From positions 64,001 to 128,000 of the forward strand of contig CAWCPV010000016.1 of the NCBI GenBank assembly GCA_963797555.1: a stretch of 64,000 nt of DNA. The letters run 5' to 3'. The DNA comes from an uncultured Gammaproteobacteria bacterium. Lineage in GTDB: Bacteria > Pseudomonadota > Gammaproteobacteria > CAWCPV01. Below are positions 1-64,000 of this stretch, in pieces. The position numbers were made by a program, and so were the translations under genes. Positions within the stretch are counted from its first letter, which is position 1. Each line of letters starts with the position of its first letter. The notes beneath the pieces were generated by a model, which made no database searches, was not told the origin of the DNA, and worked only from the letters and a program-made list of their open reading frames with translations.

Positions 1-84
1 TCGGCGCTCGCGCCCACTGTCGGTGCGTCCAGATGCGTGCTATCGTCTCGCCCTTCTAGCCGGTTCTGCCGAGGATATCCGTCC

Positions 85-984
85 ATGATCCGAAAAGACG
101 TGATCGAGCGGTTTCGCGTCCCACCGGGCAAGAAGGTCCGCCTCAGGGACCACGATAGCGGCTGGGCGCAGACCAAGGAGCTGCGGGAGTTGGGCAAGGA
201 CGCGGTCAAGCAGCGGGCCAAGGAGATCTTGGAGCAGAACCTCGTGGACCTTGCAGAAGCGCAGGAGCGGCTCTATGCCGACGACCGCTATGCTTTGCTC
301 ATCGTGCTGCAGGCCATGGATGCCGCCGGCAAGGACGGCACCATCAAGCACGTGATGTCGGGCGTGAATCCGCAAGGCTGCCAGGTGTTCAGCTTCAAGA
401 AGCCATCCGCCGAGGAGCTGGACCACAACTTCCTGTGGCGCTACATGCGCTCCCTGCCCGAGCGCGGTCGCATCGGCATCTTCAACCGGTCCTACTACGA
501 GGACGTCTTGGTGGTGAAGGTGCATCCCGAGCTGCTCGATGGGCAGAAGCTGCCTGCCGGCAAACACGGCAAGACATTCTGGGAGGCCCGTTACGACGAC
601 ATCAACGCCTTCGAGCACCACCTGGTTCGCAACGGCGTCGTAGTCTTGAAGTTCTTCCTCAACGTCTCCAAGGACGAGCAGAAACGGCGTTTCCTGGAGC
701 GGCTCGATCGCACCGAGAAGAACTGGAAGTTCTCCGCGGCCGATATGGCGGAGCGCGGATTCTGGGACGACTACATGGCGGCCTACGAGGACGCGCTCGG
801 CGCCACCAGTACCGAGTGGGCGCCATGGTACGTCGTCCCCGCCGATCGCAAGTGGGTGACCCGCGCCATGGTCGCCGACATCGTCACCTCCACGCTGCAA
901 GGGCTGGATCTCGAGTACCCGGAAGTGACAGAGACGCAGAGCGAGGCCCTGGCGGCGGCCCGAGAGCGCCTGATGAACGAATAG
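85..984 (+). CDS. ppk2: Polyphosphate kinase 2 family protein (class III-like)
   Basis: Walker A LQAMDAAGKDG, FKKPSAEELDHNFLWR, IFNRSYYEDV, WKFS, APWYVVPAD; ATG at 85. Confidence 0.93.
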   Translation: MIRKDVIERFRVPPGKKVRLRDHDSGWAQTKELRELGKDAVKQRAKEILEQNLVDLAEAQERLYADDRYALLIVLQAMDAAGKDGTIKHVMSGVNPQGCQVFSFKKPSAEELDHNFLWRYMRSLPERGRIGIFNRSYYEDVLVVKVHPELLDGQKLPAGKHGKTFWEARYDDINAFEHHLVRNGVVVLKFFLNVSKDEQKRRFLERLDRTEKNWKFSAADMAERGFWDDYMAAYEDALGATSTEWAPWYVVPADRKWVTRAMVADIVTSTLQGLDLEYPEVTETQSEALAAARERLMNE

Positions 985-1141
985 CGCGACACGGGGACAC
1001 CCGATCGTGATGCCGGAGGGCATGCTGGATGCCCGTGGTTGTGCGAGCGTGTTCGTGCGCGGCCTCTCTGGCAGGAGGCTGGAGTTTTCCCCTCATATGA
1101 TGGGCCAGGCCCCGCGCGTTAATTGCAAGTAAAGAGCCGCC

Positions 1142-2569
1142 ATGACGTCCCTGACCCATCGCACCAAGATCGTCGCCACCATCGGCCCCGCCAGCAGTTC
1201 CGAGGACATTCTTCGGCAGATGATGCTGGCCGGGATGAGCGTGGCCCGTCTCAACTTCTCGCACGGCAGCTACGACGAGCACGCCGAGAGGGTACGTCTG
1301 CTGCGCTCCCTCGCGGCGGAGCTGGATCTGCCCCTCGCCGTGCTGCAGGACCTGCAAGGGCCGAAGATCCGTGTCGGGCAACTGCCGGACGGCGGTGTCC
1401 TGTTGCAGGCGGGCGAAAGCCTCGCCTTGGTGCCGCTTGCCGATTTCACCGGCCGAGCCGACACCGTCGGCATCGACTATCCACTCCTCGCCCAAGAAGC
1501 GATGCCGGGGACCCAGGTGCTGCTCGACGATGGGCTGATCGAGCTGCGCGTCGAGCAGGTGAGGGGCGAGGCGGTCTGGTGTCGCGTCGTCGAGGGAGGC
1601 CGGCTGCGGAGCCGAAAAGGGGTCAACCTTCCCAGTCTCAGCCTGCGGCTGCCTTCGCTCACCGAGAAGGACCAACGGGATATCGAGTTCGGCATCTCTC
1701 AAGGCGTGGATTTCGTGTCGCTGAGTTTCGTGCGCCGCGCCGAGGATGTCCGCGCGCTCAAGGGCCTCCTGCGGCAGCGCGGCGCCGATATCGCCGTAGT
1801 GGCGAAGATCGAGAAGCCGCAGGCCATCGCTGAGCTGGAGGCGATAGTGGCGGAGTCCGACGCCGTCATGGTGGCACGCGGTGATCTGGGCGTGGAGATG
1901 AGCCCGGAGAAGGTGCCGCTCATCCAAAAGCGCATCATCCATCTGTGCAACCAGAGGAAGATTCCGGTCATCACCGCCACCCAGATGCTGGAAAGCATGA
2001 TCCACAACCCGCGCCCGACGCGTGCCGAGGCGAGCGATGTGGCCAACGCGATCATCGACGGCACGGACGCGGTGATGTTGTCGGGAGAATCGGCGGTGGG
2101 CGATTATCCCGTGGAGGCGGTGCGGATGCTGGCGCGCGTCGCAGCCGAGGTCGAGCCCGAGATCCGGTTCACGAATCTCCCGCCGGACCAAGGCAGCGAT
2201 GCTCAGGCGATCTGCGAGGCCGTCAACGCCATCGCGCGCACGCTGCCGCTGCAGCTCATCGTGGCCTTCACCCAGACGGGTTATACCGCCAGGCTAGTGG
2301 CCGAAGAGAGGCCCTCCGCCCCGGTGGTAGCGCTCACCGAAAGCCCCAACGTGTATCGCCGGCTCAGCCTGGTCTGGGGGGTGAGGCCGATCTTGCTGGA
2401 GCGGCCCATCCCATCGTCCGAGGCGCTGTTGCGCGAGGTCGATGCCTGCCTGCTGGAGCGCGCGTTGGCGACCGTCGGCGACAAGATCCTGGTGGTCGGC
2501 GGCTTGCCCATGGGCAGACCGGGTGGCACCAACTTCGTGAAGATCCACGGCATCGGGACGAGCGCATAA
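1142..2569 (+). CDS. pyk: Pyruvate kinase
   Basis: RTKIVATIGPAS, RLNFSHG, DLQGPKIR, MVARGDLGVE, ATQMLESM, VMLSGESAVG. Confidence 0.97.
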   Translation: MTSLTHRTKIVATIGPASSSEDILRQMMLAGMSVARLNFSHGSYDEHAERVRLLRSLAAELDLPLAVLQDLQGPKIRVGQLPDGGVLLQAGESLALVPLADFTGRADTVGIDYPLLAQEAMPGTQVLLDDGLIELRVEQVRGEAVWCRVVEGGRLRSRKGVNLPSLSLRLPSLTEKDQRDIEFGISQGVDFVSLSFVRRAEDVRALKGLLRQRGADIAVVAKIEKPQAIAELEAIVAESDAVMVARGDLGVEMSPEKVPLIQKRIIHLCNQRKIPVITATQMLESMIHNPRPTRAEASDVANAIIDGTDAVMLSGESAVGDYPVEAVRMLARVAAEVEPEIRFTNLPPDQGSDAQAICEAVNAIARTLPLQLIVAFTQTGYTARLVAEERPSAPVVALTESPNVYRRLSLVWGVRPILLERPIPSSEALLREVDACLLERALATVGDKILVVGGLPMGRPGGTNFVKIHGIGTSA

Positions 2570-3005
2570 ACGGACACGAGGAAACCGACTCTGGATCGAG
2601 GCGCAGCCCCACCGGGCGGCACCGCCGCGATTCCGTGCGGCGCGCATCGGCAACGGTGTCAGGAGGTCTCAGCCCTGTGGCTCGCGCTAGCAGGACCCCG
2701 ATAGTTCGGACGCCAACCCGGTATTTCGTGCCGCGAAGCGGCAAATGGACCACCTCGATGCCCGATAGTTGTCTCTCTAAGACGCTCAATTCCAAGAACT
2801 CCACCACCCGGCTGACAGCTCGGCAAGCAGACGGCACGGGGCTTGCGTGTGTGCTCGGCAGCGCTTAGGCTTCGCCTCAAGCATGAGATGCCTCGCAGAC
2901 GCCGTCTCCGCCTTGTCTCCACCGAGACCGGATGACTGGCGAGGCCTGCGGGCTCCTGCTACTGAACGCACGAAGTTTTCGACCACTTGACGAGGAGGAG
3001 TCGGC

Positions 3006-5402
3006 ATGTCCGTAACCGCAAGAAGACTGGAGACTCGGCAGGGTCCGCTGACGGAGGAGGAGCTGAAAAGGATCGACGCCTGGTGGAGGGCCTGCAACTA
3101 CCTGAGCATCGGCATGATCTACCTCAAGGACAACCCGCTGCTGAAGGAGCCCTTGAAACCCGAGCATATCAAGCACCGCTTGCTGGGGCACTGGGGTGCC
3201 AGCCCGGCGCTGTCCTTCGTCTGGGCCCACCTGAACCGGGTGATCAAGGCGCATGATCTCGACATGATCTTCGTCGCCGGTCCGGGGCACGGTGCGCCGG
3301 GCGTCCTGGGGCCGGCCTATCTGGAAGGTACCTACTCGGAGGTTTATCCCGACAAAAGCGAGGACGAGGAGGGGCTGGGCAAGTTCTTCAAGCAGTTCTC
3401 CTTCCCGGGTCATATCGGCAGCCACGTCACCCCGGAGACGCCGGGCTCCATCCACGAGGGCGGCGAGCTCGGCTACAGCCTCTCCCACGCTTACGGCGCG
3501 GCGCTGGACAACCCCGACCTCATCGTCGCCTGCGTGGTGGGAGACGGCGAGGCGGAGACCGGACCGCTCGCGACCGCCTGGCACTCGAACAAGTTCTTGA
3601 ACCCCGTCCGCGACGGAGCCGTGCTGCCAATCCTGAACCTCAACGGCTACAAGATCGCCAACCCCACCCTCCTGGCCCGCATCAGCCACCAAGAGCTGGA
3701 GGCGCTGTTCGTCGGCTACGGCTACCGGCCCTACTTCGTCGAGGGCTCGGACCCGGCCGAGATGCACCAGAAGATGGCGGCCACGCTGGATGCAGTGGTC
3801 GAGGAGATCCGCGCCATTCAGGGCAAGGCGCGCGAATCAGGGACGGCCGAGCGCCCGCGCTGGCCGATGATCGTGCTGCGCACCCCGAAGGGCTGGACCG
3901 GGCCGAAGGATGTCGACGGTCACAAGGTAGAGGGCTTCTGGCGCTCCCACCAGGTGCCCATGGGGGCGGTGCGCGAGAATCCGGCGCATCTCAAGCTGCT
4001 GGAGGAATGGATGCGGAGCTACCGGCATGAGGAGCTGTTCGATGCCGACGGTCGGCTCGTCCCCGAGCTGAAGACGCTCGCCCCGAGCGGCGGGCGGCGC
4101 ATGAGTGCCAACCTGCATGCCAACGGGGGTTTGCTGCGCAAGGAGCTGAGGCTGCCCGACTTCCGCGCCTACGCCGTGAACCTCCCCGAGCGCGGCACCC
4201 TGCGCCACGAGAACACCCGGCCCCTGGGCGAGTTCTTGCGGGACGTAATGAGGAACAACCCGGCGCGCTTCCGGGTGTTCGGCCCCGACGAGACCGCCTC
4301 CAACCGGCTGCAGGCCCTCTACGAGGTCTCCAAGAAGACCTGGATGGCGGACATGCTGCCGGAGGACGCCGACGGCGGCGAGCTCGCGCGCGACGGTCGG
4401 GTGATGGAGATGCTGTCCGAGCACACCTTGATCGGCTGGCTGGAGGGCTACCTGCTCACCGGGCGGCACGGCCTCTTCCATACGTACGAGGCCTTCGCCC
4501 ACGTGGTCGATTCCATGTTCAACCAGCATGCCAAGTGGCTGGACATCTCCAAGAACCACGTCCCGTGGAGAGCGTCGGTCGCCTCCGAAAACATCCTGCT
4601 CTCCTCCACGGTGTGGCGGCAGGATCACAACGGCTTCTCTCATCAGGACCCAGGCTACGTCGATCTCGTCACCAACAAGAGCCCGTCGGTGACGCGCGTA
4701 TACTTCCCGCCGGATGCCAACACTCTGCTGGTGGTGGCGGATCAGTGCCTGCGCTCGACCGACTGCATCAACGTCATCGTCGCCGACAAGCAGAAGCACC
4801 TGCAGTTCACCACCATCGACGACGCCATCATCCACTGCGCCAAGGGCATCGGCATCTGGGCGCGGGCCAGCACCGACCAGGGCGAGGAGCCCGACGTGGT
4901 GCTCGCCTGCTGTGGCGACGTGGTCACCATGGAGGCGCTCGCGGCCGCGGCCATTCTGCGCGAGCGCGTGCCGGATCTAAAGCTGCGCTTCGTCAACGTG
5001 GTGGATCTGTTCAAGCTGCAACCGGCCTCGGAGCACCCGCATGGCTCGACCGAACGCGAGTTCGACAGCCTGTTCACCACGGACAAGCCGATCATCTTCA
5101 ACTTCCACGGCTATCCCTGGCTCATCCACAAGCTCGCCTACCGCTTCACCAACCACGGCAATTTGCACGTGCGCGGCTACAAGGAGAAGGGCAACATCAA
5201 CACGCCCTTGGAGCTTGCGATGCTGAACGAGACCTCGCGCTTCCACCTGGTGATCGACGTCATCGACCGCGTGCCCAGGCTGCGGACGAAGGCGGCCCAC
5301 CTCAAGGAGGAGATGAAGAACGACATCATCGACAACCTGCGCTATGCGCGCGAGGAAGGCACCGACCGGGAGGAACTCACCGGCTGGACCTGGCCTTATT
5401 GA
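3006..5402 (+). CDS. xfp: Phosphoketolase (Xu5P/F6P)
   Basis: [53 protein letters not shown]; GAGGAG RBS. Confidence 0.96.
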
Positions 5403-5431
5403 CCGGCCAAGCCAAGCAGGTCGAGGCGCAA

Positions 5432-6187
5432 ATGAGCGAACCGGACTCCGGCAAGCGAGCCCCTGCGACGGTCAGCCTGGCCGACGAGGAGGGCGTGAAG
5501 CGGATACTGGTCGACACCGTATTCGGCCTGTGGGGTATCGTCAACAACCTGACCAGGCTGCGCCCATCCCGGCGCGAGCGTTACCGGGTCACCATCTTCG
5601 GGTCGGCGCGGGCGCAGCCGGGGGACTTCGTCTATGGCGAGGTGAAGCGTGCGGCCAGAGCGTTCGCAGAGATGGGCTGCGACATCGTCACCGGCGGCGG
5701 GCCGGGCCTGATGCAGGCCGCCAACGAGGGCGCGGACGAGGCCACGGTGACCGGGCGCGGGCAGAGCATCGGTATCCGCGTGGACCTGCCCTTCGAGCAG
5801 GAGGTCAACCCCTTCGTGGAGCAGGCATTCGAGCACCAGAGCTTCTTTACCCGGCTGCACCACTTCGTGCTGGTCTCGGATGCGTTCGTCGTCGTTCCCG
5901 GAGGCATCGGCACCGTCCTCGAATCGATGATGATCTGGCAGCTCTTGCAGGTGAGGCACCTGTACGAGACGCCGCTCATCTTCGTCGGCCCCATGTGGTC
6001 CGAGCTGGTGGACTGGGCGCGGCGCTATATGCTGCGGCCCGGCTTCGAGCTGGCGAAGCCGGAGGACCTGACGATCCCGCGCTGCGTCGATAGCGCAGAC
6101 GAGGCCATCGCCATCGTCCGCGAGCGCCACGCCCAGTGGCGCCTCGGGCACGCCGACGGTCGAGCGCACGCAGCAGCACAGGATTAA
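5432..6187 (+). CDS. LOG family nucleotide phosphoribohydrolase
   Basis: VTIFGSAR, TGGGPGLMQAANEGA, PFEQEVNPFV, PGGIGT..E; C-terminal part of ORF 4535..6187. Confidence 0.88.
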   Translation: MSEPDSGKRAPATVSLADEEGVKRILVDTVFGLWGIVNNLTRLRPSRRERYRVTIFGSARAQPGDFVYGEVKRAARAFAEMGCDIVTGGGPGLMQAANEGADEATVTGRGQSIGIRVDLPFEQEVNPFVEQAFEHQSFFTRLHHFVLVSDAFVVVPGGIGTVLESMMIWQLLQVRHLYETPLIFVGPMWSELVDWARRYMLRPGFELAKPEDLTIPRCVDSADEAIAIVRERHAQWRLGHADGRAHAAAQD

Positions 6188-6246
6188 CAGTCACAACGCC
6201 CCACCCTGCCTGGCAACCACCCCTGCGACTGGACGAGGAACCCTTG

Positions 6247-8739
6247 ATGACCGCGATCATGACGCAGACGCCGACCGATGCGGAGCCTATGCGCGCCGAA
6301 TCCTCCGCCGAGACCCTGAAGCGCGCGATCCTCGATAACGTCCTGTACGTCCAGGGCACGTTCCCGCGCTTCGCCACCCGCAACGACTACTACATGGCGC
6401 TCGCCCACGCGGTGCGGGACCGGCTGCTGCGCCATTGGGTCAACACGATAGCGGCCTATCTCAATCAGGACGTCAAGGTAGCCTGCTACCTGTCGGCGGA
6501 GTTCCTGATGGGTCCCCAGCTCGGCAACAACCTGGTGAACTTGGGCATCACCGCCGAGGTGCGCGAGGCGGTGAGCGCGCTTGGCCTCGACCTGGACGAG
6601 CTGCTCGCGCACGAGGAGGAGCCCGGGCTCGGCAACGGCGGGCTGGGACGGCTCGCCGCGTGCTTTCTGGACTCCCTCGCCACCCTGGAGATGCCCGCCA
6701 TCGGGTACGGCATCCGCTACGAGTTCGGCATCTTCGACCAGGCCATCCGCGACGGCTGGCAGGTGGAGGTCACGGACAAGTGGCTGCAGCTCGGCAATCC
6801 CTGGGAGATCGCCAAGCCCGAGCTGGCGCTCTACGTCGGCTTCGGCGGCCATACCGAAGGCTATCACGACGACCAGGGTCGCTACCGGGTGCGCTGGGTC
6901 CCCGCGCACGTGGTGAAGGGCGTCCCCCACGACACGCCCGTCCTCGGCTACCGGGTCGGCACCTGCAACACCTTGCGGCTGTGGGCGGCCGAGGCGGCCG
7001 AGTCGTTCGATTTCCAGGCCTTCAACGTGGGCGACTACTACCGGGCGGTGGAGGACAAGGTGATGCTCGGAGACCATCACCAAGGTGCTCTATCCCAATG
7101 ACGAGCCGGAGGTCGGCAAGCGCCTGCGGCTCGCCCAGCAGTACTTCTTCGTGTCCTGCTCGCTGCAGGACATGCTCCGCATGCACAAACAGCGCTCGGA
7201 CAGGCCCATCGAGGACTTTCCCGGCCTTGTGGGCGGTCCAGCTCAACGATACCCATCCCTCCATCGCCGTGGCCGAGCTGATGCGGCTGCTGGTGGACGA
7301 GCAGCTACTGGCCTGGGAGCAGGCATGGGACATCACCCAGCGCACCTTCGCCTACACCAACCACACCCTGCTGCCAGAGGCCCTGGAGACCTGGCCGCTC
7401 CCTCTGTTCGCGGAGTTCTTGCCGCGCCACCTGGAGATCATCTACGAGATCAACCGCCGTTTCCTGGACGAGGTGAGGCGCCGCTACCCCGGTGACGATG
7501 CGCGTGTCGCGCGTCTGTCCCTGATCGATGAGGGCGGGGAGAAGCGCGTGCGCATGGCCAACCTGGCCTGCGTGGGCAGCCACGCCATCAACGGTGTGGC
7601 CGCGCTGCATACCGAGTTGCTGAAGAAGAGCGTCCTGAACGACTTCTACGAGCTGTGGCCGGAGAAGCTTCAGCAACAAGACCAACGGCGTGACCCCTCG
7701 GCGCTTCATGGTGCTCTCCAATCCAGGTCTCGCAGCGCTCATCACGCGCACCATCGGCGAAGGCTGGGTGACACATACCGAAGAGCTGCGCCGGCTCGAG
7801 GCGTACGCCGACGACCCGGCTTTCCAGACCGCCTGGCGCGAGGTGAAGCTCGCCAACAAACGCCGGCTCTCCGACTACATCCGCGCGCACACCGGGATCA
7901 CCCTCGACCCGGAGTGGCTCTTCGACATCCAGGTGAAGCGCATCCACGAGTACAAGCGCCAGCACCTCAACGTGCTGCACATCATCACGCTATACCAGCG
8001 CCTCAAGGCCAACCCCGCGCTCACGGTGCCGCCGCGGACCTTCATCTTCGGCGGCAAGGCGGCGCCGGGCTACTTCATGGCCAAGCGCATCATCAAGCTC
8101 ATCAACGCGGTGGCGGAGGTCGTGAACCAGGACCCGGACGTGAACCGCCGCCTTCGGGTCGTCTTCTTCCCGAACTTCAATGTGCAGAATGGCGAGCTGA
8201 TCTACCCGGCCGGCGATCTGTCCGAGCAGATCTCCACTGCCGGCAAGGAGGCGTCGGGCACCGGCAACATGAAGTTCACCATGAACGGCGCGCTCACCAT
8301 CGGTACCCTGGACGGCGCCAACGTGGAGATCCGCGAGGAGGTCGGGGCGGAGAACTTCTTCCTGTTCGGCCTTGAGGTGGAAGAGGTCAACGCGCTGCTG
8401 GCCCAGGGCTACCGGCCGTGGGAGCAGGCGGAGTCCAATCCCGAGCTGGGAGGCGTGCTGCACCTCCTCGGCTCCGGCCACTTCGCCCACGGTGATGCCG
8501 AAGTATTCCGGCCGCTGGCGGATAGCCTGTGGCAATGGGACCCCTATCTCGTGCTCGCCGACTACGCCTCTTACATCGCCTGTCAGGAGCAGGTCAGTGC
8601 CGCATGGCAGGACCCGCGGCGCTGGACGCGCATGTCCATCCTGAACAGCGCGCGCTCGGGCAAGTTCTCCTCGGACCGGGTTATACGCGAGTACTGCGAG
8701 GAGATCTGGGGTGTGAAGCCGGTGCCGGCGGAGAGGTAG
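6247..8739 (+). CDS. glgP: Glycogen/starch phosphorylase, three frameshifts (~7066, ~7222, ~7668)
   Basis: [52 protein letters not shown] spread over successive frames. Confidence 0.93.
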
Positions 8740-8861
8740 CCACATCCCCGCCCAAAAACGGCACGGGACAACCCGGAGGCGCGGGTAACCCGCGGTCCGC
8801 CGCCTCCTCGCAAGGAGGAAGCGCAGTGAGCGCTCAAGAGCCGAAGCGCCAGGAGGATGCT

Positions 8862-9146
8862 ATGGCTGAATTGACGAAGGACAACGGGGTGCTTGGAGCA
8901 CTGGTAGTAGAGGTTGAGTCGCACCGGCTACCGCGCCTGATCGAGCTCAAGAAGAAGGTCGATGACGGCCACGCGCTCGATGACGCCGATATCCAGTTTC
9001 TCGAGGAATTTCAGCGTACTGCGAGTTTGAGCTCCGTCCAGCACTTGATAGAGCAGCATCCCGAGTACGAGGACTTGTTCTCGCGTGTCGTGGATCTCTA
9101 TTCAGAGATCGTCGCCACGGCGTCGAAGAACGAAAAGGAGGCATAG
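8862..9146 (+). CDS. Small helical hypothetical protein (94 aa)
   Basis: AGGAGG RBS before ATG; protein-like sequence (RLPRLIELKKKVDDG...). Confidence 0.7.
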   Translation: MAELTKDNGVLGALVVEVESHRLPRLIELKKKVDDGHALDDADIQFLEEFQRTASLSSVQHLIEQHPEYEDLFSRVVDLYSEIVATASKNEKEA

Positions 9147-9509
9147 CCTCCCGACCGTGCTCCTAGCAGACGCTACGGGGCACACGCCGCAGGCGCTTCA
9201 GTGCATGACCGGAAACAGTATGCGCACATACAGCGCCGAGACCGGCGTTAGACCGCGGCCGTGCGCGCTGACAACCGAGAAAGAATAGCCGTAGCTTTGA
9301 ATACAACTTGTTTCTCTTCCATACGATTTTGGGCCGGCCTCGATGGAACCATTGCGAACATCCGTGCCAAATCCATCCATATTGCACCACTGAATACACA
9401 TGACTATGCTGCGCGATGCAGTGCATGGCAAGGGCAGGGCGGCCATGCCGATGCGGCCCGCCCTTGCAAGCAGAACGTCACGTTATCGCCCCTGCGGAAG
9501 GGAGTGCCA

Positions 9510-10580
9510 ATGTTCAAGTCTCTCTTAGCAGCCACCTTGATCGCCGCGACCCTCACGGGCTGCGGTAAGACAGTACCACCCACCGCCCAGGCCCGGCCCG
9601 TCCGAACGGTCACCGTGGAGCGCGGCGCGGAAGGGGAGACCGTCTCGCTGACCGGCCAGGTTCGAGCCAAGAACCACGTCAGCCTCGCCTTTCGCCTTGA
9701 CGGACGCATGACCGAGCGGCCCGTCAATGTGGGCGATGTGCTCACGGCGGGCCAGGTCGTCGCCCGGCTCGACCCCCAGATCCAGCAGAACACGCTGCGC
9801 TCGGCGCAAGCCAACCTCTCGTCGGCCGAGGCGCAGCTGACCGAGGCGCGCCTCACCTTCTCGCGGCATGAGAAGCTCTTGAAGTCTGGCGCGACGTCCC
9901 GTGCCAAGTACGACGAAGCCCAGCAGACCTTGCGGAGTGCCCAGGCCCAGGTCGACTCCGCTCAGGCACAGGTGCGCATCGCGGAGGAACAGCTAGGCTA
10001 CACGACCTTGTCTGCCGATGCCCCTGGTCAGGTGACCGCGGTCGGCGCCGAACCGGGCGAGGTGGTTCGCGCCGGGCAGATGATCGTGCAGCTCGCGCGT
10101 CAGGGCGGGCGCGACGCCGTCTTCGACGTGCCCGAGCAGCTCATTCGGACCGGCCCCCGCGACCCCGTAGTGGAGATCGCCCTCACCGACGATCCCAAGG
10201 TGAAGGCGACCGGCCGCGTTAGGGAGGTCGCGCCCCAGGCCAATGCCGCCACAAGGACCTTCGAGTTCAAGGTCGGCCTGATCGATCCGCCGGAGGCCAT
10301 GCACCTGGGCTCCACCGTCACCGGCCGCATCCGGCTGGCCCCGCCCCCCGGGGTGGAGGTTCCGGCGAGCGCGCTGACCGAGGCGGACGGACACCCGGCG
10401 GTGTGGGTGGTCGATCCGCACGACCAGACCGTGTCGCTGCGCAGTGTGACTGTCCTGCGCTACGACGCAACGAGCGTCGTCATCTCGGAGGGACTGGAAC
10501 GAGGCGACGTCGTGGTGACCGCCGGGGTGCACGTGCTGCGCCCGGGCCAGAAGGTCCGGCTCCTCGGCGCCGCCCGATGA
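9510..10580 (+). CDS. RND efflux periplasmic adaptor (MFP), lipoprotein
   Basis: Lipobox LTGC, LAFRLDG, lipoyl-like halves, hairpin, VPASAL; ATGA overlap with the permease. Confidence 0.92.
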   Translation: MFKSLLAATLIAATLTGCGKTVPPTAQARPVRTVTVERGAEGETVSLTGQVRAKNHVSLAFRLDGRMTERPVNVGDVLTAGQVVARLDPQIQQNTLRSAQANLSSAEAQLTEARLTFSRHEKLLKSGATSRAKYDEAQQTLRSAQAQVDSAQAQVRIAEEQLGYTTLSADAPGQVTAVGAEPGEVVRAGQMIVQLARQGGRDAVFDVPEQLIRTGPRDPVVEIALTDDPKVKATGRVREVAPQANAATRTFEFKVGLIDPPEAMHLGSTVTGRIRLAPPPGVEVPASALTEADGHPAVWVVDPHDQTVSLRSVTVLRYDATSVVISEGLERGDVVVTAGVHVLRPGQKVRLLGAAR

Positions 10581-13500
10581 ACCGCCTCAACCTCTCCGAA
10601 TGGGCGATCCGGCACCGTTCCGTGGTGACTTATTTCATGCTCGTCATCGTGGTCGGGGGCATCGGGTCCTACCTGCGGCTCGGGCGGAGCGAGGACCCGG
10701 ATTTCACCGTCAAGACCATGGTGGTGCAGGCCATATGGCCGGGCGCCACGGTCGGCGACACGCTCGAGCAGATCACGGACCGCATCGAGAGCAAGCTCCA
10801 GGAAACGCCGAACCTCGACTACCTGAAGAGCTACACGAGCGCGGGCCAGGCCACGATCTTCGTCAGCCTGAAGGACTCGACGCCCCCCGCCGAGGTGCCG
10901 GATATCTGGTACCAGGTGCGCAAGAAGGTGGGCGACATCCGCAACACCCTGCCGCAAGGAATCGTCGGCCCCGGCTTCAATGACGAGTTCGGCGATACCT
11001 ACGGCATCGTCTACGGCTTTACCGCGGACGGATTCACCTTCCGGGAGCTGAGGGACTACGTGGTCGAGGTCCGCAAGCAGCTCCTCCAACTGCCGGACAT
11101 CTCGAAGATCGACATCCTCGGCGCCCAGGACGAGCGCGTGTACGTCGAGTTCTCGACCGAGAAGCTGGCGGGCCTCGGCATCGACCGCGCCGCGCTGATC
11201 GCGGCGTTGCAGGCCCAGAACGCCGTCACCCCCGCGGGCGTGGTGCAGACCGGGGACGAGAAGATCCTCGTGCGTGTCTCCGGCGCGTTCCGGTCCGTGC
11301 AGGACATCCTGGCCGTCAACTTCGTCGCGAACGGCCGGATGATCCGCCTGGGCGACATCGCGCACGTGACGCGCGGCCCTGCCGACCCCGCGCAGCCGAT
11401 GTTCCGCGTCAACGGAAAGGAGGGCATCGGGCTCGCCATCGCGATGCGCAAGGGCGGCGACGTCCTGGCGCTCGGGCGCAACGTCGCGCAGGCCATGAGC
11501 GAAGATCACGGCGAACCTCCCGGTCGGAATCGAACCGACACTCGTCGCCGACCAGCCCGTCACCGTCGAGCATGCGGTGGACGACTTCATGGAGGCCCTC
11601 TGGGAGGCCATCGCCATCGTCCTTGCGGTCAGCTTGGTCAGCCTCGGTTTGCGTGCCGGCGCCGTGGTGGCCGTCTCGATCCCGCTCGTCCTCGCCGCGG
11701 TGTTCACGGCAATGATGGTGTTCGGAATCGGCTTTCAGCGAATCTCGCTGGGCGCCCTCATTATCGCCCTCGGTCTGCTGGTCGATGACGCCATGATCAC
11801 GATCGAGGCAATGGTCACGCGGCTGGAACGTGGCGACGAGAAGGAGCAAGCCGCCAGCTTCGCCTACAGCTCGACCGCCTTTCCGAGGCTCACCGGCACG
11901 CTGGTCACTATCGCGGGGTTCGTCCCCATCGGCTTCGCGCGCAGCGCCGCGGGCGAATACACTTTCTCGATTTTCGCCGTCGTCGCCATCGCGCTGATCG
12001 CATCCTGGATCGTCGCGGCCGTGTTTGCACCCCTGCTCGGCGTCTGGATCCTCAAGAAGCCCAAGGTGGTCCACTCGGGGGAGCCCGGCCCGATCATGCG
12101 CGTGTTCCGCCGCTTCCTGGTGCTGGCGATGCGGGCTCGCTGGGTCACGGTCCTCGTCACGCTGGGCCTGTTCGGGGCAGCGCTGTACGGCATGCGCCTG
12201 GTCCCGCAGCAGTTCTTCCCATCCTCCGACCGGCCCGAGCTGCTGGTGGACCTGCAGTTGCCCGAGAACGCGTCGATCTACGCGACGCAGGACGTCGCGG
12301 CCCGACTGGACAAGCTCCTGAAGGGCGATCAGGACGTGGACCATTGGAGCACGTATGTCGGGCAGGGCGCCGTGCGGTTCTATCTGCCCCTCAACGTCCA
12401 GCTCCCCAACGATTTCTTCGCCCAGGCCGTGGTCGTAACCAAAGGGTTGGAAGAGCGCGAGCGGGTGAAGGCGAAGCTGGAACGCGCGCTGGAGAACGAG
12501 TTCCCGAGCGTCGTCGGCCGGGTCTATCCGCTGGAGCTCGGCCCGCCGGTGGGATGGCCGCTCCAGTACCGGGTGACCGGACCGGAGCCGGACCAGGCGC
12601 GCGCGATCGCCTTCAAGGTCGCGGAGATCTTGGGGACCGACCCAGGCGCCCGCAACATCAACTACAACTGGATAGAGCCGGCGCGCACGGTGAGGATCCG
12701 GGTCGACCAGGACGAGGCCCGCCTCCTCGGTGTGAGTTCCCAGGACCTGGCCCAGTCCGTGAACGCGGCAATGTCCGGCGTCGTAGCCACCCAGATGCGG
12801 AGCGGCATCTATCTCGTCGACGTGCTGGTGCGTGCCTCCGCCGAGCAGCGCATGTCGCCGGGAACGATCCGAACGCTTCAGGTGCCGCTGCCGAATGGGC
12901 GGACCGTTCCCCTGAGCCAGATCGCCTCTTTCGATTATGGCCAGGAATACCCCATCGTCTGGCGCCGGGACCGGAGGGCGGCAGTGACGGTGCAGGCCGA
13001 CGTCGCGCCCGGCATGCAAGCCGCCACGGTGGTACAGGCGCTGGCGCCGAAGATCACGGCGCTGAATGCCAGCCTGCCGAGCGGGTACCATATCGCCGTT
13101 GGCGGAACATTGGAGGAGAGCACCAAGGCGCAGACGTCGGTCGCCATCGTCGTGCCGATGATGCTTGTCCTGACGCTCATGGTGCTGATGATCCAGCTCC
13201 AGAGCTTCAGCAGCCTGTCGCTGGTGCTCAGCGTGGCCCCTCTGGGTCTCATCGGGGTCGTCGCGGCCCTCCTCCTCTCGGGCAAGCCGCTCGGCTTCGT
13301 AGCGATCCTTGGCGTGCTTGCCTTGACGGGTATGATCGTCCGCAACTCGGTGATCCTCATCGACCAGGTGGAGAAGGAAAAGGCGCTGGGACTTGGCCCG
13401 TGGGATGCGGTCATCGAGGCCACCTCACACCGCTTCCGCCCGATCCTGCTCACCGCTTCTGCCGCAAGCCTAGGCATGATCCCGATCGCGCCGACCGTGT

Positions 13501-13667
13501 TCTGGGGTCCGATGGCCTACGCGATCATGGGCGGCCTCGCGGTCGCGACGGTTCTGACGCTTATCTTCCTGCCGGCGCTCTACGTGGCCTGGTTCCGTGT
13601 CAAACCGCCGCACCCGCGCGACGACCACAACGCGGCTCTTCAAGAAAGCGCCATGGAAAGCCGCTGA
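10577..13667 (+). CDS. RND efflux permease (AcrB/AcrD/AcrF family), frameshift ~11502
   Basis: NLSEWAI, LGRSEDPDF, GLLVDDA, FFPSSDRPE, RFRPILLT. Confidence 0.93.
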
Positions 13668-13907
13668 CCCGAGGTGGAGGAAAAGTTCCTCGGCACGATC
13701 GTCGAATTCACTCGAGGCGGCATCGCAGCGTTCAAAGCTCTCCACCATAGCGCCGAAGATTTTGCCCTGCGGCGGTCAGATGTCATTAGCGCGCTTTCGC
13801 AAGACCTTGGGAGGGAAGGCGTGAATCGCCGTTTGCAGCGCGGCAGGCCGTTAAGCGTCTCCGCGATAGACTCCATCAACAGGCTCGCGATGCCGCGAAC
13901 GCGGCGG

Positions 13908-14145
13908 CCTCGGTGTCCTTTTGACGAAGCTTGGCGGGCTTGTCCTTCCAGGCCTCGGGCGTCTCACCCCGCTTGAGGGCATCGTTCTCTTCCCGGCTGT
14001 TGCGCTGCTTGGGGGCCGAGACGATGCTCGCATCGATGATCTGTCCCTTGCGGGCGATGAACCCCCGGCGCTCGAGCTGCTGGTTGAAGGCCCGAAACAG
14101 CTCTTGCACGGCGTTCTCCTTCGCCAGCGCCTCACGAAACAGCCG
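13908..14145 (-). mobile_element. IS5-family transposase internal fragment
   Basis: LFREALAKENAVQELF..F..QL...G.IARKGQIIDASIVSAPKQRNSREEN...RQKDTEA; no start, end or IRs seen. Confidence 0.85.
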
Positions 14146-14239
14146 TCATGCGAGCGGGCTGCCTGCTCGCCATGGCCGGCATTACCTCGGCGCTGCTGAT
14201 CGGAACGTCCATTTTGATGTCTCTGAGGAAGAAGCCCGA

Positions 14240-15679
14240 ATGACCACCAGAGAACCGCTCGAAGACCCCGCCGGACGGGACGGCTCAGGAACGGCAGACA
14301 TGAAGACCAAGATTGTGATCGCTGGCGGAGGCTTCGCCGGCCTCTATGCCGCGATGTATCTCGACAAAACCGTCGCGCGCAGACGCGAAGCAGAGGTGGT
14401 GCTGATCAGCCGCGAGAATTTCATCGTGTTTACGCCGATGCTGCACGAAGTGGCGGCGGGAGATCTACAGCCGAGCGATATTGTGAATCCACTCCGGCGC
14501 ATTCTTCGTCACGTCAAGGTCGTCGAAGCCGAGGTCGACGCTATCGACCTCGGCGCGAGAAAGATTTCGTGCGTCGGGGGAATTCGCGATGTACGGCGTG
14601 AGTTCGAGTTCGACCATTTGCTCCTCACGCTCGGCTCCGAAACGAACTTTTTCGACATGGCGGGCGTGCGTGACTGGGCGGCAACCATGAAAACCATGAG
14701 CGACGCCGCGCTGCTCCACAATACGATGGTTGCACTCTTGGAGACGGCGGCGCTGCAAGCGGACGCCTCCGCTCGCCGACAGTTGCTGACGTTCGTCATT
14801 GGTGGCGGCGGCTTTGCCGGCGTGGAAACGACGGGCGCGGTGAACGATTTCATCCGTGAGACGGCGCGGTATTATCCGTCGATAGCCAAAACAGACATTC
14901 GCGTTGTCCTCATCCATCCCGAGAGCTTTCTGCTACCTGAATTGGGCGAGGAACTCGGCCTCTACGCAGAGCGGAAGCTGCGGGAGCGGAACGTCAACGT
15001 CGTGAAGCGTGTGCGCGTCGCAGGCTACGACGGCTCGATCGTCACGTTGTCCGACGGCACCTCCATCCCGGCGTCGACGCTCGTCTGGACGGCCGGTGTC
15101 AAACCCAGCGTGGTGATCGCATCATTGACATGCGAAAAAGAACGGGGCCGCCTCCGCGTCAACGAATACCTTGCTGTTCCCGGTGCCAGCGGGCTCTGGG
15201 CGGCTGGCGATTGCGCCGCAGTACCGGATGTCACAACGGGGAGTTTTTGCCCGCCGACAGCACAACACGGTTTGCGGCAAGGCCTGGCAGCTGCGAGAAA
15301 CATCGAGGCTGCGATTGCTGGTCATCCGCTCGAGCCGTTTCGGTACAGAGCGATCGGCCTCCTGGCCAGCATCGGGCGCCACACCGGCGTGGCCATGGTG
15401 TTCGGGGTCAAGTTTTCTGGATTCATCGCGTGGTGGTTGTGGCGGACTGTCTACCTGGCAAAGCTTCCCGGGCTTGCCAAGAAGCTCAGAGTGATGGTCG
15501 GCTGGACGCTGGATCTGTTTTTCGGAAGACAGATCGAGCAGATGATCACACTGCGCGACGTAGAACTGCTGAGCGATCGGCTCGCGCGACTTCAGAGTAA
15601 GGCGAGAACGGATGACGAAGCCCGACTCCTCGACCACGGCAATCGTACGTCCGAGGGTCCGAGATCCCATCTCGAGTGA
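14240..15679 (+). CDS. ndh: Type II NADH dehydrogenase-like FAD oxidoreductase
   Basis: Two Rossmann motifs (IVIAGGGFAG; VIGGGGFAGVE), FTPMLHEVA, WTAGV, AGDCA, PPTAQHG; alternative start 14300. Confidence 0.88.
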   Translation: MTTREPLEDPAGRDGSGTADMKTKIVIAGGGFAGLYAAMYLDKTVARRREAEVVLISRENFIVFTPMLHEVAAGDLQPSDIVNPLRRILRHVKVVEAEVDAIDLGARKISCVGGIRDVRREFEFDHLLLTLGSETNFFDMAGVRDWAATMKTMSDAALLHNTMVALLETAALQADASARRQLLTFVIGGGGFAGVETTGAVNDFIRETARYYPSIAKTDIRVVLIHPESFLLPELGEELGLYAERKLRERNVNVVKRVRVAGYDGSIVTLSDGTSIPASTLVWTAGVKPSVVIASLTCEKERGRLRVNEYLAVPGASGLWAAGDCAAVPDVTTGSFCPPTAQHGLRQGLAAARNIEAAIAGHPLEPFRYRAIGLLASIGRHTGVAMVFGVKFSGFIAWWLWRTVYLAKLPGLAKKLRVMVGWTLDLFFGRQIEQMITLRDVELLSDRLARLQSKARTDDEARLLDHGNRTSEGPRSHLE

Positions 15680-15753
15680 CGGGCGGCTGGCATCGCATCG
15701 CGGGGCCGTTAGGCCAGTAACGCTTGTTTTCTGAGCCCCTGCGACACGCTTCC

Positions 15754-16235
15754 GTCGACGTGCCGGAGGATCGGCTCGCGGCGTTCCAGACGGCGCGGTA
15801 CACCGCTTGGCTCACGAGCGCGCCCGACGAAAGGTTCGACGTGGTCCTGCACAAGCTCGCGTCGCAGGCGGCGGCCCAGACGCGGACCTACCGGGCGCGA
15901 CTGAAGCCCGTGACGCCGCGGCGCCTGCGGCTCGGGGCGACCGCCACGCTGGCCGCCCGGCGCGTCGCAGCCGAACAGCCGGTGGCGGCGATCCCGGCAA
16001 GCGCGATCACGCAGAGCAACGGGCAGCCGGCGGTGTGGGTCGTTCGGCGACCTGCCCACCGACGACAGTCCGGCTCTCGAGGCGCTTTTGCGCGACGGCG
16101 CGACATGGGTGAAAGGAGAAGGCGCCTTGGGCCAGGCTTCCCGATGAAATCGTTCAATCTCACCCAATGGGCACTCGGCCACCGCGCCCTGGTGCTGGCC
16201 CTGATCCTCGCGATCGCCGTGGGCGGCACGGTCAG
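15754..16235 (+). pseudogene. Remnants of a second RND MFP C-terminus (15754-~16050) and RND permease N-terminus (16144-16235)
   Basis: VDVPE...QTRTY...[15 protein letters not shown] parallels the MFP at 9510; [14 protein letters not shown] parallels MNRLNLSEWAIRHR. Confidence 0.8.
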
Positions 16236-16404
16236 CTACGCGTCCTACATCGCCTGCCAGGAGCAGGTCAGCGCCGCATGGCAGGACCCGCGGCATTGGA
16301 CGCGCATGTCCATCCTGAATAGCGCACGCTCGGGCAAGTTCTCCTCCGATCGGGCCATCCGCGAGTACTGCGATGGGATCTGGGGTGTCAAGCCGGTGCC
16401 CGCG
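16236..16404 (+). pseudogene. Diverged copy of the glgP 3' end
   Basis: Aligns without gaps to 8562-8730; [38 protein letters not shown]. Confidence 0.92.
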
Positions 16405-16481
16405 TCCGCGCAGGGTAAGCAAGTCGTCGCTGAAGGCCAGCGCGAGACAATAGAATATTGGGCGCCATTGGGTGAAGGTGC

Positions 16482-16657
16482 GCGGTCTTCGAGGCTTGGA
16501 CGGAATACTGGACCGATGCCTGGTAGCGCAGCGTGCTTTGCTCGGACGCGATGCGCAAGCGCGGCCAACCTGTTTCTCGAGCACCAAAAAAGGACAAGCC
16601 ACCGGTGCTGAGCTTCCCCTACGAGATGGTGGTGGACGGCCACACGCGGAATGCGCC
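16482..16657 (+). pseudogene. Decayed copy of the DUF3141 gene 5' region
   Basis: Aligns to ~18580-18755 with a TAG stop and indels. Confidence 0.88.
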
Positions 16658-16785
16658 TGCCACTTCCCCGCGCCTTGACGGCTGCGCACCCCGACACTAG
16701 ACTTCCCTTGGCGGGGAAGGGGGGAATTTCCTTATCCGCTATCTCATCTATCCCGCCATTTTCTTTCGGAGGAAAGAAGACGAGA

Positions 16786-17199
16786 ATGAAGATCAAGACA
16801 CCGATTTTGTTGGCCTCTTTCGTTGTGGCGTCCGTCATCCTCATGGGCGCTGCGGGCAGCGCCAAAGCTGCTGACGAGTGGTTCGTGCTCGGCCAGCAGA
16901 CGATCAAAGCCGTCGATCAAGGCGTGGAGATCAAGAGCGAAGCGGGTCGGCTGAAGAAGAAGGTCAAGCAGACGAAGCTGAGCGTCGAAGGCGCTGACGT
17001 GGAGCTGACGAAGGTCGTCCTTCACTGGGACAATCGCCCCGACGAGACGATCACGGATATCGGAACCCTGAAGGCAGGAGGACAGACGGCTCCGAAGGAT
17101 GCTCCTGGACGCAAGGCCCGGCTCACGTCGGTGACGGTCCAATACAAGATCGTTGGTGATGCGCCGACGGCCGTGCTCAAGGTCTGGGGTTACGACTGA
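16786..17199 (+). CDS. Secreted beta-rich protein, DUF2541/YaaI-like
   Basis: Signal peptide ending AKA, W..LG start of the mature part, terminal V.VWG; GGAGG RBS. Confidence 0.65.
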   Translation: MKIKTPILLASFVVASVILMGAAGSAKAADEWFVLGQQTIKAVDQGVEIKSEAGRLKKKVKQTKLSVEGADVELTKVVLHWDNRPDETITDIGTLKAGGQTAPKDAPGRKARLTSVTVQYKIVGDAPTAVLKVWGYD

Positions 17200-17278
17200 G
17201 CGGGTCGTGAACGCTGAGCGGAGCACCACGCGCATTGGAAGTTGTATCCTTGTCGCCAACCTTTGGAGGAATAACGTC

Positions 17279-17994
17279 ATGAATAGAAAACTCCTGGGCG
17301 TGGTCGTGGTCTCTTTATTACTCGCTGGCTGCGCGACCGGCACCCATTTCGGCGTACCGGATAGGGCCATGCGTGTGCCGCAGTGGGTTCTGGACGCCGA
17401 GGCCGCTATGGCCAGGGCGGAGGCGTCAGCCGGTGCTCGAGTCTGTCCCGACAAGATCGCGAAGGCCAAAGAGCTGGCCGCTAAGGCGATGGAGACCTAC
17501 TGGGCTTGCAGGGACCTTGCGGCGCAGCGCTTAATGCACGAGGCCCTACAGCTCGCGGCGGACGCCGAAGCCTGCTCGGCACCCTCGGCAACTGAACCCG
17601 CAACGTCGAATTGTCGGCTGACGCCCTGTTCGCCTTCAACAAGGCGGCGCTCACACCGCAAGGTGAAGCGGCCCTCGATAAGTTCCTGCAAGACCTGGGG
17701 GGTGCCTCGGTCAGTTCGATTCAAGTTATCGGTCACACTGACCCGATCGGCTCCGATGCATACAACATGCAACTCTCCGAACAGCGCGCCAATGCTGTCG
17801 CGCAGTATCTGGCAAGCCGGGGCGTGCCGGGCGATCGCATCCGCGCCGAAGGCCGCGGCGAGACTGAGCTCAAAGTCACGCCCGAGAACTGCGCCGCCCA
17901 AGGCGCGAAGACTCGTCCGGCACTCATCCAATGCTATCAGCCGAACCGGCGTGTCGATGTGACGGTCACCGCCGCAGCGCCAGCCGTAAGGTAA
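17279..17994 (+). CDS. OmpA-family lipoprotein, frameshift ~17600
   Basis: Lipobox LAGC; LSADALFAF, GHTDPIGSDAYNMQLSEQRANAV, PNRRV. Confidence 0.88.
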
Positions 17995-18050
17995 GGGTCT
18001 GGACTCTGGGGGCTGCCTCGCAAGGCAAGTCCTCTGTTTTGCAAAGACTA

Positions 18051-18082
18051 AGGAGCGGTCCTACCGGACCGCTCCTGTTTTT
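18051..18082 (+). terminator. Rho-independent terminator
   Basis: Perfect 11-bp stem aggagcggtcc/ggaccgctcct, 4-nt loop, then gttttt. Confidence 0.85.
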
Positions 18083-18450
18083 GGGGATGCCTTCCGACAC
18101 CGGCTGGCCGGTTTGTAACTGGTGAAACGAGCGGCCCTATGCGAATGTCAGTATTGCCACGGGCTCGGCGTCGGGGGCTCTACGTCATCGACATTGACCC
18201 ACGCCGCGCTGGGGGCAGCACACCCGAACGAGCATGAGGGAGTGAGTGGAGAGACATAAACGGCCGATGGTTGCTCGCAACACCCAGTCTCTCAGAGACA
18301 CAGCCGGGATGCTCCCCGCGAACCGCCAAACCTTCGGCTCCTCCTCCACGGTCGTCCTGGCTCTACCGACAAATTCTGCGGAGGAGCCATGAGGGCTTGG
18401 GTATTTCAAGGTCCGCTGTATTGTTGTTAAGGAGTTAAGGAGAACACTCG

Positions 18451-20733
18451 ATGAGCGCACAAGAGCCGAAGAGTGACAGTTTCGTGATGTCGGATCTGTG
18501 GGTCGGGCTCTGGAAGACGTGGTGGCAGAGCCTGAAACCCACCCCGCTCCCAGTAGCGCCGTGGCCGACCCCAGGGCAGGCGGCCTTCGAGGCTTGGTCG
18601 GAGTACTGGACCGATGCCTGGCAGCGCAGTGTGCTGTACTGGGACGTGATGCGCAAGCGCGGCAACCTGGCCGCCGAGCACCAGCAGAAGGGCAAGCCGC
18701 CGGTGCTGAGCTTCCCGTACGAGATGGTCGTGGACGGACACACGCTGGAGCGCCCGGTCAATTACTTCCTGCTCCGCATCGTCCCTCCCGAAGGGACTCC
18801 CGTGGACCCGCGCAAGCGGCCCTTCGTGGTCGTCGACCCGCGCGCCGGGCACGGGCCGGGGATCGGGGGCTTCAAAGTCGATAGCGAGATCGGCGTGGCG
18901 ATGCTCGCCGGGCACCCGTGCTACTTCGTGGGCTTCCGGCCGGAGCCCGAGCCCGGCCAGACGCTGGAGGACGTGGGACGTGCCGAGGCCGCATTCCTGC
19001 AAAAGGTGGCCGCGCTGCACCCGGAGGCCGAGGGCCGCCCTTGCGTCATCGGCAACTGCCAGGCGGGCTGGGCGGTGATGATGCTGAGTGCCGTGGCGCC
19101 CGAGCTGATGGGGCCGGTGCTTATCGCCGGTGCGCCGCTCTCCTACTGGGCGGGCTCGGGCACCCAGAACCCGATGCGCTATGCCGGTGGCCTTCTCGGG
19201 GGTACCTGGCTCGCGCTGCTGGCCAGCGATCTCGGCAAGGGTCGCTTCGACGGTGCGCATCTGGTCGCCAACTTCGAGAGCCTGAACCCGGCCAACACCT
19301 ACTGGACCAAGCAGTACAACGTCTACTCCAAGGTGGACACCGAGGAGCCGCGCTACCTCGAGTTCGAGCGCTGGTGGAGCGGTTTCTATCTCCTCAACGA
19401 GGAGGAGATCCGCTTCATCGTCGATAACCTGTTCGTCGGCAACAAGCTCGCGGCCGGCGACATCGTGACCTCGGCCGGGCGGCGCATCAATCTGCGCAAC
19501 ATCAAGAGCCCCATCGTGGTGTTCGCCTCTTGGGGCGACGACATCACGCCCCCGCAGCAGGCGCTCAACTGGATACTGGACTGCTATTCGAGCGACAAGG
19601 AGATTCTCTCCTACGAGCAGACCATCGTCTATGTCCTGCACCAGGACATCGGGCACCTCGGCATCTTCGTCTCCGGCAAGGTGGCGAAGCGCGAGCACGC
19701 CGAGATCGTGCGGGCGCTGGACGTCATCGAGACGCTGCCGCCGGGGCTCTACGAGATGGTCATCGAGGACAAGCAGCCCGGCGCCCCCTCCGCCGACCTC
19801 ATCCCCGGGCGCTATCTGGTCAGGTTCGAGCCCCGCAAGCTCGACGACATCCGGGGGCTGGAGGACACGCGCGAGGACGAGAAGCCGTTCGCAGCCGCTG
19901 CGCGCGTCTCCGAGATCATCGAGGGCATGTACCGCACCTTCGTGCGGCCCTGGGTGCAGCCGTGGGTCACCGATGAGACGGCCGACACCCTGCGCCAACT
20001 GCACCCCAACCGCCTGCAGTCCTCCCTGTTGTCGGACGAGAACCCCTGGATGCGTCCCTTGGAGGAGGTCGCCGAGTGGGTGCGGGCGAACCGCCGGCCG
20101 GTCTCGCCGGACAACCCGTTCCTGGCCATGGAGAAGGCCATGTCCAAGCAGATCGCGGACGGGCTCCAACGCTACGGAGAGACCCGCGATCGGGCGTCCG
20201 AGCTGATGTTCAACGCCATTTACAACTCCCCCTGGCTGCAGGCCGCCCTGGGACTGCGCTCGGCGAGCACTGATGCACCCGCAACGCGTTCCCGCGACGA
20301 GGCCCACGAGGCGCTGGTGGCGCAGAAGGTCGCCGCGCTGCGCGCCCGTATCGACCAGGGGGGCCTGCGCGAGGGTGTGATACGGATAGTCCTCTACGCG
20401 GGAGCCGAGGAGGGCTTCGCCGATACGCGCGGCTTCCGCATGGCCGAGCGCGTGCGCGACGAGCAGTTTGCGGCCGAGCTGCCCGCGCTGCCTCCTGCGG
20501 AGCGGCGGGAGCTCTTCAAGGAGCAGTTCTTCATGCTGCTGCTCGACGAGGAGGGTGCGCTGGCGGCACTGCCGAAGCTCCTGCCTAGCGAAGAGGAGCG
20601 GCGCAGCGCGCTGGAGGCGGCGCGACGCGTTCTCTCCGCGGTGGGCGAGCTGACTCCGGCCCGCAAGGCCAGGCTCAAGCGGGTGACGGAGATCCTGGGT
20701 GGGAAGGGCGTGGTGCTGAAGGTGGCCGGCTAG
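18451..20733 (+). CDS. DUF3141 alpha/beta-hydrolase (PHA synthase/depolymerase-like)
   Basis: DPRAGHGPGIGGFK, nucleophile elbow GNCQAG, SWGDDITPPQQ, GHLGIFVS. Confidence 0.9.
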   Translation: MSAQEPKSDSFVMSDLWVGLWKTWWQSLKPTPLPVAPWPTPGQAAFEAWSEYWTDAWQRSVLYWDVMRKRGNLAAEHQQKGKPPVLSFPYEMVVDGHTLERPVNYFLLRIVPPEGTPVDPRKRPFVVVDPRAGHGPGIGGFKVDSEIGVAMLAGHPCYFVGFRPEPEPGQTLEDVGRAEAAFLQKVAALHPEAEGRPCVIGNCQAGWAVMMLSAVAPELMGPVLIAGAPLSYWAGSGTQNPMRYAGGLLGGTWLALLASDLGKGRFDGAHLVANFESLNPANTYWTKQYNVYSKVDTEEPRYLEFERWWSGFYLLNEEEIRFIVDNLFVGNKLAAGDIVTSAGRRINLRNIKSPIVVFASWGDDITPPQQALNWILDCYSSDKEILSYEQTIVYVLHQDIGHLGIFVSGKVAKREHAEIVRALDVIETLPPGLYEMVIEDKQPGAPSADLIPGRYLVRFEPRKLDDIRGLEDTREDEKPFAAAARVSEIIEGMYRTFVRPWVQPWVTDETADTLRQLHPNRLQSSLLSDENPWMRPLEEVAEWVRANRRPVSPDNPFLAMEKAMSKQIADGLQRYGETRDRASELMFNAIYNSPWLQAALGLRSASTDAPATRSRDEAHEALVAQKVAALRARIDQGGLREGVIRIVLYAGAEEGFADTRGFRMAERVRDEQFAAELPALPPAERRELFKEQFFMLLLDEEGALAALPKLLPSEEERRSALEAARRVLSAVGELTPARKARLKRVTEILGGKGVVLKVAG

Positions 20734-20741
20734 GAGGCAGG

Positions 20742-21711
20742 ATGACGACATCGACGACTGAAGGCGGCCGGGCGACGGGCAGCGGTAAATACGAGCAGCT
20801 CATCGAGCGCACCAAGGCGATCCCCGCGATCCCGACGGCGGTGGCCCATCCCTGCGACGAGGTGTCGCTCGGGGCCGCCGTCGAGGGGGGGCGGATGGGG
20901 ATCATCACGCCCTTGCTGGTCGGACCCGAGCAAAAGATCCGAACGGTGGCGGAGAAATTCGGCCTCGATATCTCGCCCTACGAGCTCATCGACGCTCCGC
21001 ACAGCCACGGAGCCGCCGCCAAAGCGGTGGAGCTGGTGCGCCTCGGAGCGGGCCGAGCTGCTGATGAAGGGGAGCCTCCACACCGACGAGCTGCTGGGCG
21101 AGGTGGTGAAGCGCGATACGGGGCTCAGGACGGCTCGGCGCATCAGCCACGTCTTCATCATGGACGTGCCCACCTATCACAAGCCCCTCATGATCACGGA
21201 CGCGGCGGTCAACATCGCCCCCACCCTGGAGGAGAAGCGCGACATCCTGCAGAACGCCATCGACCTGGCCCACGCCCTGGGGCTCGCGCGGCCCAAGGTG
21301 GCGATCCTCTCCGCCGTCGAGACCGTGAATCCGAAGATTCCGACCACTGTCGAGGCGGCCGCCCTGTGCAAGATGGCGGAGCGCGGACAGATTACCGGCG
21401 CCATCCTGGACGGCCCGCTCGCCTTCGACAACGCCATCAGCGCCGAGGCCGCCCGCATCAAAGGGATCGAGTCGCCGGTGGCGGGCGATGCCGACATCCT
21501 GCTGGTGCCGGATCTCGAAGCGGGGAACATGCTGGCGAAGAACCTGATCTTCCTGTCGCGGGCGGATGCGGCAGGGATCGTGATGGGGGCTCGGGTGCCG
21601 ATCATCCTGACCAGCCGCGCGGACAACGAGCGCACGCGCCTCGCCTCGTGCGCCGTGGCTGCGCTCTATGCCATGGCGCGGCGCGCCCGCACCGACATGG
21701 AGGCGAGCTAG
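20742..21711 (+). CDS. pta: Phosphate acetyl/butyryltransferase, frameshift ~21048
   Basis: TAVAHPCD, LMKGSLHTD, ITDAAVNIAP, DGPLAFDNA, EAGNMLAK, LTSRAD. Confidence 0.9.
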
Positions 21712-21715
21712 GGCC

Positions 21716-22903
21716 ATGGCCGACACCCTGCTCGTCATCAACGCCGGCTCTTCCAGCATCAAGTTCTCGGTCTACGAGACAGCGGACGGGGGTGGCCTCA
21801 CGGCTGCCTACAAGGGACAGATCGAGGGCATCGGAACGCGGCCGCGCCTGCGCGTGCGCGACCACAGCGGCGTCTCCCTCGTGGACGCCCAGTTCGAGGC
21901 GGCCGAGGTCGCTGATGTGCCGAGCGCCATCGGGCGGGTCGGCGCCTGGCTGCGCGAGCAGTTGGGCGGCAAGCTGCCGGTTGCCGTCGGCCACCGGGTG
22001 GCGCATGGGGGCCCCATTCATGCGGCCCCCGTGGCGGTGGACGAGGAGGTGTTGGCAGTCCTGGAGCGCTTCGTGCCCCTCGCCCCGCTGCACCAACCGA
22101 ACAACCTCCAGCCCATACGGGCGATCCAGCAGGCGTTCCCCGGGCTGCCGCAGGTGGCATGCTTCGATACCGCCTTCCACCGCGGACACCCCGAGGTCGC
22201 GGACCGCTTTGCGATCCCCGACTCGCTTTATCGGGAGGGGGTACGCCGCTACGGTTTCCACGGGCTTTCCTATGAGTACATCGCGCACACGCTGCCGTCC
22301 GTGGCACCGCAGATCGCCGACGGCAAGGTGGTGATCGCGCACCTCGGAAGCGGGGCCAGCATGTGCGCGATCCAGGGGCGGCGCAGCGTCGATACCACGA
22401 TGGGCTTCAGCGCCCTGGACGGGCTGCCGATGGGCACGCGCTGCGGTCAGATCGACCCCGGGGTGCTGCTCTACCTGATGAACGAGAAGGGATACGATGG
22501 CAAGGAGATCGAGCGCCTGCTCTACCACGACTGCGGCTTGAAAGGGCTCTCCGGCATCAGCAACGACGTGCGTGACCTTCTCGCCAGCGCCGACCCGCGG
22601 GCGCGGCTCGCGCTGGACTATTTCGTCTACCGCATCGCTCGCGAGCTGGGCGCCCTCGCGGCCGCCATGAGCGGCATCGACGCTCTGGTGTTGACGGCCG
22701 GCATCAGCGAAAACTCGCCCGAGATGCGGGCCCGCATCTGCGAGGGCGCCGCCTGGCTGGGAGTCCGCCTGGACGAGGCGGCCAACCGGGCCGCAGGCCC
22801 GCGCATCTCCACCGCCGGCTCGCGCGTGTCGGCCTGGGTGATTCCCACCAACGAGGAGCGGATCATCGCCGAGCACACGCTTCGGGTCTGGCGCGGACAG
22901 TAG
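21716..22903 (+). CDS. ackA: Acetate/propionate kinase
   Basis: NAGSSSIK, GHRVAHGG, APLHQP, FDTAFH, RYGFHGLSY, HLGSGAS, PTNEE. Confidence 0.95.
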   Translation: MADTLLVINAGSSSIKFSVYETADGGGLTAAYKGQIEGIGTRPRLRVRDHSGVSLVDAQFEAAEVADVPSAIGRVGAWLREQLGGKLPVAVGHRVAHGGPIHAAPVAVDEEVLAVLERFVPLAPLHQPNNLQPIRAIQQAFPGLPQVACFDTAFHRGHPEVADRFAIPDSLYREGVRRYGFHGLSYEYIAHTLPSVAPQIADGKVVIAHLGSGASMCAIQGRRSVDTTMGFSALDGLPMGTRCGQIDPGVLLYLMNEKGYDGKEIERLLYHDCGLKGLSGISNDVRDLLASADPRARLALDYFVYRIARELGALAAAMSGIDALVLTAGISENSPEMRARICEGAAWLGVRLDEAANRAAGPRISTAGSRVSAWVIPTNEERIIAEHTLRVWRGQ

Positions 22904-22905
22904 GG

Positions 22906-23110
22906 GCGCTGCAAGATGTCCGGTGTGGGGAGATACGGGGCGGATTCCTGGACGGACCGCTCGGCTTCGACGACCCGGTGTCCGAGGCGGCCGCCGATGT
23001 CAAACGCATCGCATCGCCGGGGGCGGGGCACGCGGACATTCTGCTGGCCCCGGGAAGCGGGTAACATGCTCGTCCAGCCACTGGAGCTTCTGGCCGACGC
23101 GCGCCGCGCC
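22906..23110 (+). pseudogene. Decayed fragment of a second pta paralogue
   Basis: CKM...FLDGPLGFDD...ADILL..EAGNML aligns with ~21361-21575, with indels. Confidence 0.8.
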
Positions 23111-23178
23111 CACCCACTGTCCCGGCGTTCGGACAGGACGCCGGCGGGGAGCACCAAGCGGGAGGAGTATCCGTATCC

Positions 23179-23946
23179 ATGACCTGCGACCTGAAAGGCA
23201 AGAAGGGGTTGATCGCCGGCATCGCCAATGCCGAGAGCATCGCTTTCGGCTGCGCGCGGGCGTGTCACGCGGCCGGGGCGGAGCTGCTCGTGGCCTACGG
23301 TCATCCCAAGGCCGAGCCCCACGTGCAGCCCTTGCTGGCGGAGATCGGCAATCCGCCGGCCGTGCTCTGTGATGTGACCGACGAGGGGCAGATGCAAGCC
23401 TTGTTCGAGCAGGCGCGGCAGCGGTGGGGCAAGCTCGATTTCCTGGTCCACTGCATCGCTTTTGCGCCGAAACAGGACTTGCACGGCCGCCTCATCGACT
23501 GCTCCAGTGCCGGCTTCCACACCGCGATGGAGGTCTCTTGCTTCTCCTTCATCCGCATGGCCAAGCTCGCGGAGCCCCTGATGCGGGACGGCGGCTGCCT
23601 CATGACCATGAGCTACTATGGCGCGGAGAAGGTGGTGGCGCGCTACAACGTGATGGGACCGGTCAAGGCGGCCCTGGAAAGCGTGGTGCGCTATCTCGCC
23701 GCCGAGCTTGGCCCGCAGGGCATCCGGGTGCACGCGCTGTCGCCCGGGCCGCTGCGCACCCGTGCCGCTTCCGGCATAGCCGAGTTCGACAAGCTGCTGG
23801 AGCAGGCCGCGCAGCGCTCCCCGCAGAGGCGCCTGGTGTCGACCGACGATGTCGGGGAGACGGTCGCGTTCCTGGCAAGCGATACGGCCTCCGCGCTGAC
23901 CGGGCTCACGCTCCACGTGGATGCCGGATACCACATCATGGGTTGA
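23179..23946 (+). CDS. fabI: Enoyl-ACP reductase
   Basis: GIANAESIAFG, YNVMGPVK (YxxMxxxK), SPGPLRTRAASGI, VDAG. Confidence 0.93.
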   Translation: MTCDLKGKKGLIAGIANAESIAFGCARACHAAGAELLVAYGHPKAEPHVQPLLAEIGNPPAVLCDVTDEGQMQALFEQARQRWGKLDFLVHCIAFAPKQDLHGRLIDCSSAGFHTAMEVSCFSFIRMAKLAEPLMRDGGCLMTMSYYGAEKVVARYNVMGPVKAALESVVRYLAAELGPQGIRVHALSPGPLRTRAASGIAEFDKLLEQAAQRSPQRRLVSTDDVGETVAFLASDTASALTGLTLHVDAGYHIMG

Positions 23947-24075
23947 TGCCCTACCGGGGTCAGCGCGGGTGGGACGGATTCGGTCAGAACCGTCGGCTCT
24001 TGCTTGGCAGCCGCCCGCTGGGCGCCGGCAGTGAAAGTGGGCCCGGCCGTGGCGGCCGTGCGCGCCGGTTCAGAG

Positions 24076-24223
24076 CATGCCATTACACACGTCTCGTCAT
24101 TCCGCCAGGGAATGGCGGAATCCAGGACACAGGGACGTGTTCGGAACAGCCATCCATGGCACTGGATTCCGGCAATCCATGCCGGAATGACGGCGACACT
24201 CCAGTGTTGTGTGTAATGACATG
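24076..24223. repeat. Palindromic REP/MITE-like element, copy 1
   Basis: 15-bp outer IR (catgccattacacac / gtgtgtaatgacatg) enclosing two gtcattccg..cggaatcc hairpins. Confidence 0.85.
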
Positions 24224-24268
24224 GGTTCATAGGCCTGACTCAAGTACAGCCGATGGGAGTAAAAGCTT

Positions 24269-25597
24269 ATGCTCGAACAGTTTGTCCGTTACACACGTGT
24301 TCAGGACATCGTGGGCGATGTCATCCGTCTGTACGCCAAGGGGGTGGCGCTCGGCGACCTGGCCGAGGTGGACAGCAGGGACGGGACCACCTCGCTCGCC
24401 AAGGTGATCGACCTCGAACGCGGCGTCGTGAGCCTGCAGATCTTCGCCGGCGGCAAGGGTCTGTCCACGGACGCGGAGGTGCGCTTTCTAGGGCATCCAC
24501 TGGACGTGATCTACTCGGCGAACATTCTCGGGCGGATCTTCCGCGGCTCCGGAGAGTCCATTGACGGCGGACCCGATCTCAGCGCCGAGCCCCGAATCCC
24601 CGTCGGCGGCCCCACCGTGAACCCGGTCATGCGGGTGATGCCCTCGAAGATGATCGAGACCCGCGTACCCATGATCGACCTGTTCAACTGCCTGGTGGAG
24701 AGCCAGAAGATCCCGATCTTCTCGGTCGCCGGCGAGCCCTACAACGAGCTGCTCGCGCGCATCGGGTTTCAGGCCAACGCCGATGTCGTGGTGTTCGCGG
24801 GCATGGGGCTCATCTTCGACGACTACCACTTCTTCAGGACCGCCTTCGAGGAGCATGGGGTGTTCCATCGCACGGTGATGTTCGTCAACCAGGCATCCGA
24901 CCCCATCGTCGAGCGCCTGCTGGTGCCCGACATGGCGCTTGCGGTGGCCGAGCGCTTCGCGGTGGAGGAAGGCAAGCGGGTACTGGTGCTGCTCACGGAT
25001 ATGACTGCCTATGCCGACGCCATGAAGGAGATCGGCATTGCCCAAGAGCGTATCCCCGCTGTGCGCGGCTACCTCGGAGACCTCTACACGCAGCTCGCGC
25101 AGCGCTATGAGAAGGCTTGTGACTTCAAGGGGGCCGGCTCGGTGACCATCCTCTCGGCAACGACCATGCCGGGTAACGACGTAACGCACCCGGTGCCGGA
25201 CAACACCGGCTACATCACCGAGGGGCAGTTCTATCTGCACGACGGCGTCATCGACCCGTTCGGATCGCTGTCGCGGCTCAAGCAGCACGTGGTCGGCAAG
25301 GCCACCCGCGAGGATCACAGCCAGATCATGAACGCCATGATCCGCCTTTATTCGCAAGCCATCGAGGCGGAGAAGAAGCAAGCCATGGCCTTCGAGCTCT
25401 CACCCTTCGACGAGAAGCTGCTCAAGTTCGGGCGGCTGTTCAGGGAACGGTTCATGGACATCCGAGTCTCCCTGCCCGTCATCGAGGCCCTCGACCTCTG
25501 TTGGCAAACCCTCGCCGAGTGTTTCGAGCCCCAGGAGCTACTCATGAAGCAGGCCCTCGTCGACAAGTATTTCCCGCACCGCACAGCGGCCCATTGA
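24269..25597 (+). CDS. ntpB: V/A-type ATPase subunit B
   Basis: SQKIPIFS, LTDMTAYAD, GYLGDLY, THPVPDNTGYITEGQ, SLSRLK. Confidence 0.94.
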   Translation: MLEQFVRYTRVQDIVGDVIRLYAKGVALGDLAEVDSRDGTTSLAKVIDLERGVVSLQIFAGGKGLSTDAEVRFLGHPLDVIYSANILGRIFRGSGESIDGGPDLSAEPRIPVGGPTVNPVMRVMPSKMIETRVPMIDLFNCLVESQKIPIFSVAGEPYNELLARIGFQANADVVVFAGMGLIFDDYHFFRTAFEEHGVFHRTVMFVNQASDPIVERLLVPDMALAVAERFAVEEGKRVLVLLTDMTAYADAMKEIGIAQERIPAVRGYLGDLYTQLAQRYEKACDFKGAGSVTILSATTMPGNDVTHPVPDNTGYITEGQFYLHDGVIDPFGSLSRLKQHVVGKATREDHSQIMNAMIRLYSQAIEAEKKQAMAFELSPFDEKLLKFGRLFRERFMDIRVSLPVIEALDLCWQTLAECFEPQELLMKQALVDKYFPHRTAAH

Positions 25598-25621
25598 GAA
25601 GCCAACACCGGCGCTCCCTTC

Positions 25622-26243
25622 ATGGCCAAGCTCAAGCTCAGCAAGCACTCGCTCCAGCAGCAGCGAGAGCAGCTCAAACTCTACCAGAAGCTGCTGCCCT
25701 CTCTCGATCTCAAGCGCCGTCAGCTCACCATAGAGGCGCAGAAGGCCGGGGTCGAGTTCCAGGCCGCCGATGCGGCCGCAGCCGCAGTGGCGCAGAAGAT
25801 CGGCGCCGAGATCCCCATGCTCGCTGGGGATCGAGGGTCCTTGAGCGGACTCGTTCGCATCACCGGGCGCAGGCTGGTCGAGCAGAACGTGGTCGGGGTG
25901 AAGCTGCCGGCACTCGACAGCCTGGAGATCGAGGTCGCCGACTACCCTCGGCTCGCCACGCCCGCCTGGGTGGACGTGCTGGTCGAACGCCTGCGGGAAG
26001 CGGCCACGCTCCGCATCCGTGCGGAGGTAGCCGGCGAGCGGGTCAGGATCCTGGAGCCGGGCGGTGCGGCGCGTGACCCAGCGCGTCAACCTGTTCGAGA
26101 GGATCCTCATCCCGAATGCCAAGCGCAACATTCAGCGCATCCAGATCTTTCTCGGTGACCTCGAGCGCGCAGCCGTGGTCACCTCGAAGCTCGCCAAGGC
26201 CAAGCAGCAAGGCGGGCGTGCGAGCACGGAGGGCCTGCCATGA
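25622..26243 (+). CDS. ntpD: V/A-type ATPase subunit D, frameshift ~26059
   Basis: LPSLDLKRRQL, NVVGVKLP, then TQRVNLFERILIP in the next frame. Confidence 0.9.
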
Positions 26244-28013
26244 GCATCGTCGCACTGAGCCGTGTCACCCTGGTCGGACACCTCGCCGACAAGGAGACGG
26301 TGCTGGCGGACCTGCAGGCCATGGGGTGCCTCGAGCTGATACCGCTCACCGCACCCGGCGAGGCCGCCTCCGATGCGAGCACTCGCCCCGGCGCGCGCCA
26401 GGCGCTCAAGTTCTTGCTCGCCTATCCGCAGCGGCGCCGTCAAGCGACGGATGCGAGCCGCTTCGATGCGGAGGCGGTGGAACGCCAGGCGCTAGAGCTG
26501 GAGCAACGCCTGCACGCGCTGGAGGAGGAGCATGACTTCCTGGTGCAGCGCCTCGACTCCCTGCGTCCCTGGGGGGCGTTCGATCTTCCGCCGCTCGAGG
26601 CCATGGGGGGCCAGCGTCTCTGGTTCTACGTCAGTGCCGCACAAGGACATGAAGCAGGTCGAGGCTACGGGCCTCAACTGGGAGGCGGTGGGCCGCGATA
26701 ACCGCTTTGCCTACGTCGTGGTGGTCTCGCCAGAGGAGCCGGCCGCCATGCCGGTCCGGCGCGCGCACCTGGGTGCCAAGCCACGGCGTGAGCTGGAGCA
26801 GCGGCTGGAGGAGGCGGAGCTCGCCATCGAGGATGCCCAGGCCGAGCGTGCCTGGCTCACACGATGGTGTCTGCTGCTCGCACGCAGCCTCCACTGGCTG
26901 GAGGATAAGGCGGCACGGGCAAATGCTTTGCGTCAGACCTACGACAGCGATCCCGTGTTCGCCCTGCAAGGCTGGGCACCCAAGGATCGACTGGATGAGC
27001 TTGGCGTCTATGCACACCAGCACGGGCTCCTCCTGGAGGCGGCCGATCCGGCGCCCGGCGAGACCCCGCCCACACTGCTGCGCAATCCCCCTCAGATCAC
27101 TGCGGGCGAGGACCTCGTCAACTTCTACATGACGCCCGGCTATCGGACCTGGGACCCGTCCAGCGTGGTCTTTCTCTCGTTCACGCTGTTCTTCGCGATG
27201 ATCCTCGCAGATGCGGGATACGCAGCGCTCCTGGGCCTACTGCTGGTCTATCTGTGGTCCCGCATGGGCGGCTCCGATACGGGACGGCGCTTTCGCTCGC
27301 TGGGGCTCGCCCTGGTGCTCGCCGCGCTCGTCTATGGCGTCGCCGTGGGGAGCTACTTCGGCCTGGAGCCCCCTCCCCAATCGCTGCTCGGGCATCTCCA
27401 CCTGCTCCACATGACCAACACCGGCACCATGATGGCGATCTCCGTCGTGATCGGCGCCGGTCACGTGGTGCTCGGCAACCTGATGAACGCCTGGCGCTAT
27501 GGGCGACACCCGCAGGCACTCGCTCCGGTCGGGTGGGCCTGCCTGGTCGGCGGCGGGCTGCTGCTCGTGGCGGGCGTCTCGCTCAAGACGACGTGGCTTG
27601 GCGAGATCGGCAAAGGGCTCATGGTGCTGGGAGTGGCGCTCGTGGTGCTGTTCGCCGGGGTCGGGTTGCCACCGCTCAAGCGGCTGGCCCACGGGCTCCT
27701 CGACCTGCATAGAGTCACCGGCGCGTTCGGCGACGTGCTGAGCTACCTGCGGCTCTTCGCCCTGGGGCTCGCCAGCGTCTCGGTTGCGGAGGGCTTCAAC
27801 GACATGGCCATGCAGGCCAAGGCCGGCCTGCCCGGGCTGGGGCTGTTGCTCGCCCTGCTGATCCTGCTCGTCGGCCATACGCTCAACCTGCTCATCGGCG
27901 TCTCGGGCGGTGTCATCCACGGCATGCGCCTCAACGTCATCGAGTTCTTCAACTGGGGCCTCAAGGAGGAGGGCCGGTTGTTCAAGCCTTTCAAACGTTC
28001 GGAGGATACCTGA
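26240..28013 (+). CDS. ntpI: V/A-type ATPase subunit I (a), frameshift ~26633
   Basis: PPTLLRNP, DPS...FFAMILADAGY, DVLSYLRLFALGLA, HGMRLNVIEFF. Confidence 0.92.
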
Positions 28014-28471
28014 TGGAACCGTTGATTCTGACACTGGGCTGGGTCGGCATCTTTGCGCCGCTCGCTCTCGGTGCAATCGGCAGCATGGTGGGCTGCTCGC
28101 GCGCTGGCATGGCGGCCGCCGGTGCCATGCTCGATGTGGAAAGCGGTTACGGCCGCTTCGTCGCCGTTGCGGCGATGCCCTCGACGCAGACCATCCTCGG
28201 CATCGTTGTCATGATGACCCTGAACCGGCCGGTCACGGCGGTGAACGCCCCCGCCCTGTTCGGCATCGGGTTGCTCGTGGGACTCGCCTTCATGGTGGGC
28301 TCCTTCGCCCAAGGCAGCGCGTGTGCGGCAGCGATCAACGCCTCGAAGAGCAAGCCCGAGGTGTTCGGGATCTCGCTGGCGCCGCCGGCACTGGTCGAGG
28401 GATTCGCGGTGTTCGCGTTCGTGTTCGCCCTGGTGCTGGCAGGCAGCATCCCGGGCGGTACCGTGAAATAG
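28013..28471 (+). CDS. ntpK: V/A-type ATPase subunit K (c), four TM helices
   Basis: Duplicated hairpin, PSTQ, AQG, ion-binding Glu in LVEGFAVF. Confidence 0.9.
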   Translation: MEPLILTLGWVGIFAPLALGAIGSMVGCSRAGMAAAGAMLDVESGYGRFVAVAAMPSTQTILGIVVMMTLNRPVTAVNAPALFGIGLLVGLAFMVGSFAQGSACAAAINASKSKPEVFGISLAPPALVEGFAVFAFVFALVLAGSIPGGTVK

Positions 28472-28489
28472 GCTCCATCGGAGGCAGCC

Positions 28490-29149
28490 ATGGCAGAAGC
28501 AACCACGACATCACCGGGTCTGCAGGCGCTGATCGACCGAATCCGCGATGACGCCGTGAAATCCGGTCGGGAGGAAGCCGAGCGCATTCTGGCCGAGGCG
28601 CGTGCCGAAGCGGCCAGGATTCTGGCTGAAGCGAAGGCCGAAGCAGAGTCGACCCGCGACAAGGCACGGGCCGAGATCGAGGCCCATCGTGTCGCCTCCC
28701 TCGAGGCCCTCAAGCTCGCTGCACGCGACACGGTGCTCAGCCTGAAATCGAATGTGACGGCGGCGTTCGAGACCTTCGTGAAGCGCCTGGTCACGTCGGC
28801 GACCCGCGATGAGGAGCTGATCCGGGCGGTGGTGCTGGTGCTCGCCGGACATGCCGTCGAGGAGTTCATCCAGGACAAGGAGATCCAGATCCTGGTCTCC
28901 GACGTGATCCTCGGCGGGCAGGCGGACGAGCGGCTGCGGGAGCGCGGCAAGCAGGCCATCCTGGAGATCTCGAGCGACATGCTGCGGGAGGGGGTGGAGC
29001 TGATCCCCTCGAGCGACATCCAGGGCGGTGCGCGGGTGCGGCTGGTCAAGGACAGACTCGACATCGATCTCACCGATGAGGCCGTCGCGCGCATGCTGTA
29101 CGAGCGCACACTGCCGCGGTTTCGCGCCATCCTGGAGGGTGCGGAGTAG
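28490..29149 (+). CDS. ntpE: V/A-type ATPase subunit E
   Basis: LIDRIRDDAV..G.EEA..I coiled coil, C-terminal IDLTDEAV. Confidence 0.85.
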   Translation: MAEATTTSPGLQALIDRIRDDAVKSGREEAERILAEARAEAARILAEAKAEAESTRDKARAEIEAHRVASLEALKLAARDTVLSLKSNVTAAFETFVKRLVTSATRDEELIRAVVLVLAGHAVEEFIQDKEIQILVSDVILGGQADERLRERGKQAILEISSDMLREGVELIPSSDIQGGARVRLVKDRLDIDLTDEAVARMLYERTLPRFRAILEGAE

Positions 29150-29155
29150 GCATCC

Positions 29156-29821
29156 ATGGGAGCGTACTACACGCTGGTGACGAGCCTGCCGCTCATGCCG
29201 CATTTCGCGCGCGCGGAGCGCATTCCCATCACCCGTCTACGCCTGGAGCAGCGCCTGCGCATGCTGGAGCCCGAGGCGGCGGAGCAACTCGCACGGGTGG
29301 AGCCACTGTTCGCCTGGGGGCCGCCCCAGCTCATGGCGCGCACCGACCGCGAGGTGGCGGAGCAGTACCGCGCGGCCCTCGCGCTGGCGCTCCGCCCCGC
29401 GCTGCGCGCGCTGTTGGAGTTTCGGGTGGACCAGCTCACGCTGCTGGCTGCCCTGCGGCGCCGCCGCTCAGGACTGCGGCCGGGGGGCGCAACGGCCTGG
29501 GGGGCGGGGCGCTGGGTGCGCTGGATCGAGGCCCATTGGGACGACCCGGACTTCCGGCTCGCCGGCCAGTATCCCTGGCTTCCCGAGGCGCGCGGCTTGC
29601 TCGAGGCGCGCGATGCGGTGGGGCTGGAGCGAGTGGTGATGGACGCGGCATGGCAGCGGGCGACCCGCATCGCCGGGCAGGATCAGTTCGGTTTCGAGGC
29701 GGTAGCCGCCTATGTGTTCAAGTGGGACATCGTGGCCAGTTGGGTTGCGCGCGACGCCGACGCGGCCGGGGCACGTTTCCAGGACCTAATCGTCGAGGTC
29801 AGCCATGGCAAACAGAACTGA
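29156..29821 (+). CDS. DUF2764 family protein (V-ATPase subunit C-like)
   Basis: YYTLVTSLP start, F.FEAV.AY end, lies between E and A. Confidence 0.8.
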   Translation: MGAYYTLVTSLPLMPHFARAERIPITRLRLEQRLRMLEPEAAEQLARVEPLFAWGPPQLMARTDREVAEQYRAALALALRPALRALLEFRVDQLTLLAALRRRRSGLRPGGATAWGAGRWVRWIEAHWDDPDFRLAGQYPWLPEARGLLEARDAVGLERVVMDAAWQRATRIAGQDQFGFEAVAAYVFKWDIVASWVARDADAAGARFQDLIVEVSHGKQN

Positions 29822-31631
29822 GTCACATACAGCCAAGACCGCCACCGTGGTCGGGGTGCGCGAGAGCCTCGTCGTCGTCGAGGTGGATGAGCAGACGCCC
29901 ATCACGAAGAACGAGGTGGGCTACGTCCGCGTCGGCGAGGAGCGCCTCAAGGCCGAAGTCCTTCGCATCCAGGGGCGTACCGCAGATATGCAGGTGTTCG
30001 AAGATACGCGCGGGGTGAAGGTCGGCGACACCGTCGAGCTCACCGGGGAGATGCTCTCGGTAGTGCTCGGACCCGGGCTGCTCGGGCAGGTCTTCGACGG
30101 ACTGCAGAGTCCGCTGCACGTGCTCGCCAAGCGCCACGGCTTCTTCTTGCCACGCGGGGTGGCTGTTCCCGCGCTGGACTTGGAAAAAAAGTGGACCTTT
30201 ACCCCGAGCGTCGCAGTCCATGACCGCCTGCCACCCGGCGGGGTGCTGGGCAGCGTGCGCGAGGGACCCTTCCTGCACAAGATCATGGTGCCGTTCAACG
30301 AGCCCCGCCCGGTGGAGGTGACCTGGATCCGCGAAGGCAGCTTCACCCTCGAAGAGCCCGTGGCGCGCGTCCAAGGTGCGGAGGGTTCCGAGCGCTCCCT
30401 CACCATGACGCAGCGTTGGCCGGTGCGCCGGTCCATTCCGGAAGGTATGCTGCGCCGCCGTTTCGTCGAACGGCTCTATCCGAGTGAACCGCTCACCACG
30501 GCCACCCGCATCATCGATACCTTCTTCCCGATTGCGCGCGGCGGCACCGGCTGCATCCCGGGGCCCTTCGGCGCGGGCAAGACGGTGCTCCAGAGCACCA
30601 TCGCCCGTTACTCCACGGTGGATATCGTGATCATCGTGGCGTGCGGCGAACGTGCGGGCGAGGTGGTGGAAACCATCACGCTGTACCCCGAGACCCAGGA
30701 CCCGCGCACCGGCGGGACCCTGATGGACCGGACCATCATCATTTGCAATACGTCTTCGATGCCGGTGGCGGCGCGGGAGGCGTCCATCTATACCGGCGTC
30801 ACTCTGGGCGAATATTACCGGCAGATGGGCTACCATGTGCTTCTGATCGCCGACTCCACCTCGCGCTGGGCACAGGCCATGCGCGAGACCTCGGGGCGCA
30901 TGGAGGAGATTCCGGGAGAGGAAGCCTTCCCGGCCTATCTCGACTCGTCTATCAAGAGCCTCTACGAGCGGGCAGGCGTCATCCGCTGCCCCGACGGCGC
31001 CGTGGGCACCCTCACGATGATCGGCACGGTATCGCCGGCCGGCGGCAACTTCGAGGAGCCGGTGACACAGTCGACCCTCGGCAGCGTCAAGACCTTCCTC
31101 GGGCTCTCCTACGACCGCGCCTACAAGCGCTTTTACCCCGCCATCGACCCCCTGATCTCGTGGTCCCGCTACCTCGACCAGCTCGATCCCTGGTTCCGCG
31201 CCCAGCTCGATCCCGACTGGACACGTGACGTGAAGCGCTTCCACGAGCTGCTCAGCCGGGGCGACGCCATCCACCAGATGATGCAGGTCACGGGGGAAGA
31301 GGGAATCAGCCTCGAGGATTTCGTCACCTGGCAGAAGTCCCTGCTGCTGGACCTGGTATACCTGCAACAGGATGCTTTCGACGAGGTGGATGCTGCGGTG
31401 CCGCGCGAGCGGCAGCTCGAGAGCTTCCGGCTACTCAAGCGCGTGATCGAACGCGACTATCCGTTCAAGGACAAGGACGAAGCGCGGGCATTCTTCACTC
31501 GCCTCACCGCTCTTTACAGGAACTGGAATTACGCCCCGCCCGCCTCCCCCGACTATCAGCGCTACTGGCAGCAAATCGAGGCGCTGGCCGCAGGCTCCCC
31601 GGGGACCGAAAGCTTGGAGGCCGCTGCTTAG
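29805..31631 (+). CDS. ntpA: V/A-type ATPase catalytic subunit A
   Basis: [45 protein letters not shown]. Confidence 0.95.
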
Positions 31632-32000
31632 CGAGCACAAGGCAAGAATGGGTTGAGCGCCGTCATCACTATTTTCCTCGCCGGCTGCGCGAGTTGAGGG
31701 CCGTGTCCGCGTAGCGCAGCTTCACGTAGATCCCGATCCACAGGGCCTTGCGCCGAGAGCGGGCAGCTCTCGCGGGTCATCCTACACCGATCTGGATGAC
31801 GCCTAGATCGTTGTCAGCGCTACGCTGGCCTAAAACCTTTCATTGAACCCTCCTTCGCTGGGTGGGTGGCGCCGAAAATTTCGCTGTCCCCTAAAATCTA
31901 CCAGCAAGTATGCGCGGCCTAACATCGCGGTCGACCGAGAAGGACCTGGGCGTCATAATCGGCAAGGTTTGAAGCCAAGAAGGAGGCCCGGTGCAAGCAC

Positions 32001-32801
32001 ATGGACATCGGGGGGCTAGACATTTCACCGAAGGCGACGCCCTTCGGGTTCTCTGTGCGCCGCTCCGGCGGGCACATGTCGCGCTCGATGATGCTGCCCG
32101 AACTCCGGTTACTCTTACCAGCGGTTTCTGCGCATGCCGGCCGCGCCGAATACCGTACCGCAATCATGGAAGACAACGTTCTCGGCAAGCCCACCTTTTC
32201 GAGCCGCCGCAAGGCGGAGGAGCATCTGTACGAGCTTTACGGCCTCGATCCGTCTTTGGCCCTGTTCCGAGTACTGAGGCGCTTCGCTGCCGAAGACGCG
32301 GATAGCCTGCCGTTGCTTGCTCTGATCTGCGCCTTCTGCCGCGACGCGCAGCTTCGGGCGAGCTTCCCGCTGATCGAAGACCTGAAGCTCGGTGAATTAC
32401 TGCCGCGGGAACGGATGGAATCGCACCTGGAGGCTGCCTTTCCCGGGCAGTACAGCGCTAACATGAGGGCCGGACTGGCAAAGAACGTCAACACCACTTG
32501 GACCGCGGCGGGACACCTGATCGGCAGGGCCGTCAAGAGAAAGGCAAGACCACAGCCCCGAGTCGCCGCTTCGGCCTATGCCATGTTCGCCGGCTACCTG
32601 CTCGGCCTGCGAGGAGAGATTCTGGTCTCCTCCGTCTTCGCCCGACTGGTCGGCGCGGACCCGTCCGTGATCGTTGCCCACCTGTCGACCGCGGCGCGCA
32701 ACGGCTGGCTCCGCTTCCGGCACGCTGGCGGGGTGATGGAGATCGACTTCTCGGGCCTGCTGCTCCCCAAAGAAGAGGCGTTACTGCATGGCGCGCATTG
32801 A
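32001..32801 (+). CDS. brxA: BREX BrxA-like protein
   Basis: First gene of the operon, overlaps brxB; N.LGK.T...R and W...GHL motifs; call rests largely on synteny. Confidence 0.7.
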   Translation: MDIGGLDISPKATPFGFSVRRSGGHMSRSMMLPELRLLLPAVSAHAGRAEYRTAIMEDNVLGKPTFSSRRKAEEHLYELYGLDPSLALFRVLRRFAAEDADSLPLLALICAFCRDAQLRASFPLIEDLKLGELLPRERMESHLEAAFPGQYSANMRAGLAKNVNTTWTAAGHLIGRAVKRKARPQPRVAASAYAMFAGYLLGLRGEILVSSVFARLVGADPSVIVAHLSTAARNGWLRFRHAGGVMEIDFSGLLLPKEEALLHGAH

Positions 32802-33348
32802 CCAACTCCTGGAGAGCTACCGCCGCCACGTCTCGCTGGCCCCGCGCGGCCACCTCCCGCTCAGCCAACGGGTCTGGTTCGTCGTCTATCCTCCCGAGGA
32901 GGAGCGGCGCATGGTGAACCGCATCCCGGAGTTCGAGATCGCAACGCGCGACAAGGGCTGGGGTTGGCGACGCATCGATCTGAAAGGAGCGTTCGCCGAT
33001 TGGATGGACACCTTCGATCCGGAGGAACGCAAGAAGTGCCTCGCCGACCCCGACATCGTCGAGACCTATGCCGATCCCGGCTTTGCCGAGTACCTCGGAG
33101 ATCGGCTGCGGCGCGAGCTGGATTCCGTACCCGAGGCCGACGCCGTGAATACCGTCTTCGCGATATCCGGGCTGATGGACCTGTACGACTTCGCCCACGT
33201 CTCTGCCGTGATCGAGACCCTGGATAGCCACCTGCCAGGCGTCGTTGTCCTGTTCTTCCCAGGGGAGCGCGAGGGCAACACCTATCGCTTTCTCGGCGCC
33301 CGCACGGGCTGGAACTACCTCGCCACCCCGATCCTCGCGGAAGGCTGA
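32788..33348 (+). CDS. brxB: BREX BrxB (DUF1788)
   Basis: VVYPPEEERR, VLFFPGE...N.YRFL..R.GWNYLA; directly before the ATPase. Confidence 0.82.
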   Translation: MARIDQLLESYRRHVSLAPRGHLPLSQRVWFVVYPPEEERRMVNRIPEFEIATRDKGWGWRRIDLKGAFADWMDTFDPEERKKCLADPDIVETYADPGFAEYLGDRLRRELDSVPEADAVNTVFAISGLMDLYDFAHVSAVIETLDSHLPGVVVLFFPGEREGNTYRFLGARTGWNYLATPILAEG

Positions 33349-33350
33349 AC

Positions 33351-36300
33351 ATGAAGACCCGAGAGCTGTTCCTGAAAGACCCGCTGACCTGGCAGATCGC
33401 CAACGAAGGCGTTTCCAGCAACAACGTGGAAGACCTCGACACGCTGCGCTACGAGCTGGAAACCTTCGTCTGCCAGGGCGAATACCGCTCAGGTCTTGCC
33501 AAGATCCTCCAGGGCTATCTGGACAATCTCGGGAAAGAGCAGAAGGCGGCCTGGGTCAGCGGCTTCTACGGCAGCGGCAAATCGCACCTGGTCAAGGTCC
33601 TGCGCTACCTCTGGACCGATTTTCCCCTCGCCCGGCGGTATCACCGCGCGCACCCTGGCAACCCTGCCCGAAGACATCACGGATCTGCTGAAAGAGCTGA
33701 GCACCCGCGGAAAACAAGGAGTCGGTCTGCACAGCGCGGGCGGCACCATGAAGGCGGGCGTCGGCAGTGTGCGCCTGCGCCTCCTCGGCATCGTCCTGCT
33801 TTCCGTGCGGCTGCCCGAGAACCTGTCTCTGGCCCGTCTGCAGATGGACCTGCGCGACGACGGCAAGCTGGACGACCTGCGCGACCGCATCGGCCAGGCG
33901 GGCAAGGACCCGGCCACCGAGCTGGGTAGGTTCTATACCTCGCAGGCGCTGCAAGAAGCCTATCTGGCAAGCTATCCCCACCTGGGCGACATCGCGAACG
34001 TCAGTCAGGCGCTGCGCGCCCAGTATCCCCCCAAGGTCGACGACATCAGCATCGACCAAATGCTCGCCATCGTCCGCCGCGCCCTCGCCAGGGAACGGCC
34101 AGCTTCCGTGCACCGTGGTGGTGTTGGACGAGGTCCAGAGTTTCATCAACAACAACCCCGACATCGCCCACGACGTGCAGGAGGTGGTGGAGGCCCTCTC
34201 CAAGGAGCTGGACGGCCGCGTGCTGGTGGTCGGCACCGGCCAGAGCGCACTGACAGACACTCCCACCTTGCAGCGCCTCATGGGACGGTTCACCACCAAG
34301 GTCCACTTGAAGGACAACGATGTCGAGAAGGTCGTGCGTACCGTCGTCCTGCAGAAGAAGGAGCAGGCCAAGGGGGCGATCGAGGATCTGTTCTCCAAGC
34401 GCTCGGGCGAGATTGCCCGGCAGCTCAAGGCCACGCGCATCGCCACGCGGGCGGAGGACGACGCGAGCTATGTTCCGGACTACCCGCTGCTGCCCGTGCG
34501 GCGCCGTTTCTGGGAGGAGGTCCTGCACAGTTGCGATCCGAGCGGCACCGCGGCGCAAATGCGTACCCAACTGCGCGTCACCCACGAGGCGTGCCGCTCG
34601 GTGGCGGACAGCCCCTTGGGCGCCATCATCCCCGCGGACTTCATCTACGACCAGCAGGCCAACGAGCTGGTCATTTCGGGCGAGCTTCAGAAGCGCTTCC
34701 AGGAGATCATCGAGGAGCAGAAGAGCCGTCGGGACGACGGCGCGCTGCGCAGCCGCATCTGCGCCCTGGTCTTCCTCGTCAACAAGCTGCCCCGCGACGG
34801 GGCCGACATCGGTGTGCGTGCCACCCCGGAGCACTTGGCCGACCTGCTCACCGACGACCTCGGCGACTCGGCCACCGACCTGCGCGCCAAGGTGCCCGGA
34901 CTGGTGCAGGATCTGGTCAACGACGGCGTCCTGATGGAGATCGAGGGCGAATACCACCTCCAGACCACGGAGGGCGCCGCCTGGGAGTCGGAGTTCCGGC
35001 GCCGGCGCGCTTCGCTCCTGAACAACGAGCCGCAGATTGCCGCCGAGCGCGGTCGGCTGCTCTCCAAGGCCATCCAGACCGAGCTGGCCGGCGTCAACGT
35101 GCTGCACGGCGCGGCCAAGGTGAAGCGCAAGGTTGCCCTGCACCACGGCATGGCCCCCCCGCCGGCCACGGACGACCTGGCCGTCTGGGTGCGCGACGGC
35201 TTCCAGGAGTCCGAGAGCGCCGTCATCCAGGATATTCGGAGCCGCAGCGTCGAGGACGCCACCATCCACGTCCTGGTCCCCAAGACCAAGGCCGACCTCC
35301 TGAAGAACGCCCTGGCCTCTGCGATCGCCGCCGAAGAGACCCTGAACTTCAAGGGCCAGCCCAGTGGCGACGAAGGCAAGGAAGCACGCAAGGGCATGGT
35401 CAGCCGGCAGGCGCGCGAGGAAGGCAAAGTCCAATCGCTGATCGCGGACATCGTCGGCGGCGCCCGGCTGTTCCTCTCCGGCGGGCAGGAGCTGCCGCCA
35501 AGCACCCTCGCGGAAGCCGTCGAGGATGCCGCGAAGGACGTGCTCGCCCGGCTGTATCCTCAGTTCCACGTCGCCGACTCGGCCAACTGGCCCACCGTCT
35601 GGAAGAAGGCCAAGGAAGGCAACCCCGGCGCACTGGAGGCCGTCAATCATCCTGGCGACCCCCACAAGCACCCCGTCACCGCGGCCATCATCGGCTACGT
35701 CGGCGCCGGCAAGAAGGGCTCGGAGATCGTCTCCCACTTCACCGGCGGCAGCTTCGGCTGGCCCAAGGACGCGGTCGATGCATGCATCGCCGTGCTCATG
35801 GTCAGCGGCCACCTCGGCGCCCGTATCCAGGGCCAGCCGGTCAAGCTCGCCGATCTGGACCAACGGAGGATCGGCCAGGCGGACTTCCGGGTCGAGCATC
35901 CGGTCCTCACGGCCGCCCAGAAGCTCAAGATCAAGAAGCTGTTCCAGGCCGCCGGCTACAAGTTCCAGCCCGGTGACGAGGCGGGTGCCGCACCCGGGTT
36001 CGTAGCTCGCTGAAGCAACTGGCACAGGCGGCCGGGGGTGACCCGCCGGCACCCGCCGCACCCCATTCCCCGGCGATCACGGCCCTGGAGGGTCTTACCG
36101 GCAACGACCTGCTGTTCGGGCTCCACGAGAACGCCGACGACCTCACCCAGGCCATCGCCGACTGGAAGGCCACGGCCGGCAAAATCGCGCAGCGCTTGCC
36201 CGCATTCGCCCTGGCCGAGCAGTTGGTCGAACAGGCGGCCGGCATCGACGGCATGGACGCCCAGGCGCCCACCCTGGCGGCCATCCGCATCAACCGCTCC

Positions 36301-36766
36301 GTGTTGGACGAGCCGGACCCGAGCGCGAGCGTCCTCAAGGCCGTCGGCACGGCGCTGCGCGCCGCGTTATCGGGCGTCCACGGGCACTACAGCGCCACCC
36401 TGGCTGCCGAGCAGTCCAAGCTCGATGCCCATCCCGCCTGGCAGGCCCTGCCGGCACCCAAGCGGACCGAGCTGCTCCAATCCGCGGGCATCACTGCCCT
36501 GCCCTCGCCGGCCACGCACTCCGACGACGAGCTGCTGACGCCCTGAAGGGCCGAGACCTGTCGGCCTGGCGGACCCTCGCCGACGCCTTGCCGACCCGCT
36601 TCGCCTATGCTTTGGCGACGGCCATCAGGGAGGCCGAGCCCAAGGCCCGGCGCATCAGCCTGCCGGGCGCGACCATCCATAGCACCAGGCGGAGCTGGAG
36701 GAATGGCTGGACCAGGCGCGGGCGGAGATAGAGGCGGCGCTGGCCGGGGGGCCGGTGATCTTATGA
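33351..36766 (+). CDS. brxC: BREX P-loop ATPase BrxC, about five frameshifts
   Basis: LRYELETFVC, WVSGFYGSGKSH, VVLDEVQ, V..VVL.KK, DYPLLP; ends GPVIL*. Confidence 0.9.
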
Positions 36767-36827
36767 GAGGTTTGTGCTAGGTCTGTGCTCTCGATTCATC
36801 CTACTAACTGCGGTTTTTAGGTTTTGC

Positions 36828-37008
36828 TATACCCGTCAGCAGGGCGGTGACATGCTGATCGTCGAGGACGTGCCCTGCATCCAGTGCGACTACTGCGGCG
36901 AGGAGTACTCGAGATCGATACCCTGAAGAGGATCGAGGCCGATCACGCTGCGCTGCTCGCGCGCCAGAAGCGCCCGAGCCGCACCCTTCATGTGCGGTGG
37001 AAGACTAG
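36828..37008 (+). pseudogene. YgiT/MqsA-type zinc-finger remnant
   Basis: MLIVEDVPCIQCDYCGEEY; first CxxC and partner toxin gene absent. Confidence 0.72.
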
Positions 37009-37084
37009 GGTGTTGTAGGGCGTGACGTCGCACGCGGGGGAGGGGGGCATGAAAGACCAGGCGAATTGGGCTTCGCCAATTACC

Positions 37085-37387
37085 TCATGCCTCGCGCGGT
37101 CTGACCTCGCTCGCAATGGCCGCGCCGAGATCCCGCTCGGCCACCTTCAAGTCATAGCTGGCCTGGAGGTTCAGCCAGGACTGGGCATCGCCGCCGAAAT
37201 AGCGCGCCAGCCGCAAGGCCGTGTCCGGAGTCACGGCCCGCCGCTCCTTGACGATCTCATGCAGCCGTGTAGCTGGCACACGCAGGGCCTGGGCCAGCGC
37301 GTTTACACTTAGGTTCAACGGCGCCAGGAAATCCTCCCGCAGGATCTCACCCGGGTGCACCGGGCGCATGCGATTGATGGGTGTCAT
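37085..37387 (-). CDS. higA: HigA antitoxin (HTH)
   Basis: MRPVHPGEILREDFL, TPDTALRLARYFG, WLNLQASYDL. Confidence 0.93.
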   Translation of the reverse strand: MTPINRMRPVHPGEILREDFLAPLNLSVNALAQALRVPATRLHEIVKERRAVTPDTALRLARYFGGDAQSWLNLQASYDLKVAERDLGAAIASEVRPREA

Positions 37388-37400
37388 GGGGGTAACCTCT

Positions 37401-37445
37401 TCAGTGGTAATCGACGATCTCCACCTCATACGCATCGGTGGACAT
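37401..37445 (-). pseudogene. higB: HigB toxin reduced to 14 codons
   Basis: Reads MSTDAYEVEIVDYH*, the typical HigB C-terminus, just upstream of higA. Confidence 0.85.
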
Positions 37446-37653
37446 GATAACCCGCGACGTAATACGCCAAGCGTTAGATTTGCTCATGCGCTTGAAACCG
37501 GGCAATCCGGTCGAATGACCATCGGGTCCGATGGAACCAATCAGGCCGGGCGCCCCTCGCGGCGTGGCCCCTCAGATTCTAGTCGGACTGGAAGCTGTGC
37601 GTCCCTTGTACTAACATTCTTGGCTGTCTTTCGATCACACCCAAAGGTGCGCC

Positions 37654-37956
37654 ATGACATCCACTTCGACCACATCTCCGCCTCGCGCGCCGCGCTCTGC
37701 CCGCCTGGGTCTCCGCGCCACGCCGGAGCAAGAGCGTGTGCTGCGCCGCGCCGCGGACGTCGCCCACAAGTCCCTGACCGACTTCATTCTGGAGAGCGCC
37801 TGCCAGGCGGCGGAGCAAACGCTGATCGACCAGCGGCTGTTCGTCGTCTCCGGCGATCAAGCCCAATCCCTCCTGGACCTGCTGGAGCGGCCCGCCGAGG
37901 ACAACGCGGGCCTGCGCGACCTGTTTTCCCGTCCGGAGCCCTGGGAGACGCGATGA
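37654..37956 (+). CDS. DUF1778 (TacA/AtaR-like) RHH antitoxin
   Basis: RLGLRAT.EQ..L.RAA....SLTDFILESA; ATGA overlap with GNAT. Confidence 0.9.
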   Translation: MTSTSTTSPPRAPRSARLGLRATPEQERVLRRAADVAHKSLTDFILESACQAAEQTLIDQRLFVVSGDQAQSLLDLLERPAEDNAGLRDLFSRPEPWETR

Positions 37957-38456
37957 GCCTCCGCCCGCCGGAGCCGTTGCATGCGGACCACCGCATCGAC
38001 GCCTTCGACTGCGGCAAGCCGGCCCTCGATATCTGGCTAACCCGCTACGCGCGCCAAGCCCAGGCCAGCGGGTCGGCCAAGACCTTCATCGTCAGCGATG
38101 GCGACCAAGTGGCCGGCTACTACAGCCTGACGGTGGGGCAGGTGGATACCGCCGATGCCTCGCCGCGGTTGAGCAAGGGCATGGGCCGCCACCCGATTCC
38201 GGTCGTCATCCTGGCCCGGCTGGCGGTATCCACCCGCTACCAGGGCCGGGGTATCGGCACCGCGATGCTGCGCGACGCCATCCGCCGCACCCTCGCCATC
38301 GCCGAGCAGGCCGGCATCCGCGCCCTTCTGACACACCCCATCGACGACGCCGCGGCGCGTTTCTACCAGCGTTTCGGATTCAGGTCGTCGCCGCTCCGCG
38401 AGCAGCAATGGCTGCTGCTGCTCAAGGACGCCCGCCGCGTGCTCAAGGGCGAATAG
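37953..38456 (+). CDS. GNAT toxin (TacT/AtaT-like)
   Basis: FDCGKPALD.WL, GYYSL, LARLAV, QGRGIG, FYQRFGF. Confidence 0.9.
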   Translation: MSLRPPEPLHADHRIDAFDCGKPALDIWLTRYARQAQASGSAKTFIVSDGDQVAGYYSLTVGQVDTADASPRLSKGMGRHPIPVVILARLAVSTRYQGRGIGTAMLRDAIRRTLAIAEQAGIRALLTHPIDDAAARFYQRFGFRSSPLREQQWLLLLKDARRVLKGE

Positions 38457-38486
38457 ACCAATCACCGTACCGGCAAGGACCCCGCT

Positions 38487-41400
38487 ATGTCCGCCTCCCT
38501 GACCAAGGGCCAGCGGAACCTCCTCGCCCGCGTCACCCTGGAGGCGCGCGAGGTTGCCGAGACCGCCGCCCGCGCCGCACTGGAGAACCTCGCCGTCCAC
38601 GAGCAGGAGTACCGCGGCCACATGACGGTGGACCAACGCCTGCTGCGCAACCGGCTGAGGGCCCGCGGGCGCGCCCTGGGCGACCGGCTGGACCCGCGCA
38701 CCGGCACCCAGGCCATCGACCACCTCGCGGAGTCCGCGGCCTACGAGCACTGGCACCGGCTCCTCTTCACCCGTTTCCTGGCCGAGAACCACCTGCTGCA
38801 CACCGACGAGGCCCTCGGAACCGTGCCGGTCACCCTGGAGGAGTGCGACGAGCTGGCCGCGGAACTGGGCGCCCGCGACGGCTTCGAGCTGGCCTGCCGC
38901 TTCGCCTCCCAGACCCTGCCCGGCGTCTTCCGCCGCGACGACCCCGTGCTGGAGCTGCGCCTGGCGCCCAATCACGAGGTGCAGCTTCGCCGGCTGCTGG
39001 ACCAGCTCCCACCCGAAGTGTTCCGCGCCGACGACGCCCTGGGCTGGACCTACCAGTTCTGGCAGGCCAAGCGCAAGGAGCAGATCAACAGGTCCGGGGT
39101 CAAGATCGGCGCCGACGAGCTGCCCGCCGTCACCCAGCTCTTCACCGAGGACTACATGGTGGAGTTCCTGCTCCACAACAGCCTCGGCGCCTGGTGGGCG
39201 GGCCGCCGGGCGGCAGTGGACAGTGGCCAGTTGTCAGTGGCCAGTTGCCCCACCGAGGCCGATGCACGGCGGGCGGTTTCACTTCCCACGAAAGATGGGC
39301 TCCCGGGAATCGACTGGACCTACCTTCGCTTCGCCCGCTCCGACGCCGATGCGGAAAACGCAGCCCCGGACTCTCTGACCACCGATCACCGATCACCGGT
39401 CACTGCTCATTGGCGCCCCGCCGCCGGCACCTTCGACGGCTGGCCCAGGCATGCCGCCGAGATCCGCTTCCTGGACCCCTGCATGGGCAGCGGCCATTTC
39501 CTGGTCTTCGCCCTGCCGATCCTGGCGCGGCTGCGGGTGGAAGAGGAAGGGCTCGCGGCGGCCGAGGCCGTCGCCGCCGTGCTGCGGGACAACCTGCACG
39601 GGTTGGAGATCGACGAGCGGTGCACGCAGATCGCGGCGTTCAATGTGGCGCTGACAGCGTGGCGGCTCGGTGGGTACCAGGCCGTTGCCGCCGCTGCACC
39701 TGGCCTGCTCCGGACTCGCGCCCACACCACGCGCGGACGCGCGGCGAGTCTACCGGTGCCGCCTGAGCGCGATCTGCCGGCTCCGAAGAGACCGTCTTTA
39801 CGGCCCCAAGGCCGGCATGGAGCGACTCTACGACCTGTTCAAAAGGCGCGCCGGTTCTGGGCAGCCTCATCAATCCCCGGGACCTGGGCAGCGACCTGTT
39901 CGACTGCCGAGTTTCACCATCTGCAGCCGCTGCTTGGAGAAGGCGCTGGCGCGAGAGGCCAGCGACATGACCCGCACGAGCTGGCCGTCACAGCACAGGG
40001 GGTGGCCAAGGCGGCGGAGATCCTGGCCGGCGCGGTTCCACCTCGTGGTCACCAACGTGCCCTATCTGGCCCGCGGGAAACAGTCGGACAACCTCAAGCA
40101 ACACTGTGAAGTCCGCTACCCGAGCGCCGAGAACGACCTCGCGAACTTGCTTCCTGGAGCGCTGTCTCGCATTCGCTGAGGAGTGCCGGCGTCCCGCCTG
40201 CGTTTCGCGGACCGGGACGGCCCGGCCCCACTGGTCGGTACCGTGCAGGTCGTCATGCCGCAGAACTGGCTGTTCCTGACCAGCTACCGCAAGCAGCGCA
40301 AGCGGCTGTTGCGGGAGGCGAGTTGGAATCTGTTGGGGCGGTTGGGCGAAGGCGTTCGAGACCACAAGCGGCGAGGTGGTCAACGATTCTGTTGACCCTG
40401 AGGAACCATCTCGCGCCCGAGGACTTCATGTGGCGGCCTGGATGTCAGCGCCCCGCGTGCGGTCGAGGAGAAGGCCGAAGGTCTGCGAGCGCGGGAGTGG
40501 TGTGAAGTGAGTCAGTGGGGGCAGTTGGGGAATCCAGACGGTGGGATAAGCATTCGATACCACAGTCCGGAAGAGACTACTCAGCGAATACTGCTGATGT
40601 CTGTTCAGGGCATCGCGACAGGCGACGATCCGCATTTACGATCCATATTTTTGGGAGTTAGCCGATCTAGCCAGCATGGGAGTCTGGCATGGTCGGTTGA
40701 AGAAACGCACACTATGGCAGGATTCTCAACGATTGGTGCTCGACGCAGAACGGATTGGCGGCGATACTAGAACAGCTCTCCGCCGGTCCAAGGCCGCAGC
40801 CGTATGGACGCGATCGGACAAGGCGGCAGAGGCTTGGGGAAGAGACGGCGTCGCCGTCGGCCTAATGCGGGACCTTGCCCGCAGCCTGTATGCTGGTGCG
40901 AAGTTCGACACAAACTGTCTGCGCGCTCGTACCGCGCAACCATCGATGACCTCGCCGCCATCTGGTGCTTCTGCTCCTCCCCAGCCTTCAACGAAAGCGT
41001 GCGCCGCATCGATCAAAAGCTCAACGTGACTAATGCCACCCTAGTCAAGGTCCCCTTCGACCTCGCCCACTGGCAAAAGGTCGCCGCCGAGAAATACCCC
41101 CACGGCCTCCCCAAGCCCCACTCCGACGACCCCACCCAATGGCTCTTCAACGGCCACCCCAAGGGCTCGGATCAACCCCTCCAAGTCGCCGTCGCCCGCC
41201 TGCTCGGCTACCGCTGGCCGCGCCAGACCGGCTCCGAGTTCCCCGACTGCCCGGCCCTCGGCCCCGACGGGCTGGAGGACTACGCCGATGCGGACGGTAT
41301 CGTCTGCCTGCCGCCGATCAACAGGGAGCAGCCCGCCGCCGCCCGGCTGCGCAACCTGCTCGCCGCCGCCTTCGGTGCCGACTGGAGCCCCTCCCGCGAG

Positions 41401-42104
41401 CGCGACCTGCTGGCCGCTACGGGCGCCAAGCAGACCAACCTGGAGGACTGGCTGCGGGACGCCTTCTTCGAGCAGCACTGCCGGCTCTTCCACAACCGCC
41501 CCTTCATCTGGCACCTCTGGGACGGCCGCAAGGACGGCTTCCACGCCCTGGTCAATTACCACCGACTCGACCACGCCATGCTCCAGAAGCTCACCTACAG
41601 CTACCTCGGCGACTGGATACGCCAGCAGGAGGCCGACACCAAGGCCGACAAACCCGGCGCCGCCGAGCGCCTCGGCGCCGCGCGCGTCCTCGAGGCCGAA
41701 CTGGTTAAGCATCCTGCAGGGGGAGCCCCCCTACGACATATTCATCCGCTGGAAGCCGCTCAAGGAGCAACCCCTCGGCTGGCAACCCGACCTGAACGAC
41801 GGCGTCCGCCTCAACATCCGCCCTTTCATGTTCGCAAAAGACGTGGGCAAGAAAGGCGCCGGCATTCTCCGCGCCAAGCCCAACATCAAATGGGACAAGG
41901 ACCGCGGCAAAGAGCCCCACCGGGACAGGGCCGACTACCCCTGGTTCTGGCACGACGACCGAGCCGCCCACCGACTGCCCCGGCGGCCCCGAGTTCACTG
42001 GCCACCGCTGGAACAACGTCCACCTCACCCTCGCCCGCAAGCGCGGCGCGCGACAGGGCGCGGGGCGTCCCGCACCGGATCGAGGTCAAGACTCCCGCAA
42101 CTGA
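38487..42104 (+). CDS. pglX: BREX adenine methyltransferase PglX/BrxX, many frameshifts
   Basis: LGWTYQFW, PAVTQLFTEDYMV, motif I LDPCMGSGHF, motif IV-like VVTNVPY, FHNRPFIWH, PDLNDGVRLNIRPF; end approximate. Confidence 0.9.
39214..39409. repeat. Two oppositely oriented 5x heptamer arrays inside pglX
   Basis: cagtgga-cagtggc-cagttgt-cagtggc-cagttgc (39214-39248) and ctgacca-ccgatca-ccgatca-ccggtca-ctgctca (39375-39409). Confidence 0.8.
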
Positions 42105-42188
42105 CCATGCGGTTCTGGGATGGCCTGCTGATACCACTTCCTAATATTCAGTGGTATAAGAATGCCGAGACATACATGGAGACCGGAG

Positions 42189-42428
42189 ATGAAGAACACC
42201 AGCGTGACGCTCGGCGCGCACTTCGAGCAATTCATTGCCGAGCAGATTGCCCAAGGGCGCTACGGTTCCGCCAGTGAGGCGGTCCGCGCGGGATTGCGGC
42301 TTCTGGAGGAATACGAGACGAGACTGGCCGCCTTGCGTCAGGCGCTCAAGAACGGCGAAGAAAGCGGTCGGGCCGACTACTCCTTGCAAGGGCTGATCGA
42401 CGAGCTCGACAACGAAAGCACGCACTGA
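42189..42428 (+). CDS. parD: ParD-family antitoxin
   Basis: NTSVTLG.HFE.FI...GRY.SASE.VR.GLRLLE. Confidence 0.9.
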   Translation: MKNTSVTLGAHFEQFIAEQIAQGRYGSASEAVRAGLRLLEEYETRLAALRQALKNGEESGRADYSLQGLIDELDNESTH

Positions 42429-42760
42429 TGCCGCGGTTCGTGCTGACCAACGCCGCCAAGGCGGACCTCGAGTCCATCGGCCGCTATACGCAAGACAAGT
42501 GGGGCAGGGAGCAGCGCAACCGCTACCTGGCGCTCCTGGACGCGAGCTTTCACGACTTGGCAGGCAATCCGCTCCTAGGACGGGACTGTAGCGACATCCG
42601 CGCCGGCTATCGCCGCTATGGGTTCGGCAAGCACCTTGTCTTCTATCGCCAGAACGACAGCGATCACATCGAGATCGTCCGCATTCTGCATGAACGCATG
42701 GACGCGGAAGGTTCGCCTGTCCGCTTCCTGAACCAGCCCAGACGACCAGCTTGTGCTTAA
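42428..42760 (+). CDS. parE: ParE-family toxin
   Basis: LT.AA.ADL..I..YT...WG..Q, H.VFYR, IVRILHERMD. Confidence 0.9.
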   Translation: MPRFVLTNAAKADLESIGRYTQDKWGREQRNRYLALLDASFHDLAGNPLLGRDCSDIRAGYRRYGFGKHLVFYRQNDSDHIEIVRILHERMDAEGSPVRFLNQPRRPACA

Positions 42761-42816
42761 GCAAGGGAGGCGCGCTAGACTTCACGCAAGGTCAGACACA
42801 TTCAAAGGTGCATAGA

Positions 42817-43047
42817 ATGCGAGCCAACATCGTGCTGGACGAAGCGCTGGTCACGGAGGCCATGCGCTACGCCAATGTGAAGACCAAGCGGGAGCTGGTG
42901 GATCGGGCGCTGCGGGAGTTCGTCGCCGCGCGGCGCCGCCGCGATGTCTCGGATCTGTTCGGCAGGGTGCAGATCGATCCGGATTACGACTACAGGGCGG
43001 ACCGCGCAGCACTGAGGCCGTTAGACGAAGTTGGCGGCAGGCGATAG
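42817..43047 (+). CDS. VapB-like (DUF2191-type) antitoxin, orphan
   Basis: MRANIVLDEALV.EA......TKRELV..AL; ends DPDYDYR; no PIN gene follows. Confidence 0.8.
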   Translation: MRANIVLDEALVTEAMRYANVKTKRELVDRALREFVAARRRRDVSDLFGRVQIDPDYDYRADRAALRPLDEVGGRR

Positions 43048-43199
43048 AGCTTGCGACGCGGCTCTGAGTGAAGCCGTCCTCGACCGTCCGACCGACAGGC
43101 TGCGCAAAGCGGCCATGTACAACCGTCTCGGCCTCGCGGCCCGGTCCGTGGTTTAAGATCGCCACCACTCGCTCACGCAACGATTGGGAGCCACCCCCC

Positions 43200-43463
43200 A
43201 TGAACGCCGCACCTGGCTCGATCACTCCCCTCGAATACCTGGAAGGCCGCATCACCGTCCATCCGGACATCTGTAACGGGCATCCGACCATCCGCGGCAT
43301 GCGGATCACGGTCGAGACAGTTCTCGGTTTCCTGAGCGCCGGCGATTCCCAGGCGGACATCCTGCGCCAGTACCCGTCGCTGGAGCCGGCGGACATCGAC
43401 GCCTGCCTGCGCTTCGCCGCCGACTTGATGGCCCATCGTTACACCCTGCAAAGCGTGGGCTGA
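43200..43463 (+). CDS. DUF433 antitoxin
   Basis: RITVHPDICNGHPTIRGMRITV, YPSLE..DI.ACL.FA. Confidence 0.9.
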   Translation: MNAAPGSITPLEYLEGRITVHPDICNGHPTIRGMRITVETVLGFLSAGDSQADILRQYPSLEPADIDACLRFAADLMAHRYTLQSVG

Positions 43464-43794
43464 TGCCCCGCTTCGTGGTCTGCCGTAACGGTTCTCCATC
43501 CGGTCCGGCGAGGACTTTGTTCACATGCGGGACATCGGTGAGACCTGGACCGACTCCCAGATCTGGAAGTACGCCGAGGATCGAGACATGGTCATTGTCT
43601 CGAAAGATGCGGATTTCTCGGATCGGGCGATGATCAGCGTCCCGCCGCCGCGTATGGTCCACATCCGCTTCGGCAAGATGCGCATCCGGGACTTCCGTGA
43701 TCTGCTCTCCAGCATGTAGCCGCGCATCGTCGGCCTGAGCGCCAAGAACCGAATGGTGCAGTTCTATCAGGACCGAATCGAGACCATCGAGTGA
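43463..43794 (+). pseudogene. DUF5615 PIN-like toxin pseudogene
   Basis: D..IW.YA....VIVSKDADF; N-terminal DxN motif lost; in-frame TAG at 43717. Confidence 0.8.
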
Positions 43795-46098
43795 CCGGCC
43801 CGACCATTCTGGAACACCTGATCCAGCGGATTCGGCAAGCGGCCGTTTACAACCGCCACGACCTCGCAGCGCCGTCCGTGGTGTTGTGGACCGACGGAGA
43901 GCGCCTGTGGTCGAAGGTCATCCCTCTGCTGCGCGATGCCATGCCCGAGCTGCTGATTCTGGCCCCGAGATCGCCGACGAGCGCACCGGGCCGTCGACTT
44001 GGCTTCGTTATCGGCTCGCCCGCATCAATTGGCAAGAGACACCGGTCGTCTACCTGCCCGGGATACCGCGCCACGCATTTCGCGGTGCGGCCGGGTTCCC
44101 CGAGGCCGCGCGGCACCTATTCGCGCTTCAGTACCAGGGCCAGTTCTGGGGCCAATTGAACGGCAAGGACTGGACGCCGTCGGCCTTCCTGTCGTCACAG
44201 GAGGGCGGGCTCGGCCTCGATCTCGCCCGAGACCGCGCGACCCTGGAGGCGGTGAGCGCCCAACTGGTCCACGTGTTGCGCGCAACCCCCGAAAGCCTCG
44301 CGGGCCGGCGCCTCGAGGCGGCGGACTTCCATGGATTGGCGGCGGGCGATCCGGTCGGCCTGCTGTTGGAGTGGATGGCCGCCGAGGACGGCAAGCACGA
44401 CGACTGGCCCCTGAGCGCTGGACCGGATTCAAGGCCCTGTGCAAGCCGACCTTCGGTCTGGACCCAGACAAGGACGGCATCATCATCGCGGTAGACAAGC
44501 TGGTCGCGGGAGGAGGAATCTGGGATCAAGTGTGGACGCGTTACCGCCAGGCGCACAAGGCTTTCGCCGGGGTGCGCAAGGCACTGGATCTGGCGCGGCC
44601 GAAGGACCTGCTCGATGACGCCAACGACCGGATGCCGGCCGCGAACCGCAAGCAGGAGGCCGAACTGCGCTCGGGCCTCATGGGGCTCGCGGCGCTCCCG
44701 AAGGCCCGAGCACTGGAGAAGCTGAAGCAGCTCTGCGGGCAGCATGTAACTCGTGCGGATTCGCTCTGGGCGGACCTCGGCGAGGCGCCGCTGGCGCGGA
44801 CGGCCGTGCACTTGAAGACGCTAGTGGACGGCGCCGCCGCGGGGGGCTTGGGCAATGACTGGGAAGCGCTGGCCGCCGGCTACCTCGCCCGCGGCTGGCT
44901 CGTCGATGCTTCCGCTTGGCGCGCTTACGCTGCCGTGCGTGACGCACCGGATGTGGAGGCCGTGACGGCGGCACTGCGGGCCGTCTACCTGCCCTGGCTG
45001 GAGAACCTCGCGGAGCAGGTGCAGGGCTGGGCCGCCAGCTATCCCACCGCCGACCCGGCCAAGTGTCCCGTGTTCGGGCCTGCCCCCGGGACCGTGCTGG
45101 TGTTCGTGGACGGCCTTCGCTGCGACCTGGGCCTGGAGCTGGCTCGTTTGCTCCAAGAACACGGCCTTGCGGTGGAAATTGCAAGGCACTGGTCCGCCTT
45201 GCCCACGGTGACGGCGACGGCCAAGCCCGCGTGGCGACCGTTGGCGGACGGATTGGTCGGGAGCACTTTGTCAGAGGGGTTCGAGCCGCAGATCGCCGAG
45301 ACTGGAAAAAACCTCAAGACCCAAGCCTTCCGCAACCTGGTCGCCGACCTCGGCTGGCCCTGGCTGGAGCCGACGAGTACCGGCGACCCGACCGGCGCCG
45401 CATGGACCGAGACCGGTACCTTCGACCACGATGGCCATACGCAGGGGGCGCGCCTCGCCTGGCGGATGGAGGAGGACCTTCGGGCTGTCGGCCTGCGCGT
45501 ACGGGACCTGCTCCACGCCGGCTGGCAACGCGCGGTGCTGATCACGGATCACGGCTGGCTGCTCCTCCCCGGCGGACTGCCCAAGGTCGACCTACCGGCC
45601 CACCTGACCCAATCCCGCTGGCCCCGTTGCGCCGTGCCCCAGCCCGGTGCCCATCACGGGTTCGAGGAGTTGCCGTGGTTCTGGGGCGGGGGCCACTCCG
45701 TGGTCTGCGCACCGGGTGTCTCGGCCTTCAAGTCGGGCATCGAGTATGCCCACGGGGGCTTGACCCTGCAGGAAGCGCTGACGCCGATGCTGACGGTCAC
45801 AGCGGGCCAGCGGGCGGCGCAACCCATCGAGATCGCGAGCATCGAGTGGAAAGGCATGCGCCTGCGCGTGCAATTGAAGGGCGGGTTCTCCGGCACGGTC
45901 CTGGACATTCGCACGAAGCCGGCGGACGCGGGCTCTTCCGTGCTCGACTCCGAGCGGCGACTGCAGCCGCCCGGCGACGACGGGGCGGCCGCGCTGCTGG
46001 TGACGGACGACGAGTTCGAAGGTGCCGCCGCAGTGCTCGTGGTGATTCGGGACGGCGCGGTCGTGGCCAAGCAGCCGGTGACCATCGGTGGGGACTGA
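43791..46098 (+). CDS. pglZ: BREX PglZ phosphatase-fold protein, frameshifts ~43965 and ~44410
   Basis: VLWTD, QLNGKDWT, FVDGLR.D, LPTVT.TAK, ITDHGW, YAHGGLTLQE. Confidence 0.9.
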
Positions 46099-46102
46099 AT
46101 CC

Positions 46103-48181
46103 ATGCAGCTCGACGCGCTCGACCAGATTGCGGCCAGGGCATTCGACGGCTTCATCGTCCGCAAGGACCTGGTGCGCCGCTTCAAGGGCCAGTATCCGGT
46201 GCCTACCTATGTGGGCGAGTTCCTGCTCGGACGCTATTGCTCCAGCACCGACGAGCGCGAGATCCAGGAGGGCCTGGAGATCGTGCAGCGCCAGCTCGAA
46301 AGCCGCACCGTGCGCGCCGGGGAGGAGGAGCTGTTCAAGGCGCGCGCCAAGGAGCAGGGCCGGGTGAAGCTGATCGACCTGATTACCGCCCGCTTGGACG
46401 CCAAGAACGATTGCTTCGTCGCCGAGCTGCCGAGCCTGCGGATTAGAGATGTCCGGATCGGCGACGAGCTGGTCCACACTCACGAGCGGATGCTGACCGG
46501 CGGTTTCTACGCCGAGGTGGATCTCAGCTACGACCCGAGCATCGCCGAGGAGAAGCATGGTCGGCCCTTCGGCATCGAGTCCCTGCGGGAGATCCAGCTC
46601 TCCAAGCGCGACGCTCTGGACACCATGGCCCGCGGGAGGATGCTCTTCACCTTCGAAGAATGGCGCAATTTCCTGTTGCGCAGCATCGGCCTGGAGCCCG
46701 AGAGCCTGACCGCGCGCACTCGCGACGTGATGCTCCTGCGTATGGTCCCCTTCGTCGAGAACAACTACAACGCCATCGAGCTGGGACCCCGCGGGACCGG
46801 CAAGAGCCATCTCTTCCAGCAGGTCTCGCCGTATGCGCACCTGGTCTCCGGCGGCAAGGCGTCGGTTGCGAGGATGTTCGTCAACAACAGCACCGGGCAG
46901 CGTGGGCTGGTGTGCCAATACGACGTGGTCTGCTTCGACGAGGTCTCGGGCATCACCTTCGATCAGAAGGATGGCGTCAACATCATGAAGGGCTACATGG
47001 AGTCCGGAGAGTTCAGCCGGGGCAAAGAGAGCATCCGGGGCTTCGGCAGCATCTACATGGTCGGCAACTTCGACGTGGATGTCGCGCACCAGCAGCGCAT
47101 CGGCCATCTGTTCGGTCCCCTGCCCCCGGAGATGCGCGACGATACCGCCTTCATGGACCGCATCCACGCCTATCTGCCGGGGTGGGATATCCCCAAGGTC
47201 AGCCGCGAGCAGCTCACGGATCACTTCGGCCTGGTGAGCGATTTCCTGTCCTCCTGCTGGAATCACCTGCGCGCTTCCTCGCGGCTGCAGAAGCTCCAGG
47301 GGCGCATCCACTTCGGCGGGGCGCTGAGCGGGCGTGATACGAACGCCGTCCACAAGACCATGAACGGCCTGCTGAAGCTCATGTACCCATACTCGACCGT
47401 CGAGGGAGGGGAAGGCGCCGAATACGCGGACCGAGAGATCCCGGACGAGGCCATCGAGTGGGCCGCCCGGCTCGCGCTGGAATGCCGCCGCCGCGTCAAG
47501 GAGCAGCAGAAGCGCATCGGCTCCGCGGAGTTCCGCAATACCCACTTCAGCTTTCAACTGGGCGTCGACGGCATCGAGCAGTTCGTCGCCACACCGGAGC
47601 TACAGAGCGAGGACAGCATCGGCGACGATCCCTTGCCGCCCGGGCAGGTCTGGGTCCTGTCACCCGGCGGCCCGGATGAGCATCCCGGGCTGTTCAGGCT
47701 GGATGCCACCGAGGGACCCGGCTCGGGAGTGAAGATCCTCAACCAGCCGCCGCCCGCCCCTTTCAAGGAGAGCGTGCGCTGCGCCGAGCAGAACCTTTAC
47801 GCCAGGGCGAGGGAACTGGTGGGCGACCGGGACCCGAGGTCGCATGAGTTCTCGGTCCAGATGCGCGCCTTCGATGCCAGCAAGACCGGCACAGCGACGG
47901 GTGTCGCCGCGTTGCTCGCCCTGTGCTCGGCGCTGCTGGAGAGAAGCCTCAAGGGCGGCCTGATCGTTGTCGGCGGGCTCAATCTCGGCGGGTCCATCGA
48001 ACCCATCTACAACGCCGTCAGCGTCGTCGAGGCCGCCGCCGACAAGGGGGCGAAGATGGTTCTTCTGCCGGTGACCACCAGAAAGCAGCTCATCGAACTG
48101 GACGACGCCATCGCGACACGCGTCACCCTGGTCTTCTACTCGGACGCTCGGGACGCGCTGCTCAAGGCGCTCATCGAGTAG
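46103..48181 (+). CDS. brxL: BREX BrxL (AAA+ / Lon-like)
   Basis: VPTYV.EFLLG.YC, ELGPRGTGKSH, FDEV, MKGYMESG, AFMDR.H. Confidence 0.93.
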   Translation: MQLDALDQIAARAFDGFIVRKDLVRRFKGQYPVPTYVGEFLLGRYCSSTDEREIQEGLEIVQRQLESRTVRAGEEELFKARAKEQGRVKLIDLITARLDAKNDCFVAELPSLRIRDVRIGDELVHTHERMLTGGFYAEVDLSYDPSIAEEKHGRPFGIESLREIQLSKRDALDTMARGRMLFTFEEWRNFLLRSIGLEPESLTARTRDVMLLRMVPFVENNYNAIELGPRGTGKSHLFQQVSPYAHLVSGGKASVARMFVNNSTGQRGLVCQYDVVCFDEVSGITFDQKDGVNIMKGYMESGEFSRGKESIRGFGSIYMVGNFDVDVAHQQRIGHLFGPLPPEMRDDTAFMDRIHAYLPGWDIPKVSREQLTDHFGLVSDFLSSCWNHLRASSRLQKLQGRIHFGGALSGRDTNAVHKTMNGLLKLMYPYSTVEGGEGAEYADREIPDEAIEWAARLALECRRRVKEQQKRIGSAEFRNTHFSFQLGVDGIEQFVATPELQSEDSIGDDPLPPGQVWVLSPGGPDEHPGLFRLDATEGPGSGVKILNQPPPAPFKESVRCAEQNLYARARELVGDRDPRSHEFSVQMRAFDASKTGTATGVAALLALCSALLERSLKGGLIVVGGLNLGGSIEPIYNAVSVVEAAADKGAKMVLLPVTTRKQLIELDDAIATRVTLVFYSDARDALLKALIE

Positions 48182-48356
48182 GCGGCGGTTTTGCGTTGGA
48201 CGGGGGGCTCCGCCTATCCTTCGTGACCCGGCGCCGGAACGACGCCTCTAACCGGTCCTGGCGGACTTTCACCGCCCCGGAACATAAAAACGGTGGCGCC
48301 ATGACCGGTTTCCCTCCCGCAAAACGGGGGAGATCGGTTCTCCCTCCACGAGCCGT

Positions 48357-48431
48357 GTAGGTCGGGTTAGCGTAGCGTAACCCGACATCTCCCAACGTCG
48401 GGTTACGGCCTTGGGGCCTAACCCGACCTAC
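48357..48431. repeat. Inverted GTAG-type REP doublet
   Basis: gtaggtcgggttagcgtagcgtaacccgac ... gtcgggttacggccttggggcctaacccgacctac. Confidence 0.85.
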
Positions 48432-48585
48432 CCGTCTTATTCTTCGTTACCCCTCGCTTGAATTCGCACGACGCCTGGTAGGCAAGGGTTTGGCGGTTTC
48501 ATAGAAGATCGGAAAGGCCCTCGTGCTTCGGGAACAGATTTCAGTTCTCGCCATAGGAAGGTGTTCACCCGCTCCCTCTCCGCGG

Positions 48586-50748
48586 TCACAGCGACGCCGT
48601 GAACCCGATGGCCCGGCTGGTATGCGCGCCTTTCAGGCGGCTCTCGGTGTCGAGGCGCTCCAGCAGCGTCTCGGCGACCAGGTCCTCATCGCTCAGGCGA
48701 GTCTGACGCAGCACGGTGGCGAAGTCACCCGGCGTGAGGTTGTCGAGCCGCGCCAGCCGGAACAGGATCTGCTCACCCAGCCTTTCCGCGCCTGGAGCGG
48801 ACTCCCGGAGCGTCGCGAGGAACAGCCGCTCCGCCTGTTCGCGGGTCAGGAAGCGGTACTCCACCTTGAAGTCGAAGCGCCGCAGCACCGCCTCGTCGAG
48901 CTGCTCCATGAGGTTGGTGGCGCAGACGAAGATGCCCTCGAACTCCTCCAGTTGCTTGAGGAGCTCGTTCACCTGAGTGACCTCCCAAGAGCGAACGGCG
49001 CCCTGGCGGCTCCGGAGGAAGCTGTCCGCCTCGTCCAGCAGCAGAATGGCGCCTTCTGAGGCTGCTTGCCGGAACATGGCGGCGATGTTCTTCTCCGTCC
49101 GCCCGAGGTACATGTCGAGAAGATCCGAGGCGCGCCGCTCGATGAGCGGGCAGTCCAGATGCTCGGCAAGATGCTGGCCGAAGGCGGTCTTGCCGGTACC
49201 CGGTGGACCGTAGAGGCAGACCCGACCCTGCCGCGTGCGTCCGAGCCCCTCGGCCAGGGACCGCAGGTCGGTGCTGGCATGGCAGTAGTCGAGGTCGTAT
49301 GGGAGCGTCGGGAGCCCCCGAGGCTTCAGCGAAAAGGGAATTCCCCGCACCTCGAAGTGCCCGCGCAAGGTCCGTTCGAGGACCGCCTCCATCTCGCCGG
49401 GGGTGTCCGCGCCGAGGCGGGCCACCACTTTGCGGGCGCGTTCGATGTCGGCCGGGGTGAGGTGCTCGTTGCCGGCCAGGCGGTCGAGGGTCTCCTCGCT
49501 CACCGGCAAGTCCCCGAGGGCGCTCTGGAGCATGCCTCTTCGGACCTGCCGGGGCGGCACCGGAAGCTCCTGCACATAGTCGAAGCGGCGCAGGTAGGCG
49601 GGGTCGAACTGGTCCACGTGGTTGCTGAGCCAGAAGGTGGGTACCGGATTCTCTTCCAGGAGCTGGTTCACCCAGCCCTTGGTGCGGCCCTCGGAGGAGG
49701 ATCGACCGAGCCAGAAAGCGCTCGGCCGCGGGAAAACGTCCTCCACCTCGTCGAACAGGATGAGGTGGCGGGGATGCCGGGAGAGCATGCGCTGGCACAG
49801 GCGGTAGGCCCGGAAGCGGTCGGCGCCCTCGATGCCGTCGCCGTCCTCGTCTCCCGAGGCCACCTCGTAGAGGGTCGCCCCGAGCGCTTCGGAGAGCGCC
49901 CGCGCAAGCTCGGTCTTGCCGGTCCCCGACCGGCCGTGGAGGAGGATGTTGACGCCCCGAGCGCGGGTCTCCAGGACACGCTGGATATATCGGAGCAGAA
50001 GCTCCACCGGCTCCTTCAGGTGGGGATACTGGTCGAGGCGTACCCTCGCCCGGGGGCTCGGGCGGAACTGGGCGACGAACAGGGCGTGGAGATCGCGCTG
50101 CTCGGTCAGCAACGCACTGCCCGCGCCCTTGAGGAGCTCCAGCTTGCCCGCTAGTGCATAGGACCCGCGGTGGTCCACCTCGACCAGGCCCGCAGCACGC
50201 AAGGTGCCCTCCCGATGCAGGGCGCACTCGATGTCCGGGCGCGCCAGCTCGAGCACCGCGGAGAGCAAGCGGACGAGATCGCCACTATTCAGATCCCCAG
50301 CGCGTTCCCCGCACTCCCGCAGCAGGTTGTCGCTATGGAGCACCACCGTGAACAGCAGCAGTTCGGTCTCCGCCGCGCTGAGATCGAGCAGCTTCGCCAG
50401 ACGGCGGACGTTGCGCATCAGCGGACCGGAGCGCCGCGGCGGCCCGCTCGGCGTCTCGCGCAGTCGGCTCCGCACCGCCTGCCGGACCTGGGCGGAACTC
50501 AGGTCCTCCAGGGTTTCCGCATCGAGCCCGAGCAGGGGGCACAGGAGGTCCTGGTCCACTATCGGCGGAACAATGCGCGGCCGCCTCATGCCGTAAGCCA
50601 AAAGCCGCAGGGACCAGAGTCGAGACTGGGCCTCGAAGCCTTCCACGCTGCCCGCACCGAACGAACCGCGACGACGACGTCTCGATGGGGTGATCCTCTC
50701 TGCCAGGAATGGTAGGGACCATTCTGGCCCAGGATCGCGACAAATCAT
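48586..50748 (-). CDS. Tandem-AAA ATPase (two SpoVK/CDC48-like modules); start uncertain
   Basis: GRSGTGKT/LFDEVED/AYLRRFD and GPPGTGKT/LLDEADS/AVLRRFD, terminal IGF. Confidence 0.88.
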   Translation of the reverse strand: MICRDPGPEWSLPFLAERITPSRRRRRGSFGAGSVEGFEAQSRLWSLRLLAYGMRRPRIVPPIVDQDLLCPLLGLDAETLEDLSSAQVRQAVRSRLRETPSGPPRRSGPLMRNVRRLAKLLDLSAAETELLLFTVVLHSDNLLRECGERAGDLNSGDLVRLLSAVLELARPDIECALHREGTLRAAGLVEVDHRGSYALAGKLELLKGAGSALLTEQRDLHALFVAQFRPSPRARVRLDQYPHLKEPVELLLRYIQRVLETRARGVNILLHGRSGTGKTELARALSEALGATLYEVASGDEDGDGIEGADRFRAYRLCQRMLSRHPRHLILFDEVEDVFPRPSAFWLGRSSSEGRTKGWVNQLLEENPVPTFWLSNHVDQFDPAYLRRFDYVQELPVPPRQVRRGMLQSALGDLPVSEETLDRLAGNEHLTPADIERARKVVARLGADTPGEMEAVLERTLRGHFEVRGIPFSLKPRGLPTLPYDLDYCHASTDLRSLAEGLGRTRQGRVCLYGPPGTGKTAFGQHLAEHLDCPLIERRASDLLDMYLGRTEKNIAAMFRQAASEGAILLLDEADSFLRSRQGAVRSWEVTQVNELLKQLEEFEGIFVCATNLMEQLDEAVLRRFDFKVEYRFLTREQAERLFLATLRESAPGAERLGEQILFRLARLDNLTPGDFATVLRQTRLSDEDLVAETLLERLDTESRLKGAHTSRAIGFTASL

Positions 50749-50774
50749 GTCACCTGCTGTCGTGATTTGTCGCA
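50737..50774. promoter_or_regulatory. Palindromic operator in the divergent AAA/WYL promoter
   Basis: Perfect 11-bp IR gcgacaaatca-N15-tgatttgtcgc; regulatory role inferred. Confidence 0.7.
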
Positions 50775-50824
50775 ACGGGTGCTTACGCTTAAACTGAACG
50801 ACTGCGGAGACGCAGAGGCGAGCC

Positions 50825-51850
50825 ATGAAGACTAAGACCGACACCTTGCTACGGCAGTGGGCGATGCTGCAGCACATCCCTCGCTACCCGAGGACCATCA
50901 CCACCCAGACCCTCAAAGACCGCCTGGCCGACGAGGGGCACGAGGTCTCCAAACGCACCGTGGAGCGGGACCTGGTGAAGCTGTCGCGAGTCTTCCGCCT
51001 GGGCTCGGAGACCCGGAACCGGGTGCAGCACTGGTTCTGGCCGGAGAACCTGGGCGTGTTCGACATTCCGGGCATGGGTCCGGCGGCGGCCCTCGCCTTC
51101 CGGCTGGCGGAGGCTCATCTCCGGCCGCTTCTTCCTCCGGCGACCCTGCAGTTGCTCGGCCCCTACTTCGAGCGCGCCAAGGAGATCCTGGACGCCGGCA
51201 ATTCAGGCCCCAAGGGTTGGCAGGACAAGGTCCGGGTGATTCCGCGCGGCCCCGAGCTTCGGGCGCCACAGGTCAAGCCCGAGGTCCAGCAGGCGGTCTA
51301 CCAGGCGCTGCTGGAGGAGCGACGGCTCCGGGTGGACTACCATCCGAAGGGCGCCGATCAGTTCCAGACTTACGAGGTGGGTCCCCTCGGGCTGGTGGTG
51401 CGGGAGGGCGTGCTCTATCTGGTCTCGACCCTGTGGGACTACACGGACATTAAGCAGCTCGCTTGTCATCGGATGACGACGGCGAACGTGCTGGAGAAGC
51501 GGGTGCGGCGGCCGCAGGGGTTCGATCTGGACCGCTACATCCGGGGCCAAGGGGAGTTCGCGTATCCCACCGGAAAGGGGAAGGTCCGACTGCGCGCTCT
51601 GTTCGACGAAGCGGCCGCGGAGCACCTGTACGAGCGACCGCTCGCAGACGACCAAGAGCTGAAGACGCGGCGCGACGGCCGAGTGCTCCTGACCGCCACG
51701 GTGCTCGACACCTACGAGCTGCGCTGGTGGCTGCTGGGGTTCGGGGAGCAGGTGGAGGTGGTGGGGCCGAAGGGGCTCAGGCGGGAGTTCGCCCGTATCA
51801 GTCAGGCGATGGCGGGGCGCTATTCAGGATCCGGAACGGAAGCAGCGTAG
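50825..51850 (+). CDS. wHTH-WYL-WCX transcriptional regulator (BrxR/CapW-like)
   Basis: VSKRTVERDL..L HTH, V.PLGLV......YL, HRM, L.WWLLGFG..VEV..P..LR. Confidence 0.92.
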   Translation: MKTKTDTLLRQWAMLQHIPRYPRTITTQTLKDRLADEGHEVSKRTVERDLVKLSRVFRLGSETRNRVQHWFWPENLGVFDIPGMGPAAALAFRLAEAHLRPLLPPATLQLLGPYFERAKEILDAGNSGPKGWQDKVRVIPRGPELRAPQVKPEVQQAVYQALLEERRLRVDYHPKGADQFQTYEVGPLGLVVREGVLYLVSTLWDYTDIKQLACHRMTTANVLEKRVRRPQGFDLDRYIRGQGEFAYPTGKGKVRLRALFDEAAAEHLYERPLADDQELKTRRDGRVLLTATVLDTYELRWWLLGFGEQVEVVGPKGLRREFARISQAMAGRYSGSGTEAA

Positions 51851-52082
51851 TTGGTTGCCCGAGGGACCCTTGGGCCGGCGACCCAGGGCCGCGAGGCGCG
51901 CCATCCGCGGCCGCGCGGGAGCCTTGGAAATCAAACAGAAGCGGAACACCAGGTGCCATTTGACCATGGGCCAGTCCGAACAGGCGGCTTGCCGAACTGG
52001 GAGCCACGCCTGCCAGGGGACCGGTCCGGTCCCAACATAGAAGACGCGGTTGCGGTGTTCGCCGCGTGGTAGACTGCGTACG

Positions 52083-52367
52083 ATGGCTACAGTGACTTTC
52101 GACACCCTCAAGTACGTCAAGCGGCTCAAGGAATCCGGGCTTCCCGAAGGTCAGGCGGAGGCACAGGCCGAAGCGCTGGCCGACGTGCTGCAGACCAACC
52201 TCACCGACCTCGCCACACAGCGAGACCTGCGGGCTCTAGAGGACCGTTTGATTGCCCGGATAGATAAGCTGGATGCCCGGCTGAGCGGTGAGATCGCCCT
52301 CCTCAAGTGGATGCTCGGCCTGCTGCTGGGCGGCGTCGCGGCACTAATTCTGAAGGCATTCTTCTGA
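52083..52367 (+). CDS. DUF1640/CCDC90 coiled-coil protein
   Basis: FDTLKYVKRL...G....QAEA, LAT..DL, LLKWM plus C-terminal TM helix. Confidence 0.85.
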   Translation: MATVTFDTLKYVKRLKESGLPEGQAEAQAEALADVLQTNLTDLATQRDLRALEDRLIARIDKLDARLSGEIALLKWMLGLLLGGVAALILKAFF

Positions 52368-52526
52368 CGGGGCTGACTCTGGACATTGCCCGAGCTCCGC
52401 CGTGTCGCGCCTTCGATGCACGAGCTGCATCCCGTTGGACGCGCCTTAGTGCACCTGCGGCAGTTCGGCTGCAACCCATCCGCCCCACAGCAGGGCACGC
52501 CGGCCAACGGCATACCTTCCACCCAC

Positions 52527-52659
52527 GAGCCACATGTCATCGTCATTCCGGCATGGATTGCCGGAATCCAGAGACCAGGGACGGTCATCCGGATCACATC
52601 CCTGTGCCTAGATTTCCGCCACTCCATGGCGGAAGGAGATTTGTGCAGGGACATGGCTC
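52527..52659. repeat. Palindromic REP/MITE-like element, copy 2 (reverse, decayed)
   Basis: cgtcattccggcatggattgccggaatccag is the exact reverse complement of the right hairpin of copy 1. Confidence 0.8.
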
Positions 52660-52776
52660 AAGGGTTTGCGCTGGCACCCGTCGAAGCTGCCCAGCCCCGA
52701 GACCGTCCGATTGACGGACACCCCGTAGCTTCCTATGCTGGAGGCTGTCAACCATAGCGTCCGGCCTACATTGGCC

Positions 52777-53430
52777 ATGTCCCTCGCGCTGAAGGTCACC
52801 ACTGCCGACGGAAAGGAATTCGCCGGCCCCTACTTGCTGCGGGTGGGTGGGTGGACCGAGGAGCGCTATTTCGCCGAGGCGCCTGAATCACAAATCGTCG
52901 AATTCGATGACGGGGACCTCATCGTGCCGTCTCCTCTCAACATCCACCACCAAGACTTGGTCGGCTTTCTGTCGTTCCTGCTGCGCGGATACGTAAGCTC
53001 GAAGGGCTTGGGGCGGGTCTTCAATGGTCCAGCCGTCGTCCGGCTTCGCCCCGGCCTCGACTACGAGCCCGACATCTTCGTCGTGCTGGCCGAACAGTTG
53101 GCTCAGATCGGCAAGCAGTACATCTCGGGTGGGCCAGCGTTTCTCGTCGAGGTCATCTCGCCCGGCGGACGCAGTTACGACTTGCATTCCAAGGCGGACA
53201 ATTATCGCCGATACGGCGTCCGCGAGTACTGGGCTATCGACCCGGAAACACGCACGCTCCATCAGCACAACCTTTCCGATCACGATGAAGGCCGTTACCT
53301 CGTCAGAGAATACGTCAGTGGCCGGGTGGAAAGCACCGTGCTGCCCGGGTTCTGGATCGACGCCTCGTGGCTCTGGCAGGAGCCCTTACCGGAGGGGTTC
53401 TCGCTCCTGGAAGAGTTGCTTCGGTCCTGA
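52777..53430 (+). CDS. Uma2-family endonuclease
   Basis: E..DG, P...HQ, PDI.V, VEV.SP, K...Y...GV.EYW.IDP, S.VLPGF. Confidence 0.9.
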   Translation: MSLALKVTTADGKEFAGPYLLRVGGWTEERYFAEAPESQIVEFDDGDLIVPSPLNIHHQDLVGFLSFLLRGYVSSKGLGRVFNGPAVVRLRPGLDYEPDIFVVLAEQLAQIGKQYISGGPAFLVEVISPGGRSYDLHSKADNYRRYGVREYWAIDPETRTLHQHNLSDHDEGRYLVREYVSGRVESTVLPGFWIDASWLWQEPLPEGFSLLEELLRS

Positions 53431-53586
53431 GAGCGCGCTGTTCCTGGCACAGGACATGCCTTGCCAGTCAGTGGCCGTGAGGCGGAGCTTGGGACGGCGG
53501 TGCGCTGCGGATACCGGCCTCGGTCGTGTCGTGGGAAATAAAACAACGACCCCAATCACGTTGAAATGTGCGCGCGAGCTTGGTAC

Positions 53587-53717
53587 TTACACACAATTCG
53601 TCATTCCGTACAGGGAGTGTACGGAATCCAGGGGCAAGGATGCCGAGCCATGCCGTCCGTGGCCTCTGGATTCCGGCTTCCCAGCCGGAATGACAGTTGA
53701 GACCAAGAGTTGTGTAA
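53587..53717. repeat. Palindromic REP/MITE-like element, copy 3
   Basis: ttacacacaa...ttgtgtaa ends and the same two hairpins as copy 1. Confidence 0.82.
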
Positions 53718-53736
53718 CGGCAAGGGCCTACGGGGT

Positions 53737-54147
53737 TTACAGATGGCTCAGGGTCACCGGCCGAACCAGCTCGGAATAGCGTGCCAGGAAGGCATCCGAG
53801 GTCACCAGGTAGGCGGGCAGCGTTTGTGCTTGAGCGACCAACAGGCGGTCGAACCGGTCGTGGTGGTGCCAAGGTAAGCGTGCGACAGCAAACGCGTGGG
53901 CTGCGGCGATAGGCAGCTCGGTGAATCCGGTATCGATTGCCACTCGGTGCACCTCGTCGGGCGGAACGGAAAAGTCGCCCCGTCCCAGTGAGGTCTTGAT
54001 GGCGATCTCCCAAATACGGGCAGCGCTGAACAGGATCTCACACTCGGGATCCCGAAGCTGCGCATGTACACCGCCGGGCAGCCGCTCTGGATCGATGACG
54101 GCTGCCAGCAGAACGTTCGTATGGATCAAGAGCTGTTACCCGGACAC
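53737..54147 (-). pseudogene. vapC: VapC PIN toxin, probably inactivated
   Basis: WEIAIK, HHDRFDRLLVAQA; N-terminus reads VSG*QLLIHTN (stop codon, first catalytic Asp replaced by His). Confidence 0.75.
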
Positions 54148-54387
54148 CTAATCCTCCCCTTCGAACATGCGCCGAATCTCATTGGCATGCAGGGTGTCGA
54201 AATCTTCGGGAACTTCGAAGTGGCCCCTGCCGAGACCGAGCTGCCGCGGTTGCTTGCGCGGCTGCAGCGGCACCAGGCGCGCGATCGGCTTGCCGGCCTT
54301 GGCGATGATGATCTCCTCGCCCGCGGCCGCCTCCTCAACGTAGCAGGACAGGTGGGTCTTGGCCTCGTGGATGTTGATGGTCCTCAC
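54148..54387 (-). CDS. Phd/YefM antitoxin
   Basis: INIHEAKTHLS, GEEIII.KAGKPIARLVP. Confidence 0.9.
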   Translation of the reverse strand: MRTINIHEAKTHLSCYVEEAAAGEEIIIAKAGKPIARLVPLQPRKQPRQLGLGRGHFEVPEDFDTLHANEIRRMFEGED

Positions 54388-54592
54388 GGCGGAAACCCCG
54401 ACGGAGCAACTGACCGGACCAAACCTTAGTTCATGCCTGGATCGGTGTCGATGGTGCCCGACGCCCGAAAAGAATTGCGTCCCCGTTTACATCCCAAAGG
54501 CAAGACGAAAGACGCGACCCCAACCCGATCCCGCGCGGGGTATGCCGGCTGGTGCGGGGGCTACCGGCCAACCCCGAGCACCGCCTGGATTG

Positions 54593-55314
54593 TCAGCCGA
54601 ACAGGTCCCCTGACGGCAGGGTTTCACGGCGGGGCTTGGGTGGCCGGCCGGCCTTGCCGGGGCTCGCCTTGCGTCCGAGTGCCGCTTCCACCTGCAGCCG
54701 GAAGCGTTCGCCGCCGAGCGCGAAGTTTCCGTTGGTGGCCAAGCGGATCTCATCAACCGTCTCCGGATCGAGCTCGCTGCGGAACAGCAGCCGATACGCT
54801 TCCCGCGTGCGGTCTCCGAACGGCCAAGCGCGAGGTACTGGGCATGCGGTACCACGTGCTTGGAAGTCTTGCCTTCAGCGTTCGTCCGGTAGCTGGACCA
54901 GCGGTAATAGCGCGGATGACTGACCATCTGCGCCCGCACGGGATTCAGCTCGATGTAGCGGTAACAGGCCAGCACATAGTTCTCTTCCTGCGCCACCCAG
55001 GATCGAAAGCGTCCCTCCCACAGCGTCCCGCTGCGCCGATAGGTACGATTGACGTACTGCACATAGCGCTGGCCCAGGTGCTTCATCAACAGCGAAGCGC
55101 TGTCGGCTTTCTGCGGCGTGAGCAACAAGTGCACATGGTTGGTCATCAGCACGTAGGCGTGGACCGCGCAGCCGAACTTCGTTGCATTCTCGGCCAAACG
55201 CTCCAGGTAAAGTACGTAGTCTTCGTCGGCGAAGAAGCAGGCGTCGCGGTTGTGACCGCGCTGGATCAGGTGCAGCGGAACACCGGCAAGCGCAATGCGA
55301 GGGCGGCGGGGCAT
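54593..55314 (-). mobile_element. REP-associated tyrosine transposase (RAYT, Y1 HUH), frameshift ~54805
   Basis: MPRRPR, H.IQRG.NR..CF, YVLMTNHVHLL, G.LWEGRF, YIELNPVRA, WSSY. Confidence 0.92.
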
Positions 55315-55322
55315 ACGCGCGC

Positions 55323-55556
55323 TTAGTGGTTCTCGGCCTCCGCCGCAAAAACCTCGGCCGTCAGCCCGGCCGCCCGAATCAGGCTGCGCAGCGTTCCCCT
55401 GGCGACTTCCTTGTGATCCGGCACCGACAGCGTCGCGATACGGTCGGGCTTGACGAGGATAATGTGGCTGCCGCGCCGTCGCACCACTGAACCGCCCAGC
55501 CTCTCGAACACATGAACGACCTCGCGCCCGCTGAGGACCGGCAGGACCGGCGTCAC
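55323..55556 (-). CDS. hicA: HicA toxin
   Basis: LPVLSGREV, R.RGSH, VP.H.E...GTL.S.IR. Confidence 0.88.
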   Translation of the reverse strand: MTPVLPVLSGREVVHVFERLGGSVVRRRGSHIILVKPDRIATLSVPDHKEVARGTLRSLIRAAGLTAEVFAAEAENH

Positions 55557-55759
55557 GCGGAAACCTCGATCTGACGCGTCTCGATGGTCCGGGGAAGCCC
55601 CCGCTCGGCCCGTACTTCCAGGCACAGCTTGATGACCTCGGCGATATTGGCGAGCGCCTCATCTTTCGTGGCTCCCTGGCTAACGCAACCGGGAATCGCC
55701 GGGCACTCCACGATCCAGATGCCATCTTCGTCCCTGTCGATCGTCACGTTGAACTTCAT
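55553..55759 (-). CDS. hicB: HicB antitoxin (short form)
   Basis: DEDG.W.VECP.IPGC.SQG.T..EAL.NI. Confidence 0.9.
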   Translation of the reverse strand: MKFNVTIDRDEDGIWIVECPAIPGCVSQGATKDEALANIAEVIKLCLEVRAERGLPRTIETRQIEVSA

Positions 55760-55969
55760 CGCATCGCACTCCGCGGGGTGGGGTGTGTCATCATGCCAAA
55801 TCAAGAGGCGCCGCCAAGACAATGGTGGTCTGTCCCCGATCGCCCATGGTTGCGGGCACGGTCCACAGAAATCGTTCAGGGTCCGCCTGCGATTCGAAGT
55901 AGCCACGTTGGCAAACCATTTCCCTCGCTGCCACACTAACGAGGTGACACCGACAGAGGAGTCCAAGCC

Positions 55970-56332
55970 GTGAGCGCCACACCGACGCCACTTGCCCTCG
56001 AGCGAGAAGCTCCCCCCCTGCGCCAAGACGCGAACGGAGTGATCCGCGTCGCGCAAACCCGCGTGACGCTCGAGAGCATCATCTCCCTCTTCGAGCAAGG
56101 GGCGAGTCCCGAAGAGATTGCGCTGCGCTACGATGTCCTGGATCTGCATGACATCTACGCGACCCTGAGCTACTACCTCGGTCATCGGCAACAGACGCAG
56201 GAGTACCTGGACCGCGCACGTCAAGTATCGCTCGGGGCACGGCGTGACGCGGAGCGCCGCTCAGGCGCTGCGGAGATACGCGAGCGTCTGATGCGCTACC
56301 GGAACCGCCCCGATGCTCAGTCTGCTGGCTGA
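55970..56332 (+). CDS. DUF433 antitoxin
   Basis: TRVTLE.I...F..G.SPEEI...Y..L.L.DIYA..SYY. Confidence 0.88.
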   Translation: MSATPTPLALEREAPPLRQDANGVIRVAQTRVTLESIISLFEQGASPEEIALRYDVLDLHDIYATLSYYLGHRQQTQEYLDRARQVSLGARRDAERRSGAAEIRERLMRYRNRPDAQSAG

Positions 56333-56663
56333 CGAAAACCTCGACGCGAACATTATGCGCGGGGTCCTGCGACGCGTCCGCGACATCGACGTCGTCCGAG
56401 TGCAGGACGTAGGCCTTACCGGGACCGACGATTCGAAGGTTCTTGCATGGGCCGCCGAGCACGGCCGCGTGCTGGTCACACACGATGTCGAGACGGTGAC
56501 GCGGTTTGCCCTCGAGCGCGTCCATGCGGGTCTGCCGATGCCCGGCGTGATTGAGATCATCGCATCGGCCTCGATCGGCAAAGCTGTGGACGACCTGGCA
56601 TTGGTGCTCGAATGCTTGGCGGAAGGCGAGCTGTACGACCAGGTTCTCTACCTACCGCTGTAG
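56313..56663 (+). CDS. DUF5615 PIN-like toxin
   Basis: LLADEN, GL.G.DD..VL.WA....R.LVTHD. Confidence 0.88.
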   Translation: MLSLLADENLDANIMRGVLRRVRDIDVVRVQDVGLTGTDDSKVLAWAAEHGRVLVTHDVETVTRFALERVHAGLPMPGVIEIIASASIGKAVDDLALVLECLAEGELYDQVLYLPL

Positions 56664-56836
56664 TCGGGCAATGGAGGCCGATACGTGATCACCGTGCCGC
56701 CGGGGTAACGCGATAGGAACTCTCCTAGCTTCGCACCCGAACCCGACCCGTACGAGAAGACAATCGGGGTCTGTCGCCGATTATCGCGAAACGGTCTCGC
56801 ATGGCCCGCACGATACGACGTCCTCGCCGGAGGTTA

Positions 56837-56888
56837 CAAGGCGAGAACTGACCCTGGATCCCCAAGGCGAGAACTGACCCTGGATCCC
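56837..56888. repeat. Perfect 26-bp tandem duplication
   Basis: caaggcgagaactgaccctggatccc x2. Confidence 0.92.
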
Positions 56889-57167
56889 GCTGGATCCCGC
56901 CCTCGGAGCCGGGCTGAAGGGACTCCGCGTCATCCTGGGCGCCGGCCCAGGCACCGGCGTTCGGGAGCGTACCAGGCGGGTCATGCGGCCTGCCATTGGA
57001 GAGCAACGGGTTCCCCACAATGCCTGCGGGGGTGACCAGCGTTTGTGTACCCGCCAGAAGAAAACGACGACGATCCATCTGAGACCTCCGTGCCGAAGGC
57101 CGTGGGGCGTAGCTCCTTGCGCCAGCACCGCCAAGTGCACAGCGCAGCGTGCTCCCCACTTGGATAC

Positions 57168-57878
57168 CTATGGTGTCACTGCGTGCGCCCCGGCGCCGCC
57201 CAGTCCCCCTCCCTGCAGGCCCCAGTATGTCGCCTGATAATCAAGGTCGCTTCTAAGATTGGCGCCATCCATTAGGCGTAGCGCCGCGATCCCCTTGTCC
57301 AGGAGTGGACCCAGGTTATCGCTTGTCTGGATTGCCACCAAGGGCCACGGCACAACAGCCAGTTCGTCCAAGTCGTCGCTCCCGCCTGCCCCAAGTAATT
57401 CCTCCGGCCACGGTTCTTCAGGAAACTTGCGGAACATGGAAGCGGCGGACGGATTGGCGACCGATGAATAGATGGCGAGCGCAATTTTGCTGCACGTCTG
57501 CGAAGGCCAAACACCCCCCACGGCCTTGCATCGCGCTCGAGCAAAATATCCGAATGGTGTCCAAAATAGGCCATCAGGATTGAACTTCATAAAACAAATA
57601 GCCCATACGAAATGGTCATTTGTCTGCGAAAACTCTTCTCTCCCCTCGATGAATTGACCCCAGTAAATACGAGGCAAGATGAAACCCTCATCGCCCACCC
57701 AGCTCCAGGTTTCGCAAGTAAATTTCTTCGTGTAGCCAATCACCTTACACGTAAGTCCTTTCTCTTCGAGCACTTGCCTGATAGTCTCCGCTAACCAGTA
57801 CATGCTGCGAAAGTACTTGTTGGCTTGGTAGTAGGCCTTGGCGCATTCCAGCCCCCTGTCCGTCATTGCATTGTTCAC
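57168..57878 (-). CDS. Hypothetical protein (236 aa), aromatic-rich, lower GC
   Basis: GTG start with GGAGG RBS; follows the interrupted nuclease gene; no family recognised. Confidence 0.72.
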   Translation of the reverse strand: MNNAMTDRGLECAKAYYQANKYFRSMYWLAETIRQVLEEKGLTCKVIGYTKKFTCETWSWVGDEGFILPRIYWGQFIEGREEFSQTNDHFVWAICFMKFNPDGLFWTPFGYFARARCKAVGGVWPSQTCSKIALAIYSSVANPSAASMFRKFPEEPWPEELLGAGGSDDLDELAVVPWPLVAIQTSDNLGPLLDKGIAALRLMDGANLRSDLDYQATYWGLQGGGLGGAGAHAVTP

Positions 57879-58230
57879 CCTTAGTCCTCCGTGTTTTGTT
57901 GGAAAATTATCAAACACTCTGACCGTGAAACGGCGCAGGAAACGTTTCCAACTCGCCACCGAAGCGCGCCAAGTACTTCTGTGAACATTGCGTCGCCATC
58001 GGAGCGTAATTGACGAGCGGGCCACAACACGTCCAAGTCAGAGTCTCAGCGGCCGCGGCAAATGCCGTGGGGCGCCAAATGGGAAATTGGTGGGCACCGC
58101 TAAATCGCCCGAACCCTTTATGCTCGCACAGATCCCGGGTAACCGTTCAGACCCTCCCACCAGTTGATCGATGCGTTAAGAGCGCGTCCAGCGCAGCAGA
58201 GCCGCTCGGCTTGTCGTACACTCCCGGCTC

Positions 58231-58949
58231 ATGGATCAAGAGCCCTCTATTCCGCAGGCGATCACGGCGAGCGGCCGGAGCTTTACCGAAGAGGAGATCT
58301 CCGCCATCGTCCGAATGGTGTCGATGTGCGTGGGCCTGAGTCGTTTTGAGCTGGCGCAGACCATCTGTGAGCTGCTGGGGTGGAGACGGGACAACGGAGC
58401 CCTGAAGTCCCGCGAGGGTCGGGATCTACTGGAGCGGTTGGAAGCTCGGGGGGATCTGGGGCTTCCCGCCAAGCGCACGGGCAGGCCCAAGGGGCGGCGC
58501 ACCTGCACTGCGCAGACCGATCGGGGCGAACGCCGCGGCGAGATTGCCGGTGCGCTGCAGGAGGTGGCCCCGGTGGAGCTTCAGTTAGTGCGCCAGGCCG
58601 AGGGACGGGCATTGTGGCGCGAGCTTCTCGCGCGCTATCACTACTTGGGCTATGCCACACCCTTTGGGGCCCAGTTGGTCTATCTCATCCGCTCCCAGCG
58701 CCGGGAGGGGGAGGTGTTGGGCGGGCTCACCTACACCAGCCCGGCCTGGCGCATGCAGGCCCGCGATGCGTGGATCGGCTGCGCTTTGCCGGGACCTGCT
58801 ACCGGGCGGCCAACTGGTGCGAGGTGGGCGAGACCAGCGGACGCGGGCGCATGGACCGTGCGCACCAACGCCATGGCAGAGCGATAAAGCGGGTCTTCCT
58901 CTACGCTCTGCACCCGCAGGCCAGAGAGCGCCTGCGCGGTGAGCGCTGA
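58231..58949 (+). pseudogene. DUF4338 (DruA-like) passenger gene with frame-shifting internal deletion
   Basis: YHYLGY...G..L.Y, AWR...RD.WIG joined to RF.GTCY.AANW..VG.T.GRGR in another frame. Confidence 0.82.
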
Positions 58950-58951
58950 AC

Positions 58952-60521
58952 TCAAGCGGGCGCAGGAAGCGGCGGTGCCTCAAAGCCGCGGCGTCGGTGG
59001 GCGAGGACATCTCTGAGATAGCACAGCGGGGAGCTCAATCGCAGCCGAGAAGTCTCGATCACACTGGCGAGCAGCGCCAGCGCCCGGCTGCCTTGTTCGC
59101 TGCGGGTCCCCTGGCTGATGCGACGCAGAATCACCCAGTGACGCAGCGCCCGCTCCGCCACGTTGTTGGTCAGCGGCAGCTGAGGCTCATCCAACACCCG
59201 GAAGATCGCCCCCCAGTCGTTGAGCAGCTCCTTGCCCAGCGCCTGGGCCTTGTCATAAGGGCAGCAGCTCATGCGTTCACACAGGGCCGTGAGCTCGTTG
59301 AGCTCCGCCCGGGTGGGCTTGCCGCAGGGAGCCGCCCGGTCCCTCGCGGGCGTGATAGACGGCCTGCATCAGCGCATCGAGCAGGTCATAGACCGCCTGG
59401 CCGTAGCCCTGGAGGGTGGGCGAGAGGCAATCCCTCAGGCCCCGGGCCTTGCGAATGAGATGCGCCCAGCAACGCAGGCGCTTGGCATAGTCCCGATAGA
59501 CCTGGTACCCATCGCTCATCAGATAGCCGCAGAAGAGATCCTCGATGAGGTTCTGAAACATCTCTTTGGCGCGAGAGCCGACCAAGAACAGCGCCGTCGA
59601 GGCCGAGATGAACACCCATAACCACAAGGGCTCTCCCCATTGCTTGTGCGGTGTCTCATCGGCATGCATGAGGGCCGCTTCCAGCAACTGGGTCACCAGC
59701 TCATCCTCGACCGGCTCGCAGGCACGGGCGGTCTCCATCACGCATTGGTGGAGGGTGCCGATGCCGAGCGCCAGCCCAAACACCTCGTGCAGGAACTCCC
59801 GGACCAGGCGGATGGACAGGCGCATCCGAAACCGCAGCCAGACGATGAAGGCGCACAATCCCGGCCCCACCAGGCGCCACTCGCCAAGCTCCACCCCTCG
59901 CCAGCATCCCAAGTGCTCGGGCGCGCGGTGCGGCGCCTGCCGGGTCTCATGACCACAGTCGCAACGGCTCTGGTAGTATACCTGCCGCGTGCAGGTCAGG
60001 CGCAGCCCCGGCGCCTGCTCATCGCCAAAGACCAAGTCCAGCCTATCAAAGGCGGTGTAGGGCTTCGCCTGCTCAGGATTGAGCGCCCCACCACACAGCG
60101 CACAACTTCCCGGCCGATGATGGTCCCAATCGGTGACTGTCAGCTTCTGGGCGCGCCCGAATCCCTGGGAGCCAGGCTGCCGGCCCGCTCGGCGCTGCGT
60201 CCCTGAGGTCTTGCCACTCGTGTCCTTTGCGCCCTTCTGGCCGCCAGCCCCGGGGAGGCCATCCTCCTCAGAACGGCTCTTGGCCTCCTCGTCCTCAGGA
60301 CCGGCGTCGGCCTCTTCGTCCTCCCGCGCACGCAGCCAGGGGTCTTGACTGCTCGGCGGACGAGAGCTATTGGAGGGACTCTGATTGAGCCGCTCCCACG
60401 CTTCCTTGAGATCCTGCAGCAGGCGGATGCTCAGCGCTGCCAGCGCATCGGGATCCTTCTGCCTCAGCTCCAGAATGCGCTCCTCGCTGAGCTGACGAAG
60501 GTCGTGCTCCTTGAGCACCAT
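58952..60521 (-). CDS. IS66 transposase, frameshift ~59310
   Basis: NSSRPPS, C..CG zinc finger, HADET, SDGY.VY, CWAHLIR, TNNVAERALR. Confidence 0.93.
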
Positions 60522-61454
60522 GATTGTGTGTGACAGTGAGGTCGAGGAACATCCTGCCAAGGGCACCCAACTGTCTCACGCTGGAACCGTTTTGTCCAGC
60601 CCTCCGGGTCAAAATATTCCAGGGGGGTGAACGGTTACGATCCCGGAGGTCCTTTACGATTCGGACAGGGCCGAACTGCGCGAGCTCAGACGTTTTGCAC
60701 AATGCATCTAATGCCTCTGGAAGATCGTTCCAGCTTAGCCAGTAAAGCTCCACGTGCCGGAGTCCTTCCCGATCTGCCTTCTCCCGCGAGGCATCCATGA
60801 TATCGGTCGGATAGGCGTGGTCTCGGGTCAAGAAGATCTCCACCTTGCGACAGGCGGGCCAGCGCTGCGAGGCCCCACGCATTTGTCGCACCAACTGGTT
60901 CATCGATCGCCTGCGCGCCTCTTCCACATCCGCTGCTGCTAAACTACTGGTGCCCGCATCTTGTGATGCAGGTGAAGGGTCGTCGCTGCTCAGACCACTG
61001 CGGTACTTGACTTCGATGAGCACAACAGTCTGTCGGCGTCCGGTTTCGGAGATTTCCACCTGGAGGTCAGGCTGAACGGTGGAATCGCCGTCCGGCAGAG
61101 TGGGCCAGAACGCCACGGCTTGCACTGTCGGTTGCTCGAATCTCAATCGATCGTGCTCCGCGTTCGGTCCTCCGCGGCGATAAGCTTTTTCCAGAAAGGG
61201 TAACAGTAACTGCTCGGGCGGAAAGTAACGCATCGGCCCGAACACGTCACCGGTAAGTTGGTCCTCTGCACCCGCACAAGCCGGCTTTCCGTAGATTTCC
61301 GCAATCATTGATGTAAGCCCCTGAAGACCATCAGACAACATGCAAGCTGGCACTGTACCGAAAGCAAAATCCGCCGTCCATCACCCCAGTTCACGCGCGT
61401 CTTGTCGGCCCGCTCGTTCGGCCGTACCCGGCCCGACGCCGTTTCATAAACTTC

Positions 61455-61831
61455 CTATCGGGGCAGGTCCGCAAGACAGCGTGCCGCAGCCAGGGGGACC
61501 TTACCCTGTGGGACGGAAGGGGAGACGGCCCTTGACCAGCCTGGGCGCTGATCCGCCAGCGCAACGCCAGCTTCGGCTGGCGCCGCCGGAAGGTCCCTCA
61601 CCTTCCCACCTCCGCCTCCGTGAAGTTCACCAGGTACCACTTGCCCCCGAACTGACAGGCCCTGCCGACGGCCCTCACGAGGTTGTTGCCGCCGCGCAGC
61701 GACACGGCCGTCTCGTATTCCTTGCAGATGAGGCTGCGCGCGTGCCCGGAATTCCACCTGAGCGCAAGCAGCAGGCATAAGGGTATCAGCAGGAGCGGCA
61801 GGTATTGGGTCAGTCGACGGGCATGAGGCAT
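61455..61831 (-). CDS. Small membrane-anchored hypothetical protein, probable frameshift ~61605
   Basis: GAGGAG RBS; N-terminal hydrophobic helix YLPLLLIPLCLLLAL. Confidence 0.5.
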
Positions 61832-61958
61832 ATCTGTTCTCCTCGGGGGTGTGGAACGGGTTTAGCCTCAGGGAATCGACTCAGCCCGCGCTGCCTCTTC
61901 AATCACCTGTCCAGAAGCGGCCGGGCAATGCCCTCAGTCGGGCCTCGCTCTCCACCCC

Positions 61959-63302
61959 TCACCCCGCGTCCTCGAACAGCCGCACCAGACGAACGAGCGC
62001 CAGGGTATCCCGCTCGCAGTAACGCAGCAGGTGCTCTCGGAGGGCGTCCCGGCGCTCCGGGGAGGTGGCGGGCTCGACGGCCTCCAGATAGGCGAGCTGG
62101 GCCTCGACGCCGTCGCGCACCTCGGGGAGGTTCCCGTAATCGAGCTCCGGGGCGATGGTGGAGAGCACGGCCTTCAGCGAGTAACCGCCGTTCAGCGCCG
62201 GGTGGCGGTAGGCGCGCCGCGTCAGAGGCAGGAGGTCGACCAAGCGGGGTACGAGCCCGAGCAGTCCGTCCGACAGATCGGGAAACAGCTCCGCGAGCTG
62301 GCGGATGACGGTGCGCTCGAAGTGGCTGTAGATGAGGATTGGTCCATCGCGGCCGAGCGTCTCGAGGAGCGCCTCGGCGAAGCGGCGCATGGGCGGCGCA
62401 CCGCTCGTGTCCAGGAATTCGTGGTGGGTGAGGCGCCCCCGGCCATCGTCGCGGTGGCAGGACCACTGGAAGGGGAGCTGCTGATACGGCCGCGTGCCCG
62501 CCCAGAGCGGCACGGCGAACTGGATGGTCTCGAAGTCGAGATAGCGGCGGGGAAAGCCCAGAGAGCGCAACCGCTCCGCGGGCTCGGAGCCGATCCAGGG
62601 GGAATCCTGGGGCGGACCCCGGGGACTCTCCTCGGCGGTCACCGGACCCGAGCAGTGCTCCAAGAAGGGGCACGGATAAGGGTCGTCGCACTGGTCTCCG
62701 ACCGGGACGTTGGGAAGGCTCCCGTCGAGCACCGCCCGAAACCGCTCCACCCAGGTTCCGACCTCCGGCTGCAGCGCACGCGCCTCGGCGGTGAGGTCGT
62801 GGTGGGCGAAGAGCCCACGGTAGTCGCCCCCGCCGGGGTAGACGAAACCGGTGTCGATGCAGGCGAGCTCGATGCGAGACAGGGGTATCCCCGCCCTTTC
62901 CAGCACCCAGGCTTGCACGGCGCAGTCCGGCAGATAATGCTCCTTGACCGAGGCGGCGGCCTTGACCTCCCGCAGGCAGTAGCCGGGTCCGTGCGGAAGG
63001 AGGATGTCGGTGCGCACCAGGACGCGGTCGTGGCGGAACGCGCCCTCGAACACCGGACGGCGCTCGGCCAGGGCCGCCTGAGTCTCTTCCAGGGCCTGGG
63101 CGAGGTCCTCGAAGTGCTCGATGAGCCGGCCGCCAGGATGGAGCCCGCGCGCGACCGCCCCCACGTCCTCTCCTGCGGAGAGCCAGCGTGCGCGGTCATC
63201 GCCCGCCTCCGCAAGCTCGGGATGGTGGACTTCGAGGTAGAGCCGCTTGGGGCACTGCAGCCCCGCCATGATCTTCGACTTGGACAGCCAGGCGCCACTC
63301 AC
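61959..63302 (-). CDS. DUF2779 protein (Cas4/RecB-like N-domain plus RNase H-like exonuclease domain)
   Basis: LSKS.....QCPKRLYL, DIL...EVK, C..PYPCPF..HC, LDFET, PYQQLPFQWS, YSLK.VL, YCERD. Confidence 0.88.
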   Translation of the reverse strand: MSGAWLSKSKIMAGLQCPKRLYLEVHHPELAEAGDDRARWLSAGEDVGAVARGLHPGGRLIEHFEDLAQALEETQAALAERRPVFEGAFRHDRVLVRTDILLPHGPGYCLREVKAAASVKEHYLPDCAVQAWVLERAGIPLSRIELACIDTGFVYPGGGDYRGLFAHHDLTAEARALQPEVGTWVERFRAVLDGSLPNVPVGDQCDDPYPCPFLEHCSGPVTAEESPRGPPQDSPWIGSEPAERLRSLGFPRRYLDFETIQFAVPLWAGTRPYQQLPFQWSCHRDDGRGRLTHHEFLDTSGAPPMRRFAEALLETLGRDGPILIYSHFERTVIRQLAELFPDLSDGLLGLVPRLVDLLPLTRRAYRHPALNGGYSLKAVLSTIAPELDYGNLPEVRDGVEAQLAYLEAVEPATSPERRDALREHLLRYCERDTLALVRLVRLFEDAG

Positions 63303-63813
63303 TTCGTTTTCCCCTCAAAGGGCATATCGGGAATGGATGTACTCTACCTGCCCGATGCGACAAACTGCGTCTTTACGATGGGAGGGTACGGCGTGGGAGA
63401 CCATGCCGCGGTGAGTTGAGTTCACTCGGGGGCCCGGTAATCACCGGGGACGTTCCTTCCGTAGCTCCGCGGTGAACACGATGCTGTGGGAGTCCTCGCC
63501 CCAGTCCGGGCGGCCGAGCCTGACGCGCTAACAAACTTGTCAACTTCTGTCCCCTCCCCTGCTCGGCACGCACTTGAGGTTCGGCTCGACCACCGGCGAG
63601 GTCATTCGAAGTCCCGGTCGCCGTGCACCGACCGTGCTCGATCGCGATGGGTGCGACGAGGCAGTCCAATGTCGAGCGCACTGCGAGTCCGCGCGCGGCG
63701 GCGCCGATAGAACTCCGCTGCCCGCCAGGTCCCGACGGGTTCGAGCGGATGCCTGAAGGTCAGCGAACCGAGGCAGGTCCCCAGTGGTCGAAATCCTCCT
63801 GCCCGCGCGCGGG

Positions 63814-64000
63814 TTACCCGGACGGTGCGGACCCGCCTATGCCTTGGTTATCCGAAACCTCCGCCATGGCGCGGTCCGCCTCATCACTGAAATCGCGTTC
63901 CACGGATTGGTGCAGCAATTCGAGCTCCCGCTGAAGCCGTCCTCTCCGCGCGTCCGGCAGGACCCGGTCCAGGTGTTCCAGCATGGCGCGCAGCCGACGG
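63814..64000 (-). CDS. 3' end of a probable DUF2254 membrane protein (runs off the window)
   Basis: RRLRAMLE.L...LP..R...L..EL..L....D.QGIGG*. Confidence 0.6.
   Translation of the reverse strand, partial: RRLRAMLEHLDRVLPDARRGRLQRELELLHQSVERDFSDEADRAMAEVSDNQGIGGSAPSG

Follow-up and report, generated by a model that had tools for sequence, protein, structure and literature searches.

The window analysed in this study comprises 64,000 nucleotides of contig CAWCPV010000016.1 from an uncultured gammaproteobacterium. It contains a head-to-head gene pair, in which a minus-strand gene for a tandem-AAA ATPase faces a plus-strand gene for a WYL-domain regulator, and a 17-bp palindromic box adjacent to both (Table 1). 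On the far side of the ATPase gene, brxL (46088–48181) converges on it, with brxA/B/C, pglX and pglZ located upstream. A previous sequence-only reading had placed the pair next to BREX in a defence-type island, and this location was borne out. A gene for a DUF2779 nuclease is found at a distance of 10 kb, separated from the pair by IS elements and on the strand opposite to the WYL gene.

Table 1. Features of the ATPase/WYL locus and of the DUF2779 gene, given as positions in the window.
Feature	Position	Strand	Remarks
Tandem classic-clade AAA+ ATPase, as called	48586..50748	-	720 aa, P0003, from ATG 50748
Ancestral ATPase start-codon site	50683..50686	-	ATCG in the window, ATG in relatives
Shine-Dalgarno-like GAGAGG	50695..50700	-	8 nt 5' of ancestral ATG; read from sequence
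-10-like hexamer CAGAAT, ATPase promoter	50721..50726	-	10 nt after box; putative
DriD/DdaA-type box GCGACA-AATCA-TGTCAC	50737..50753	.	17 bp; 1 mismatch to GCGACA-N5-TGTCGC; at -35 position
Second 11-nt arm, TGATT + half-site TGTCGC	50763..50773	.	Faces WYL gene; no matching distal half-site
Candidate -10 TACGCT, WYL promoter	50784..50789	+	10 nt after half-site; weak, read from sequence
Alternative WYL -10, TAAACT	50790-50795	+	Read from sequence
DriD-type wHTH-3HB-WYL-WCX regulator	50825..51850	+	341 aa; Pfam, AF2 model, profile, Foldseek
DUF2779 protein	61959..63302	-	Cas4-like PD-(D/E)XK nuclease, four Cys, fused to DEDDy 3'-5' exonuclease
Degenerate box before DUF2779 gene	63357..63373	-	Proximal half TGTCGC perfect, distal 3/6; read by eye
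TAGAGT after degenerate DUF2779 box	63346-63341	-	10 nt after that box; read by eye

Tandem-AAA ATPase and its start codon

The ATPase is encoded in a long open reading frame of 763 codons (48586–50877 in the ORF listing), and the part shared with its homologues starts near 50686. Pfam detected two PF00004 AAA stretches, and in an alignment of 19 homologues the Walker A, Walker B and arginine-finger columns were invariant in both modules, which agrees with the initial description of a protein of about 700 residues with two complete AAA modules. The N-domain of the chain is helical and includes a winged-helix-like part (model pLDDT 86; winged-helix matches weak, best Z 5.4); it is followed by D1, D2 and an IGF tail at the C-terminus, and 135 of 143 homologues have GF among their last 14 residues. 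D2 carries a canonical aromatic-hydrophobic-Gly pore loop; D1 is intact, yet the homologue alignment shows no canonical pore loop there. The IGF tail recalls the IGF loop with which ClpX docks on ClpP. Because of the N-domain, the intact D1, the canonical pore loop of D2 and the IGF tail, the ATPase most likely unfolds or remodels other proteins.

By sequence, VAT, Cdc48 and p97 D2 were the top matches among solved structures, and the N-D1-D2 architecture with two classic-clade modules per chain is analogous to that of Cdc48/p97/VAT, from which the ATPase differs in its D1 without canonical pore loop. Membership in that family was rejected, as TIGR01243 reached 75 bits where its cut-off is 802, and the N-domain is helical and winged-helix-like rather than a double-psi barrel. 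Another candidate was IetAS (Gao_Iet), consisting of the ATPase IetA and the protease IetS. D2 aligns with IetA (PADLOC, 1.1e-40), but IetA has a single AAA module and a protease partner, whereas the ATPase here has two modules and another N-domain. This assignment was also rejected: with 121 bits, the NCBIfam model IteA NF042959 fell far short of its cut-off of 510 and matched D2 only, and no protease gene adjoins. Searches of PADLOC-DB v2.0.0 and NCBIfam gave generic AAA matches only and no named system, and the literature searched contained no description of the tandem-AAA/WYL pair, in line with the initial remark that the pair is not a named system.

The start of the gene differs from that of its relatives, comparison with which places the real start near 50686. 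Since the window reads ATCG where relatives have ATG, base 50684 is extra. This base is missing from all four related contigs (three runs) covering the site, and three close homologues also keep the ancestral ATG. Homologues P0005 and P0006 begin with MRRRRRGS at the equivalent of this codon, and another frame of the window encodes MVPTIPGREDHPIE at the ATPase start, the N-terminus of P0004 being MVLTILGREDHPM. The ATG of the 720-residue call (50748–50746) falls inside the left repeat arm and within the box, 5' of where transcription is predicted to start. GTG 50646 is an in-frame alternative.

WYL regulator, box and promoters

In the regulator, Pfam identified WYL (PF13280, 5.2e-14) and WCX (PF25583, 4.7e-18), while the wHTH, without Pfam match, was visible in the AF2 model (pLDDT 90.8; residues 4–72, three helices plus hairpin) and is covered by the Foldseek match with DriD, which is full-length. 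The divergent wHTH-WYL-WCX gene described initially was thereby confirmed. Three further helices (residues 86–99, 105–124 and 129–135) form a bundle between wHTH and WYL, the layout that the available portions of the literature give for DriD and PafBC. A profile built from 49 ATPase-linked WYL proteins was compared with solved structures and matched DriD (6e-21) and PafBC (9e-19) far better than CapW (9e-5) and BrxR (2.5e-4); the Foldseek ranking of the regulator model was the same with DriD (1.1e-15, 343 columns), PafBC (8.5e-13), CapW (4.6e-8) and BrxR (1.9e-6). Profile, fold and domain order all place the WYL protein nearest to DriD and PafBC, two activators that are themselves activated by ssDNA.

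DriD of Caulobacter crescentus (PDB 8TP8, 7TZV, 9PFV), the best match by profile and fold, has the same wHTH-3HB-WYL-WCX layout, although the identity is only about 21%. In the accessible part of its description, Arg37 and Arg41 read guanines of the box; R44 and R48 are almost invariant among the ATPase-linked WYL proteins. BrxR and CapW are also dimeric wHTH-WYL-WCX regulators of defence islands responding to ssDNA or DNA damage, and they are significant but distant matches. They are shorter (solved chains of 266–288 residues versus 341 here), and according to the accessible text they contact DNA via Ser/Gln/Ser instead of the Arg pair found here.

The inverted repeat between the two genes has perfect 11-nt arms (50737–50747 and 50763–50773), which stretch to 16 nt at 88%. 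When the 301-bp region was shuffled 5000 times, a perfect 11-bp inverted repeat with a loop of at most 30 nt arose in 8 cases; the whole window contains four of that kind. The repeat noticed in the sequence-only reading is therefore real; with the gene calls used here it is not cleanly intergenic, its left arm containing the ATG of the 720-residue call. The meaningful element is the 17-bp box rather than the 11-bp arms, and the sequence GCGACA-N5-TGTCAC given for the left side was correct. The second arm may exert weak control on the WYL promoter or have no role. The box matches both the DriD consensus ATACGAC-N7-GTCGTAT, with the core CGAC-N7-GTCG in common, and the motif CGWCA-N5-TGWCG of DdaA, as these are given in the accessible parts of the respective publications.

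In 1.44 Mb of related loci, the box was found 111 times with at most one mismatch, compared with 0–9 times in 20 shuffles, and most of these sites lie some 50 bp 5' of the ATPase start. When 40 related promoters, which carry the box about 50 bp ahead of the ATPase gene, were aligned on it, a conserved GAnAAT appeared 9 nt past the box, with no conserved -35. In the window this spacing is 10 nt instead of 9, and transcription of the ATPase gene is predicted to start near 50714. On a related contig the spacer is divergent, yet GCGACA is kept at the same 11-nt offset beyond 50725. A scan of 48100–52200 for consensus sigma-70 promoters found none.

The same geometry is described in the available portion of the DriD work, where activated promoters have the box at the -35 position, a fixed distance to the -10 and no -35 element, and where Caulobacter driD is divergent from a DriD-activated operon with one box common to both, likewise as here. 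In that operon are the genes for an unknown protein and for a putative TonB-dependent transporter; here an AAA ATPase takes this place. BrxR and CapW are repressors whose sites lie on the -10 (CapW, in the text available) or past the promoter (the repeats downstream of the BrxR promoter), whereas the box here is located upstream of the -10. Homology and promoter geometry thus suggest that the regulator acts as an activator, not as a repressor. Control of the divergent tandem-AAA gene by the WYL sensor-regulator through a palindromic site, as proposed earlier, gains support from the predicted box and -10 geometry, while the BrxR/CapW-type repressor of the same proposal is not borne out, given the far better DriD and PafBC matches and the position of the box.

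The genome to which the window belongs has no excess of the box: its 5.3 Mb contain 21 sites with at most one mismatch, no more than shuffled sequence does, and no further convincing boxed promoter was found in it. As a chromosomal master regulator, DriD controls didA, bapE, recA, recJ and dnaG, whereas the regulator here looks local because its own genome shows no regulon. BrxR precedes brxA, whereas the regulator gene here is placed beyond brxL and not at the head of the BREX operon. Because no box with up to two mismatches was found near brxA (32001), nor elsewhere in the BREX region except for a chance-level site at 43364, neither a function as BREX regulator nor the previously suggested BREX accessory role is supported here.

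DdaA of Moraxellaceae, a WYL activator likened to the regulator by motif and description, recognizes the same box. In the accessible parts of the DdaA papers, it activates damage-response and anti-phage genes, including RM and CRISPR-Cas, and before its capture by Moraxellaceae it is a putative regulator of adjacent genes of unknown function. This history fits the arrangement here; those neighbours may or may not include a tandem AAA ATPase, and the words AAA and ATPase are absent from the main text of both DdaA papers.

Family distribution, linkage and the DUF2779 nuclease

The ATPase family is large, patchy and mobile, with homologues in only 6 of 61 same-class genomes and 20 plasmid records. 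A WYL gene was found within three genes of the ATPase at 60 of 156 loci, in all orientations. The box (up to two mismatches) precedes the ATPase gene at 45 of these 60 loci and at 20 of 62 variable loci without WYL gene. Among the 19 'core' loci one has it, and control segments from within the ATPase gene contain it in 6 of 140 cases. For boxed ATPase genes lacking a WYL gene in the fetched locus, four of five genomes encode a strong WYL homologue, either just beyond that locus or at another place. DUF2779 is linked at 25 of the 156 loci, directly downstream of the ATPase in 20 of the 25, and neither partner is present at 19 of 49 variable loci with at least 3 kb on both sides. RefSeq annotation shows the order AAA-DUF2779-WYL on a Rhodoferax plasmid and WYL-AAA-Sir2 adjoining BREX-2 on a Sphaerotilus plasmid.

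The variable islands with the ATPase contain SIR2, Fic, GmrSD-like and other conflict genes, and other boxed neighbours encode SIR2, Fic, NERD-helicase, SLOG and NADAR proteins as well as UvrD-type helicases. Matches to PADLOC models at 1e-10 were obtained for 20 of 131 flanking proteins, a number without background set from single PADLOC HMM matches, which are promiscuous. A Burkholderiales clade (21 loci) has the ATPase in a conserved, non-island chromosomal context without the box (present at 1 of 19 loci) and with RecQ within three genes of it in four loci. This context argues for a housekeeping role of the ATPase, in that clade at least.

The DUF2779 protein is the sole copy in its genome, and 14 control genomes had no match. 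Most ATPase-adjacent homologues scored 300–416 bits, and two partial matches scored 90–112 bits. Compared with 11 ATPase-linked homologues, the protein of the window is shortened by about 50 linker residues (alignment columns 262–310), with the catalytic columns (D/E/K, DEDDy and the four Cys) kept. Taken by itself, the degenerate box before its gene is indistinguishable from chance because of its three mismatches; only its position is suggestive. Other PF11074/DUF2779 proteins, such as MMSYN1_0389 of JCVI-syn3.0, show the same fusion of a Cas4-like and a DEDD(y) part (PMC13621843, PMC3985635), and are presented in these papers without partner or regulator, in contrast to the linkage with a tandem AAA ATPase and a DriD-type WYL protein described here. 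Neither the linked nuclease nor the signs of decay had been mentioned in the sequence-only reading. The adjacent BREX system is also fragmented, with the brxC, pglX and pglZ matches each divided among separate ORFs, and the cassette in the window appears rearranged and partly decayed.

Proposed mechanism, alternatives and significance

The best explanation as a whole is that the pair represents a local regulatory switch of the DriD/DdaA type together with its main target, to which we assign a probability of roughly 0.6. By analogy, a dimer of the WYL protein would read the box via two recognition-helix arginines. In the promoter, which contains a -10 and lacks a -35, the box takes the place of the latter. 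When ssDNA builds up upon DNA damage or phage replication, it would bind to the WYL domains, and the ssDNA-bound regulator would recruit RNA polymerase and switch on the divergent ATPase gene. Elsewhere, the ATPase is probably co-transcribed with the Cas4-like/DEDDy double nuclease as a fuller cassette, in which the ATPase could strip or unfold proteins and the nuclease degrade the DNA thus exposed. Such cassettes may serve defence islands as a module for DNA processing that is induced by damage or infection. A more far-reaching interpretation, which we put forward tentatively, is that ATPase and double nuclease form a new, widely mobile effector system triggered by ssDNA, in which the DriD-type activator would induce a Cdc48-like unfoldase that strips or unfolds the proteins on phage or damaged DNA, perhaps with their handover to ClpP via the IGF tail, and the exonuclease would destroy the DNA left exposed. 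Bacteria would in this way use for immunity an equivalent of the p97-dependent clearing of protein-DNA complexes.

For the copy in the window, there is a substantial, somewhat less than even chance that it no longer functions and is a relic of a decaying island, with the ATPase untranslated from its own promoter, the nuclease crippled and displaced, and BREX broken. With the ancestral ATG lost through an extra base that none of the related sequences covering the site has, and with the DUF2779 gene displaced and shortened, the copy may not work at all; the called start within the box, 5' of the predicted transcription start, the broken brxC, pglX and pglZ matches, and the IS200-like and IS66 transposases separating ATPase and WYL gene from the DUF2779 gene also fit such a relic. 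Against this, the ATPase frame is open over its 763 codons with every motif intact, so that any decay is recent. In addition, the extra base may have arisen in assembly, as the only near-identical run covers 50893–51100 and not 50684, and in-frame alternative starts such as GTG 50646 are present. A relic in the window would be compatible with a local switch and its target as the explanation for the family.

Alternatively, the ATPase, with or without the nuclease, could be a module for DNA-damage repair, for example for removal of stalled or cross-linked proteins and end resection, within an SOS-independent regulon of the DriD/DdaA type. In the parts of the literature available, the DriD, DdaA and PafBC regulons are damage responses, and the C-terminal half of DUF2779 proteins has been likened to the mitomycin-repair exonuclease MrfB (PMC13621843, section 10). 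The conserved chromosomal gene of the Burkholderiales clade, with RecQ nearby in four loci, and the UvrD-type helicases among the boxed neighbours point in the same direction. We nevertheless regard a repair function as possible but doubtful in view of the patchy distribution, the plasmid-borne copies and the variable islands with SIR2, Fic and GmrSD-like conflict genes, and of the core clade being without the box. Regulation cannot tell repair from defence, because DdaA, as far as its accessible description goes, also activates RM and CRISPR genes.

The original model, in which a BrxR/CapW-type WYL repressor on a palindromic operator silences a toxic anti-phage effector or BREX accessory until a nucleic-acid signal arrives, is improbable: the shared wHTH-WYL-WCX architecture, the still significant CapW and BrxR matches, the BREX genes beside this pair and beside one plasmid-borne WYL-AAA pair, a box that could block the promoter if the -10 was assigned wrongly, and a second half-site overlapping a possible -35 of the WYL promoter are outweighed by DriD and PafBC matches better by at least 15 (profile) and at least 7 (fold) orders of magnitude, the activator-class three-helix bundle in the regulator model, a box at the -35 place 5' of a conserved -10 and not on it as in the available CapW description, the brxA vicinity without box, and the finding that none of 131 scanned flanking proteins is a core BREX protein.

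To our knowledge, the WYL regulators of defence islands described so far are repressors (BrxR, CapW), and the activator class (DriD, DdaA, PafBC) is known chiefly from chromosomal damage regulons. With a local DriD/DdaA-type switch as the preferred explanation, the locus is one of a large set of mobile cassettes combining a DriD-type activator with an uncharacterised two-ring ATPase and often with a double nuclease, and in those islands SIR2, Fic and helicase genes likewise have this box in front of them. The window copy is a poor experimental model, whereas the Rhodoferax plasmid cassette is intact by annotation. If the proposed explanation is true, the promoter signature of box, 9 nt and -10 could be used for finding more members, the ATPase would provide a testable target for the role of a Cdc48-like unfoldase in bacterial DNA conflict or repair, and the ssDNA-activated switch would reach a new class of effectors.

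The WYL regulator and its binding box

Between the tandem-AAA ATPase gene and the divergently oriented WYL gene, an inverted repeat with two perfect 11-nt arms was found (table below). A comparable repeat arose in 8/5000 shuffles of the 301-bp region, and four such repeats occur in the 64-kb window. The repeat claimed by the sequence-only reading is thus real, and its gene assignment was confirmed as well: a protein with two AAA modules, both matching PF00004, is encoded divergently from a gene for a WYL-WCX protein near BREX, with brxL convergent to the ATPase gene. That reading had further taken the regulator for a repressor of the BrxR/CapW type, which did not hold. In a single-sequence search of solved structures, DriD entries were closest (about 5e-6), and BrxR and CapW were absent at E 0.01. 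With a profile from an alignment of 49 ATPase-linked WYL proteins, DriD chains scored 6e-21 to 3e-20 and PafBC 9e-19, versus 9e-5 for CapW and 2.5e-4 for E. fergusonii BrxR. The AF2 model (pLDDT 90.8) consists of a winged helix, three helices (86–99, 105–124, 129–135), WYL and WCX; using Foldseek, it matched DriD over the full length (1.1e-15), PafBC (8.5e-13), CapW (4.6e-8) and BrxR (1.9e-6), while the N-terminal 100 residues alone gave nothing useful against the PDB. According to the available text of PMC10853764 and PMC13004042, DriD is composed of a wHTH, a three-helix bundle, WYL and WCX, PafBC is closer to this layout than WYL repressors are, and Arg37 and Arg41 of DriD read conserved guanines of its site; the available part of the DdaA paper emphasises a conserved pair of helix-3 arginines. 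In our alignment, R44 and R48 of the third helix are nearly invariant. The window encodes a DriD-type regulator rather than one of the BrxR/CapW type. Besides this paired copy, the genome encodes two distant WYL paralogues.

For comparison of promoters, two sets of loci with ATPase homologues of 36–46% identity were used: 80 from species-representative genomes and 80 from metagenomes, the latter at most 46% identical among the matches listed, against 81–83% for the relatives P0004–P0006. An inverted-repeat scan upstream of the WYL genes yielded GCGACA-N5-TGTCGC in two divergent loci that are among the closest, and the left part of the window's repeat is this same word. Allowing up to one mismatch, the 17-bp pattern was present 111 times in 1,439,132 bp of loci versus 0–9 times in 20 shuffles. 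At the level of sequence, the motifs given in the available text of the respective sources for DriD (consensus ATACGAC-N7-GTCGTAT, crystallised site ATACGACAGTTACTGTCGTAT) and DdaA (CGWCA-N5-TGWCG) are the same word as this box. In 143 loci, 160 bp or more precede the ATPase ORF; of these loci, 72 carry a site with up to two mismatches within −160 to +110, and 40 of these sites are centred at −70 to −30, mostly at −46 to −54. A box precedes the ATPase gene in 27/40 loci with a WYL gene only, 18/20 with WYL and DUF2779 genes, 3/3 with DUF2779 only, 20/62 variable loci with neither gene and 1/19 loci of a Burkholderiales clade with conserved, non-island ('core') context; control segments inside the ATPase gene gave 6/140. 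Where a boxed ATPase gene had no WYL gene in the fetched locus, 4/5 genomes encode a strong WYL homologue (E ≤1e-101) elsewhere or just beyond the locus.

The window's genome shows no enrichment of boxes and yielded no second convincing boxed promoter. In the fetched loci, additional boxes lie ahead of genes encoding a NERD-UvrD helicase, PP2C, an FtsZ-like GTPase, a Pol-beta nucleotidyltransferase, two Fic proteins, SLOG, NADAR, two SIR2 proteins, UvrD, PcfJ and a second tandem AAA protein. At locus L010, a 213-aa tubulin/FtsZ GTPase-domain protein (1112–1753, minus strand) is encoded divergently from the ATPase and shares its perfect box (L010:1788–1804). The metagenome locus L089 carries two paralogous tandem-AAA genes (190–2343 and 4620–6839). 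A box precedes the first by 96 nt, measured from its centre to the ORF start; nearby are a boxed metallophosphatase gene and a WYL gene.

The 40 promoters were aligned on the box. A conserved −10-like GAnAAT occupies +18 to +23 relative to the box centre and is separated from the box by 9 nt (column frequencies A 0.75, A 0.60, A 0.70, T 0.72); none of the usual spacings showed a conserved −35 hexamer. The available text of PMC13004042 states that the DriD site overlaps the −35 position, that recognisable −35 elements are missing from DriD promoters, and that the distance from site to −10 is identical in all regulated promoters; by our own reading, the promoter printed in its methods shows TGTCGC, 9 nt and ACAATC on the strand facing CCNA_03891. 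This geometry points to activation of the ATPase gene. The position of the box differs from that of the repressor operators suggested by the earlier interpretation: in the 40 promoters the box lies upstream of the conserved −10, versus CapW sites, which overlap the −10 as far as the available source text describes them; BrxR repeats lie downstream of its promoter. The second arm of the window's repeat contains a promoter-proximal half-site facing the WYL gene, its distal half has no match, and a possible −10 for the WYL gene, TACGCT, follows 10 nt beyond the half-site. DNA-level footprinting of the intergenic region used Logan contigs, none of which aligned to 50736–50783 at 80% likeness. No RNA run was among those listed as containing this region.

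Features of the window around the WYL-ATPase pair
Feature	Position	Strand	Basis or remark
brxA	32001	+	PADLOC/Pfam
brxB	32788	+	PADLOC/Pfam
brxC	33767–36013, fragment 36196–36546	+	PADLOC/Pfam
pglX, two pieces	38487–40109, 40804–42144	+	PADLOC/Pfam
pglZ	43999–46098	+	PADLOC/Pfam
brxL	46088–48181	+	PADLOC/Pfam
Two adjacent hairpins	48350–48440		
ATPase ORF	48586–50877	minus	763 codons
ATPase C-terminus with IGF/MGF	48589–48630		
GAGAGG, Shine-Dalgarno-like	50700–50695	minus	
ATPase transcription start	about 50714		inferred
−10-like CAGAAT	50726–50721	minus	10 nt after box
Left arm of repeat	50737–50747		11 nt, perfect
Box	50737–50753		1 mismatch
Right arm of repeat	50763–50773		11 nt, perfect
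Half-site TGTCGC	50768–50773		facing WYL gene
WYL gene	50825–51850		divergent from ATPase, 341 aa
Mobile and toxin-antitoxin cluster	52735–60566		
DUF2779 gene	61959–63302	minus	10 kb from WYL gene

The ATPase and the start of its gene

The database entry for the window's ATPase (P0003) comprises 720 aa, counted from an ATG at 50748. In an alignment of 19 full-length homologues, the Walker A, Walker B, sensor-1 and double-arginine columns are invariant in both modules; of the two, only D2 carries a pore loop of the aromatic-hydrophobic-Gly kind. A pore-loop pattern search was discarded as too narrow, since 82/143 homologues remained unmatched. The best sequence matches among solved structures were VAT, Cdc48 and p97 D2. 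Membership in known families was rejected for IetA (NCBIfam IteA 121 bits versus a cut-off of 510) and CDC48 (75 bits versus 802), and the PADLOC matches to IetA, TRIP13, mad8, DolB and PDC-M37B, being partial P-loop or D2 matches, were likewise not accepted as membership. The N-terminal 255 residues were modelled as helices plus a small hairpin (pLDDT 86) with no Foldseek match at E ≤0.001. VIA wide with this domain returned winged-helix proteins only, for residues 102–222, with a best Z of 5.4 and a weak match to BrxC at Z 5.0; Z values up to 5.4 were considered too weak for naming the fold. At the other end of the protein, GF is present within the last 14 residues in 135/143 full-length homologues, preceded by Ile in 97, and an IGF/MGF tripeptide 0–5 residues from the C-terminus is near-universal. 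ClpX docks on ClpP through IGF loops, and the C-terminal IGF tripeptide recalls this docking loop.

In the window's genome, the ATPase gene has a damaged start. With transcription predicted to start near 50714, the ATG at 50748, which lies inside the box, cannot be the start codon. Two relatives with 82% and 81% identity (P0005 and P0006) start with MRRRRRGS; their start codon corresponds to TCG in the window. Translation of the window in another frame yields MVPTIPGREDHPIE, which matches the N-terminus of a further relative, P0004 (MVLTILGREDHPM), and thereby indicates that the ATG carries a 1-nt indel. Contigs from four public runs (X1–X4, Logan) were aligned to 50400–51100. Four contigs cover the site, two from X3 and one each from X2 and X4; they come from related strains about 88–90% alike, and 4/4 are one letter short at 50684, which confirms the 1-nt indel. 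The extra base may possibly be an assembly error, because X1, the only near-identical run, covers 50893–51100 only. From 50725 on, one X2 contig no longer matches; 11 letters beyond this point, its unmatched end has GCGACA, at the same offset as in the window despite a diverged spacer.

Partners and distribution of the ATPase family

The ATPase family is large: among 8000 scored candidates, 5158 matched it at E ≤0.001, and the best 120 of these matches all reached at least 519 bits and were mostly about 700 aa long. The source names of the homologues are only 'SpoVK/Ycf46/Vps4 family' or 'ATP-binding protein'. The window's genome encodes one ATPase of the family; it is one of 6/61 same-class genomes with a match at E ≤1e-30. 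At E ≤1e-40, matches were obtained in 20/72,556 plasmid records and 1/50,697 phage records.

Neighbours within three genes were clustered for the 156 loci in which the ATPase gene was found. A WYL gene was present in 60/156, in every orientation, and a roughly 500-aa PF11074/DUF2779 protein in 25/156; in 20/25 the latter gene lies directly downstream on the same strand, usually with the WYL gene next. Of the variable loci, 49 had 3 kb or more on each side; 22 of these contained WYL only, 7 WYL and DUF2779, 1 DUF2779 only and 19 neither gene. In independent RefSeq annotation, a Rhodoferax antarcticus plasmid carries genes for an ATP-binding protein, DUF2779 and a WYL domain-containing protein in this order, and a Sphaerotilus plasmid carries WYL, ATP-binding protein and Sir2 genes beside BREX-2 genes. 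A FastTree tree of 71 ATPases, with many open forks and long branches, was used for the scatter of WYL linkage and for the core clade only. WYL-linked rows are scattered throughout (16 adjacent rows, 12 changes). A Burkholderiales clade separates with support 100; 17 of its 18 rows are in 'core' context. Its context comprises DUF3567, DUF3108, GGDEF-EAL, homocysteine methyltransferase and sometimes RecQ genes; the clade is without a WYL gene and looks like a domesticated branch. In this clade (loci L012–L041, Sphaerotilaceae/Comamonadaceae, e.g. L033:5449–7863), the ATPase is longer, about 770–800 aa, and lies in a conserved chromosomal context.

The available text of PMC3985635 describes DUF2779 as a family of RNase H-like 3′-5′ exonucleases with a fused PD-(D/E)XK-like domain, and that of PMC13621843 as an uncharacterised fusion of Cas4-like and DEDD(y) parts; neither available text gives partners of DUF2779. 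The window's genome has one DUF2779 gene, and the family occurs in 0/14 control genomes. In alignment, the encoded protein keeps the four Cys, the D/E/K columns and the DEDDy columns, and lacks about 50 residues conserved in 11 ATPase-linked homologues. Upstream of the gene, a degenerate box with three mismatches and a perfect proximal half, followed after 10 nt by TAGAGT, was seen by eye; on its own it is indistinguishable from chance.

Of 190 listed flanking proteins, 131 were scanned in list order after dropping rows of near-duplicate loci. PADLOC models were matched at 1e-10 by 20/131, a raw count without background rate, and these include PD-T4-6, GmrSD-like Orf5/HEC-06, PDC-S26, mad2/3, PDC-M27C, ZacA and PD-T4-3.

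BREX neighbourhood and novelty of the cassette

The window has a G+C content of 65% and carries a type 1 BREX locus whose genes at 33767–46098 look fragmented. The brxC model is split over two ORFs (positions 254–894 and 960–1070 of 1146), as is the pglX model (2–471 and 757–1024 of 1125), and the match to the pglZ model begins only at position 210. Between these pieces lie TacA-like, ParE and DUF433 genes. The two hairpins between the converging brxL and ATPase genes are built from one 9–10-nt word (GTCGGGTTA / TAACCCGAC), contribute one of just four inverted repeats of 11 perfect bp within the window, and could represent a REP-like element or a bidirectional terminator. The cluster separating the WYL gene from the DUF2779 gene contains Uma2 (PADLOC PDC-S03), an IS200-like Y1 transposase, HicB-like, DUF5615/PIN-like, a DruA-domain fragment and an IS66 transposase. 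On the Sphaerotilus plasmid (L175, NZ_CP035707.1 25812–39758), WYL-AAA-Sir2 follows BREX-2 pglZ and brxD, a second case of the pair beside BREX, of another BREX type; no further BREX link was found among the 131 flanking proteins scanned.

The switch belongs to a known kind, the DriD/DdaA-type activators. According to the available text of PMC12392091, DdaA homologues from other groups than Moraxellaceae seem to control adjacent genes whose function is unknown and which are drawn only in its Supplementary Fig. S4B. Neither DdaA paper uses the words AAA or ATPase in its main text. In the literature searched, no description links a WYL regulator to a tandem-AAA ATPase or to DUF2779, and PADLOC-DB v2.0.0 (2023), which predates systems named after 2023, contains no model for the pair. 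Within this scope, the earlier statement that the pair is not a named system was upheld. The first observation was largely right, and the mechanism first proposed was not.

The window's copy shows three signs of decay: the lost start codon, the displaced and shortened nuclease, and the fragmented BREX neighbours. The best-supported reading is a predicted ssDNA-activated switch of the DriD type driving an undescribed tandem AAA+ effector, which belongs to a mobile cassette, often including a double nuclease, with a putative role in defence or repair.
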